From Podarcis tiliguerta (taxonomy: Eukaryota), in NCBI GenBank assembly GCA_965153285.1, contig OZ229121.1: a stretch of 64,000 nucleotides of DNA, one strand, 5' to 3'. The notes under the pieces were generated by a model. The model was given only the letters and a program-made list of their open reading frames with translations, had not been told where the DNA came from and made no database searches. Shown here piece by piece: positions 1-64,000 of the stretch (positions are counted from its first letter, which is position 1; every line of letters starts with the position of its first letter). The position numbers and the translations under genes are program-made.

Positions 1-133
1 ACAAAATGTTTGGGAAGAGGAGCTTCTCTACAGATTATCAGGGGCCTATAATGAAAGCATAGTGGGCTTATCACTCAGGGTTTCACCCTCTGCCTTCACC
101 TCCCCAACCTCCCTTCCTGCTTTTCTCTACATC

Positions 134-269
134 CAGCACTATTTTTCTAGAAAAACAGGAATGGAACTCACCATGAATGCCTCCCTTGTTCTCTTATAAT
201 GGCAATGGTGCTCACCTGAGAGGTGCCGGAACTGAGTTCCAGTGATTTCCAGCTGAAAAAAAAGCTCTG
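134..269. mobile_element. hAT MITE
   Basis: cagcactattttt...aaaaaagctctg; 8-bp TSD tctacatc/tctagatc. Confidence 0.75.
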
Positions 270-1715
270 TCTAGATCCATTATGAAACTCTCTTTATAGA
301 TCCATCTTATCCTTTCTCTCTTCTAGTTCTTTTTCATTGCTTGTTTAATTTTCCTTCCCCATCTCTTCATTTAGAAGACAAAGAAGTGCAACTCACTAAG
401 TGGAAGAGTGAAGTGAAATGGGCAGCATTATGACATGAAAGCAGGTGGCATAGGCTGCATTGTAATTTATACTACAGATAATTAAAAATCTTCAGTAAAC
501 CATCTGTTCTCTTGGGGCTCTTGAGCTGATGTCAAGGATGTGTATTTAGGTCCCTCTAGCAGTTGCTGTCAAAATTGCAAGCTGGAAAGAAGTACCGTAA
601 TCCAAACTGCTCCCTCGTTGAAAGCCAGTTTTATACTGAGACAAGCCAAAGAAGGGAAAGAGAAGCCAGACACATGACAGCAAAAGAAAACAAAGAGACT
701 CTTCACCATCAGACAAAAAAATGTATAAACAAGATAGGTTAGAGCACAATCCAGATTGGGTTTTTTCTTCAACTTTGCCTCAGGAAAGCAGTCTGTTCTT
801 GACTCTCTACATCTTCACTATAGGCTTGTATTATTTCTGTATCTCCTTGTTTGTGTTATTGTAGTGTGTTGCTTTCCCTTGTTGTTAAAGATTTTTTATT
901 TTATATATACGTACATATATTCCCTCACATACATTCCCCCAACTTGCAACCTGCAACAGCCCCACTACACTCTTCTGTTATGTTTTATCTCTCTATGACA
1001 GCTTGGCTTCTGTCTGGTTTTTATGAGGGACTCCGGAGCAAGTTGAAGCACCACTCTTTCCCCCCTCCCCTCATTGTCCCTCTCCCACAGCAGAGGAAAG
1101 GCAGATCAGTTTTCTCCCTCTCCCTTCTTTATTAAAGGAAGCAACCAAACAAAAGAAAACAAAGTCAGACTGCTTTTCCTCTGGGGTTTTTTTCAAGGAG
1201 CTAAAGGTGGACTCTTGGTTTCTACATTTAATCCCCACAACAACTTGGGCAGTGACTGTCCCAAGGTCACCCAGGTAACTTCATGGCTGTGGAGATTTGG
1301 ACCTTGATTTCTCAGTTCCTAGTTCAGCACTTAAGAAATCTTCCTCCCAAGTTGTCTATTGCCTCTCACAAACTGAGGGAGGAATTTGAATATTTTTTTC
1401 CAGTTTGCAGTTTGCCTGTGACTGCTAGAGGGAGCTAAATGCCCATTCTTACATTGACCCAAAATTCCTTTTCACGTTAAGTACCAATGGCCTTATTATC
1501 AGTTTATTAATCCATAATAAATAACTTCCTTGTTTTCTCTAATTTTAGCTGACAGGCTTTAATTTCTTTTAACTGAAAGCTTTATTTGTGTTTTAATAAA
1601 GTACAAACATGTTATGTTTATAATTACAAGCCTCTTTTTGTATTGGCTGATTTGTAAATATATCTGATTACTTTATTGTTACATTTACTCCCCATTTTTC
1701 CTTTGTATGTTATAG

Positions 1716-1786
1716 AACAACTATTATGGAACTCACTCTGGTGACCTTTACATTGGTTTAACTGTGGGTCTTGATGGAGAGTTTGG
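1716..1786 (+). CDS. MRC1: MRC1-like exon (CTLD5: [24 protein letters not shown])
   Basis: tatag acceptor, gtaagt donor; matches human FIGLLISLDKKF; ends in phase 2. Confidence 0.85.
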
Positions 1787-4700
1787 GTAAGTCAACAACT
1801 TTTTAAAAAAATGTAAATCATACTAAGTTTCTTAGATAATATCTAGGTTAATGTTAAATAATCTGGATAGAAGGATGTTACAGTCACCATTTTTCTCTAA
1901 ACTGATTCAATTAATCTCCCAGATATATAGATTGACTCTGCAATCCTATGGTTCCTGTAACGGTGTCTAGGGATGGTGGATAGGGAAGACTGACCTTGGA
2001 GAGGAAAACTGACTGTCAGTTACCTCCTCTGTGCTACCTCAGAAACTTTCACAGCCCTTGCTCTGTTGATATCAAAGCCCAGTGTTAGAATGAATGCATA
2101 CATGCAAGGGACATACCAGGGGAAGGCTTTGATCCTAAGGATCCAGCACTTAGCCCCCAGCATGCCCCCACAAGGTGGTAAAACTTATGTCTCCAATAAA
2201 AGTGAAATAGTTTGGGGAGTAGCCGGAAAAGGATAGAGAATAAAAGTCCTATACCACCTTTCCTTCTGGTATGTCAGTGAGAGCCCAACAGGGATTTGGA
2301 TATTGTAGTTCAGCCAATTTAGCTGTTTGACTATTTTAGCTCTGTTAAAGTAGACTTTACAAAGGGTCTACAGAGCCACAGGCTAATTCTTAACTGGTGG
2401 GCCCTTTGCTCAAAGATCTCAATAGCCATTCTAATCACTTGACCTACCTTTCTTAGCTTTGCAAGTTGTATTTCCTTCTATTCCTTCCGCTGTTCTACTC
2501 TGACTTGCCCCTGGCTCTATCAGACCCAGAATTATGCATTCTACTTCTTGTTGGCCTTGTTATTATTATTAACGTGTTTTACCCATCCTTAACCATAAGG
2601 TCTCAGAATAGGTTACAACAATCTAAAACTACAATGTTACAATTCACCAGGCTGGCATCACACCCTTGTCTCTTTCATTTGCATGGAACTTCTCACTTAT
2701 TATGCCGTTTCCTCCAAAGCTTTTGGGGGCACCACCCTCTTTCTTCATGTGTTGAGGAAGAGGGCACCACTCTATCTGCCTGACTTCTATGGCTATTGTA
2801 TGTAGCTTGGATGTGGCGTGTTCCTAGTTAATTGCTCTGCTCTGCTCCCAGCCATGCTCTGAACATTGCAGCACTGATACTCTCCCTCTCCCATGACATC
2901 CTCCCTCTAATACTGATGGCCTTTTATGACTCCAGTGCAAGAGACTGAGAACTAGGCCCAGCCCAAGATATTATGTCATTGTAGGCAAAACACCCCAACA
3001 CCACCCCCACGATAGCACCCCCCACAGATCTAAGCTCCCTTCCCACACCCTCCCGTCCCTGCTGTTGTGCCCATGCTGCTGCCAGTCCTGACACAGCAGC
3101 TGCACCCTTGCCTGCATCTGCATTATAATGCAATAGCAACAGAGAGGGTGCAGTGGCAGCAGCGTGAGCAGCGTGGTGGCAGTGGCACAGGTGAAGCCCC
3201 AGTGGGGCTGGCAGCTGCATAATGATGGGAGTGGGACATGGGTCAGATCTGCCACCTGAGGCAAATGGCTTCACCTTGCCGCTTAGAGAGAGCTGAGAGC
3301 TGATTGTTGTCATACTTCCCCACACCTGGTATACTCCCCCCACCTTATTCCATTTGAGTTGGCAAAGAAGCAGTGCAAAGGCAAGCTGTCCCTTGCTCCC
3401 CCACCAACAAGCTTTTTTCAGATCTTCCTCACTACTGCCTCCCCTCAGACTTGAAGATTACAGCCACGAAAGGAGGCTTTTATGTAAAAGAAGAACCAAT
3501 TTAATCATTTTTCAAATATGAATATTACATGCTACCTATAAAATACAGGCATATCATTTTCCTCTAATTAAAATAAATGGCCCCAGTAACTGACAGGCCC
3601 CTTACTTCTAAATCTGCCAGTCATAGGCATTTTATTTTTATTTTTATAGGGCTAGGCCCAGAGTGGGTCAGAAAGGTGAAATTCTGGAAAGACATAGAGA
3701 GGCCACTTAGACATCATAAAGAAAAGAGGAACTGCATTACCAAAAAGCAGGGGCAGGGAACAAAAGAAGGCACTGATTTGCATAAGTCCTGTTTGGGATG
3801 TTTTATAATTGTATGTATGAATTTATAAATAATTGCTATAAATTCAATATATTTTCAATACATCTCACCATGCTGAGGTAAGAGAATGACCAGTGGACAG
3901 ATCTTCAAATAAAAGATTGTCCCCTAAAAGCCTGTCAGATAAAGGACTGTTCACTTTAAAATGGGACACATGGCCACTCTTAAGAAGACAAGAAGACAAA
4001 GGAGCTCAGTGAGCAGGTTCTTGTGTTTCCATGCTTAGCCTTAGAAATTGCTATGGCTGCTAATCATGAGACCCTGCATTTTAAAGAAAGTCCCTCTAAA
4101 GGTAAAAAGAGAAAAAGTAATGCTAGATATATACAATGCCACCAAGAGATGCAAAGCCTGGTGATAAGAATGAAATAACAGTGTAAATAATATTCTTTAT
4201 CGTTGTAAATTAATATTGTTAAATGCTCAGTTTTGCTAAATAGTTTATCAGCCTGGTGTTCCCTTTGCTAACTCCCCACAACCCTGCCCCCCAATATTTC
4301 TTTTGTAAAAGTATGCAATGTAAATGAAGGGCAAATTACATTCTTCTGTCCCATTTTCTCTTACTATTTTCTATAGCTGGTTGGATCAAACTCCAGTGAC
4401 ATATGTGTCCTGGGCACCCGGTGAACCCGACTCTGGAAATGATGATGAAACATGTGTTGCTATGAAGGCTATCACAGGCAAGTAGAACAAAAGTTTATCA
4501 TTTGGGGGGGGGATCATAAGAATCTGCACACTTGACAATGAATACCTATCACACATTGAATCTGTAGTTACAATGACTATTCCATCCATCCATCCATAAA
4601 TAGACATTAAATGGGAGTGGAAATCAATTGTTTTACAGCTCTTTAATTGTCTTCTTTTGAATATGACAGGATATTAAAATATTTTAAAAGACACTATATA

Positions 4701-7700
4701 TTTACCATGTGGACAAGTTTATACAGTAAGAGAGATTTTTGGAACTTCCATATGGACTTTTATATATGCTACTTTATTAACTCTGGGACTTTAAGCAGTT
4801 TATATTCTGGATAATTGCCGGTGCCTTTTTTCTAGAAAAAAAGGTGCTGGTACTCACCATGAAGTACCCTTCTTGGGCCAGAGAGCTGAAAGAGATTATG
4901 CTGAAGGATAAAGAAACCTCTCAGTGTTACTAACACACCTGAAGCCTCCCTCTCTCTCCCTCTCTCCCGTCACCTAATGCGGAGACAGAGCCAACGCAGA
5001 GAAGACAGGGATGACTCACAAAGGGAGGAAATAGCCTCAGGGTAGGTGGAGCAGTGGGAGCTCCTAGCTGGGGAAAGTCATCGCCATTACATAAGAGGGA
5101 ATGGGATGCTTCAGCCACTGTATGACACAGCGATGCACCCACTCACTGGCCCTGCAGGCTTTGGGCCTCCTCCGCTCCCAAGCTTTGCCCTCCTGCATTA
5201 GTGACAGTTGCCATGGCTGCTTGGCATCCTCATCGTTCCTTTCACACCAGCCTCGGCCCTGAGCAGCTGCTTTTGCTACCACCTCAGTGGCAAAGAGTCC
5301 CAGGAAATGCCCACAACCCTCCTCACTAGACTATGAGATTGCAGTCCCATAGACTCCAAGGCTGGAGACCAGCAGCAGCAAGAAGCACATGGTTTTTTGA
5401 GACAGAAAGGAAAATGCTGTGTAAGAGAGATGGTGACTGGGCCTCGTGGCTGGAGGCCACGCTAGATGGGGGGGGGGGGTGTGCCAGTACTGTGTACCAT
5501 TGAGTACCATTGAGTGCCAGAAAAAAAGCACTGATAATTGCCTATTACATTTACAGGCAACAACCATTTTAGGCGTGTCTGAATGACGTGCAATTATGCA
5601 CGCATGCACAGCACTGCACCCAGAAGTAGCCCCAAAATGTCCAGGTTTTCGTCCTGGAAGATCTACCACAGACCAAATATTAACCTTGAATCACCTGGCG
5701 GAAAAGTATGCCGGCAAAGCCCCAAAGGTTCTTCATGTGGCTTTTATTGACTTTAAGCAGGAATTTGATTGAATCTCTAGAAAGCAGCTATGGTCAAAAC
5801 TGGCCGCTACAAAGATCGATCGTCGTCTCCTTCATCTGATTATCAGCCTCCATACAAACACCTTCCTGAGAATCAGGCTAGACAATAAAGGCCTAGTCTC
5901 CAACCCTGTTACCACCACTAGAGGGGTAAGACAGGGTTGTTTATTGGCCCCAGCATTGTTTAACTTTTACATTAATTCACTGGTGACTCACATGGCCAAC
6001 GATGCATTCCACCCCCCCCCCCCCCAAATTAGCAGGCCGATCTCTGAATGTTCTTCTGTATGCGGATGATGCCACACTTCTTGCCAGATCCCCTATTGGA
6101 CTGAGGAGGATGTTGCAAGCGCTACATGAGTACTGTGATCAGCATGAGCTCCAACCCAACTATGCTAAGACCAAGATCACGGTCTTCTCTGCCCGACCGA
6201 GAATCCATCGATGGTCGATGAACAGGATCCCCCTAGAGCAGGTTAACTGCTTCAAATATCTGGGACAAGTAATACGGTCAAATAGGTCTTTTCTGGCCCA
6301 TAGAGACTATATAACAACTAATGCATCTAAAGCAGCCATCCAGATTAGAGCTCTATATGCTAAGAATCAGGCTCAATCAGTGAAGGTAACTTTGAGACTC
6401 TTTCAAATGAAAGTCCTCCCCCTTCTTTTGGTCGGCATCTCTTTAGGCTCCCATAGGGATTTTTTGAAACTGGATTCTATTCAAACACGATTCCTTAGAG
6501 CCATCCTCAGGATTCCCCCCTCGATAGCGGGTGCGGTTATGAGATTAGAGGTCGGCTGGCAAGCTCTACGGTACGTGGCCTTGAAGACAAAGCTCTGGCT
6601 ATGGCTCAAGCTTTGTTTCAAACCAGTGGGTATTGCCCCCTTGATATTGAGGGACGATTTCCAATCATCGTGGGAAAGGGAGGTCATTAATGAGGTTCAG
6701 TCCTGCGGATTGTCTCATCTTTACCTTGAGTCTATGACATACAATCAAGCTAGAGCTGTGATCTCCCGGAGACTGAGTGACATTGCCAGGCAAGAGGACA
6801 TAGCCCAGGTAAAACCTGGGATGGTCCTAGGGGACCAGATTTACCGGACCATACCAGCCCCCTACCTTGCAGAAATCTACTATGTGGAATATCGCAGACT
6901 TTTTACAGCGGCTAGATTAAATGTCCTTGACTCTGCGATATTGTGGGGAAGGTACAGGGGAGTACCATACGCCCAGAGAACCTGTCATTGTGCCATGGGT
7001 GTGGTTGAGTCCACTGAAAACATTCTCCTGACTTGCCCTTCTTATGCAGAGCTTAGACAAAATTTTATAGCCCCACTTCTATGTCAATTTAGCTTTCTAC
7101 CCGGAGAAAACCAGGTTTTACACTTGTTAAATAATGTTACTAGAGCTATACCTTCCTTGGTGGCCAAATTTATTTTTTTAGCTTTTAAGCGTAGCAAGAC
7201 TATAATTGACTGTATTGATATGGGGCTATCTGTTTAACCCATTTTAGTGTTGGTTAAGTTTTAAAAATCCTTCTCGATGTTTGAACTGTGTACTGACAAA
7301 TGCTCCTTTTTCTGACTGACGGTCGAATAAAAGGTTGATGATGAAGATGTCATGAAAAGAGGGGGAATGGGACAGAGCAGGCTTATGCACATTCCACAAA
7401 CACCTGCAGGGGTCCAGAATGTAACCCCTGTGCAAAACAAGGACTTCCTGTATACATAATCCCCCTTCCATCCAATATGGAACTTAAAACAACACAGAGT
7501 TCATGGACAGGCTCTCTTTGAGGCTTAACGCACATAGGTTTAATTTCAGCATGGCTTCTGTATCATGTGCTTGCAGACCGCAGATTGGAATGATTGACAT
7601 ATACCACAGAATGTAGGAACAGTATGGTGTCTCTCACAAGCTCTATTTTCAGAAAAGTGGTGGCTGTTCTTTGTTGTTACCAATCTTTCATTTGCAATAT

Positions 7701-9665
7701 ATACTTGAAGGTCTCTGTGTGCTTTTTCACTTAGGAGTGATTTAATTTTACTGATCAAGACATAATTCCTCTTTCAGGTTTATGGTATGATACAAATTGT
7801 GGTACTGCTAATAAATTCATCTGTGAAAGGCATAACAGTTCTGTCCGTTCAACTGTTGCTCCCACAATGCCTGTACCTGTTGGGGGCTGTGCTGATGGCT
7901 GGCTTTTTTTTAATAACAAGGTAACTAAGAAAGTGACTGCAAATATAACTGGTATATTGTCCCTTCTCAGTTATTATAGTGCATACAATGAGCTTATGAT
8001 AATGCAGAGATTGCTCTCTGTGTCCACAGTTCTATGCAAGGGCTCTTTACAGAGCTTACAATGAATATTACAGTCAACTTGCATGATGGCATGATTACAG
8101 TCAACTTGCATGATGGCAGCCTCAGCCTCGTCAGCTGCGATCAGAGAAATTAAATGCACACAAGGTGGAAAGCTTAAAAGCTCTCTGCCCTGCAAAGGGG
8201 GCAAGGCCCACTCAGTGCAAAGCTTCCAAAAGGTGTGTGGGCTGTTCCAAAATATTCTGACTATACACAATTGTGGGGTTTGCACAAACCTCAGAATGTA
8301 ACCCCAGCGCAAGTTGTGAGTGGGCTGTATATTACAAAAAGCATACAATTAAAAAGTAGAAGAATATGTTATTCAATCACTCCTTTGTAAACTCCTATCA
8401 GTGGTAAATCTACACTTGTAGAGCTATCAGCAGATATAGCTGTAGTTGCCAGGCAGTCTCTCCCCCAACCTGCAGCAGGTAGGCACCTCTGCCCCATCCT
8501 CCACTCTATGATAACCCTAGTCAACAAATCTCAGATTTCTGATTTCTCTCTGAAGTCATTAAATAATCCATGTCTGCTACTCCAGTACCATTTCATGATT
8601 GTTGATTTCATTAACCATATCATGATTGATGAGAGTTTTGAGTTTGTATTCTTTCCCCCAGTGCTTCCAACTGTTTGGGTTTAATGAAGAAGACAGGAAA
8701 AATTGGTCTGATGCACGAACTGCTTGTAAAAAACAAGGAGGAAACTTGGCTTCTATACCAAGCAAAGCTTTTCAAGGTCAGTTCTTTTAAAACATATTGC
8801 TCTTATGGACTTAAAGTTTTAGAAGTCCAAGACCTCCTGCTCAACTTCTCCTCATGCCAGAGGAACTGCTACAATGTGGCTCCTGCCCTTGCCACTCAGG
8901 TAACTTGACTAACTGCTTGTGACTTGGAGGAGCTGGAAACCAGGGCAGTGTTGCTGCAATGCACAGAGTTCCCTCCTTCCTTACATACACATACGACTTT
9001 AGCCATTCGGGTCCCCAATTCATGAACATTTTACTTGGGAGGAAGCCCCATTGAACTCTGTTGGGATTTACTTGCGAGCTTGGATGGAAACAACCCTGTT
9101 TTTGCAAATGGCACACAGTCCCAGATTAAACCCAGTGGAGGCCCCTAGGCAGTCAAAATCTCAGGGGGGCCCTCATGTGCGTGATATAGTGGGATAACAT
9201 TAAACTAAGAAAGCTTGATTGTAATTTTCTTTCAAATCAATATTATTTTGATTTGTTGTCATGGGGCCCCTAAAAGGCGTGGGGCCCATAGGCCAGTGCC
9301 TACACTGCCTGATGACACAGGGATGCAAGCTACTTTTCACTGCCTCCTTGCCTCCCTTGCTGGAGAGATCTCAACCGCCATCCCTCCTCCCACATTGGCA
9401 GCCCCTTCAAGCACTTGGACAGTCTCTCCAAAGTGCAGATTTATTCCTGAGTAAAACCTTCCCCTCCAACATCACTGTAGTATAAATCCCCCAGTTGCCT
9501 GCATGTTAAGAGTAGACAAAGGCAGCCACCAGGGAATCTCCTCCTTGCACCAAATCTGCATGCCAGAAATGGAGAGCCGGGGGGGGGGGGGACGGACAGA
9601 AACTAGGAATCTGGGAAATGACTGGGAGGCATCCAGGAGGAGGAGGACTCAAGGAAGGATGGCCA

Positions 9666-9704
<39 letters not shown>

Positions 9705-12700
9705 TAGGAAGATAATGGGCTGCAAGTTAATTAAAGGATGGGCCCCCTGCAGCTCCGTTGGATGATCCTCAAGTCTCCCCAGCATGCCATGGCACACAGG
9801 TTGACAACCAATGGCCTAATTCATTGAGGGTTTGAGATCCATCGGTTACCCTCACCTGGCCATTGCCAGGGTGTGGCTGCTGTTGCATGCTGACAGCTTC
9901 TAGGAGCCACAGGTGAGAGCTGAGGGCAGGGTGGGGACCAAAGGTGGGACAAACTATCCCAGATGGAGCACGACATGCCCCCCACCAGAGGTACTATCCA
10001 CCCTGTAACACCCCATACACCTCTCAGCAATATACTTGGTCATAAAATGCTTTAATTACATGGCAAGAATAGATGTGAACAATTTGGAATCTTGGTTCAC
10101 TTATAGGTTAAGGGGATTTGTTTGTCGAATCTTTTACGGTGAAACGTGTCTTTTGTTTTTATTCAGCATTTCTCACGGTACATTTAAAAAGTGCTTCAAC
10201 TGATGCTTGGATTGGACTGAATGATATTCATTCGGAGAACACATTTCTGTGGACAGATGGAAGTGGGGTCCACTATTTAAACTGGGCCAAAGGTTTTCCA
10301 CGTTTTGGGGATGTAAGTACTGCCTGCAAAGGTTCCCCCACCCCCAAGATTAAAAAAGTCTTCTGTACTGCATCCTGCAGTGAGACTACTTATTCAGAAA
10401 ACCCATTTTATATACCACTCTCCCATCAAATCTTCATCTGGCTCCTAGTTTGTTCATTTTTAGTGCCAGCCATAGACTTTCCTCAGAATTGGTTATAAAT
10501 GTACATGTTGTGCACAGAGAATAAATAGTTCTTATCTTATTTGCTAAGGGCTTGCAAAGAGTCCCAAGCAGCACTTTGAAGTTGTAATCATCAGCTGATT
10601 GTCAGGGCTTCAAAGTGTCTGCTGACCAGGTCCAGTTCCCTACCGCTACTTAAAAACTCTACAATTACTACTCTTTTTACAGACCAGTTTTCAAGCAGTG
10701 CCCTTCTGGGCACCTTACTCTTAGACATGTAGTAATTCACATTATCTCTGATTCATCATCATAGCACAATATTCAACTACATTTTGGCTGTCAAGGATCA
10801 GCTCTAGCAAAAAAGGGGGGGATTTCCCCCATCTCATCTCACTATGCCATCCCCAAATCTACTCCAGAGCACTGGGGAGCCCCATAAACTGATGGAGGAA
10901 GCACATGGAGGAAGGAAACAGGTAGAAGGTTCTATTGCACAAGAAGAAATACTTGTGCTGATGGAACATTCACCTTAGCACTAACTGAATACACCACTTG
11001 TGTGGAAATGTATCTTACTGGTTGGGGTACTCATTGTGTACTATTCCTGCCAACACTAAAACTGAAAGACTTCCTGTTTCCTGGTGAGTCAGAGGAGTTG
11101 CTAGTAGAGCAGAGCTGATGAGAAAACAAGGAGAGTTGTTCATTCAGGTAAGAAGCATAGGTGTTTCAAGCCAAGGAGCCAGTCTGAAAAGGTGTTGCAC
11201 CAGCAACAGCTAGGTATCACCTAAGCAGTTTTATAGCTGGCCCTGCTACCCTACCCCACTTCCTGAAAACATCAGCATGCATTAGTTATAGATTCCTTCT
11301 CAGAAGTAGGGTTCAGAGACAGGATACCTGTTGCTGTCAAACTTGCACTGTCTGTTTAGTCAGGTTTTGGTGTGAACTTCCCACCATCGCTGATCCTGGA
11401 ATCACAGAGGTGATTGTGGAGTCATTAAGTGGTGGAGCTTGTTTCTGGGCTGGGTTCAACAGGACATTATAAGAAGTGAGAAATGATAATCTACAAACTT
11501 GGCTCAAAAAAGTATAGATTAATATTTTCATCTAGTTTAGGTAGTAGAAAAGCATAATATGTTACAAAATAATCAAACCCTACATGTTATAGGTGGCTCT
11601 TGTGTTACTTGTTCCTTTGTTATATTTTTATTCCTTAGGAAGACTGTGTTTTTATGATGAAGGAGCCTGAAAAGCAGGCAGGAAACTGGAAGCATGGACC
11701 ATGTTCTGCTAAAAAATCCTACATTTGCCAAAGAAACTCCGGTATGTTTTTCAAAGAGAAGTAACAGAATTTATTTTTTTTAAAAATTATGATTGCCTGA
11801 TGGAATCCAAAGCCAGTTTTCCATGTCATATTGGTCATAAAGAAAACAACATTGAAAGCTCTTAATGCATAAGAGATTCCACACTCGCCAGTATAAATCA
11901 GCTGACAGGGGTTAGGGGAGCAGCAGTCATGAGAACCTGTTTTTATAGATGCAAAGAAGTGAACTCTAATGCCAAAGAGTTGCCACAATTATATGCCTCA
12001 TTTTTTACACATCATCTCTAGGACAGGCAGGAAGAGGATGCTGGCACAGGATTTTTCAGTTTAATGTTGTTGTATTATCACTGTTCAAAGTGGTAGGCTT
12101 CTTCTATGACCTATGCTAATTCATTTGAATATACGTAGAAAGTCCACTTTGAATGACTGAACTAAAGTTTTATCATCTGAGAAAGGATGGCAGATAGGAA
12201 GCTAAGTGAAATCTCTTGATTTCTCTGGAAAGAAATGAAGATATGTTTCAAAAGGGCCTGTTGACTACATGTTAAGAATTTAACTTTTTTGTAACTGTAA
12301 AGAAAATGTATTCTGAGGCCTCATCCATATCATCTCTAACTATAACTTTCCTGTAATGTTATTAAAGGTAAAGGTAAAGGTACCCCTGCCCGTACGGGCC
12401 AGTCTTGACAGACTCTAGGGTTGTGCGCCCATCTCACTCAACTCTTAAAATGTTGATTTTCAAGGTTTTTAAATGTTTCACTTCAGATTTTTAGTACTTT
12501 GAGATGTTAAAACTTAGGAGATAATGGCATTCTGAAATTTCAGTATCAAGTGAAATCAAATTTTAGGATGGTGTACAGTCTAAACTGATCTCTGCCTTTT
12601 CTCTTTATTACTTTCCTATAGACCCTGCATTATCACACCCTGAAACGACAATTTCAGCCTCTGACTATACTGTTTTTGGGAACAGCAGTTACTCTCTCAT

Positions 12701-15700
12701 TGGCCCCAAAATGACATGGGAAGCGGCCAGGAAAAAATGTCATTCTATACAGTCAGAGCTTGCCAGCATTGTGAATCCATACATCCAATCGCTCTTATTG
12801 CTACGCATGTTAAAATACAAGGAGCCCGTGTGGATTGGCTTAAACAGCAATATGGTAAGAACATATGATATACATGAACATAAACCTGCTTATCCACATC
12901 AAGGGCTTGTATTGAGGGCATAGTTAGAAAGAACAGAACTTTTAATAGCTGACTTCATTGAAAATACCCTCAGCATTACTTCCCACAAACAGCTTTGGAT
13001 CTAACCTGTGGGTTACCTATGAGCACGTAGGGGTAGTGCGGTGGAGGAGAGTCCTCTATGCCACCTAACTTGCCACTGCCCACCCACTCACTTTAAAGAA
13101 AAGTTCAAACTGCTTCAAACAGCACTTTTGCAAAATGCTTTAAGGCAGCTCCAGTGCTCCCATTTCAGGCTGAAACCCAGTCATAAGAATCCAACAGTAA
13201 GCAGGACCACATACATATGTATGCACATTGGCTGATGTGATGGGAGGTGATTCTGCTTGGTCTGGGTGCGCGACAAACTCTGCCAGGTAGGTTACTGGCA
13301 GCCAGTGCAGAGTGATGATATGTGGTGACATATCATCCCATCATGCTGCCACCAATCTACCACATTCTACACTAGCTGTGGCCTCTAGGTCATATTCAAG
13401 AGCAGGCACATTAAATAAGTCCATGTGAGAGATCACCAGAGCATGGACAACTGAGACCCTACTACTGTGGTCCAGGAACTGCTGTAGCTAGCACCTTAGC
13501 CCAACCTGGACATAAGCAGTCCTAGCCACAGAAGCCATTTGAGACTCCAGTGATAAGTTGGAATCCAGCAGTACTCCCAAACTGTGAATCTGTTCCTTCA
13601 CAAGGAACCTCCTCCCAGAGAAGGTTGTCAACCAAATTCTTTGACATAGGAACTGTCCACCTACAACACCTACAACTTATCAGGATTCAGCCCTTCTATT
13701 GACCCCCTACCCATTACTGCTTCCAGATACCAGTTCAACACCTTCCTAGCCTCTCCTGATTCATATGGAAAGGAGAAACAGAGCTGTGTGCAGTCAGCAT
13801 TCTGATGACACCATGCTCCATATTCCTGGATAACACCTCGCCTATTTCAATTAGATGTTAAATAGTATAGGTATTAAATCTGATGTCACCCATATAGTAG
13901 TACTCTAAGTTAACCCCCTGAAAGATGATGGTGTGTGTAAATAAAATGAAAAGGAGAAAAAGTAAATAATGTGGAGTTCATGTTATGGGATGCAAATGTC
14001 AAAGTTTTTTTCTAAGCCAGCATGTGATGTTCCCATGTGCATTTGAATTTTAGACTGGTGAGCGTTACAAGTGGATAAGCAACCAGAGACTAGTATATAC
14101 TGATTGGGGTCCTGAAGAGCCAAAGCAGAAAATAGCATGTGTCTACTTACACCCTGATGGTCACTGGAAAACAGGAAATTGCAATGAAACATTCTTCACT
14201 GTCTGTGAGCGGCATCATGGTAAGCAAAGGAATGTACGGTATCTTTTTTAATATGGGACTTTGCCTGCTCCATTTGAAGATAGAGCTGAGAAATGTGCTC
14301 TTGAAACTTCTGCCTCTTTCATATGGAAAGAACTGTTACAGTTCAAACCATCAGGCCATAACTATCAGGCAAACAAAAATATGATGGAGTTACAATAAGT
14401 AATCTAGGATTTGGTAACCACATTTAGTACCCATTGATTTCAATTGAAGAGACTTGGGCAAGTGTTTTTAAGGCAGCAACCCTATATATATTAACACAGG
14501 AGTAAGCTCCATGCAACTCTGTGAACATTACTTTGAGTAAACTCTCATAGGCTTGCACTGTTAACCTACCATTGAAGTCAATAGGATTTAAAATAGCTCA
14601 CGTTTTATTAAAAGGATTCTTTTTTCTTTCTTTTGGTGGCCATTTTATGTCCATTCAGGGTATTGATTTCTCAGAGAGCAATGACTTGTAATATTACAAA
14701 TAGTTGGGAACAATGCCAGCTCTAAATTTGAGATTTCTGCCAAAGCACCAGCTGATGGGCAAAGCACCCTATGCTGGGGTGTCGTCCTGCTGGGCTTATC
14801 AGGTGGTGGCAAGAATGCTCTGATGAGCACCAAGCATCCCCCAGTCTTCCTTACAATTTCTCATAATGCTCCTAATGTAGCATCTGCCGAAAGCCCATGT
14901 CCTCTCCTGATATGTCCCACAGAGGAACTTACGGTCTTCAAACAAAAACATCCTGAAGGTCCCAGGCCACAGAGAGGTTAGGCTGGCCTCAACTAGAGCC
15001 AGGGCTTTTTCGGCTGTGGCTCCGATCTGGTGGAATGTTCTGTCACAAGAGACTAGGGCCCTGCGGGACTTGACATCTTTCCGCAGGGCCTGCAAGACAG
15101 AGCTGTTCCACCAGGCCTTTGGCCAGGGCACAGCCTGACTCCCTCCTTTGTCAAATTTCACAGAACTCTAGCCCAATGGTTGCCATCAATTTGATTTGAA
15201 TTAATTTTATAATGAAATTATTTTATAATGTTGTATTATTTTATTGTTGTTAGCCGCCCTGAGCCCGGCTTCGGCTGGGGAGGGCGGGATATAAATAAAG
15301 ATTATTATTATTATTATTATTATGTGCAGGGGGGCAGGGGGGTGGGAAGGCAAAGCAGGTATTACTGGTGGGCCCTGCCACTGTGCCCAAGGATGCCATG
15401 TACTGACAATGGTTTTGGCTATGACTCAAATGAGATAAATTTAAATATTTTCCAATAAAATATTTCAGGGTACTGCCCCCCAAGTTGATTGGCATTGCCA
15501 TTCAAATGGCATGAGTGTCATTGATTATGTGGGCAGGGCTTACCTCCCCCCCCCCCCATATTTTATTCAAGTTGGCACTCCTGGCGCAGCTGTAACAGTT
15601 TTTGGATGGGTAAAAAAAAAATAATCACTTGATATCCCCTAGCATTTTGTCAACAAATTGATCTGAAAAATACAGACACCTTTAAAATTAATTCTGCAGA

Positions 15701-18700
15701 GAAAAAGAATTAAATTATTCACTTTCTGTGTAAAATTATTGCCTCTGATTATATGCTTAACCTGTCAATTACAGCACAGCTTTCCCTCCTTGCCCTGCCC
15801 AGTCTCATATTTGCTCTCCTTCCCCCATCATTTCATGTTTATGTTCTGGAAACTAGTCTGCAACAGTTTTTTAATGCCTGGATTGGCACCATGAAGCTCT
15901 TCTGAGGGCCCTGTTTTGACATGTGCAAAGTTGCAGACATCTCATTTCACTAGCCCAAGATGCCACTAGCCCAAGATGCCACCTTGATATTCTGCTTCAT
16001 CTCATGATTTGGGATTTGTTTGCACATCCTTAGTATTTATAGGTTTCTAATATATTTATATAAAATAAATAAAATAAAATACTTGTTTCATAATAGGCAA
16101 AATCCCAACTGAACCTCCACAGGCACCAGGAAAATGCCCTGAATCAAAACAGAACCAGATATCTTGGATTCCTTTTCGGGCACATTGCTATAAATTCTTC
16201 ACTGGTTGGTTTGATCGCCCAACAGCACACTTCAAATGTTCTCAGTTAGGTGGGTATCGTTTTGAATTAGATCATGACATAAATTTTCCATGCTAGGAAA
16301 CTCCTAGTTAGTATGTAAAACCAATGTGGTAAGTGGATGGTGTTGCAGGGAAGTCCTATCCTATGCAGGTCTATCAAGAAATATGCTCCATCAAGTTCAG
16401 TGGGGCCTATAGCTAAGTAAGTGGGTACAGGATTTTAGCCTTGGACTTTGACCAGAGAGACAGAGGTTCAATTTCTTGCTCACCCACAAACCTCACTGGA
16501 TGCCTTGGGCCAATCCCCCACCTTTTAGCTTAATATGTCTTACTGAGTTGCTATAATGATAATGCAGAAAGGAAGGAAGCCTGGAATTGACCCTGTAGTC
16601 CTTGGAGGTACTGTAGAATGGCAAGGCACAGCAAGTGGGGTTTCTGACTGACAATGCTGCCCACACCTACTTTGGGAGAGGCCAAGTTGAGGGAAGATTG
16701 GAAGAACAGGTGGTTTGTCCTTCAGAGCACTCACGTCATCAGCAAATGCCTGACTGTGCTAACCCCTAATAATAAATCTTTCTATTGTTTGGTGCTTCTG
16801 TGTGAGGTGGGTTGTGCTGTTCTACTACTTATCATCCTCATTTGTCCAACCAAGAGATTTATGTATGAATCTTACTGAATAAAAGTTAATTGGTGGGGTG
16901 GTAAAAAGCCACATGCCATATGCACACACACAATTATTAACTTTCCATTTTATTTCCTCCGCAGTACCTCTGAGCCCAGATAGAATGTTGCTCCACTGGG
17001 GCCAGAGAAGCACTGTGGGGAAACCAAAATTGTGTGTGCCAGCAACAGTGCTTTCCTTCTAAGCTGACTTATGGTCATACATAACAGATGGGCATCTAAC
17101 TTCTGCTTAGAAACTTCCAAGAAAGGGGAGTGCACCACCTCTCATGGGAGTCTTTTCCACTGTTGAACAATCAGAAAGTCAGAAAGTTCTTCCTGATATT
17201 TAGTTGGAATCTCCTTCCTTGTAATTTGAAACCAATGGTCAGTTTTGCCAGTGTGTATCTATTAAATACGTTGTTGCTTCTGTTTCGTCGTACCTGCCCC
17301 TAAGGTCCCAGAGCAATTTACAATGATAAAAGTATGCAGTATGAAAATTGTAATTATTTAAATAAATTAAAGGTGGTATGACAAATTCTTAATGAATTAC
17401 GAATTTAACTCATCTGATGTTTCCTAGGTAGCACCTTGGCTTCTATAGAAGATTTAGCTGAACTGAAATTTTTAGTGGAGCACACACAGCAAAACACACG
17501 TTGGAATTATTGGATAGGATTAATTAGAAATATTGAAGGTAACTGTTTTACAGTCAATGTTTATACTATAATAACATTTATAATACTTATTTCTAATATA
17601 GTTATTTATTAAAACAATTTATTTACAATATTCTCTATGTGGTTTACAAGAAATGCAATACAAGAAGGTAAAAATTGGTTAAAACTATAAACATTTTTGG
17701 AAGTGAAAGAGCTCAGATGATACCTAACTCCCAGAAAATCTTCGTACATCAAGCCCAACAGTTCTTCCATGTGCTTGAGGGGTCACACCAGCATAAGAAT
17801 GTAAAGGCATATGTGGTGGGAATGTTCAAAGGTGAAGTTGTTTTAGGAAAATGTTGTCCAGGGAATTTCTTTAATTGCATCTCAGAGTTTTCCTTTTTTT
17901 TTCTTTTTCTTTTTTTTTGCATTAGCTAATATATGGAAGAAATTGAAGTTAAAAAGCATATAATTTGTAACACATCTTCTAATGGCAGTACATACAGCCA
18001 TAGGTAGTAATTGGAAAACTTAAAATTTGCTAGAAATAGACTAATGTTATAACACAGTTTGGCAAACAGCCTTGCTGGAATTACTGGAGATAGACACCAG
18101 TTTAGAAATGAGACAGTTTCCTTGGATTTAGGTGGAAAGGAGAAATAGAGCTGGGTGTCATCAGCAAACTGGTGGCACAGCACCTCAAAACTCTGGACAA
18201 CCTCTCCCAGTGGTTTCATGTAAATGTTAAATAGCATAGACAACAGAACAGAACCATGAGAGACCCCGCAGGCCAATGGCCAAGGGATGTTGGAAACCAG
18301 AATATTTGTATTTAGCCTCGCAAACTAAAAAAATAAGTGTGTTGTTCCCAGTGAGCTTGAGGTAAGTGTGCTTGAAGCTATAGCTTCAGATTAGAAGAAT
18401 AACAGTCTACATTAGGAAATGGCATCTATATGTTAAAGTTCACTTTATAAAAAAGCAGAGCCAACCATTTTTCCAAAATAGTTGTGGGAGTTTTGGGTAC
18501 TGATCTAGAAAAAGAGTTTTAAGGTATGAAAAATATGTACAGGCAGCCCCCGCCCCCAATTTATGTGCATTCAGTATGTGTGTGACCATGTATACGCACA
18601 TCACACCAAATGCAGAAGTGACCTGGAAACGTCATAAAGACAGCACTGAAATATCACTAAAAGGGCAGAACGGGGTTGGGATGGGGTTTTTGCAGGCTTT

Positions 18701-21700
18701 TTTCAATGGGTTTCAATTATACACGATTTCATCAACACATGTGATGCCTTGGAATGTAACTCCCATGGAAACAGGGACCTGCCTGTAATTCCTAGTTTAG
18801 AGAAAGGAGAAAAAGAGATGTATCTACTAGTTGTTTTAAAAAGAAATACTACATCTAATCTGGTTTTGATCCCGAGCAGTGTGAGCAGTCCCTGTTCCCA
18901 TGACACTTCTATATTGTCTATATAAAAAAGCTGCTCCTGAGAGCCAGGCAGCTGTCCAAAATAGAGCTCAATATGGTCTGGGGGGATGTGGGGGGGGAGG
19001 GGCCACTGTAGCCAGAAATCAGACACCTTCCCCATACTGTTAGTGTATTCAGTGTTCTGATATAATATTGCTGGTTGCTTGCATATTTTCCAAACTAAAA
19101 ATGGTGAGTGTATTTTTAAATTGTGTTTCCATATAGAACACATTGCAATGTTTGTGCTGCTCCTTCCCTTTTTAGTCATTACAATATCTATTGATTTTAA
19201 TAATAGGATTTGATTTTAATAATAGGAGAATGGTTATGGGAAGATAAGACTGAAGTAGATTTTGTCAACTGGAAAGCAAATGAGCCCACATTCGAGCCTG
19301 AAGATTATTCCTCTTACTATAGTGGCATCTGCGCTTACATGAAGGCAGATAATGGGGAGTGGTACAAGGAACGCTGCAGAAGATCTAACGGATTTATTTG
19401 TAAAAGACACAAAAGTAAGACATTTTCTTATTTATTAGCAATAATTCTTATTCAAAACAGTATTTAATTGTTGAGGTGAGTTGTATAGAACTACAGTGAA
19501 TGTCTTAGGACAGTCTTGTGTAATTGTTTTCTGGCTAGATTCATATTACTATAAGTTTATCCATGTCATCTCTTTATCTGCCCTCCTCTTAAAGTTGGTA
19601 ACAAAGGTGTTTCTGTGAGACTACTGCCCAGAGAGTGACTGTTTCCTGTCTGCATGTTTATAATATTCTGCCTTGTTCTATCCTTACTAGCAAGTTCTCA
19701 GTGGGGGTTTTGGGGGGGGGGATGCAATCTTTCCCAACTGCCTTTCTTTTTCTTGCACATTCCATCAAATTGGTCCTCTTTTTGTGTGTGTGTCCTCCAT
19801 ACTCTTTGTTACTTCCCATTCTCTTTCCAACTTCTGGCAGACCTTACTGGAGCTTCCAGTCATTGACTCTCTAACAACAAATGGTAAAAGATAGAACCAA
19901 AGCTAGAGAATAATCATTTTCACTACTTCTATATTTAATAATGTTATGAACATTTGATAAATATATAATAGCAAAGGTTCCCACTATTATTTACAGTCCT
20001 CAGAATGGGTATATTCAACATTTTAATAAATCGTTCCTTTTATTCAAAAGGAAAAACCATTTAATAGATTCCACTTTGACAGTTTTAAGGCTCAGGTCAC
20101 CATGCCTGACTGATCTTGCTAAGCGTTTGAGTGGATTGAGTGAACAGACCGAACATTTCAAATTCAAAACTTGGTCCCCATAACATATTTTTTAATTGAA
20201 AGAAGCACATCTGGAAGCATATCTGAGGTGCATATTCATGCTTTCCCTGTAATATTATTACATATTATTACACTCACACCAATCTCAAAGTGATAAGACC
20301 TTCTCCAGTCATCTGTACTCTTCAGTTGCAAAAGGGTGACTTAAGACTCTCCAGGGCAATTTTACTTAAAGAAACAGATTTGGTGACTGTAGTAGTCCTC
20401 TTTTCTTTTTTGTCCATTACCTCCAAGGAAGGATCTTGAGAAGCAGGAGTGCAGACCTACTGAGAAATGTGTGCACGGCCCAATGCATACATGGCAGATA
20501 GACTGGCAGTCCCCATGCTAAACTCCGAGACCTTGCCATATCTCCAGAATTCAATGTTTACACTAGGCTAGAGACAAAGGAACTGACAGAGTCCTTGTTT
20601 ACCCAGGAATGTCCCATCAAGAATCAGTTTTGCTCTAGTTTCTCCTCTGAGTATTAAATAGAAGGGTAAAAAATGTGCAGCACACTAAGCTATTTCTGGA
20701 AAAGTTGAAATACAAATGTGGTAAATGGATAATAATTGCGTATTTATTTCACAAGATTTCTATATTGCTTGGTTGTAACAAAACCTCAGATAAGACTTGT
20801 AGGTAGCAATTGATTACATTGGATGGAAAAGCAGAAGGTTAGCTTATTGAGACATTCGTTCCAAAAGGTATATACTGTATTTCAGTCTACAGGGGATCGG
20901 TTCTTGGCAGAGAGTTACAAGTGTGCCACATTTATTCAGAATTCCATGCCAATGAAACCAGCAGGACTTGTTTCCAAATAAATTACTTTTACTGCAGCAC
21001 TTTTCGTAACAAGAACAATGAAATCAGCTGAGGGAGAAATGGAGAGGGACCAATTTGAAAGCATAAGAAGCAGTTATACTAAAGCTAAGCAGGTCTGAAA
21101 GTTACCTGGATATGATACTACCCCAAGCCATATGTAAACTGCCCTAATCTCTTAGGAAGAAGTGCAGGATATAAGTATACCTAGAAGAGGAATAATTAGG
21201 AGGTCCAAGGGCCCAATCTACTTGAATACAATCCTTTCAATAAACTCCCTCTCCCTACCCCCCACATTCCCCATTAATCCATTCCATGTACAGTGGTACC
21301 TCGGGTTAAGTACTTAATTCGTTTCTGAGGTCCGTTCTTAACCTGAAACTGTTCTTAACCTGAAGCAGCATTTTAGCTAATGGGGCCTCCTGCTGCTGCC
21401 GCGCCGCCGGAGCACGATTCCTGTTCTCATCCTGAAGCAAAGTTCTTAACCTGAAGTACTATTTATGGGTTAGCGGAGTCTGTAACCTGAAGCGTATGTA
21501 ACCTGAAGCGAATGTAACCCGAGGTACCACTGTAGTTTGTTTCTAGGTACTCCAGCCAATTTGCTAATGTCACCTGACCACCTATTTCTTCATTGTCAAA
21601 TGATGCTTGAAATGGCTTGCTGCTTCTTACTTAGCACAATTGATTTTAAAAGCTCACATTTATTTTTTGAAAGTTATTTCTGTAACCTGATCCTGGTATT

Positions 21701-23778
21701 CCAGAACAAAAGCTAAAGAGAAGAATCGTTCAGTGAACCATTCACATTTTAAACCCTTTTCTAACTTGTGAGAACTTAACATTCATTTCAATTTTTAAGA
21801 GCTACTCGTGGTAGAATCCATTATCTGACAATATTTGAATGGTTAATTGACCATTCCTACATTTTTTTAAAAAATAGATAATGCTGGCTGAATTTGCTGG
21901 CAAGCAGACTAACTTTCCTTTTACTCTTCCACCTTAGTCAGGCTCACTTTATTGCTAATCAAAGCTCTGAACTAAAAAAAAAGAAAAAAGGTTAATAATA
22001 TTGTCTTGCATACCTGTCTTCCCTACTATGTTGAAAACATTTGCTTCTGTAGTTTGCTATTACTGTAGATAGATAGATGATAAATAGATACACACAACAA
22101 TCACACACATCTTAAACATTTCTTTTGTTTTACAGTTATTGAAGAGACAACTAAGTCACCTACAAAAACTACAGGTAAGACTGGGTTTTTTTAAAAAAAC
22201 CTCAAGTAAAATTACAAGCATCTGTGCTATCCAGAACATTGAGCCAAACATTCTCCAAAAAGAACTTCTGACTCAAATTTCTAGGAGTGGGATTCATGCA
22301 ATAACTGGGACCATAACAAACCCTCAACTCAGCATCTTTCAGCATAGCGGTCTGTTCCTTCCTCTTCTGAATTGTTCCACTATTCTAAGGTGGTCATTTT
22401 GCTTTGAGGAATCCCCAACTCCCAGTGAAGTAATGTCTCCAGTATTTGTTTGTTTATTTTTTCAGATATCTGTATACTGTATACTGTATACTATATACTA
22501 CATACTGAAGAAGTGTGCATGCACACAAAAGCTCATACCAATAACAAACTTAGTTGGTCTCTAAGGTGCTACTGGAAGGAATTTTTTTATTTTGTTTCTA
22601 TATACTGTTTAATATTCAGAATTTCTAAGCCATGTGCATAATATGTATTTCTAAGTACTCTCAAACTGCCTCTGCTCTGCTATATGCATTTTTGTAAACG
22701 TTGTTTGATTAGAGAACTGCATCACAATATTCAGATAGATGTGAATTCCAAAGGATAGCTGTGTTTCAGTTTGTGTGTTGTTCTAGAAAGTGTATTTGGT
22801 AGGTTCACCTTTATATGTGAAATCAAATTTTCCCCATGTTCCTACCACATCCAGGCAGGCAGAAATCAACAACTGAACCCTCTTCTACCATAAGCTCTTC
22901 AGTTTATGTAGGCACTAATACATTTCCCTACTGGGGAAAAATGATAGCAACTCTCCTTTCTTCTGAAAAAACTGCTACTATGAAGCAGGACAGCTGAGGG
23001 GTGGGTGAGAGATCTCGTTGTAATGGAGTATTCTATAGTGTTTCATGTGTAAGATGGAAGCGCAAAAGGCAAATCATCTTTTATCTGCAGATGCACAGAA
23101 TAATAGTATCCTGTTTAAGAAGTAGTGCAAAGACAACTGGGGGAAGGTATACTATTGCCTTGACATTTTGGGGTTTTTTCAGTTGCATTGCAACATCCAA
23201 ACTTCTTTTGGGCTGGATTCCTTCACAGCCTGCCAAAGCTATTTTCTTTTTTTAAAAAGGGATGTACTCCTATTTTCTTTTTTACAAAAGGGGTGTACTC
23301 CTATTTTAAGAGGAATCTGAGCTACTCCAGTGCATCTTTTTTGCTTCTGCGTCCCCTTCCCTCCTTGCAGTCAGGTGACCATTTCATTGGCTGGTAGGTT
23401 TTCAGCACACTATGCTTATGTGCAGAAAATACCACCCAGACATCCTTCCTGTTCTTACAAGGGGGTTGTCACTGGTTTGCCATAGTATATAGTATTCAGT
23501 GTTGTCTATTATATTTTTAATATATATTACATTTTCCCGCACTGGCAGAGCAAGAAGATAGTTCTGCATCAGAACGTGGCAGAGTTATAACGGTGGTTTT
23601 CCCAGTGTTCTTCATCCTCATCCTCATTGGTGCAGGCATTGCACTTTATATTGTCTACAGAAGAAGATTTCAACAACAACAAACTACTGGTAGCTTTGAC
23701 AATGCCTTGTATCATGACAATAGGATTCTTATTCAGAATAATGAGTCAGAAGTATACGTGGAGGACAAAGGAATGTAA
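1716..23778 (+). CDS. MRC1: Macrophage mannose receptor 1-like (MRC1/MRC1L family), 3' half of a spliced gene, 13 coding exons; 5' part lies upstream of the window
   Basis: 13 exons splice in frame with matching phases into CTLD5-CTLD8 (WIGL motifs, conserved Cys), a Thr-rich stalk, a TM helix and a tail with FDNALY. Colinear with human MRC1 as recalled. Ortholog vs paralog unresolved. Confidence 0.93.
4377..4477 (+). CDS. MRC1: MRC1-like exon ([33 protein letters not shown])
   Basis: ctatag acceptor; non-canonical AG|GCAAGT donor gives the phase 1 required by the next exon. Confidence 0.9.
4819..5533. mobile_element. Non-autonomous hAT element
   Basis: cggtgccttttt...aaaaaagcactg; perfect 8-bp TSD ataattgc. 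Confidence 0.8.
5665..7348 (+). mobile_element. 5'-truncated non-LTR retrotransposon (RTE-X-like LINE) RT and C-terminal Zn-knuckle region
   Basis: [44 protein letters not shown]...LLTCPSY; AATAAA and (GAT)n tail; TGA at 5770 and frameshift at the poly-C run near 6012-6025; clade assignment tentative. Confidence 0.88.
7778..7920 (+). CDS. MRC1: MRC1-like exon ([22 protein letters not shown]...[13 protein letters not shown])
   Basis: tttcag/gtaact; end of CTLD5, linker and start of CTLD6. Confidence 0.92.
8662..8776 (+). CDS. MRC1: MRC1-like exon ([38 protein letters not shown])
   Basis: ccccag/gtcagt; matches human CFKIFGFMEEERKNWQEARKAC. Confidence 0.92.
9672..9702. repeat. (GA)n microsatellite
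   Basis: direct reading. Confidence 0.9.
10167..10312 (+). CDS. MRC1: MRC1-like exon ([49 protein letters not shown])
   Basis: attcag/gtaagt; WIGL motif of CTLD6. Confidence 0.93.
11639..11741 (+). CDS. MRC1: MRC1-like exon ([34 protein letters not shown])
   Basis: ccttag/gtatgt; end of CTLD6. Confidence 0.9.
12364..12440 (-). mobile_element. Sauria SINE 3' fragment
   Basis: aaaggtaaaggtaaaggtacccctg...gactctagggttgtgcgcccatctc. Confidence 0.7.
12622..12854 (+). CDS. MRC1: MRC1-like exon ([10 protein letters not shown]...[10 protein letters not shown]...VWIGLNSNM)
   Basis: ctatag/gtaaga; CTLD7 first half. Confidence 0.93.
14054..14219 (+). CDS. MRC1: MRC1-like exon ([55 protein letters not shown])
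   Basis: ttttag/gtaagc; CTLD7 second half. Confidence 0.93.
14897..15323 (+). mobile_element. L2/CR1-group LINE 3' end with (TTA)n tail
   Basis: [12 protein letters not shown]-type C-terminus, gccgccctgagccc...gggagggcgggatataaataaa, then (att)n. Confidence 0.75.
16097..16249 (+). CDS. MRC1: MRC1-like exon ([34 protein letters not shown]...KCSQL)
   Basis: taatag/gtgggt; matches human TEPPQLPGRCPES...WIPFHGHCY. Confidence 0.92.
   Translation, partial: AKSQLNLHRHQENALNQNRTRYLGFLFGHIAINSSLVGLIAQQHTSNVLS
17060..17240 (-). mobile_element. CR1 3' fragment
   Basis: minus-strand [18 protein letters not shown], a typical CR1 ORF2 C-terminus. Confidence 0.65.
17428..17538 (+). CDS. MRC1: MRC1-like exon ([37 protein letters not shown])
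   Basis: tcctag/gtaact; CTLD8 WIGL. Confidence 0.92.
18085..18285 (-). mobile_element. L2/CR1-group RT fragment
   Basis: [24 protein letters not shown]...[13 protein letters not shown]. Confidence 0.8.
18540..18785. mobile_element. Tc1/mariner-type MITE
   Basis: ta|caggcag...ctgcctg|ta. Confidence 0.65.
19226..19414 (+). CDS. MRC1: MRC1-like exon ([16 protein letters not shown]...GFICKRHK)
   Basis: aatag/gtaaga; end of CTLD8. Confidence 0.92.
21291..21532. mobile_element. Tc1/mariner (Tigger-like) MITE
   Basis: TIR cagtggtacctcgggtta, TA TSD. Confidence 0.9.
22136..22174 (+). CDS. MRC1: MRC1-like stalk mini-exon ([13 protein letters not shown])
   Basis: strong polypyrimidine tract, ttacag/gtaaga, 39 nt, phase 1-1. 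Confidence 0.85.
22505..22600. mobile_element. Penelope-like element fragment (second copy about 35554-35650)
   Basis: ctgaagaagtgtgcatgcacac...ttggtctctaaggtgctactgga occurs at both sites; family call from recall. Confidence 0.6.
23549..23778 (+). CDS. MRC1: MRC1-like last exon: TM helix and cytoplasmic tail with FDNALY endocytosis motif, TAA stop
   Basis: ggcag acceptor; hydrophobic [22 protein letters not shown] followed by RRR; FDNALY resembles human FENTLY. Confidence 0.93.
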
Positions 23779-24769
23779 TGCTATATGCACTTACATGTGA
23801 GTAAGTCCCAGAGAGCTCAATAGGAGTTACTTCTGAATTGACAGGTATAGGATTGCACTGTTTATTCATTCATTTCCAAGAAGTAACCATTGTTGGGAAT
23901 GGTTTGTCCCAAGCCTTAATATGCAAGGGTACTTTCTATGATCATGCTTATTATGTGGAATGCTCTGAATGCATAATTATTATTTAGTGAAAACATATTC
24001 ACAAAATATGTTAAAATTAAATATTACTAGACTTGAAAAATTAAGGATTGTGTCATTGATATCCTCTGGCAACCAAGGTACTGCACAATATTTTTGCCAT
24101 GCATGAAAAAAAAACCCACTTGTCCGGTGTTGTAGAAAGAGCAAGGGGTGTAGCTCACCCTCTTCCACTCTTCCAAAAAAGATAATAATCAAGATGCTTT
24201 TTGTTCTTTTTAAAGGATTCAATATGTGCAGCCCAGGTTCTGATTCAATACCTAATTTTGTATCCGCAGATAGGCCTATTTCTGATTGCATTGTATGTCT
24301 AGCCTTTGCTTGTTTGGTGGCATTTCTGCTTATGGCTTAAAATGGCATGCTTTTATTTGTTTTCTTAAATAGGATAGTGAAATGTTTCTTTCTGTCCACC
24401 CTTGCACTTCTCCTCCAGAAGTGCCAATCATCAGTATGAAAATAGGCTTCCATATGTGCAGCCCAGGTGCTAAGTAAAAAAGAGTAACTGCATACATAGC
24501 GCCTAGCTGTAAATGCATTTTCTTACCTGACTAAGACTGTTTCTGCCTATAGAGTGTCTTGTTAGAGGGCATGTCTTTGGGTTAGGGTATCGTTTAGCAG
24601 GTTTAGTTGGTATTATTATTGCCCCAATCGTCTAAAATGTTTTAAATTGTTTTTAACTGCTTTTAAAGTTGTGTGTTTTTAAAATCGGGGTTTTGTTGTT
24701 GTTTCCATTGAAAATTGCAGTGGCGACCTCAGTGGCACAGCTATTCTCCTATCTTGACAGTTAGCCTAA

Positions 24770-25165
24770 ATTCTGTGGCTATGCTCTGGTAACCTCTATG
24801 TTAGATTATTGCCACATGTTATATGTGGGGTTGCTTCTGAAGACAGCTTGGAAACTTCAGCTGGTACAGAATTCGGCAGCCAGGCTGTTCACCAAGGCAA
24901 GATGGTTTGAGCATATTACACCAATCCTGGCCCAACTACACTTCATTACATATCTTTAGGCATTGGGCAAAACATTTCGCTTCAACCCGGACTTTGACTG
25001 ATTAACTTTCTATGGCCTTTTAAATGTGTTGTGGGGGTTTGTTTGTTTTTGTTTTTGTTATATTAACTATTTTGTGCTCTCATTTTGTATTTTTAAGTTG
25101 TGAACCCCTCTGTGATCTTTGGATGAAAGATGATATACAAATCTAACTAACTAACTAAATAAAAA
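24770..25165 (+). mobile_element. L2-type LINE 3' fragment
   Basis: ALVTSMLDYC..LYVGLLLKTAWKLQLVQNSAARL..HITPIL. Confidence 0.7.
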
Positions 25166-28024
25166 TGTAAGCCATACAAATCAGTATCTGCAACATGTTC
25201 CTTAAAAATTCCACACTGGTAGCATCACACACTCATTCAAATATTATTACAACACACAACAAACTGCTGGGAAAGGTGATGGATTTTTCCCCTCTCTCAG
25301 GTGAAAATGGTTTATTCTGGAATGAAATTCATCAAGAGATATAGAAAATTATTAAAACACACATTCACATTTCTCCTCAGTTATCCTACTAAATATGTGG
25401 ACAGATTCTATGACGACATTTCACCAAAAGGAACTTTTGATATGGATGCTGTTAGCTGTCAGGATCTCTACAGCACAAGTGGAAATATTTATTATTATTA
25501 TTTAACTGACCATATCCTGTAAAATTCCCCAGAACAGTCAGGAATCCATCAAATTCAATATGTCTCCATGGGAAGACCACCTGATGGCTTAGGTTAGGGG
25601 AGAGAAGTATTGTCTGATCTAGTTCTACACATTTACACTGGCACATGGTACTTCTCTTATTACTCTGAAATGTGGGTATTATTCATGTAATCATTTCTGC
25701 ATCGGCAGACTTGCCACATGTACTCCACCACCACTTCATTTTGTGCAGCGAGTAAGAGTCTTTCATAAAAAATGCACCCCATGGATCTAATTACAGAAAA
25801 TATGCGCACAGCACACTGATAGCATAGGGGAAATCTGAAGTGTGCAGGTTTCATCCTTTATTCCTCACAATTGCTGTGCAATTGTAAGGCAGCTCAAAGC
25901 TCATTTACTAAGTTCGTCAAGATAAGTAGTTCACTGATTCAGTAGTGGCTGTTGCTCAGTAAATTGTGGTCCTCTATCAGAAAGCTGCACATTACCAAGG
26001 GGGCATTCATTAAAATATAATGTCCCACACTGCTGTGTAAATAAAACTAAACTCTTATGCTGAACTGCTGGCACATATAGAGTTGTTTCTGCTATTAGCC
26101 AAGAAGTGAGTATGATAAAGCTTATTAACATCCCCATGTTGTTCAGCTGCTGACAGTGATGGAAATAACTGTGCAATACAGAAATCTGGGGCCCTTGTTC
26201 ATAGCAATGTTCTGCAACAGTGTGTGGAATGGTGGAAGAAGCAACATTGTTTATGCTTCCATTTAGACTTCAGACTTCACCTGAGTTCCCCCAATTCCTG
26301 TTTTCCCATGTAGAGCTAAGGAAGTATTTGTGAAGATCACCTTCACTCTTGCTCCAGTGAGAGCATCAACTGAATCACAGCAAATCTAAATCTAACTCAT
26401 GGTGTTTACTGTATTAGCCCGAATATAAGCCGCACCTGCAAATAAGCCACACCTTTAAAATTCAAGGGGGGAGGGAGTCAAAATATGATGTGTGGAATTA
26501 CTCCCGTGCAAAGTTCAAAATAAAATATATACACTCAGGCAGTAGAATTATTCAGTAATAGTTTACTGAGGTTCAAAAGCGCACAGGATCTTTCTGGATC
26601 CCCAGGTTCCAAAACTTCAGCTCATAAGAGTGTATCCAGTTACAGAAGCAAAACACACAGGATAACAGAAAGTAGAACCACTCAGGCAGGAGATATTGAT
26701 TTGAACGTATTGCAGAACAACCCACTTCCCCAAAAAGATGGGAGACTTTTTGCAAGAAGGATTTTTTTGGGGGGGAAATGTACTGGGAAGAGTGGAATAA
26801 CATTGGCATTGACCCAACATCATCTAACCTCCCTGTAAGCAAATCAGAACGAATGTTTGATAAATAGCCAATGTCATCTACTCTCCCTGCAAACAAATCA
26901 GGATGAATGTTTGCTACCGGTAAATGGGTTGCCTGGAAGGAGCCCAAATAATAAAAATGGATATAGAGATTTCTTTCTTAAGTTATTCTTACTTTAAGGA
27001 GTGGAGGAGGGCCTGGAATCTAGACATTCTGTGAATGAAATAGAAAGCATTTACATTTTCAATACTTTTTTTTCTTTTGCAGGAAAATATCATTTAAAAG
27101 ATAGAAGTGCTTCTTGATTACTTTATAATTTTTAATGGATAAATTGTTCTGCAGATATGTATCTAACTAGGATATAGTTGCATAAGATATACACTTAAAA
27201 TAGTTAGCTATATTTTACAATGTACTTTCTGAAACCTGCCAGGAAGAACTTGTACAAAATGTCTATCCACCTCCCTTGTTACCTTAAGTACAACTCTCTC
27301 CATAGCAACCAGAAACTTTTCAAAGCAGGAATAAACTAATCCTCTCTGGCTTGCAGAGCAGAGCCAAGGAATTTAAAAAACACTGGGCTTCCCAGCAGCT
27401 TAATACTTTGAGGGATTCAAAAGGCCACAAAGCTAAAGATACACAGTCCTCCCTTTTATCCCCCAGAGCAAAGGTAAGAGGAGAGAATTCAAGATGGGGG
27501 TTTCCTTCTAACATTTTTTCAGTTTTAAATCCTTTCCTGGTGCCACCCTAAAACTAAAACTATTTTTAATCATCAAAAGCCCTTTTTCAACATCCACACA
27601 GTTGTTAATTTGCCATCTGACTGTGCGCCAGGCACTGTTTTGGCAGGCATTATTAGCTGCTTCTACTTTTATAGCTTCTTAGCACTGCTTTATTTCGCAA
27701 TGAAACCTACATTCTTTTACAGTAAATCAGGTCTGATGTTGTGTATAATAGGCATGAATGCTGTATGGAGGATGCTTCCAGTAAAGGGATGCATGCATAC
27801 ATTGATGTGTTTGTTTAGGGAAGCTTTTAATGTTTAATTTTTTGCTGGAAGCCACCTAGAGTGGCTGGGGAAACCCAGCCAGATGGGCAGGGTATAAATA
27901 ATAAATTGTTATTATTATTGGCTACAGTAGGCCAAACTTCCTATTTCAAAGCAAAAGTTTGTCTTTTTATACAGAAGGTATATTGTATTGGGATGAAGGA
28001 CATTTTATGAGCGATGTCCTTTGC

Positions 28025-28153
28025 CAGTGCTTTTTTTTCTAAAAAAATGTTTAGGGGTACTGTCATTTTCCTACTCATATTTAAATACTGCCCCCCAATG
28101 AGGCCACACTTAGGGGTATGCTTCCCCCTGCGTCCTCCCAGAAAAAAGCGATG
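28025..28153. mobile_element. hAT MITE
   Basis: cagtgctttttt...aaaaaagcgatg; 8-bp TSD tcctttgc; related fragment near 53845-53910. Confidence 0.75.
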
Positions 28154-28335
28154 TCCTTTGCGGTATCTGGAATTAGATATAGAATAAATTGTATGTCTAT
28201 AGGAGTTTCCTGGCATGGGCACAAGCGAATCTTCATACATTTCTAATCATGTTTTGATAAAATTACATATTTGCAAGGTTCTTTTCAGCATGATGAGAAC
28301 ATTAATAACTTTAAGCAAAATGTGGTGTTAGTCTG

Positions 28336-28336
<1 letters not shown>

Positions 28337-28379
<43 letters not shown>
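28337..28379. repeat. (TA)n microsatellite
   Basis: direct reading. Confidence 0.95.
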
Positions 28380-28381
<2 letters not shown>

Positions 28382-29054
28382 TTTCCCTCTAATCTCACTG
28401 TTTTACATTCTTCACTACCACCACCATGTGTATGCAAGCTTGCTAATTCAGGATTACACTTCAGGCATCTGATGAAATGGATTGTGGCCCTTAAAAGCTT
28501 ACGTCTTAGTAAGTTTGTTAGTCTGTTACGTACCACAGAATTCTTTGTTCTTTAAATTTAGAGAAAGAATGGTTTTGGATAATGAAAAGTTCACTGGTGT
28601 GATTTTTTTCTGCAGGGAGGAAAACTGCATGCAACTAGAAGCAGGTGTTTCCTCACATTTTAAAAGTATTTGTGTCTGTTTTTGGCAGTGGGTGTGTAGG
28701 TACAAACAATAAATGAATTTTAAAAATGATGTCATGCTCTATGGCTTAACTGCTAAACAAGAAGTGTGGAGTCAACCTCGTCTGAAAATCATACTTGTTG
28801 GTCCTCTTACATGGAAACTCATCTTCTGTCTATAGATGTGTAGAGACTAACTGATTTTTTAAAAAATGAGGAGGCAATGACATTCTACAAACGTGCAATG
28901 ACATACTATCTTAAATAAGTGTTGTACAAGTGTTTGTACAGGTTCTATTTTGATGAAAACAACATGACAACTGTCTTCACTTTGTCTTTGGTTCTGAGGC
29001 CAATAAAGATAATCTTAAGTCCAATGTGAATCCAGTGTGTGTTGTAGTGGTTAG

Positions 29055-29530
29055 TGTCAAGGCTTCAGGGAATCCTATCCCTTTTACGGTGGGATGCCAA
29101 GAAGTGGAAAAACAAAAAGAGTTTATTCAATATTCAAAGAGAGAGACTAAGGAATGAGGTCTCTCTTAGTAAATGGCATTGCTGTAAGTAAAGTTCCACC
29201 ACATCAGTTTCCCCTATTCTACGTCACCCCTGCGCTGACTGACCTGTGCTTTCTGCCTTTGAGTTTTCTGTTCTACCACCCTAAAGGCACACCTTGTTCT
29301 GGGAGAGTAGGGATCAGGAATGCTTTCAAGAGACACTGAGTCTGTTAGCTGTCTCTCCCCTGGTGCTTCTTCTTCCTGCTATTCCCCAATATTTCCCAGC
29401 TTCTCCCCTCTGTAGCCTCTGAACCTTCTGCAAACCACTGTTCTAAATCAATACTATCTTCCTCTTCTCGGGAAGGTGCTGGAATGGGAGGCACGGTTCC
29501 CACCATTCTACCTCAGTCCAGCCCCTGACA
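29055..29530 (-). mobile_element. Probable solo LTR inserted into a SINE
   Basis: TGTCAAGG...CCCTGACA termini, TTTATT (minus-strand polyA signal), splits a tRNA-SINE-like sequence; no clean TSD. Confidence 0.5.
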
Positions 29531-30567
29531 GTGTGTATGACTCAGTCCAGCCCCTGACAGTGTGTATGACAAGGAGAATCAAATCCAAATCCCCACTCAG
29601 TCATGAAGCTCATTGGATGATCTAGGGCATATAACTTTCTCACAGCCTAAGCTACGGATAGTTGTGAAGATAAACTGGGATGCAATTTCATGTATGCTGC
29701 CTTGAGCTCCTTGTAGGAAAGGTGAGACATAAATGTAATACATAAAGAAACTGGATGTTGCAGTATTATGTGTGTTTGTGGGAAGGGCAGAGCACTAGAA
29801 CTGCAGTGACTGAGAAGTTATGATGAGGTGGTGTTCTGGACTGTACCACTCAGTCTGTGGGTGGGTGATCACATTTTTAATACAGTCCTATGCCTTTGTG
29901 AATAGAAAACCAGCACAACAAAGTGCTGGAATAGTGTTCTTCACCTTCTCTCATTTAGAAACATTCAAATCCAGAATACACACCTACAGTTTGAAGCTGT
30001 GTAGTGCAGAATACCACCTCATTCTTCCATAAATGTAGACCAAAGCAGAGATGCTTCAACACAGGTAAAATAGAACCTGCTGTTTTCTATTAGTTCAGAG
30101 GCTCATAGGTTCAAGCTCTTTGTTGTGACTGGAAGTGACTGGAAACTGGTACGTATGTACACTTGCAGAGCTCTTATACTAATATGCAATCTTCATTGAA
30201 TTTTCCTAGTCCTCCTGACATTATGCAGTGAAAGAGAAACATAAAACCTTTTCATAAACTTATCACAGAAGCCTACCATTATCAAATTGGTTAATGAAGA
30301 ATGGAGCAATTTACTACAAGGATTTTATTATGGTTGTTGGGGATGGGGGAGAGGAATGATCCATTTGAGTCACCCTTTTACTTTGTAATGCTACTGAACC
30401 ATTCTACCCACAGTCAACTTAGCTTCCTGCTGTTTCCCTGCAGACCCCCACATTGTTCAGAAACAGCTTGTCGCTGCAAATCAGCTTAGCCAACCATATA
30501 AATCCTTCCAAACATATTGCAGCCACTCTAATTGAGGGTTCCCCCCTTTATTGTATAAATTCTTCAG

Positions 30568-30913
30568 GTTTCAAGTTTAAAGCTGTGAACTGCAAACCAG
30601 AATTCAACACCACCAACGCAAACACAGACTACGGGAGGAAATATGTTTCCTGACTACCTGTCTCATTCTTTGGATAGTATCTTTGACTTTTATATTTGGA
30701 CCAAATACTGAAGGAATGCATCCTGATAAAGAACTGAAGGAAGACAACAGCTCTGCCTCTCACCACAGGTATCTGAAAGTTGATTTAGGTATCATGTCAG
30801 TTAACAACTATAGTGAACACCACCAGAACCAAAGAGGAGAAATTATCAAGAAAATACTGGAGAGAACTTTATGTCCACAAAGGATTGGGGGGGTGCAAGA
30901 GGACTGTAATCTG
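30568..30913 (+). pseudogene. SLC39A12: SLC39A12 first coding exon remnant; start codon ATG>ATA at 30641
   Basis: gaa ATA TGT TTC CTG ACT = (I)CFLT vs human MCFRT; ends IIKKILERTLCPQRIGGVQEDCNL|gtcagt vs human [24 protein letters not shown]. Confidence 0.85.
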
Positions 30914-33127
30914 GTCAGTGAGTCAAGTGGTAGATGGAAAATTGTATGGATAACTTAGTAAGCACAGCATTTTCATGTGATTCACTTCTCATCTCAGCAA
31001 AGAAGGATTGTGTTGCTATTTATATATTTATTCATTTTATATGTTGTTTTCAACAGATGTACTATATTCTTCAGGTACATGTGTACATTTATTTGTTACC
31101 ATTTAGTTTTTTCTGCTTCAACTGTAACACTTACATAGACACTAGAAAGGGATTCACAAACACTAAAATGGTTCTCTGGAACTTCCTAAGCTATTTTATT
31201 TTGCAGAGCTAAATATATAACCAAAATTATCTTAGATCCATTTGCCATTTCCTGCAAGCCTCAAGTTCAAAATGTTGGTAATGTGCCGGTGATTCAGATT
31301 AACAGTCTTTTAGAATGTCATTCAAATAAATGGTATTTGGATGAAAAGGATGTCATCTAGTTGGGCCCTTAGAGTATACTGCCTATTACAAGCATGTCCT
31401 TTCTGTCTGTCAGATTTTGGAGGGTATAACACCTGTTCTTAGACTTTTTAAAAACCAATGTAAGACAGTGTTTAGAGCAAGGGGGCATTAAATATGTGGC
31501 TGAGAAGGGGCATGATCTAAGGAGAGTCCCAAGGGCCAGAGTTCTGAAGGGCTGCATTTGGTCCCCAGAACTAAGGTTCCCCACTGCTGGTATAGAGCAT
31601 TTAGACATGGTAAGGGGTGTGGCCATAGAAGCCAACTCCTAGGGGCCAAGGGGTCTTCGCTCCCCCAATAAAATATTTGAGGGGCCTGGGTCCCCCCCCC
31701 CAAAGTTGATGGGTATTGCCATTCAAATAGGGTGCATGTGCCGCATCATGTGATTGATTATGCAGGGTGGGGCTTACCCCTCCTATTTTATTCAAGGGGG
31801 CACCACTGGGTGTGGCTGAGGAGCAGGTGGGAAACACAGGTTCAAATTCCAACACAGCTATGAAGTTTACCAGATAGCTTTCAGCAAATTCTTCTTCTGC
31901 TGCTTAAGCATTAGATATTAACTCCCAAAATGCAACAATAAAGAAAGACCTCATCACACAGTTTTTCTACCTCACTACTGATGCCACTTCCAGAACCCTG
32001 CATCATAACCTAACACCATGGCTGCTAAAACGGTAGTAGCCAGGAAGTGGTAGCTGTGGTGAAAAAAGCAGGTACAAGAGTAACTGGGGTGAAGTCTAAG
32101 GAGAGGAAAGGAAGGAGGTCAGCACCAATTTTCAGCCCAACAAACAGAGATAAACTTTAAGAGGTGCTTGAACAAATTGCTTCTGTTTACAGAACCTCTC
32201 CAAACTGCTAAATGCATTTTGAGTGTGGTATATTCTTCATCAGATGTAATAACCAATTGTTCCCTTCTGGGAAGGGAGAAAATGAAGAAGCGATGAATCA
32301 TAATTGCATTTGCACATACTTTGCATGTGGTAAGTCCCTGGTTCCAATTTTATGTGTTTGTTTTTCATTTAAAGATCAAGGAGCAGGCGGTGTGAGAAAA
32401 TGGTGCCTGAGTCCGTGAAGAGCTACTTTAAGCCAGAGTGGGCAATACTGAGTTTAGATAGTTGATAAAAGGCAACTTCTTTTAAAGAGTTTTTCTTTTT
32501 AGGCACAGCAAAGGGTTCTGATGAGGAGCAGTGGAGGCTGATCCATAAGGGCAAATGGATAGGATTGCCATATTTCAAAAAGTAAAAACCAGGACACCTA
32601 AAAAGATGCTGACTTGTCTAAGAAATTCCTCCCCAGAAATTAATTTCACCTTTGAAATCCCCATAATGTCTGGAAAAATCTGGATATAATCGCAGCCCTA
32701 CAACCCTCTCCAGCAACGTAGTTCTGCCTTCAGCCAACCTGCCTTCTTATTTATGATTAGTTGCTGCCATCTTCCTCAGCCTCAGCTTTGTCCCTGTAGA
32801 ACTCAGCAGGGAGCATGATGGTGACAAAACTAGAATTAGTCATTGCCTTTGGCTCCACCTGCTGTTGGTCTCCTTGCCCTTAGCTCTTATAAGTCCCAAT
32901 GGACACCAACCACTGATGAAGAGTGTGCTAACAAATCAGAAAACTTGGAGTCTTTCTTTTGGAGTATACCTCTGTTGGCTCATCCAGACTCGCCTGCTTG
33001 TTTTGCAGCAAAACTTGCGGGTAACATTCAAGACCTGAGGCAGTAATGTGTACCCTTTCTAATATTAATTGAGATTTGCTGCTGAGCCGTGTTTTAAATT
33101 TTATGTGGGGTTTTTTTTTATTCATAG

Positions 33128-33272
33128 TGCCTTGAACCAGCCACTTTGAAATTAGTTGCAGGAGGAGATTTAGAAGTCTATTTTAGTGAAGAAGTCTATT
33201 TTAGTGAAGAAGAATGAAACTGAAGATGTAGTGGAATCAAAAAGGAAACATTTAAAAATATCTGAATACCAG
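33128..33272 (+). pseudogene. SLC39A12: SLC39A12 exon remnant with internal deletion, 18-bp tandem duplication, frameshift and TGA at 33215
   Basis: CLEPATLKLVAGGDLE ~ CFEPDALLLIAGGNFE; in another frame NETEDVVESKRKHLKISEYQ ~ NETEDILAFTRQYFDTSQSQ; AG and GT intact; 145 nt. Confidence 0.85.
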
Positions 33273-34803
33273 GTAAAAGTAAATTGAAGGAATGCACAGG
33301 TAAAATGATGAGCAGATTCTTGTACTGTAGCTAGCTGGTACGCACGCATGCCTAAAGTACAATGGCAGCTACAAAGGGTATTACCTTTTTTTTTTTTTAC
33401 ACCATCACTTTTTTTTAATTAAAATCACTAAACACATTTGATGGGCAGTGCTGCCCAAACTTCAAGGATATGGTGAAACATGAAATCAACACAAAGCAAT
33501 GAAGTTCATAGAAAATGAAATTTGCTTATCAGCTTTATCAATGAGCTTTTCAACTGTATGTACTGTAGATGAAAAGCAGTGGCAAAAGTGGGCATGAACT
33601 GGAAATTTAGAATGCTGGCCAAACCTTGCATTATTTTCCATAAGAACCTCATCCATTTTATGTCTGTCAGGATGGGGCAAAATCACCACAGCAATACTGT
33701 AGTTGGAAATGTATTCAAAATATCTTTCCTGAGGCTGGGGTTCTATGGATCAACTCTCTGCTAGTTAATCTGTTTTATATCTGACTGCTAAAAGGTTTGT
33801 GAATTGCTCAGTATCTAAAGTGAGTAAAATAGCTTTCTTTTATATAATGGAGAACATCCCATTCTCCTTGATTAAACATTCAATTTAAAGGCCAATTTGC
33901 AGGTTCCTTTAGACTGCATGTGATCATCACAAAACAAGAAGCAGGATTATTAAACTGGCTGTTAGAATTAATATATGTTGCTGTTGAACAACAGCCACAA
34001 GCCTCATTCTCCCCCCAACACCAGAAAAATGTAGTTTCCCCAATGTCTGGGTGCCCACAATGATACTATTTAATAGATGTTGCAGCAGCTAGCAAGCTTT
34101 CTCATTGTAGCCATCCTGAAAGGGTAACAGATAGTTGCAACAGTAGAGAGGCCACACTCATTTGTACCTGCAAGAATTTGTACTCCTGTACTTCTGAATT
34201 CTAATCTCTGTGTTCATCACTACTTCCAACACACATAGTTTGTACTTTTGCATTGTAGACTGATACTCCTACAGATGACCCATTTATTGTGCATTCATTT
34301 TGGTTTTCTTGCACAAAGCTTACGTAGAAATTAGACTATCTGGTCTTTATTAAGCATTCATCCTGATTTCCTTGAATGGTGTTTATATACCTTTCCACTA
34401 ATCATTCATTCACCCCACACTTCTAAGTGCATTTCCTTGTCATTTTGCTAACAGCAATAAGCCTGGTTTGTTTTTGTTTTGTTTTTAAAAAAACACAACT
34501 GGATTTGTTGTGCTAGGGCAGCACAGCACTTTAATCCATTTTAATTGTTCAACTTGAATGCTTCTTGCAAAATACTCTCAGTCAGGAGACAACTTTAAGC
34601 CCCATTTATGAAAATGCTCTCATGTGTCTTTTGAATATCATTATTTGTACTACAGTGTGATTAAGTTAATTAAATGTTACCGTATGTTTGTATATTTACT
34701 TCTTCTTTTTAACATCCTATGAGCGTTTTGGTGAATGGTGGTAAAGGAATCTCTTGATAAATAATACATTAAAAATACTCATCCAATTTTCTTCTGTTTT
34801 CAG

Positions 34804-34976
34804 TGTGTACACATAAGGGTTCTGGAAAGGAAAGCTGCTTTTCTGAACATTAGTAGTGCTGATGAAAGTACCATTCCCCAGCAGGGTGCTGCCATTCTCA
34901 GGTTGGCCCTGCATGGCCTGCATGTTTACCTTCACCATAAATTCTTCAAACAGTATTAATGAACTCCATATAACAG
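34804..34976 (+). pseudogene. SLC39A12: SLC39A12 exon remnant with deletions/frameshifts, TAA at 34957
   Basis: CVHIRVLERKAAFLNISSADESTIPQQGAAILRLALHG ~ [38 protein letters not shown]; LPSP lies in a shifted frame. Confidence 0.8.
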
Positions 34977-36283
34977 GTAGATTTCCAAATATATCTTTGC
35001 TTTCATATCTTTGGCTGGGGCTGATGAGAACTGGAGTCTATTATCTGGAGAGCCTCCTCTCTGTACTATAGTTTAACCCTCATAGAATCATACCCTCAAA
35101 CCAAGTAAACAGGGTGAAATCAAACTGTCTTATCTATGGGATTAAATTGGCAGGAATAAGACAAAAAACAAGATTTACATGGTTTCTAGGTCGACTAGTA
35201 ATTCTGAAAGCATCTTTAGAGAGAGCCATTTTTTCTAAACACACTTTATTCTTGTTTCTCTTAATTGCCTCATTAATGACATGAGCATCTTCCTTTGAGA
35301 AAGTAATTGCTAAGAGTGATATATTTCATGCTGTTACTAAATTGTATCTTCTGTTTTTCACACTTACATAAAAAACATTATTTGTCACTAGTAACAGATG
35401 GTAGAAGTTTTTGCAACTGCTAATTAATTTAAGAAACAAAATTTTATTCCTTCAGATAAAATGCCATACAATTAGGCCATCAATATTCAAGAAAGTAGTT
35501 GATAAAATAAAAGCCATTAGAGACCAAATAAGTTTGCATGAAAAGTCAGGTATCTGAAGAAGTGTGCATGCACATGAAAACTTATACCCAGAACAAACTT
35601 AGTTGATCTCTAAGGTGCTACTGGACAATTTTTAAATTTTTATTTATTTATTTTGATACAATACATTATTTTTCAGGAATAAAAAAGTGATATGACTTTT
35701 AATCCATTCTCCACCTTGTCTCATTTCTCACTATTTAACAGTACAACGATTGCATATACTATTTTTTAATGTTTTGAATGAGCATCGAGGTAACAAAAGT
35801 ACTGATTCTGTCACCTTTTCTCTACTTGTAAGACGCACATATATTCAAGCATTACATTTGCCTCCAATGGTTTAGTGTATTATCTTACATTAGGCATAGC
35901 TAACATATAATCTTCAGATTCACTTGATCCTGTTTTCCCAATTTTACTTTGCCTACTGCAAGATGACCTGCTCATTTGTTCAGCCTCTCTGCTTTGCTTT
36001 GCTGTGCTGTGCTGTGCTTTGTTTCATCTGCCTTACATCACAGTCTTGCCTAATCCTCCCAGCATATATGAGCTCTGACCTATGGTTTGTACCCTGGGTC
36101 AGGCAAAAATCCTATTTAATGGAAATGCTGTTGAAATTCATGGAACTCACTTTCACTTTATGAAGTGCTTCTTTGCCCCCTTTTTATTTGACAATTGGAT
36201 TTCAAAATCTGAGCTTTCAAGTTAATTTAACAACAGAAATGCAAGAATTATTTTTAGCATTGCTTTCATCTTTTCTTCAATAC

Positions 36284-36456
36284 AATATGGCTATAGCACT
36301 CTTGCAGTTTTACTTATGACAACTGGATCTATGTTTGGCACAACTCTCATTCTATTTAATTCCTGTCAAGAATGTTACACCCTCATTTTACAGCTATTTG
36401 TGGGGTTAGCTGTAGGAATTCTTTCTGGAGATGTCCTACTACATCTTATTCCACAG
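36284..36456 (+). pseudogene. SLC39A12: SLC39A12 TM1-TM2 exon remnant, frame open but acceptor AG>AC
   Basis: [57 protein letters not shown]|gtaat; preceded by ttcttcaatac instead of ...ag. Confidence 0.92.
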
Positions 36457-37744
36457 GTAATATTTGTATTTCCTTAAGTTTCAGTTCTTGCACATTAAAA
36501 CTGCTGATTCCTTCCCCAAATAAATACATTCTACACACGCACTAAACTTCAGTATTTTATGATTTGTCTAGATGCAAGGCAGAATTTGAGTATTTTGTAA
36601 GTCAGGTAAGAGGGAGGGGGCCCCTGACTTTAAATATGTTTCAAAATATGCTGGTAGGTTTTTGTTTTTGGGATGTTATTGCTTTATTACATTGTATCAC
36701 ACTTTTGTTTAATATTGTATTTTTATTTCTCAGTTTTATTGTTATGTTGTATTTCCCCCCCCCCTAAACTATTTAGAGATGATTTTAAGTATTAAGCAGT
36801 ATACAAATATATGAAATAAATGGATGTGAAAACAACTATACAGAAATGTGGAATAGTCCTACCTCCACCATTAATTGAGCCAGAGTCCCTCCCCATGTGG
36901 AAGAACTCTCCACATAAATCAGCATGGGTGGAAAGCCTTTCTCTATGCCATCCAAATAGTTGAATGACAGGGAAGCATTGCTGCTATAGGTGGCAGGAAG
37001 TGTAGACATGGTGCGTGAGGCTATCCCATTGTTTCAAAACATGTGAGGGGTACATGTGAACTTCCCACTTGTTATACCTCACTTGTTTATATCACACTAC
37101 CTATATTTATCATTTTTCTTACACAATAATGCAATCTTCAATTTATCATGCTGCTGCATTGTACGACACATCTTCCACTACTAGTTCCACAAGAGTTCAT
37201 TGAACCACACTGATACAAATTCACTCCTGGTTCTCTGGATTATAAGAGTATAACTTGTCATTAAGCATTTGGAATGGCAATTCTACCTCTATGTATCGAG
37301 GTAGAAACAAGTTAAGTGTAGGTACATCAGTCACTACAACCCATACTTAACATTTATTAACTCAACCAGGATGTTTAAGGATTGCAATTCCCTTAAGTTA
37401 TTTTTAAACATTGCCCTTAATTTTTTAAATATAGAATCAGAATATGTTGACATTAAAACATTTCCTGTAATTAGCGAGTGCCTCCAAGAATTCTGCAATG
37501 TAACAATGCAAGTATATTCCTTAGAGGCAAGGAGGACCAAGAGATAAAACCTGCCCCATGTATTAAATGGATTGTTGATGATGAACTAGGACATAGTTTT
37601 ATCTTCAACAATTGGAAATACACCAAAAGGAAAATGTACAAAGAAAAATGATTTCTCTCTGCCAAATCTTCTAAAGCACACCATCAGGACAATGATCACA
37701 AACTAAACTGGCCTACAGTGCAATTAGTATATGTATATCTACAT

Positions 37745-37880
37745 CAGGCTTCCTCAACCTCGACCCTCCAGATGTTTTTGGCCTACAACTCCCATGATCC
37801 CTACCTAGCAGGACCAGTGGTCAGGGATGATGGAAACTGTAGTCCCAAAACATCTGGAGGGCTGAGGTTGAGGAAGCCTG
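37745..37880. mobile_element. Palindromic hAT MITE
   Basis: caggcttcctcaacctc...gaggttgaggaagcctg; TSD atctacat/gtctacat. Confidence 0.85.
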
Positions 37881-38545
37881 GTCTACATGGAAGTAAGTCC
37901 TTCTGACTTCAGTGAGGCTTAATCCCAAGCTTTTGTGTACACAATTGCAACCCTAATGATTTCAAGCAACTTTAGTAAAATAAACTACCATTAATATTTT
38001 AATATGTGTAAAACTTTATCAAGAACTGGGGGCTGCATCCCTGCTTGCTTTATTTGCCAACTCCACTTAACCTTCTCACCAAAGCCACCCACTCCTTTCT
38101 TCATACCTTGCCACAGACATCCTCAATCTCCTTACTCCTTGACAAAGACACCCCCATCCCTGTGCTCCTTCTTCAAAGCTACCTTCCTTCCTTTAAACCT
38201 TGCCGAAACTACCACCTCTCCCCTCCCCTTAGATCTAGTAAAACCTCCACTTGGTAGCCTGGGCTACCCAACTGTCTGGCTGCTCACTGACTGGCCTGGG
38301 CTGCTGTTCCTTCACAAGCCTTGGATACCCACCTGCCCACCCACCAGCCTGATATGAATGCTGCTAATTAGATGGAGACATAAGCAGTTTCAAATACACA
38401 TGTAACCATGTGGACAAGCCCATGGTCAACCAAACTATTGCTGTCAGGGACTGGCAGGGCTCTGACGAGCGTGTGACGAAGGCAGGGGAACTGAAGGCTG
38501 ATTCAGGAGAGGGGGCCAGTGATTTGGGGTTTGGGGTTCTGGGGT

Positions 38546-38790
38546 TAGCAGTTTGAAAGCACGCCAGTGCAAGTAGATAAATAGGTACCAATGCAGTGGG
38601 AAGGTAAATAGCATTTCTGTGTGCTCTGGTTTCTATCACGGTGTTCTGCTGTGCTACAAGCAGTTTAGTCATGCTGGCCACATGACCAGGAAAGCTGTCT
38701 GTGGACAAACGTCAGCTCCCTCGGCCTGAAAGCGAGATGAGCACCGCAACCCCATAGTAGCCTTTGACTGGGCTTAACAATCCAGGGGTT
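38546..38790 (+). mobile_element. Sauria SINE, 5'-truncated
   Basis: shares core with the 42434 copy. Confidence 0.8.
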
Positions 38791-39468
38791 CAGTTCTCTT
38801 TACATACTACATAATCACATTCTATGCTACCCATCATGGCTATAAAATGACATTTTCCGTTAAATTATGGGTATTAGGGGTGGCTAACCACGGCTTATAG
38901 AGCATATCTGCCCACCAATATTTTTGTCACTTAAAAAAACCAACTGCCGTTTTTCATCCCACCCTGCGATGTCTTGATGCCATAAGCTTTTTTGTGGAAC
39001 CTTAAGGACTTAAATTTTGACCATTTAAAAAGAAAAAATAATTTAATTTCACAACTCTCAATTCTCATTACAAAATTTTGATCCAGGAATCAAAGCTATA
39101 TTTTGATTCAGACGTAAAAATGAATCCTAGCGATTCAGGATTGCCATCTTACAACACAAATGTATGCATGGATCAGATTGCAATCTTAATGAAGGATGCT
39201 TAAAATTTGGGTTAAGAGAACCTCCCCCTGCCACACACACAACATATCTCTGTCATGTAATACCTTGAACCTTGCAGAAGGAGCCAGATACACGTCATAT
39301 TTTTCAGTATTTTTATCCACAGAGGTGTATGTATTTCTGTTGATTGTACCACTGCAACTGTTTTTACCTATTTATTGTGCTTTACATTTTGTTCTTAGAG
39401 TTATTTTAAAACTCTGAGCTCCTCTGAAAGTCTTTGAACTAATGGAGCAGGATGAATTAATGTGTAAC

Positions 39469-39837
39469 TAGGGATGGAAGAGAAATTTGATTCAGTTCCC
39501 ACTTAAAGGGATCTAATTCATACTTTCATACTTTCAAAAACACTATGTGAACCAAAACAGAACCATCCTTTAGTAATTCTCTGAATTTTGCAATTCAGTT
39601 CTTCAGCCAAGTAATGTGTACCAAAATGTACACATATTATTGAAGATAATATACAAAAATGAATTATATTAGGGAAAACTATGTTGTAAAAATGTGTACA
39701 TTAGGAGAAATTTACACAAAGAACCTGATGAATTTTCAAAAGGATATATTTTTAAAAATCATAAACTGATGTGGAAATTTGGAGAAATTAAGACTGGAAA
39801 AATAAGAAACTGAAATTGACAGATTCACCCATCCCTA
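39469..39837. mobile_element. AT-rich non-autonomous hAT element (second copy about 54005-54376)
   Basis: tagggatgg...ccatcccta; TSD tgtgtaac/tgtctaac. Confidence 0.75.
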
Positions 39838-41221
39838 TGTCTAACTTCATTTAGCCCAGATGGAAACAAATAGGTATATAACTGCATCTCGTAATGATAC
39901 ATTTCAGTTTCCTTTAATCTAGGAAATTTCAAAACATGACCCCTAAATGCTCTGGTATGATCCTTAGCAGTCCCCTGGCATATAGGACTTGCTATCCATT
40001 TCAGGGATGGCATAATGCTGTCTTTTCTTCAGGGCTAGTTTCCATGCTATTATCTTAATCCATCTTTGGCTGTTTCTGTGCTGTTCAATCATCATACTCT
40101 AATAACATAAAACATATATTAGGTAACAGAACAGTAATTTGCTTCAATCTAATTGTGCCTGCATTGGGGATAATTCTAAGAAAGTGTCCTCCTTTATCTC
40201 ATCATCTCTCTCTGCATCAAAGAAATAGATATGTGAGCTTTTTGCTTTTTTTGCAGTTTTGACAGGAAAGGCTTCCAACTTCTGCATTTCTAGTAGCTGA
40301 AGAGCAATGCTATGGCCCAGTTTAAGGTTGACAGAGCATACATAGCTACAACTTCTAAGGGTGCTTCCAAACAATGGCTATTTTTAAGTTTTAAATTTAG
40401 ACTGCACATTTATAGTTGATTAGGTCAACCTCAACAAACCTGCCCAAGCCCCCAAATAGGACTTTTTTGCAAAAAAGAAAGTGACAGGAAAGCTTGAGAT
40501 TTCATTGAAGCATTAGCTAAGCTCCCTGCTAACAAATCAGAATGAATGCTCAATAAACAGTCAACATTATCTTATCTCTCCATAAACAAAAGCTCAATAA
40601 ACAGGTCATCTAGAAGTGATCCAAGAGTTATTACATTAGAAGTAGAGTGGTTGCACAAGTGGCGCATCTCAAGACTGTGCAACAACTGGTTCCTTTAAGG
40701 ACTTGTGTAACACCATTTTTCTTATTCAAATGTGGATTTTTACACTAGAACCTCCTTTCCGGCAGCCAGGAGTGAGATTTAAATCCCCCAATGGATTGTT
40801 ACAGGTCCAAGCACTGAATATTTTACCTAAGCCCTAACCCTCCACCTCCTTAAAAAAAATTACTTATAGTGTGGATTTCTTCTGAAATGGATCTAAATTT
40901 ACAACTATACATATAAATCAGCTTTAAAAAAGCTCAGTTTTCTATCCTTATATATCTTTTTCTTCTCAGTCTCTTTGCTACCTCTTCTTCTCCAATGTCC
41001 TTATTTTGTTCTTATTATTTTGTATTTGGTTTCCGTGTAAGGCAACAACCACTTGATTCCCCATTTTAATTTGGGACATGCATTAAGCAGACTTAGCATA
41101 CTGTCACTTTTTCCAGCTTAAGAAACTGACTACAAGCAGTAGCCATCTATATACAGGTTACTTCCATAAGCACTTATTTTACTATTTTCTATTATTAGCA
41201 GCTACCCATAGTAAGTATGTA

Positions 41222-41463
41222 CAGTGGTACCTCGGGTTACATACACTTCAGGTTACATACGCTTCAGGTTACAGAGTCCGCTAACCCATAAATAGTGCTT
41301 CAGGTTAAGAACTTTGCTTCAGGATGAGAACAGAAATCATGCTCCGATGGCGCGGCGGCAGCAGGAGGCCCCATTAGCTAAAGTGGTGCTTCAGGTTAAG
41401 AACAGTTTCAGGTTAAGAACGGACCTCCAGAACGAATTAAGTACTTAACCAGAGGTACCACTG
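41222..41463. mobile_element. Tc1/mariner (Tigger-like) MITE, same family, opposite orientation
   Basis: same TIR, TA TSD, 242 bp. Confidence 0.9.
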
Positions 41464-42433
41464 TATATGGAATAGAGTACCATCAACTGAATGGCTTTTG
41501 CTTAATATTGCAGTACTGGTCAATGATAACAATGATTTCTCCTGTTTCTCCATGGTCTATCTTTAGCAAATACAGTAAAGTCATGGAAAACAAATTGTTT
41601 TCCATCTAGTCTGGGCTTATTATGGTGCTCAGCAGCCCCATAACCCCTGCATGCCAAAGTACAAAATGTTAAGGCCATTTAGTTCTGTCTTTTACTACAG
41701 CCATTACATATACATATACATACACATATACATAATCTATCTCAATAGAACAGTCTCAGATGTGGCATGCTAAGACTTTGACCTAGCTAATGTGCATAGC
41801 CATTTTCAAACTTAAAGTGATAAAGAGAATCTTTTATTTTCATGGTACTCTTGTTCTATGCTCTAATGTGCTTTTCATGATTTTTAAATGGATATACAAG
41901 TTGACATCTAGGTTTAGTCTGTAAGTTGGCAAAGAAATCTAGGAAGCCTGCCAATATTACCAAGCGTGAAGAACTACCAGAAAGCTAGGGGGGGTAAGTT
42001 CAGAACCAGGTGAGGGTAGTCAATGGGTGGGTCTAAAACCCCTGCTGAGTTAGAGACTTGTTACTTGTTACTTGTTACTTGTGTGATTGATAGATCCAGC
42101 TAATCAATGTTGAACCCTAGAAAGTGAGGGAGATAAGATTTGCCCCACTGGCAAGATCCAGTTCCCCATGCCTGCTATAGGTGATCTTTCAGATGACCTT
42201 TAAAAACCAATGTGCAAGATCAGAACTGGGTCCTAAGCTTCTAATTCCGAACATGAATCACTTCTTAACAAGGACCTGCAGATCATGTGGGATATAGTAA
42301 TATGATTCTGCATCACATTTCCAAGTGAGAAAGACTGGGAAATCAGAGGGAAAGCACGCACATTAACTTTTGTCAGCGAGCCAGGCTGGAACGCTAGGAA
42401 CTGAGATCCCTATGTAGTTATTTAAAACAAAAT

Positions 42434-42797
42434 GGGATGTGGGTGGTGCTGTGGTCTAAACCACAGAGCCTAGGGCTTGCAGATCAGAAGGTCGGCGGTT
42501 CAAATCCTTGCGATGGGGTGAGCTCCCGTTGCTCAGTCCCTGCTCCTGCCAACCTAGCAGTTTGAAAGCACGTCAAAGTGCAAGTAGATAAATAGGTACT
42601 GCTCCGGCGGGAAAGTAAACAGTGTTTCCGTGCGCTGCTCTGGTTTGCCAGAAGCGGCTTTGTCATGCTAGCCACATGACCCAGAAGCTGTCTGTGGACA
42701 AACGCCAGCTCCCTCGGCCAGTAAAGTGAGATGAGCACCCCAACCCCAGAGTCATCCGCAACTGGACCTAACGGTCAAGGGTCCCTTTACCTTTACC
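42434..42797 (+). mobile_element. Sauria SINE, full length
   Basis: tRNA-like head with B-box ggttcaaatcc, core gtgcaagtagataaataggtac, (ACCTTT)n tail, degenerate TSD. Confidence 0.9.
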
Positions 42798-43113
42798 CTT
42801 TAAGAACAAATTACAGTACATTACATGCACGTTTACTCAGAAGTAACAAGAGGACATACTCCTTAGTAAGTGCATTTAGGTTTGCGCTGTTATGCAAATA
42901 TAAAACCTTCTTTGGCCAGAACATACCCTTGCTTCCCCCCAATTTTCAGGCATTCACATAAAGAACGTAAGGGAAAGGTGATTTCAATGTCACATATAGA
43001 AATGGTGTAACATTTTGCACAGAAAGGTCCATCTTAATTATAGCCACTACTGTGAAACAGTACCAGCCTTTTATGGGCTAATTAATATTTTATGTCTCTC
43101 TTCCTCTCCTTAG

Positions 43114-43241
43114 GAGATTTTGCAGTACTGTTAAGTACAGGTCTTTCTTCAAAGATTGCCATTTTAATGAACTTCTTAAGTGCTCTAACTGCTTTCATAA
43201 GACTTTACATTGGCCTTTCAATATCAAAAGATCCTTGCATT
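43114..43241 (+). pseudogene. SLC39A12: SLC39A12 penultimate exon remnant, 3'-truncated
   Basis: [43 protein letters not shown]; homology stops before the expected QDWIFTVTAGMFLYLSLVEM. Confidence 0.9.
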
Positions 43242-43776
43242 AATTACTACACCACACTGACTTTCTGTCAGCGTCCAACAGTTGGATAGCTTAGCTCATA
43301 AATATGGCGCTGTACTACTGGATCAAGTCTCTGGATGCTTCTGGACTACTGCTAATTTCGGGTAGGATTCAATTATGTAACAGCAAATGTAGGTTGCACA
43401 ATTAAAGTTGATTTGCAGCTCTTGTGTACCAAACCCACTTCCAACCAAAATAGGACTTTCTGCTTTTAGGAAAGCGTTCATCAAACATTCTTTTCTTGGA
43501 AGGATTCCTTTCAAAACTCTATGCATGTAAACTTCCAGTAATTCTTTATAGTGATGGCGTAAGAGCTGAAATCTCGGAACTGTATTTCTCATTTGATGAA
43601 GTTGAAAATATGCTCCAAGCTTACTACAGATTTGAATCTTATATTTAGAAACCTTGGGTTTAAAAGTCTTTACTAATGAAGTTTGTCATGTTTCCCATAA
43701 GACTCAGCCTGCCCCACCCACAGTCCCAGATATTAATATATTTGGCTCTCTTACTGCTGCCTCATTCTTTTTTTAG

Positions 43777-43917
43777 CTTCCTGAAATGACTCACATCCAG
43801 ACACAGAGGCCCTGGTTGATGTTTCTGCTACAGAACCTTGGATTACTATTAGGCTGGTTCTCCCTCTTGCTTCTAACTATATTCTTTCTAACCTTCTCAC
43901 ATTGTACATGGACATGA
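43777..43917 (+). pseudogene. SLC39A12: SLC39A12 last exon remnant, C-terminus replaced
   Basis: ttttag|[35 protein letters not shown] then [11 protein letters not shown] instead of YEQNIKI*. Confidence 0.9.
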
Positions 43918-44191
43918 CTTGTAGGCTGATGCCAATAATGGATCTTTGGATTGCAAGCATTGTTTGATTGCTTTTGGTGCAGAAATCAAGATCACATTGA
44001 ACTTATGATAGGAAAGAAGGAATGAGATGTCAAGGAGATGAGTAAATATATGACCTTTAGAAGAAATCTGAAAACAGCCTTGTACAGGGAAGCTTTTTAA
44101 TATTTAATGTTTTATTATGTATAAATGTATGTTAAATGCTGCCCAGAGTGGCCAGGGCAACCCAGTCAGATGGGTGGGGTACATTTAATAA

Positions 44192-44192
44192 A

Positions 44193-44271
<79 letters not shown>
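44192..44271. repeat. (ATT)n microsatellite, tail of a LINE/SINE 3' fragment
   Basis: direct reading. Confidence 0.95.
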
Positions 44272-44272
<1 letters not shown>

Positions 44273-45029
44273 CAACTCATGACAAGTGGCAAGCATGGTA
44301 ACAGAGGACTGGAGCTAGTGAGCTTGTTCCCATCATGCAGCCTCCCTTCATGTGGCAATTTAGCCGTCATTGTTAGTGCCTGAAGAGGTCTGCTAACTGT
44401 GCAGTACAATCCTGTGGATTTCTACTAAGGCTACTAAGCACAAATGAGTTCCTTGGAACATTCCCAAGGAAGTGTGTATATGATTGGTGTGTATAGGCTT
44501 ACCATGTATGGAAGAACCATGTATGGCAACTTGAGCTCCTTAGCAGAAAGGTGCAATATCAATGTTAAAATAAATAAATATGAAAATGAATTGCACTGTG
44601 AAATTGGTCATTACTTTCATTCGGCAAATCACAGTTCCCATGACTCTTCAAAATAAGCTCAAAGTAGTATCAAATTAGTGATGAAAATCACAGTTCCCTC
44701 TTTTTAATTTGTAACCAATTTGGCAGAATAAAGTATTTTCCAGTATGGTGGGAAAGCAGTAGCTCAGTAACAGAACATGAATGTTCCCAGGTTCGATCTT
44801 TACTATCCAGTAGTTTATAGTAGTTTATTCTAAGCCCAATCATGAGTCAAATCAGACACCAATGATATAATTGGGTGCACAACTGTGCCAGCCCTCACTG
44901 AAGTACTTGAACTCCCAGTTTGATGACTATCAAAAAACTTAAATGCTTAAATAAGAATGGTACATAAGCAAGGTACTGCTACAGGATACAGCAGGTATAC
45001 AAGAAGCTAAACGCAAGAAAGATGGGAAA

Positions 45030-45221
45030 GTTGGGAAATATGGAGGGCACAAGGAGAAGGGGACGACAGAGGACGAGATGGTTGGATAGTATTCTCGAAG
45101 CTACCAGCATGAGTTTGACCAAACTGCGGGAGGCAGTGGAAGACAGAAGTGCCTGGCGTGCTCTGGTCCAAGGGGTCACAAAGAGTCGGACACGACTAAA
45201 CGACTAAACAACAACAACAAA
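45030..45221 (+). mobile_element. BovB/RTE-type LINE 3' end
   Basis: LGNMEGTRRRGRQRTRWLDSI...WRALVQGVTKSRTRLND* followed by (CAA)n tail. Confidence 0.85.
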
Positions 45222-46389
45222 CACAAGCTAAGACATTGACCTAACATGTGGCATGTCCCCATAACCTTCTTTTTGAAGGATGGGGTGGGCACAGCACTTA
45301 GTGTGGCAAATGACTGGAGTCCCAAGACTAGGCAAGTAAATGGGCATTCCTCTTTGTGGGCTGGGCTTGCAAGGTCTGTTCGTAGTGGCGCCTCCAGCTT
45401 CTAGTCACTTTAATGCAAATCCTGGAAGAGAATGTGAAAAAAGACCTCTCTTTCTCTTGGAAGGGATAGGATTTACTTGGCTAGCTGTTTTCCATTAAGA
45501 CGTTTTCCAACAAACCATGGTGTTGAGTGATGAAGTAAAATAGATTCTCAGAGTATAAATGATATGTATGACTAATGACCTAGGGTTAAGAGAGCAAATT
45601 GAATATACTTTTCATATAATTTATCCTGGTGTAAATGCCCCATCAAATATTTTTATTATTCCTTCTCCATTTTATTTTATTTCAAGAATATAGGGAAACC
45701 AGTCAACATCTTTTTCCCCGTGCCAAGAGATGCATATGGCTACCCAACTGGTTTGGGATAATAGAACTTAATGATTCCAAACTGCATGCCTAAAAAGACA
45801 ATTTTGAATCCATCAGTACAATGAAAATATGAAGCTTTTTAGCATATGCTGCATTTGAACTACACACATATCCATGCTAAACCAATCTCATTTTCTTCTT
45901 CATGCATTCTTAAGCTGAAAGGGTTATTTCATAGTGCTGTGTGCATGTTAAACTGTATACTGAACCTTCATGAAGAACAGCAGATCAAACAAATGCAGAC
46001 AGTTGTAATAAACCAGAACCATTTTATTGCAGTTTTAATAACGATGTTTCAGGCTGATTGCTCAAAAGCTGCCAAGAGCCCTCGAATAATAAAATTGGAA
46101 ACATCTGATCTTTCTCTCTTGACAAACCTATCTGGCCATGTTCACAATACCTGAGATATTTCCAGAACTTGTTGTGGAACATTCAACCACTTTTCTATGC
46201 AAAACCCATTTGTGATAATGCCTCAGAAGGAAATTTTGTTGTGGTTAGTGTCTTGTGCCATTGTGCTTAGGCCATTCAGATGACCCAAGACATGAAGCTT
46301 AAACTCTAGTAAACATACAGCCCAAAATGCAATTTTAAAAGAAAAATCTGCTAATGGAACACTTGTATGTCTTCTTCAAAATGGAACTA

Positions 46390-46928
46390 CCGTATTTTCC
46401 GCCCTATAGGACGCACTTTTCCCCCTCCAAAAATGAAGGGGAAATCTGTGTGTGTCCTATGGGGTGAATACAGGCTTTTGCTGAAGCTTGGAGAGCGAGA
46501 GGGGTCGGTGCGCACCAACCTCTCTCGCTCTCCAGGCTTCAGGAAGCTATCAGCAAGCCTGGGGAGCCCGCAGGAGTTCCCGCAGGGCTCCCTAGGCTGC
46601 AGATAGCAGCCTGCTGCATGGAGCGCGGGGCGGGCAGAAGCAGAGCGCCCCGCGCTTCGGGCAGACAAGCTCGGGGGGCAGCGTGGAGGCGCAGCGTGTC
46701 TCCCCGCTGTCGCCCGACATGGTTGAAGCACGCTTCTCCCCGCCGCCAGCCCCGCAAGCTCGGGGGACAGCGGGGAGGCACAGCACGCCATCCCGCTGTT
46801 CCCCGACCTGTTTGGATTCCCCAACCTGGTTTGGGGGGGGAATAAAGGGGGAAATTTTCCTTTATTTCCCTCCAAAAAAACTAGGTGCGTCCTATGGACC
46901 GGTGCGCCCTATGGGACGAAAAATACGG
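46390..46928. mobile_element. Tc1/mariner (Tc2-like) non-autonomous element with CpG-rich interior
   Basis: TIR ccgtatttt...aaaatacgg, TA TSD. Confidence 0.85.
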
Positions 46929-48249
46929 TAGTTAAGACACCTCTAAACTACCTGGAAAGCTGAAAACAGAAAGCATGTAGTTTATGCCACATTGCCTATA
47001 GAAAAGTATGAAAGACAAAATCTCTCCTTCTAAACAAGCAGGCAAAAAAAGTACCCTAAAAAGGTTACATTGTTTCTACTGTAGCTAGAAAAATTTGGCA
47101 CAAGTATAATCTATAGCATCCTAATTACTAGAGTAAGTCTGAAAATTTGGTATTTTTACAACTGACAATCCAAATGTGAGACATTAATATTACTTCATAA
47201 CATATTAGCATTCCAGTGAAGTTGAAATCAAGTGACATTTTGTAGTTATATAGCCTACTTTACAGCAGACAGCCCCCTTTTGAAGACATCCTGTATGAAG
47301 GTCTGATTGGCCCAAGTCCAGACAAAGAATTCTAAGGGGGATTGGGAGCCATCAACAGTTAGTACCTGGATAGTACCTGAGCAGGTAACTTAGTCACTAT
47401 TTCCCCCATTATAGAGTGCTGCATTTTTAACAGACTTGTAGTAATTATTTATAAGTTGGCTCTATAATGAAAAGTTAGCATATGTAATTTTTATGCAAAT
47501 CTATGCCCTCTTCTGACCTCTTTGTTTGGAAATGCATTTCCTCTTTTGGGGCCATCCTACATGAAAGAATATGTGCTGCTAAGCAAATTTCATTTCCCCC
47601 TCATCCTATTAAAACAGACTCAGAGACACCAGAAGATTAGCCACAGCAGCTTGAACACCCCATGGTGTTCTTCTTCAGAGGAAGAAGGCTGTTCTTGTAG
47701 TCAAGCCTAGGTGGTTGATGAAATAGAGGAAAAGGTGCACCATGTTTTTTAGGACCCACCAACTGACAGCATTGTCTTACATGCTTTGGGACACAGCTTT
47801 GCTGTGGAGGGAGAAGTTACACTGAACTGAGCTGTGAGCTAATGTGTGTGTGTGGACTGTGGGGAGAGCGTGTGTGTTCAGACTAAGAGAACAAAGAAGC
47901 TTGTGAGCAGAGAATTTCTACCATTCCACAACATTAACAAACTGTATTTTAGGAATAGTTGGGATCCCTTTTGAATGTAGTTTTTAATTTAATATCAGAC
48001 CTACTTAAGCTCCCCCTTACATCTTACAAACATATCCAGGGTCCTTGATCAGGCTGCGATTCCGGGAGGGAAGGTTTTTTAAAAAAAATAATAGTAAGGT
48101 TTAGAATGCAAACTGCATTTTCAGTCACACTTTAATAGGAATTAAACTATTCATATTGTCTGTAGGAATTGAAAGGAGCTGGAGAAAATAAACTTGCCAT
48201 ATTGGATGATTTAGAAGGATGGATGATTTAGAAGGATGAGATCTGGCAT

Positions 48250-50300
48250 CAATTTCACTGCATGTGTATGTCAGTATCCATACTCAGCAGAGTTACATCG
48301 CAATGCAGCTCCTTTCTTGGAAGCATCTTTGGGGTTGAAGGTACACACAGTAGGCAATAGATACTCATGGATGCCATAAAGATTCAGTCAAGTGTAGAGG
48401 TTTACTTGGCAGGCATAAAAGCATGTTGGTAGCAAATATATACAGACATCCACCACTGCCATGGTCAAGGCATGCTTAGAGTCCAACAAGAGTCCAAGGC
48501 TCTCTCTCTACTTCTCTCACCGTAAGATGCAAGCAAGAGACTTACAAGAAGTTACACAGAACTCTTGTTATCAGTATTTCCTGTCACACTACGCATGTCC
48601 AAAGAACAGTTCCCACAGAAAATGTCCTTGCATAGACAAAACAATCTCAGCCTTCTGCTTCTTCTTGAAACTTCTTCTCTGTTCTTCACTGTTTCTGGAA
48701 CAAATGATTCTATCACAAACAGAGAAAAAATCCAACAGGAACTCCTATTCATTAAGCTCTCATCTGTGCTTCCGTGGTGACCTGAACTTGCACAATGGCT
48801 GTTAGAACGTGGAACAAGTGGTCATGTAAACATACCTTATTTTCTAATCAAACTAAAGCTGGTTGGGGGAATGTAGCAAGCAACAGTATTTGTCAAGGAA
48901 CTACAGGATTAATATGGATCAACATATTGCGGCTTCAAAAATTAGCAGCAGGAGTGCACTGGATGTGGCATAAGTGCTAATGTGATTATACCACTGGAAA
49001 AACACAAGGCAAGAAGCCTTCCTGGACTGATAACCTAAGGAGGCAGATTCTGAAGGGAAATAGAGGAGAACAATTTGATAATCAAGAACAAGTTGCAAAG
49101 CTGAGAATCTCTGCTTTAGATCCATATTTTTAGTTTTATACGGAGATGAGAAAGTGTCTGGATGGCTAACTACCTCAATACTTTTTTATATTCCTTGCTT
49201 CAATAGTGTCCATATTGCTAACTGTTGTGATTTGATTGCCATGGCCTTATAAGCAGCTTGTGAACAACTCAAAGCACAAATTCCAGTTATCCACATATGG
49301 GATTCTCAATCACCAGACAAAAGTTGTACCAGTAGCCTGCCAGAAGTGAATAAGGTACATTTTTGTGGTATTAGGAAACATGGTTCTATCACCTCTGATT
49401 TGAAAGAGAGGCAAACATCTTTGCATAGGTTTTTTTTTTACCGTGTGCCTTTGCATCACTTTGCCAACTTATCTTATGTGAAAACGTTGATTTTGCACTC
49501 TTTTTGCTTTCTTTCTTTCCTTCTCTCTCTCTCTCCTTTTTCTCTTTCTTTCTGCTAGTACTGTATAAGAAATCTGGGGAACTATAATGACAAGTCTTTT
49601 GGCTGTCTGCTGTTTTACATTTTCCTGCAGTGAAAGTGAATAGCAATTACATTAGCCAATACTCTACAAAGCTTCCAAAACTAAGATTAATTACCAGATG
49701 TTCCAAGAAGCTTATCATCATCACCCCTTTCAGGCCCATTGTCCTTGCTTTGAATGTACATGCTTTAGTTGGCCCTTTGACACTTCATACAATACGCTAG
49801 ACTGTTTCAGGGAGCAGCATGCTGCTCCTTAAATGAATTGGTTTGGTTTCAGCACAAGTCCTTTCCCTCTGTCAGTAATTCATTTGCAAGCTGTACAAGA
49901 AAAATGAGGACTCTATATGGCTTCTCTTGATTACACTACAGATTCCCTCACAATCTGAATTTCAGTTGGAAAGAATCACCACAGGAGTCTAATCTTCTTT
50001 TGCTCTCAATGGATAGGGATTAGTGTTGATAGAAGCTGTATGTAAGACTCCCTCACTGCATCAAGAGAACAGTCCCTTCAGTTAGTATCACTGTTGGAAC
50101 AGGGACTCCAGCAGTGTTAATATCTTGGAGAATTTGGAGCACAATTTTTATGGATGTGGCCACAGCAACACAATACAAAAAAACCTCTTAAACTTCTATT
50201 AAATTGGACAGTTGGTACAGCAGAAATGCTCTTAACATGAACCCGTGGTGTGATTTATGCACAGGATAACATTATTATGATCCTTGGTTCTGCAAATACA
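48250..50300 (+). mobile_element. Possible highly degenerate DIRS-type retrotransposon (RNase H and tyrosine recombinase region)
   Basis: ordered motif relics EASLG..VH (48320), IYTD/TTAM (48436-48463), ENVLA* (48618); boundaries approximate. Confidence 0.35.
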
Positions 50301-50859
50301 ATTATTTGCCTATATCTGCATAGATGGTGTAGATTTGATGTTTATTGTCTCTGTGAACTAGCAACCATCTCTACAAATCAGTCTTGCAATCAGTACCTGA
50401 AGGGACAGTAAAGCACTAACAGCCCTCAACAAACCTATGAGCGAACTTTCTTTTCATTCTTGCTTGCAGAGCAATTGTGTGAGGCTTAAAGCTTCCATTT
50501 AATTTCAGTCTCACAAATGGAAGCTATCAGAAGTTATCATTTCGCTAACTTAGGATGCAATAACACAGAGATGAGAAGTGCTGTATGAAGGGGCTATAAA
50601 AGGTAAAGGTAAAGAACCCCTGGATGGTTAAGTCCAGCTGAATTCGACTATCACCACATTCCCTGCCATTGAATTGTAACATAAAAAAGTTTTGAAGCAA
50701 AATTGTACAAGGAAAAATGTTGCTTCTGCTCCTGAGATTATGTGTAGGATCATTACACCGGATCCACACACTTCAAATGTAGATTCTCACATGGTCAGCA
50801 ATTTTGTGACACATGAAACAGTCCTAAAAGTAGTTCTACGTGTTTGTCACTGCTTACTG

Positions 50860-51862
50860 GTGTGTACTTCCATTCAAGGAACGAAGGGTATTTGTTCAAC
50901 CTGGCACATCTCTGCACTAAGACAAAACTGTGGTGGGTCCTTATTCAAGATATGTTGTTTGCAGATGACACAGCCTCGACAGCATCACATAGCAGGACAG
51001 AGTCTTAAACAAAGATGTGCTCTCCCAAGCCCACATTCCCAGCATGTTCGCACTCCTGTGTCAGTGACATCTACACTAGCTTGGTCATGTCCACAGAATA
51101 GAAGATGGCAGGATCCCCAAGCAGAGTTGACTTCAGGTACTAGGCCCATTGACAAACCAACACTGCATTACAGATGTCTGCAAAGGTGACATGAAGGCGG
51201 GCAACATCAACCCTGCCCTGTAGGAATCCCTTGCAGTAGCTGGAGACAGGCAGTCAGGTCATGCATCCATAGCAGTGACCAGAGAAGGAATGAGCGCAGG
51301 GAGGAGTGCAAAGAGAAGAAACATCTGCAGCAACACAACTAGATGTTAGGATATTTCCGTTCCACCTTAAAAGGGAGCAGGATGTTTGTGTCACAGCCTG
51401 CGTATTTCCTGTTCACAGGATGTTTCTGTTGTGTCTTTGCTTTCGTTCTCTCTCTGTGCCTGAGACACCGAAGCAGGCAGTCATGTTTTCTTTGTTCTGA
51501 CCAACGCTGAATAAACTTGTAAATAATGCTCTCCTGCGTGCATCTTTCGCTGTGTGAATTCTGCTGATAGAGCGTGCATCAGCTCTGGAATGTGGCAAGC
51601 TATTTCTGGAGCTCGTGTCGCTAATTGCTGATACTGCATCTACGGGAGATCGATGAATCGCAACGGAGACGACGTGGAGTCATGATGGACTTTGTCTCCC
51701 TGGCAGTATCCCAACACTAGATGCCTTCATCTGCCCCAGCTGCAACAAAACGTGTCTCTCCTGTATCAGTCTCTACAGCCACAGCAGGCACTGTAGCCTT
51801 CCAACAGCTTGACATAACCCCCAAAGGCGCACTCCTCCATTGTCTCCCAAGACAGAAGGGAT
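50860..51862 (+). mobile_element. RTE-1-like LINE 3' fragment, interrupted by a solo LTR
   Basis: LIQDMLFADDTA, LGHVHRIEDGRIP, C-terminal FICPSCNKTCLSCISLYSHSRHC. Confidence 0.75.
51344..51716 (+). mobile_element. Solo LTR (373 bp)
   Basis: TGTTAGGATA...TATCCCAACA inverted termini, perfect 5-bp TSD CTAGA (51339-43 and 51717-21), internal AATAAA. Confidence 0.85.
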
Positions 51863-51869
51863 ATAGCAT

Positions 51870-52790
51870 TTGGAATAGGCATTTTGCTATTGGAAAGGTA
51901 CTCTTTGATCCAACACACAATGCATTTATCAAGGTATTTATCAGACTATGGGAGAAACTTTTGAACGTCAACATAGATCTTCGATTACTTTTATTAATCT
52001 GTGAACTGTATTGTGGTACTGAAACAAGGGTGGGTGTGGGACTAAGGGGGTACTTGTCAGATGTCCTCAAATCATCTAAAGGTGTGAAACAAGGCTACAT
52101 ATTGACCCCTACACTTTTTCATTTTGACATAAATGAAAAATGAAAGGCGCCATATTTAACACAGGTGCACTCCCTTGTCCAAACAATCAGGAACAGACGG
52201 ATAACCTGATGACATGGTGCTGCTATCACTCTCCTGCTTTGGTCTCAATAATCTACTGGCAGCCTTCAGTATGTATTGCTAGCAGGATGTGCTTTCCGTG
52301 AATTACTCCAAGATCAAAATTATGGTTCTTGGAAAGCATAGTCCCAGATTCAAATAGAAAATGGAGCAATAGAATCTAGAGCAAATGCATTCCTTTATAT
52401 ACCTTGAAGTCCTTTTCGCTGAGACACTGTGGTGGAAGGGGCATATCAAGACTGCAAACCTAAGGTGCAGAAAGCTTGTGAGACACTATTGATGTTTTAT
52501 TGCATGGTAGGTGGAAAGCTGTTTGTAACTGCTCTTAATTTTTTTACTAGTAAATTGGTTCCCCAGATGCTTTATGGTACAGAGGTTTTGGCTATCAATA
52601 TGAAAGCCAGTAAAGGACTAGAAATGGTGCAGAATAAATTTGTCAGAGCAGCACTCTCCCTACCTAACGGGACATCAGTGTTAGATGGTTGTATATTTTT
52701 ATTGTATATTTAGCGTCTGTCAATGTTTTGGATGTTGTTATGGTCATTGGCTAGCGAATTAAAAGTTTGATTTGATTATAATACATCAAA
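51870..52790 (+). mobile_element. Older degenerate LINE RT fragment of a similar (RTE-X-like) clade
   Basis: RLWEKLLNVNIDLRLLLLI...KGVKQGYILTPTLFHFDIN; VNYSKIKIMV; QMLYGTEV..VQNKFVRAAL; many stops. Confidence 0.7.
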
Positions 52791-55700
52791 AAGTAAAATA
52801 CTGTTTATATATAATAGAAACCTTAATACTTAAGCTATTTTAGATAACAGTAAGAACTGATTATTGTCTTCTATAATCTTGCTGCTAGTAACTGCTTATA
52901 TTTATTATATATAATGATGATAATTTGTTATTTGTACCCTGCCTTGCCCCAGCCACTCTATAAAGAAAAGTTCTTTCTTATATAAAAGAACAAATATTTA
53001 TTGTTCTTTTATTTCTGTTTATGTAAAAAATTTAAGGGAAAGAAATTCTTAAGGTAAATACTGTATGAGGAATACTGTTAAAAACAGGTTTCTTAAAATT
53101 TGAGGGACTATACTTCAAACTGCTTATTCGAGATTCAGTTTGTTCTTTCTCTGTAACTAACAGCTATTTATACACAGTTGGCAGTTGATAATTATCTCAA
53201 TGTTGTTCCCTATTTGATTCCACAGATTAGATATTATGATCACTTTTCGTTGTTTACTTGTTTACATTAACATTATTTCATATGGCATAAAGTAGATTTT
53301 GGAATGCTGTAAAATGCATAAAGTAAAAACAAAGGAAAGATCTTCCTTCCTTCCTACATGTTGTGAATAGGCAAGCAATGTCTTACACCCTGTGGGGAAT
53401 AAAAGCTCTATACTGAGAGTGTTACTGAGAGTGTTACTTTGTCCCTGTTGCCATGGTGCTTCTGCTCTCTATTAGCTTCAGATAAGCCCCAAGTTTTAAC
53501 TTTGCATCTCACAATGAAGTTTTCTGATTGTCATTATTTGAATCTCTCTCCTTCTGACCCTATTACACATTCAAGTCTCTAGGTAATAAATCATGAAACA
53601 TAATTTTTAAAAAGGTTCTTTTTAAAAAGGTTTGATGCTACCTGCCCAACCTAAGATAGCCACAACATTCAGGTTCACAATGTCTAAGCATCATAAACAA
53701 AAGCTGAGTTATACTTTTCTATCTATTCAGCTTATGAATAAAAATATTTTATGCTAGTGTAATTTAGCTAGGGTTTTCTAATTGGGTACATGGTCTCCAG
53801 GAACATAATACAGTACAATGTTATATGTTTCAAACTATTATGTGCAGTGCTTTTATTTTCTAAAAAAAATGTTTAGGGGTACTCTCATTTTCCCACTCAT
53901 ACTGAAATACTGCCAAAGGATTATTTCATGTTTCAGAGATAAGCTCCTCCTGAACAGCACTTTGCCTCTCCCACACTCAGACCTGAAACAGAAGTATTGT
54001 GCTATAGATATGGAAGCGGAAGTTCACAATTAAAGGTGAACCTATATAATTCACTCTCTCCAAAACAATACAAGAACTGAAACACAACTATACTTTGAAA
54101 TTAACACTCTTCCGAATTCTCCATAAAAATGCATATATTTGTGCAAATAACATAAAAGTGTATTATTTAAGGGGAAATTTGTTTTGGAAAATGAGTATAT
54201 TATGCAAAATTGTATAAAAATGTATACAGTAAGTGATATTCTCACTAAGATGCTGATGGATTTTCATGACGGCCTTTTTTAATAAAAAAATCCAAAATGA
54301 TGTACAAATGCAGAGAACTTTAGGTTAGAAAAATGAGTAACGGAGAGAAATTGAACTTCACAGTCACCTATCCATAGCTATAGGAAGTGTGTGTGCAATG
54401 CCTTTTCCCCCTGATATACCGCTTCCAGCTCCCCCTTCCAGAGAAGCGGGACAGTGATCAGAAAGGAGCATGTGGGTAAATTTTAGGTGGGGAAAAGACG
54501 AAGGTGAAGCAGGAGATGATCAGGAATGGGAAGGAAAGGATCAGTTAAAATTTACAATTTCTTCACATATAATTCAGGTTAAGTTAACTGTGAATAATTA
54601 CTTTATCCTTTCTTCAGCCAAGCATATAATTGAGAGAAAACATGTCAGAAATGCCTTATGTATTTTCAGTCATCACTTGTTTTCTTTGTGTGCTTTAGAA
54701 GGCTTTCCCCTGCCCCCAGTCATATGTGCAATTTGTTTTGATGAAAACCTACCCTCCTCCCACTATAGTGCTAACAATTCCATTTATCATGACAGAAATC
54801 TAACATTTCCTACCTGTATGGCTCCCTCTTCATAGCAAAATGGTCATCTGACTTGTTCACCATGAGGAAAGTGTGCAATTTTCCATGCCACTATTCAGTT
54901 TGCAGAAACATGCTAATTGTAGGTTCTGCTTGTGACAAATGAGTCAGTTTGATAAACTTCAAAGGAGACCTGAGAAGGAAGAACAAGTCATTCAGATTAT
55001 GAGAATACACAGCAGCGCTAACAGGTTTATTTTGCATTTATAAAAGAGCACATCCAAAGCAACAACAAATGCCCCTCTTCCCTTCCTCTTGCTACCAAAC
55101 TAGGCACCACTCAGCTATTATTATAAGCATAAATCCTACCTATTTGCCCGAACTCATTTCCTGTGTGTTGTAACCTGCATCTCTTCCATTCCAATAAAGC
55201 TCATTTAAGCATTATCCTCCTTAGTATTCTCAGGACCACATTATATTATTAGGGAAGGCATTTCAAGTGTACACTTAAACATGTAAAGTATGTTTAGCAA
55301 AGAACCATATGCCCCACGTTCAATCTCTGCTATCTCTGGATAGTGTGCAGAAACACTCGTGTCTGGAAATTTGGAGAGCTGCTTCCAGTCTGGCCAAGCT
55401 AGACAAAGATGCCATTCACACATGAACAGCTTTAAAAAGTAAGTAGTGTGACTGGGATCCTAACTGGGATCCTTGCATGAGTCTGGGGAGCCTTAATCCT
55501 TTGCTTCCTGTTGCAGTTCCAATTCAGTTTGCAAGGCCCACTACCTGAGCTTTGCATTGGGAGAAACATTCAAATGAAAGGTTTCATTTCAGTACAAATA
55601 GCACAAGTGAATGTGTGTGTTAATTATCCATATCAGGACTGGAACATGGGGGAAAGGGTTAAAACACCTCTCACTCCCCTACCAGGGCCCTGATCCAAAC

Positions 55701-56230
55701 TGTGGCCCTCACACTTAAAATTTACTTTTAAGATTGCTTATTGCATACATGGCATGTGGTCTAGTTTTGCCCTCAGGATGGGCAATACTAAAGATAAATG
55801 GAGCAATAGTCTGGCTTATATAAAGCAGCTTCCAGTGTATGAATGAAACAAACCCAAGAGTAGGAATAAATGGTTCCCAATTATTACAAATACCATAACT
55901 ATGCAGTTCTGCCATCTGTCTATCAGAGAGAGATAGTCAAATAAGTAGCCAACTCCACTGGGGTGTGTGGGTGGGTGAGAGAAGACAATCCTCTTTACCC
56001 ATCCCTATCTATTCCTGTATCTGCAAGAATCAGGGTTACCTCTGTCTGCTTGCTGTTCCTTCATGAGGAAGCATTTGGCTTATCGTTACTGCAACTTCCT
56101 CTTAGGCTTATAAACTATTGGGAGGCATGTGGAAACCACTCCAGCAGCCACTTCTCCAGTTGCATTGTTCTTGTACTGCTAGTCAGACTACTCATGAGTA
56201 AGCAACTGGTTTAGCAGCTTCTGAAAGTCT

Positions 56231-56589
56231 AAGGTAAAGGTACCCCTGATCGTTAAGTCCAGTTGCAGACGACTCTGGGGTTGCGCACTCATCTCACTCT
56301 ATAGGCCGAGGGAGCCGGCGTTTGTCCACAGACAGCTTCCGGGTCATGTGGCCAGCATGACTAAGCCGCTTCTGGTGAAGCAGAGCAGCGCACGGAAACA
56401 CCGTTTACCTTCCCGCCAGAGCGGTACCTATTTATCTACTTGCACTTTGATGTGCTTTCAAACTGCTAGGTGGGCAGGAGCTGGGACCGAACAATGGGAG
56501 CTCACTCCGTCATGGGGATTCGAACCGCCAACCTTCTGATCGGCAAACCCTAGGATGTGTGGTTTCGACCACAGCGCCACCCACATCCC
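56231..56589 (-). mobile_element. Sauria SINE, full length
   Basis: reverse complement of the 42434 copy; aaggtaaagg tail. Confidence 0.9.
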
Positions 56590-58057
56590 TTAGTCTAGCT
56601 GCCACCAAAAGAAGTCAATGACTACAGGAGTTTGGGGTTTTTTTGTTTCCCTTTTGAAATAAAGGTAATAAGGCCAGTTTAGGACCACACTGAATGGCTT
56701 TGTCCCATAATCTCACCAACCACCATAAAGATTTCTATCCAAAATCATAATATTTTTCCGCAGTGCCACATGTAAAGAAAGATCCAATCTACTTGCACTC
56801 TTTACAACATTGAGGACTCATTGCACTAAGCATACAGGTAAGAGCTTGCAGGGAAAGTGACTTTTAAAAAGGAATTGGCCCTTAGCTAGTAGCTACTGAA
56901 TGAAAATGTCATTTTCTGCACATAACCTTCCATGCATCAGCACCTATTGGCACATCTATATCCTGCTTTCCATAGCACCTGTCAGCTCTGCCATTAGCTG
57001 TGCCTGAAGAATTCTGGGGAAAACTTAAATAATTTTAATATTGTTTACACTGCCTCTCTCTCCACCAAGCAAAGGCCAGAGACCATGGGTCATTCTCCCT
57101 TTGGAGAATAGAAGACACGGCAGAGACTGCCATGCTTTAAGAAATAGGATTTCCAGTCTGCGTGGAGAGAGTCCAAATCTTACAGCATGGCCCAAAGCAT
57201 TGCAGGCAACCTTCTCTCTTCTCCACAAAGATGGATCTCAGCCTCACTTCCTCCTTCTTCCCAAAAGCCCCTTGCCCGCCCCCCAGCAGTTACACTGGCA
57301 ACCTTCCAAATCTCCAGTCTCTGGTCACACCTGGGATAAGAAGTTACACTGTCTTTTTAACGACCCACAATGGCTCTCTCCAGGCCCCTAGTTTGGCCAG
57401 GCTACCCAGGAATTCCTTTGCAGCTTATATTCTCCCTTCATATCACAGATCTTAGCATTTATTAATTTTAGTGTTTAGGGGACCCCACCCCCCACCCCGT
57501 TCTGTAACAATATGATTAAAATAACTTTAAAAATAGGGTTTGTGTGAAGGTTTGCATGCACAGCTGTATAACTTGCCACTAGAGTTGGTGAAAGAAAAAA
57601 AAACAATAAGGCAAATTTTCAGGTTTTTGTTCAGATAAAAAAGTCCAAGGAATTTCAAAGAAACTAATAAGACTTTCATTAACAGTGGTACATTTTGTCA
57701 GAGGGACTTCATTGTAGCTCTGAAGATTTGTGTCTGTTTAATTAAAAGCTGTGGTTACACTAACAGCAAAGAAACATAATTTTAACTTGCTAACCATATG
57801 ATAGACTGTGAAATCCTTAGACCTCTCCTTGGATATACTTTGAAAAGAGACTAGCTGCATTTTGTTAGATTCTTTGTTTGACTTTGGAGATAAACAGACA
57901 TATGGGTTTGTGAATGACGAGTGATGACAAAATCCATCTTGGTAGAGCTACTTTGCATTCCTCCCTTCTGACTCTTTCCTTATACAGTTACTTCACACAA
58001 CAGTATGTTTAATGCACCAAAAGCCTATTACTGTGAGATTTATTTTTTTAAAAACTA

Positions 58058-58204
58058 CCGTATTTTTCCATGTATAGGACTAGGTTTCCCCCCTAATAAA
58101 TTATGTCAAAAATTAGGGGGCGTCTTATACACACATAGTGCCGAGGCCATTTTCTTAAATCTGAGTTTTATACATGGGGACATCTTATAGACAGAAAAAT
58201 ATGA
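58058..58204. mobile_element. Tc2-like MITE, degenerate
   Basis: ta|ccgtattttt... aaaaatatga|ta. Confidence 0.6.
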
Positions 58205-59192
58205 TACTTGAGCAGACAGTGTGGCCGGATTTCACACCCACTGCTTCTGCATTTAAGCACTTCTATCTCATATGTCAGTGAAAGACTCTCTCTACTTTAT
58301 AGCTGCTGTCACATTCATTCACTAAAAAGCAGGCAAAAACAAATCCACATCCAAAAGCAGCCAACATGTTATGATAAAAATAGCCAACAGTGCCACAATT
58401 TAAATTGCAAAAGGGAAAATACTGCACAAGGGGAATAATAATAAACACAGGGGGAGGGAGATCCTTGTGAACAAATATATTGTTAAAATATACTAAAGGT
58501 TGAGTTATCTGTGCCAATAATTTTAAGAAGACTTTCTAAAGTGCAACAGTAAGTCCAGCCTATAGCATGGTAGAACGTGCACCTTGTATGCAGGACGTGG
58601 TTCAATCTCTTGTTCCACCACATTAAAGGTCCTGGTCTTAGGCCCTGGAAAATTGTAGCCAATTGGGGTAAACAACAAGGTTAGGATGGGGAAGCAGTGG
58701 CCCTCCAGATGCTGTTGGGCTCCTATCAGTCCCAGCTAGCATGGCCAGTGGCTAGAGGTGATGGGAACTATAGTCCAACAACATCTGGAAGGACATCAAA
58801 TATTGTAGTACAGGGATAGATGGACCAAAGGTCTAACTCAGCATATTTCCCTACCATTTGACAATTTATCCTCATCAGTAAATCCTGAACTGCTGCTTTC
58901 CCTGCAAAATAGAAGTGGCAGCAAGATACATGCTTTTAAAGAATTGCACATTATGTTTGGCTTGATTCTCAGCATGCCTGACTCAGGAATTTTAACTGTT
59001 TGCTTGGGCTTTTTCAAGAAAGGTGTTTGCTTATGCTGTAGTATTTCCTAATGCTAATTGCAGCATGCGGGTAGTGCTGGTGTTGGGGGGGGGGTGTAGA
59101 TTTACATCAGGATAGTGGCTGAGAGGGAAGGGTTAAATCTCCCTTTCCCCACATACTGCAGTCCTGGTGAAAATCACCACCTCCCTCCAGTA

Positions 59193-59418
59193 CAGTGGTG
59201 CCTCGGGTTAAGAACTTAATTCGTTCTGGTGCTCTGTTCTTAACCTGAAACTGTTCTTAACCCGAAGCACCACTTTAGCTAATGGGGCCTCCTGCTGCTG
59301 CCGCGCCGCCGGAGCATGATTTCTGTTCTCATCCTGAAGCAAAGTTCTTAACCTGAGGTAATATTTCTGGTTTAGCGGAATCTGTAACCTGAAGCGTATG
59401 TAACCCGAGGTACCACTG
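59193..59418. mobile_element. Tc1/mariner (Tigger-like) MITE, same family
   Basis: same TIR, TA TSD. Confidence 0.9.
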
Positions 59419-60269
59419 TATCTTGCATCTGCTGCTTCCAGAGGTGGTTGCGAGAAGCACCTCTCAGCAAAAGACAACCTCTCACTTCTGTCCCTCTTTG
59501 GGCCAAGGCAGAAAGCAGAAACGAAAGGAAGCGCTCTGCTCACTCACCTTCTCTCTATGGCCAGGATGAAATAGAGAGTTGGCCATCACCTCATATTCTC
59601 GCTTGCTCACATGGCCTCTCCTTCTGCCGGGGGTGGGGGCACAGTGGTGGGGAATAGGCCCAGGAAGACCAAATTCTCTATTGTCCTCCATGCTGCTTAG
59701 TGAAAGAGGGCAAGGAAGGCGCAGCTGCTGTTCTGAAGATTAGCCAGTCTCTTTTGTTGTTCACTCCCACTCGAGATCTGGAAGGCTTTGTTGGGTTTGA
59801 TCCTTCCTGCTGCAACGCCCAGGGTTGCCAACTTGAATAAAATAATTGGGGGGTGGGGAGGTAGGTAAGTCCCACCTGGTATAATTGATCCCATGACACA
59901 GCGCGCTCACAACATTTGAAGGGCAATACCCATCACCTTTGTGGCGCCAGCCCCCTCAAATATTTTAATGGGGGAAGGGAGCAAAGGGACCTCAGCCTCT
60001 AGGAGCTGGTTCCTCTGGGAATGCCCAAAGAGAGTGGGCATATGAGCACATACAGTTTCCCACAGGTGAGATCCAAACCAGTGGCACTTAGTACTTGCAC
60101 CTGAGGGAGGAAAAAAAATGAAAGGCGGAGAGGGTGCTTGTTTGATATATTTTCTTTACCAGCACCAGATGCTGGCTGGCTCCTTGGCTGCCCTTCCTTC
60201 AGCAAAGCGGCAATGTTAAGCACTTTTTCTCTTTTTTTGCTTTGTTTTACGTGCAGCTTGTAACCAGCG

Positions 60270-61500
60270 TGCCTGACTAGCCAATGTTACTCTTCGCTCG
60301 CTTTGGAGTGTGTGCCTTGTGTTTTAAAAAAGAAAAACACTTTGTTCGACGACGGCTTGTCTTGGCCTTCCGAGCAGGAGGATAAAATTCAGGGACCGGC
60401 GACTTTCTTGAGGAGAAACGACGGGGCCGCCACTCGACGACCGCGCGGCGGCCATTCCGCACACAACCTCCCTCAGCTTTTCCCGCGCTTTCCCCACCGC
60501 CCACCTTTCTCAGGGCGGGGGGAAGAACGAGAGGGTGGTCGAGATTTCATCTTCCCTCAGGCGCCTCCTCCTCGTCCCCGTCTCCTCCCCCTTTTGCTCG
60601 GCTGTAGTAGCGGTTGCTGCGCTCTGGGCTCTACGAGGCACCGAGGAGCCGCGCTGTTACTTGAGGGCTGGGCGAGGCGAGCAGCTGCGGCAGGAGCCCA
60701 GAGTCTTTTCGTTTTGTTTCTCACCATCTCCCTCAGTCAAGCAACCGACCTAAGCAAGCAAGCCAGACGGGCGAGCGAGCAGGCGAGCAAGGAAAGGCAC
60801 TTGAACCGTTTCAAAATGGCCCATCCCTGAGGGAGAAGAAGAAGAAGCAAGAGCCATCCTCGTGCACCAACCGCCGCCGATTCAAAAAGAGAGAGAGAGA
60901 GAGAGAGGCGGCGACTACTTGGCGACGGCTTCGCTGAGGCGCTTTGTTGTTGGAAGTGTCGGCGAGTTGTTCCCCCCCATCCACCCTCCCCACCCGCTTT
61001 CTCCAATGGTCCAAAGTGACATGTCCAAATCGCCTCCCACTCCAGCAACGGCGGCGCAGGAGATGCAGATGGAGTTGCTGGACAACCCCCCGGCTCCAGT
61101 CCCGGCTGTGCAGGTACAGAGAGGGAGGGGCTGCTCGCCTAAAAATCAGGGGGCGGCTTTCTTTCCGTGCGGCCCCCGCCCCCTCCCTATGGCCAGGGGA
61201 AACCTTAATGGTGACTCCGCTTCCAGATTGTTGCTCTTGGGAGCCAGAGTTTTCGAGGCTTCACTTGGCAGTAAAATCCCCTGCCGCCGCCCCCCCCCCC
61301 CCCCAAAAAAGAATCCTGCTGGCTTCCATCTTTTTTACTTTACAAGGTAAAGCTGCTATTCGAGGGGAAGAGCGAGAGAAAGGCGAGGAGACTCCTCTAT
61401 TGAGCAATCTCAGATTGGGCACAGGGTGAAATTCTGCCCCCAACGGCGTGTCGACTCGGATTTACTTCCCACCGAGTTCAGTAGGACTTGCTCCGGGGTC
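60270..61500. promoter_or_regulatory. CpG island / CACNB2 promoter and 5' leader
   Basis: abrupt rise in GC and CpG density, GC boxes (gggcggg, ccgccc), surrounds CACNB2 exon 1. Confidence 0.85.
61006..61113 (+). CDS. CACNB2: CACNB2 (voltage-gated Ca channel beta-2) first coding exon, long N-terminal (beta2d-type) isoform
   Basis: MVQSDMSKSPPTPATAAQEMQMELLDNPPAPVPAVQ|gtacag vs human MVQRDMSKSPPTAAAAVAQEIQMELLEN...AQ; in a CpG island; expected synteny. Confidence 0.93.
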
Positions 61501-64000
61501 TGTGAGCACAGAATTGCAAGCTAATGTTCCAGCCCTGTGAGTGAGTGAGTGGGTTTACTCAGAAGTAGGTTTTGTGTGTCCAGTGGGATTTTGTCACATG
61601 CCAATGTATTTAGGGTTTGCAACTCAGAAGTGAGCCCCTCTCTGTTTTTATAAGATTTATGTCCTAGTGTAACTTCAGGATTTCAATCTGGAACAGTTTC
61701 GCTCTTGGTTCTTTATTAGCATGCACCGGTGTGAATGAAAATCTTTACCTATAAGCATGCGCTCAAATGTGGGTGGGATTGCTGGCTATTTGTGCCCTTA
61801 ATTATGACTGCAACAGGGTGCTTTCATCTCCACACGTGAGTGTTCATCACCTGATCACTGTACCATCACAAATAACAGACCCATAATTCGCTTGTCGCCT
61901 GCCCCCATCCCACTCACCACACAGTGTACTTTAGTGGAACCTTCTCATGCTTTACTGCCACTCATCAGTTAGCCTGCAGTGATCAAACGTAGAAAAAGCA
62001 AGTGTTGTGTGAACCAAGCCAGCGGTGGTTATATTTTACCTTAAATGGTCTGTAATAGGTGCCTATAGATCTACCAAAAATCTTGTCTTTGTTCAGAGCC
62101 AGAAGCAAGTTCAGAGTTAGAAGCAAGTATTTGTTGTAGGGAAATCAGAGCAATATGAATGGCTCAACTTTGGAAAGTTGGTGGGAGAGGGCAAACTCTG
62201 GGCAGGAAAATTCATGTATTCCCCTTATGGGCACATGGAGAGATGTGGCCAATGAGGAGTTATTAAGACAGGTTCTTGTTGCATCTGTTTTAATAAAATA
62301 CATAATATGATTTGTTGTATACTCACAATAAAGGTGTTAGAGGACCAGAGTGGAGAGAAAAAATGTGCATGTGTAAGTTTAAGAGGAGGGCAAAAATTCT
62401 AACTCATGTAATGACAGTATAGAACAAGTACTTCTGTATGTTGTTGGGATTTTTGTTTTTTGTTTTTGTTTTTTTAAATACTATGTATCATGGGGTGTGT
62501 TAATGTAAGCAAGCCATGATGTTTAATATACTGTACTTAAAGCCAGACAAATAGTTTTCGTTATCTGAAAAGTACATGTGTAGGACTATATTGCCATGAT
62601 TTCTTTCCTTAGCATATCAGTTGTTTCAGCAACAGTTTTCTACATGTTACTTTTGGTTTTTAAACCGATACTTCTTTCTCTGGTTTTCAATGTTACTGAC
62701 AAGGGAACTATTTTATAGATATATGTGTGAGCATGTATATGAAATGGGTTCCTTACCGTAGTTCACACTTCAATTCCATTTTTGAGTTAGTTAACTGCAT
62801 AAATTGCTGCTGAATGTTTTAAACTCATCAGGGATATGGCAACATCTTATTGTGCATGGTGTTTTTAACCTAATTATTTATTTTAATGTTGGTGAATGAA
62901 CAAAAACAATGATAAATGCATTACTTGCTTGGAATATTCAGCTAAAAAGAAGTATTCTGGAAGGACTCTATTCGTATTGCTAATAAATATTAAAAGATCA
63001 TTGGCGTATCCACCAAGCTTGTCTAACTCCATTCATTACATGGTGATCATAATTACCGGTATGCCCCAAAATGTATCTTTTTCTCAAGATACATTTCCCA
63101 TGCTCTGATTTGTTTGCTGTTCCTCAGGGTTGCAATGACTGGTTCTTTGTAGTGTAAAGTGACCCTGACCTTTTGTCTTAGTATGAAAGATCTGACATCA
63201 AAAACATGGACCACTACAATTGTTTTATTTCATACTGCTGTTATGCTGGTGTCGATGTGATAAATTCTGCATCGTAGACCTTCTTTTGGGGGACATTAAT
63301 GATGAATAAATAAAACATCTACAGTTGAAAAATATATTTCCTTTTCACTGCATTTTCCCTTTTATGGACTTTTTGCAGTCATAACTGTTGACTTTTTACA
63401 TAGAATAGCATTACAGCTTTTAACAATGAAACAGGTGGGTTGGGAATTAACTGATTTTGGTCATATGAAACCATAGTGTTTCTCTGTTTAGACAAAAACA
63501 AATGATCCTAATAACCTTTTTAAATAAGACAAGCCAATGCTGTTTGAATAAACATGCAATTCACTGGCAATTAAAAATTTAATGGCAGGTTTCTTTTTTT
63601 AAAAAACCGCCTTATATATTACTCTGTTAATTAAACTTTTAATTTTAATTGAGTGACAAAGCACTGCCTGTGCCTTTTATTTATTCATTTATCAATTTAT
63701 TTTATTTTTATTTTTGGAAAAACAGCTTTTTGCAATCATACTCAAAGTAGTCTCTAAATAAATCCATATTGAAAATAGTAGAAAAATTAGAAGTGAAGAA
63801 CAAATGAATAAGATGAAAATGCAGTTAGAGTTTATAAACCTCCAGCTGGGAATGCCTGGCCTGCATAACTTTGCACACAAAGATTTTGGCTTGAAGAGTC
63901 ACTTGAACCAGTGGGAATCATGGTGAGATGGGGTCATGTACCTCCAATGTGTTTCCCTGCTGTCTCTAACCATAATAAGCTCATTAGCTGTGAAATAAAG

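Follow-up and report, generated by a model that had tools for sequence, protein, structure and literature searches.

The vertebrate zinc transporter ZIP12 (SLC39A12) has been reported as required for amphibian neurulation. Vertebrates generally carry a single ZIP12 gene (PMC4222902), located in the published vertebrate order MRC1(-like)-SLC39A12-CACNB2 (PMC4222902, PMC4229073), and an MRC1L array adjoins SLC39A12 in birds, turtle and Anolis (PMC4229073). Zebrafish lacks slc39a12 (Chowanadisai 2014, PMC4222902), a natural loss in a lineage whose relatives retain the gene. Engineered losses are also tolerated: ZIP12 knockout rats live and are protected in hypoxic pulmonary hypertension, a condition in which ZIP12 is a candidate drug target (PMC7395987, citing Zhao 2015). 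Within squamates, Salve et al. 2026 (PMC13005343) list 53 genes that none of 261 squamates retains; SLC39A12 is not mentioned in their main text.

Here we describe the SLC39A12 locus of a lacertid lizard, contained in a window of 64,000 nucleotides (i.e. the whole stretch of DNA analysed, which is free of any N). We consider it a unitary pseudogene, with a probability of roughly 0.88. The case resembles that of zebrafish in being a natural loss; however, in zebrafish the gene is simply not found, whereas in the lizard, an amniote lineage, it has decayed in place, which allows its lesions to be both read and dated. The squamate-wide losses of Salve et al. 2026 (PMC13005343) are events of the same kind (i.e. 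a missing ortholog, with deletions contributing), but the present loss is narrower, since many squamates keep ZIP12, and it has left a readable pseudogene. No published report of this loss was found.

The locus, its neighbours and its assignment to ZIP12

The window was searched by tblastn, using 14 sauropsid ZIP12 proteins as queries, and with a profile HMM made from 14 of them. Both methods returned the same six exon relics, colinear on the + strand between 30641 and 43917 (E-values of 1e-33 to 3e-4 in the window search), in agreement with the original prediction of six pieces in the correct order and strand; neither gave a further significant ZIP12 match on either strand of the window. The relics are spaced 0.5 to 6.6 kb apart, and acceptors or donors are recognisable at 8 of the 11 expected junctions. 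The exon-intron layout is thus conserved, unlike that of an intron-less retrocopy.

Upstream of the relics lie lectin-domain exons of an MRC1-like gene, and downstream lies a Met-initiated open frame that is rich in G+C and ends at a GT donor, all on the + strand (Table 1). The downstream frame is a probable CACNB2 exon 1, based on the human beta-2 N-terminus; a PDB search with it gave no match. The flanks proposed earlier, MRC1-like and CACNB2, were therefore recovered, the latter as a probable exon.

Table 1. Positions of the ZIP12 exon relics, the intervals expected for missing exons, and the neighbouring genes in the window.
Feature	Position	Strand	Evidence
Upstream neighbour: C-type lectin (Lectin_C) domain exons, mannose-receptor family, MRC1-like	10112..17609	+	
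First coding exon relic (= human exon 2): signal peptide and ectodomain start	30641..30913	+	profile E 1.7e-30
Second coding exon relic	33128..33272	+	profile: two pieces in different frames, E 2e-4 and 3e-4
Third coding exon relic	34804..~35023	+	profile E 8e-9
Interval expected for profile positions 256-373 (rest of ectodomain, PAL-motif part, PAIIQQLLSCSC region)	35024..36281	+	no relic (confined search left out 35623-35663)
TM1-TM2 exon, complete, open	36284..36456	+	profile E 3e-33; Pfam Zip 30.2 bits
Interval expected for profile positions 434-555 (TM3, His-rich loop, TM4, TM5 with HEIPHE)	36459..43111	+	no relic
Penultimate exon relic, TM6-TM7 part, from GDFAVLL	43114..43262	+	profile E 4e-23; Pfam Zip 27.4 bits
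Last exon relic (TM8)	43777..43917	+	profile E 5e-18
Downstream neighbour: probable CACNB2 exon 1	61006..61113	+	Met-initiated open frame, then GT donor

Across the membrane exons, identity of the relics to squamate ZIP12 is 81-91%, while ZIP4, the next-best family, reaches about 48%. The TM1-TM2 exon matches ZIP12 of squamates at 88-91% and ZIP12 of lungfish and gar at 71-76%, compared to about 44-51% for ZIP4. ZIP4 (SLC39A4) is the sister paralog within the LIV-1 subfamily and shares the domain plan (a ZIP4/12 ectodomain and a Zip membrane domain), but it resides at a different locus, and its low identity to this exon (at most 51%) led us to reject it as the source of the relics. Based on the ZIP12-level identity and the same-strand position between the MRC1-like exons and the probable CACNB2 exon 1, the earlier assignment of the locus to orthologous SLC39A12 holds.

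Among the nearest proteins compared were the intact ZIP12 of the worm lizard Rhineura floridana (P0121), the tegu Salvator merianae (P0296) and Elgaria multicarinata (XP_063003687.1 = P0002). Identity of the first coding and the three membrane exons to Rhineura or Elgaria ZIP12 reached 74-89%, and it was lower in the two ectodomain relics whose frames are broken. The relics have exon boundaries, where visible, and a genomic neighbourhood in common with intact squamate ZIP12; unlike it, they lack the start codon, one acceptor, TM3-TM5 and HEIPHE, and their frames are broken.

Lesions and missing exons

The predicted change of the initiator ATG to ATA can be read directly at 30641-30643. In 10 of 14 relatives this position is Met1 of MCFLT, MSFLT or MYFLT, and in the window no in-frame ATG lies upstream within the open frame. 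Past the ATA this relic remains open, with 91 codons like those of relatives and a GT donor at 30914 (where the sequences overlap, identity is 74% with Rhineura and 62% with Elgaria). Two exons had also been predicted to carry frameshifting deletions and stops, and two ectodomain exons do. The second coding exon relic measures 145 nt against ~282 nt in relatives, a net loss of 137 nt or ~47 codons; it retains its acceptor AG and donor GTAAAA, contains 18 bp repeated exactly in tandem (33173-33190 and 33191-33208), and changes frame with a TGA at 33215-33217. The third has lost 12 nt in frame and a further ~20 nt with a frameshift, and it carries the consecutive stops TAA TGA at 34957-34962; its acceptor is retained, a conserved Cys is replaced, and similarity fades past ~35023.

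In the membrane domain, AC stands at 36282-36283 in place of the AG acceptor of the TM1-TM2 exon, whose donor (GTAATA) is present. This proposed splice-site mutation is backed by genomic fragments from other vertebrates: all 13 ORF fragments reading through the boundary encode E (G of AG plus AA), whereas the window encodes Q (C plus AA). The same exon carries T>I and A>V replacements at positions invariant from fish to mammals among the fragments compared. The penultimate exon had been described as truncated, which is correct for its 3' end, where neither the donor nor the final ~12 codons can be recognised. It is not correct for the 5' end, since a good AG acceptor at 43112-43113 indicates that the exon was not cut there; its boundary at GDFAVLL also agrees with exon-skipping isoforms of Varanus and Hemicordylus. 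Within this relic one codon is gone, an invariant G is changed to R, and W, I and F residues are changed. The reported loss of the C-terminal end is likewise borne out in the last exon relic, where the acceptor is intact and an unrelated tail of 11 residues, ending in TGA at 43915-43917, takes the place of the YEQKIKI of relatives.

Profile positions 256-373 and 434-555 had no match in the window, even when searches were confined to the expected intervals (Table 1). The sole colinear match, at 39140-39265 (31% over 42 aa, E 8), was taken as chance and rejected as a missing-exon relic. Interspersed repeats occupy 38546-38789, 41220-41479 and 42434-42806 within the longer of the two intervals. 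About half of the coding exons (~6 of 12) are taken as physically deleted, as worn-away exons would be hard to reconcile with surviving exons that retain 81-89% identity to relatives. Of the HEXPHEXGD motif, the penultimate exon preserves just the initial GD, and the exons of the conserved TM4 metal site were unmatched. The two Pfam Zip (PF02535) fragments score below the gathering cut-off of 35.1 bits and span profile positions 6-61 and 217-260 of 323. As judged from the sequence, these gene remains cannot yield a zinc-transporting protein, because the start codon and one acceptor are lost, two frames are broken, and the exons for TM3-TM5 and HEIPHE are missing. The locus is presumably no longer expressed as any useful product.

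Relaxed constraint and alternative explanations

Relaxed constraint on ZIP12 in the window is measurable. Phylogenetic analysis places the relics beside the worm lizard Rhineura and the tegu Salvator (support 89/95), which partly backs the species label (Podarcis). Their end branch measures 0.38, whereas that of Rhineura is 0.053 and the median is 0.078. Relative-rate tests with Elgaria as outgroup counted 42 window-specific versus 8 Rhineura-specific replacements (P 1.5e-6, ~five-fold), and four other outgroups gave 37-39 versus 6-11. Among 141 columns invariant in 14 other sauropsids, 23 are changed in the window (~19 after discounting 4 in a misaligned stretch), compared to 0-6 in intact species.

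A rival reading is that the relics are a decayed duplicate and that a working SLC39A12, moved or duplicated, resides elsewhere in the genome. We regard this as quite improbable, given that the relics occupy the ancestral syntenic slot and that one ZIP12 is the general vertebrate complement (PMC4222902). It is further disfavoured by the protein collection (length window 357-1137 aa), in which no lacertid ZIP12 of at least 357 aa was found, a result that depends on genome annotation; the same collection holds lacertid ZIP4 (Lacerta agilis, in a cluster of 4) and ZIP12 from at least 13 other squamate species. An intact copy elsewhere in the genome is thus probably lacking. That the lesions are assembly or sequencing errors, or mark a single null haplotype that is still segregating in the species, is very improbable. 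Same-species sequencing runs contain 0.96 and 0.83 (one sample) and 0.68 (a second sample) of the sampled words from 30600-36599, and the best-matching runs may derive from the assembly's own source sample, which would leave room for such errors. The second sample nevertheless contains its 0.68 over a 6-kb stretch spanning four relics and one of the deletions. Moreover, the lesions number at least ten, are independent and of varied kinds (including two multi-exon deletions), and lie in a window without N. The five-fold replacement excess, which extends over all relics, cannot be assembly error, and it points to a long neutral history rather than a young null allele.

The good preservation of the three membrane exons (81-89% identity to relatives), together with one or both splice signals retained in 4 of the 6 relics, could instead be read as a locus functional in reduced form, as a non-coding RNA or a short peptide from these exons. 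Such identity is, however, what slow neutral decay would leave, and the membrane exons have changed at vertebrate-invariant positions (T>I, A>V, G>R, A>T), with 13 versus 2 lineage-specific changes in the relative-rate test of the transmembrane domain alone. There is also no start codon, continuous frame or metal-binding motif, and no RNA run containing 30600-36599 was found, itself weak evidence. A reduced function is therefore extremely improbable, and we favour a unitary pseudogene.

Proposed history and distribution among squamates

Under the pseudogene reading, the ancestor that this lizard shares with worm lizards and tegus would have had a functional ZIP12, which would later have escaped purifying selection on the lineage to the present species. 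Damage would then have gathered through loss of the start codon, small frameshifting deletions, stop codons and the splice-acceptor mutation, and at least two larger deletions would have taken ~6 of the 12 coding exons.

ZIP12 is annotated in Rhineura, Salvator, Elgaria, Varanus, Anolis (2 species), Sceloporus, Phrynosoma, Tiliqua, Hemicordylus and four geckos, with intactness judged by protein models alone. The loss is probably common to other lacertids. ZIP12 of snakes, agamids and eublepharid geckos was not among the best matches listed, and ZIP4 proteins of these groups are in the collection. Several separate squamate losses, affecting lacertids and perhaps also snakes, agamids and eublepharid geckos, can be proposed only tentatively, and we lean against the idea. 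If true, a neurulation-linked transporter would have been repeatedly dispensable in one amniote order, and the species concerned would form a natural knockout set for asking what replaces ZIP12.

Lineage-specific gene loss is an ordinary kind of finding, with precedents for ZIP12 itself in the zebrafish absence and the viable engineered knockouts. A lizard lineage long without ZIP12 would show that an amniote can dispense with the gene. The loss also suggests looking in brain and lung for back-up zinc importers, of which ZIP4 (retained in Lacerta) is one possible example. As the dead gene is still in place, its loss could be dated by lesions common to lacertids. For annotation, the locus illustrates that a seemingly empty intergenic stretch can contain a readable gene fossil.

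Identity and exon structure of the SLC39A12 relics

The window contained no N and no masked letters, and three evident ZIP-like pieces were found among its plus-strand open stretches between 30 and 44 kb. The Pfam Zip model matched two of these three at 30.2 and 27.4 bits; these scores lie below the cut-off of 35.1 because the matched pieces are fragments. When the best piece, at 36286–36459, was compared with 1.84 billion representative proteins, the top matches showed 71–91% identity and were named ZIP12 by their sources, among them a ZIP12 of 650 aa from the anguid lizard Elgaria. A lower tier of matches, named ZIP4, showed 44–51% identity, and a relic of ZIP4 or of another LIV-1 paralog was ruled out by this difference in identity.

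The six ordered, same-strand ZIP12 exon relics described in the original prediction were recovered by two approaches. In tblastn comparisons of Elgaria and 13 other sauropsid ZIP12 proteins with the window, every query returned the same six colinear plus-strand pieces. A profile HMM built from 14 ZIP12 proteins was run with filters off on every open stretch of at least 10 aa on both strands of the window, and found only the ZIP12 relic pieces (E values of 3e-33 to 3e-4). Database searches used each relic singly, and joined rows (with X at the breaks) were used for local alignment, the tree and the counts only. The relics amount to about 6 of 12 coding exons. A processed pseudogene was ruled out because the spacers between the relics are intron-like and splice signals have been kept.

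Positions in the window of the six ZIP12 exon relics and of a downstream open frame
Feature	Position	Strand	State
First coding exon relic	30641–30913	+	91 codons (normal length); GT donor; ATA start
Second coding exon relic	33128–33272	+	Acceptor and donor kept; 145 nt vs ∼282 nt in relatives
Third coding exon relic	34804 to ∼35023	+	Acceptor kept
TM1-2 (transmembrane segments) exon relic	36284–36456	+	Whole, open, good donor
Penultimate exon relic	from 43114	+	Strong pyrimidine tract, AG acceptor
Last exon relic	43777–43917	+	Acceptor kept
Open frame	61006–61113	+	Starts with Met; in G+C-rich stretch, downstream of relics

Lesions and missing exons

The disabling changes listed in the original prediction (i.e. 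ATG>ATA at the start, two frameshifted exons with stops, an AG>AC acceptor and a lost terminus) were each read in the window DNA, and the claimed truncation of the penultimate exon stood for its 3' end only. The ATA occupies the place of Met1 in relatives; no upstream ATG was present in the open frame of this exon, and the closest ATG to its start, at 30642, is out of frame. The two frameshifted exons are the second, in which a frame change is followed by TGA at 33215, and the third, which shows a 12-nt in-frame loss, a frameshifting loss of ∼20 nt and the stops TAA TGA at 34957–34962. It is the TM1-2 exon that has AC before it in place of AG; at this boundary, the residue is E (G of AG plus AA) in 13 of 13 boundary-crossing genomic ORF fragments from other vertebrates, and Q (C plus AA) in the window. 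The penultimate exon has lost one codon, has an invariant G replaced by R, and is beyond recognition from ∼12 codons before its usual end; exon-skipping isoforms of Varanus and Hemicordylus confirmed that it starts at GDFAVLL, and its 5' end is therefore intact. In the last exon an unrelated tail stands in place of the terminal YEQKIKI. An exact 18-bp tandem duplication (33173–33208) adjoins the large internal deletion of the second exon and may be the footprint of that deletion event. A trinucleotide microsatellite (44170–44280), which translates, depending on the frame, into stretches of L, I, Y or N, lies just 3' of the last relic.

The profile HMM found no match to profile positions 256–373 and 434–555 in any open stretch on both strands of the window, and no missing exon was matched by tblastn restricted to the expected intervals (35623–35663 left out). 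Coding sequence is thereby absent for the half of the ectodomain that bears the PAL motif, for TM3, TM4 and the histidine-rich loop, and for TM5, which carries the metal-site motif HEIPHE. The membrane exons still present are 81–89% identical to relatives. Because these survivors are of the same age, fading past detection is impossible, and the missing exons appear to have been removed by deletions. The only colinear weak match, at 39140–39265 (31% over 42 aa, E value of 8), was dismissed as chance against the identity kept by exons of the same age.

The intervals of the missing exons contain ordinary interspersed repeats. Copies of a young repeat of ∼260 bp, 92–93% alike, occur at 41220–41479, 21275–21534 (minus strand) and 59191–59411 (minus strand), one of them within a former intron of the dead gene. 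A second family (75–87% alike) occurs at 42434–42806, 38546–38789 and 56219–56589 (minus strand), with two copies between the TM1-2 and penultimate relics. A 69-bp repeat has copies 90% alike at 35554–35622 and 22505–22573, and the segment at 35623–35663, which abuts the former, may be part of the same repeat.

Sequencing runs were queried with words sampled from 30600–36599, a stretch covering four relics and one exon deletion. The fraction found in same-species runs was 0.96 and 0.83 (one sample), 0.68 (a second) and 0.49 (another study), and 0.41–0.47 in three related species; no RNA runs containing this stretch were found.

Relaxed constraint and possible spread of the loss among squamates

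A maximum-likelihood tree was obtained from 350 of the 353 columns covered by the relics, with the pieces joined by X. The window grouped with the worm lizard Rhineura and the tegu Salvator (89/95) and lay closest to Rhineura (72/77), a position that fits a lacertid. Its end branch measured 0.38 changes per site; that of Rhineura was 0.053 and the median 0.078. In a Tajima-type count covering 275 sites and taking Elgaria as the outgroup, 42 replacements were specific to the window and 8 to Rhineura (P = 1.5e-6); four other outgroups gave 37–39 versus 6–11. By part, the counts were 29 versus 6 in the ectodomain and 13 versus 2 in the membrane part. Furthermore, 23 of the 141 columns invariant in 14 other sauropsids were altered in the window (∼19 after discounting a misaligned stretch), compared with 0–6 in intact species. 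The excess replacements are the mark of a long time without selection. Lesions, deletions, orthology and this excess together support the dead SLC39A12 originally predicted, and we put the probability that this conserved zinc importer has become a unitary pseudogene specific to the lineage at close to nine in ten.

The ZIP12 protein lists comprised the best 120 matches among proteins of 357–1137 aa. ZIP12 proteins were listed for Elgaria, Varanus, Sceloporus, Phrynosoma, two Anolis, Tiliqua, Hemicordylus, Rhineura, Salvator and four geckos; no lacertid ZIP12 was among the matches listed (357–1137 aa), where a high rank was expected by identity. A control query with Anolis ZIP4 returned Lacerta agilis ZIP4, in a cluster of four, and the ZIP4 of Pogona vitticeps, Eublepharis macularius and several snakes (Ahaetulla, two Thamnophis, Python, Crotalus and Protobothrops), and the proteomes of these animals are therefore in the protein collection. 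To the extent that annotation can be relied upon, the missing lacertid ZIP12 argues against an intact copy elsewhere and would support a loss common to at least some other lacertids. ZIP12 of snakes, Pogona and Eublepharis was also not found among the best 120 ZIP12 matches, which could reflect further losses, annotation gaps or an effect of list length. The significance of the pseudogene would grow if ZIP12 loss proved repeated across squamates.

Both ZIP12 models of Salvator merianae (P0238 and P0296) were without the 17 residues carrying HEIPHE, and the tegu sits on a long branch of 0.22 and has 12 changes of its own in columns that are invariant in the other species. Either a gap in the gene model or relaxed constraint on the tegu gene as well would account for this.

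Published background and neighbouring genes

ZIP12 has been reported in almost all vertebrates examined and is absent from zebrafish (PMC4222902). ZIP12 has been knocked out in the rat, and the knockout gives protection against hypoxic pulmonary hypertension (PMC7395987, citing Zhao 2015). SLC39A12 is unmentioned in the main text of a survey, published in 2026, of genes that no squamate retains (PMC13005343). Literature searches tying SLC39A12/ZIP12 to pseudogene, lizards, squamates or Podarcis found only PMC4222902 and PMC4229073, and a lizard ZIP12 pseudogene did not come up in any text search.

C-type lectin exons upstream of the relics, on the plus strand, matched the mannose-receptor family. 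The best solved-structure match of one lectin-domain exon (12567–12920, plus strand) was LY75 (DEC-205; E value of 8e-22) rather than MRC1, likely because the solved structures of MRC1 cover no more than its N-terminal half. The open frame downstream is a probable N-terminal exon of CACNB2. With the lectin exons on one side and this exon on the other, all on the plus strand, the arrangement fits the predicted order of MRC1, SLC39A12 and CACNB2. The same order (mrc1, slc39a12, cacnb2) is published for vertebrates (PMC4222902), and birds, turtle and Anolis have an MRC1-like array adjoining SLC39A12 (PMC4229073). A PDB search with the probable CACNB2 exon 1 gave chance matches only. Lastly, 60000–62000 is the sole G+C-rich stretch of the window (0.53 vs ∼0.40 elsewhere), and around this exon it looks like a CpG-island promoter.
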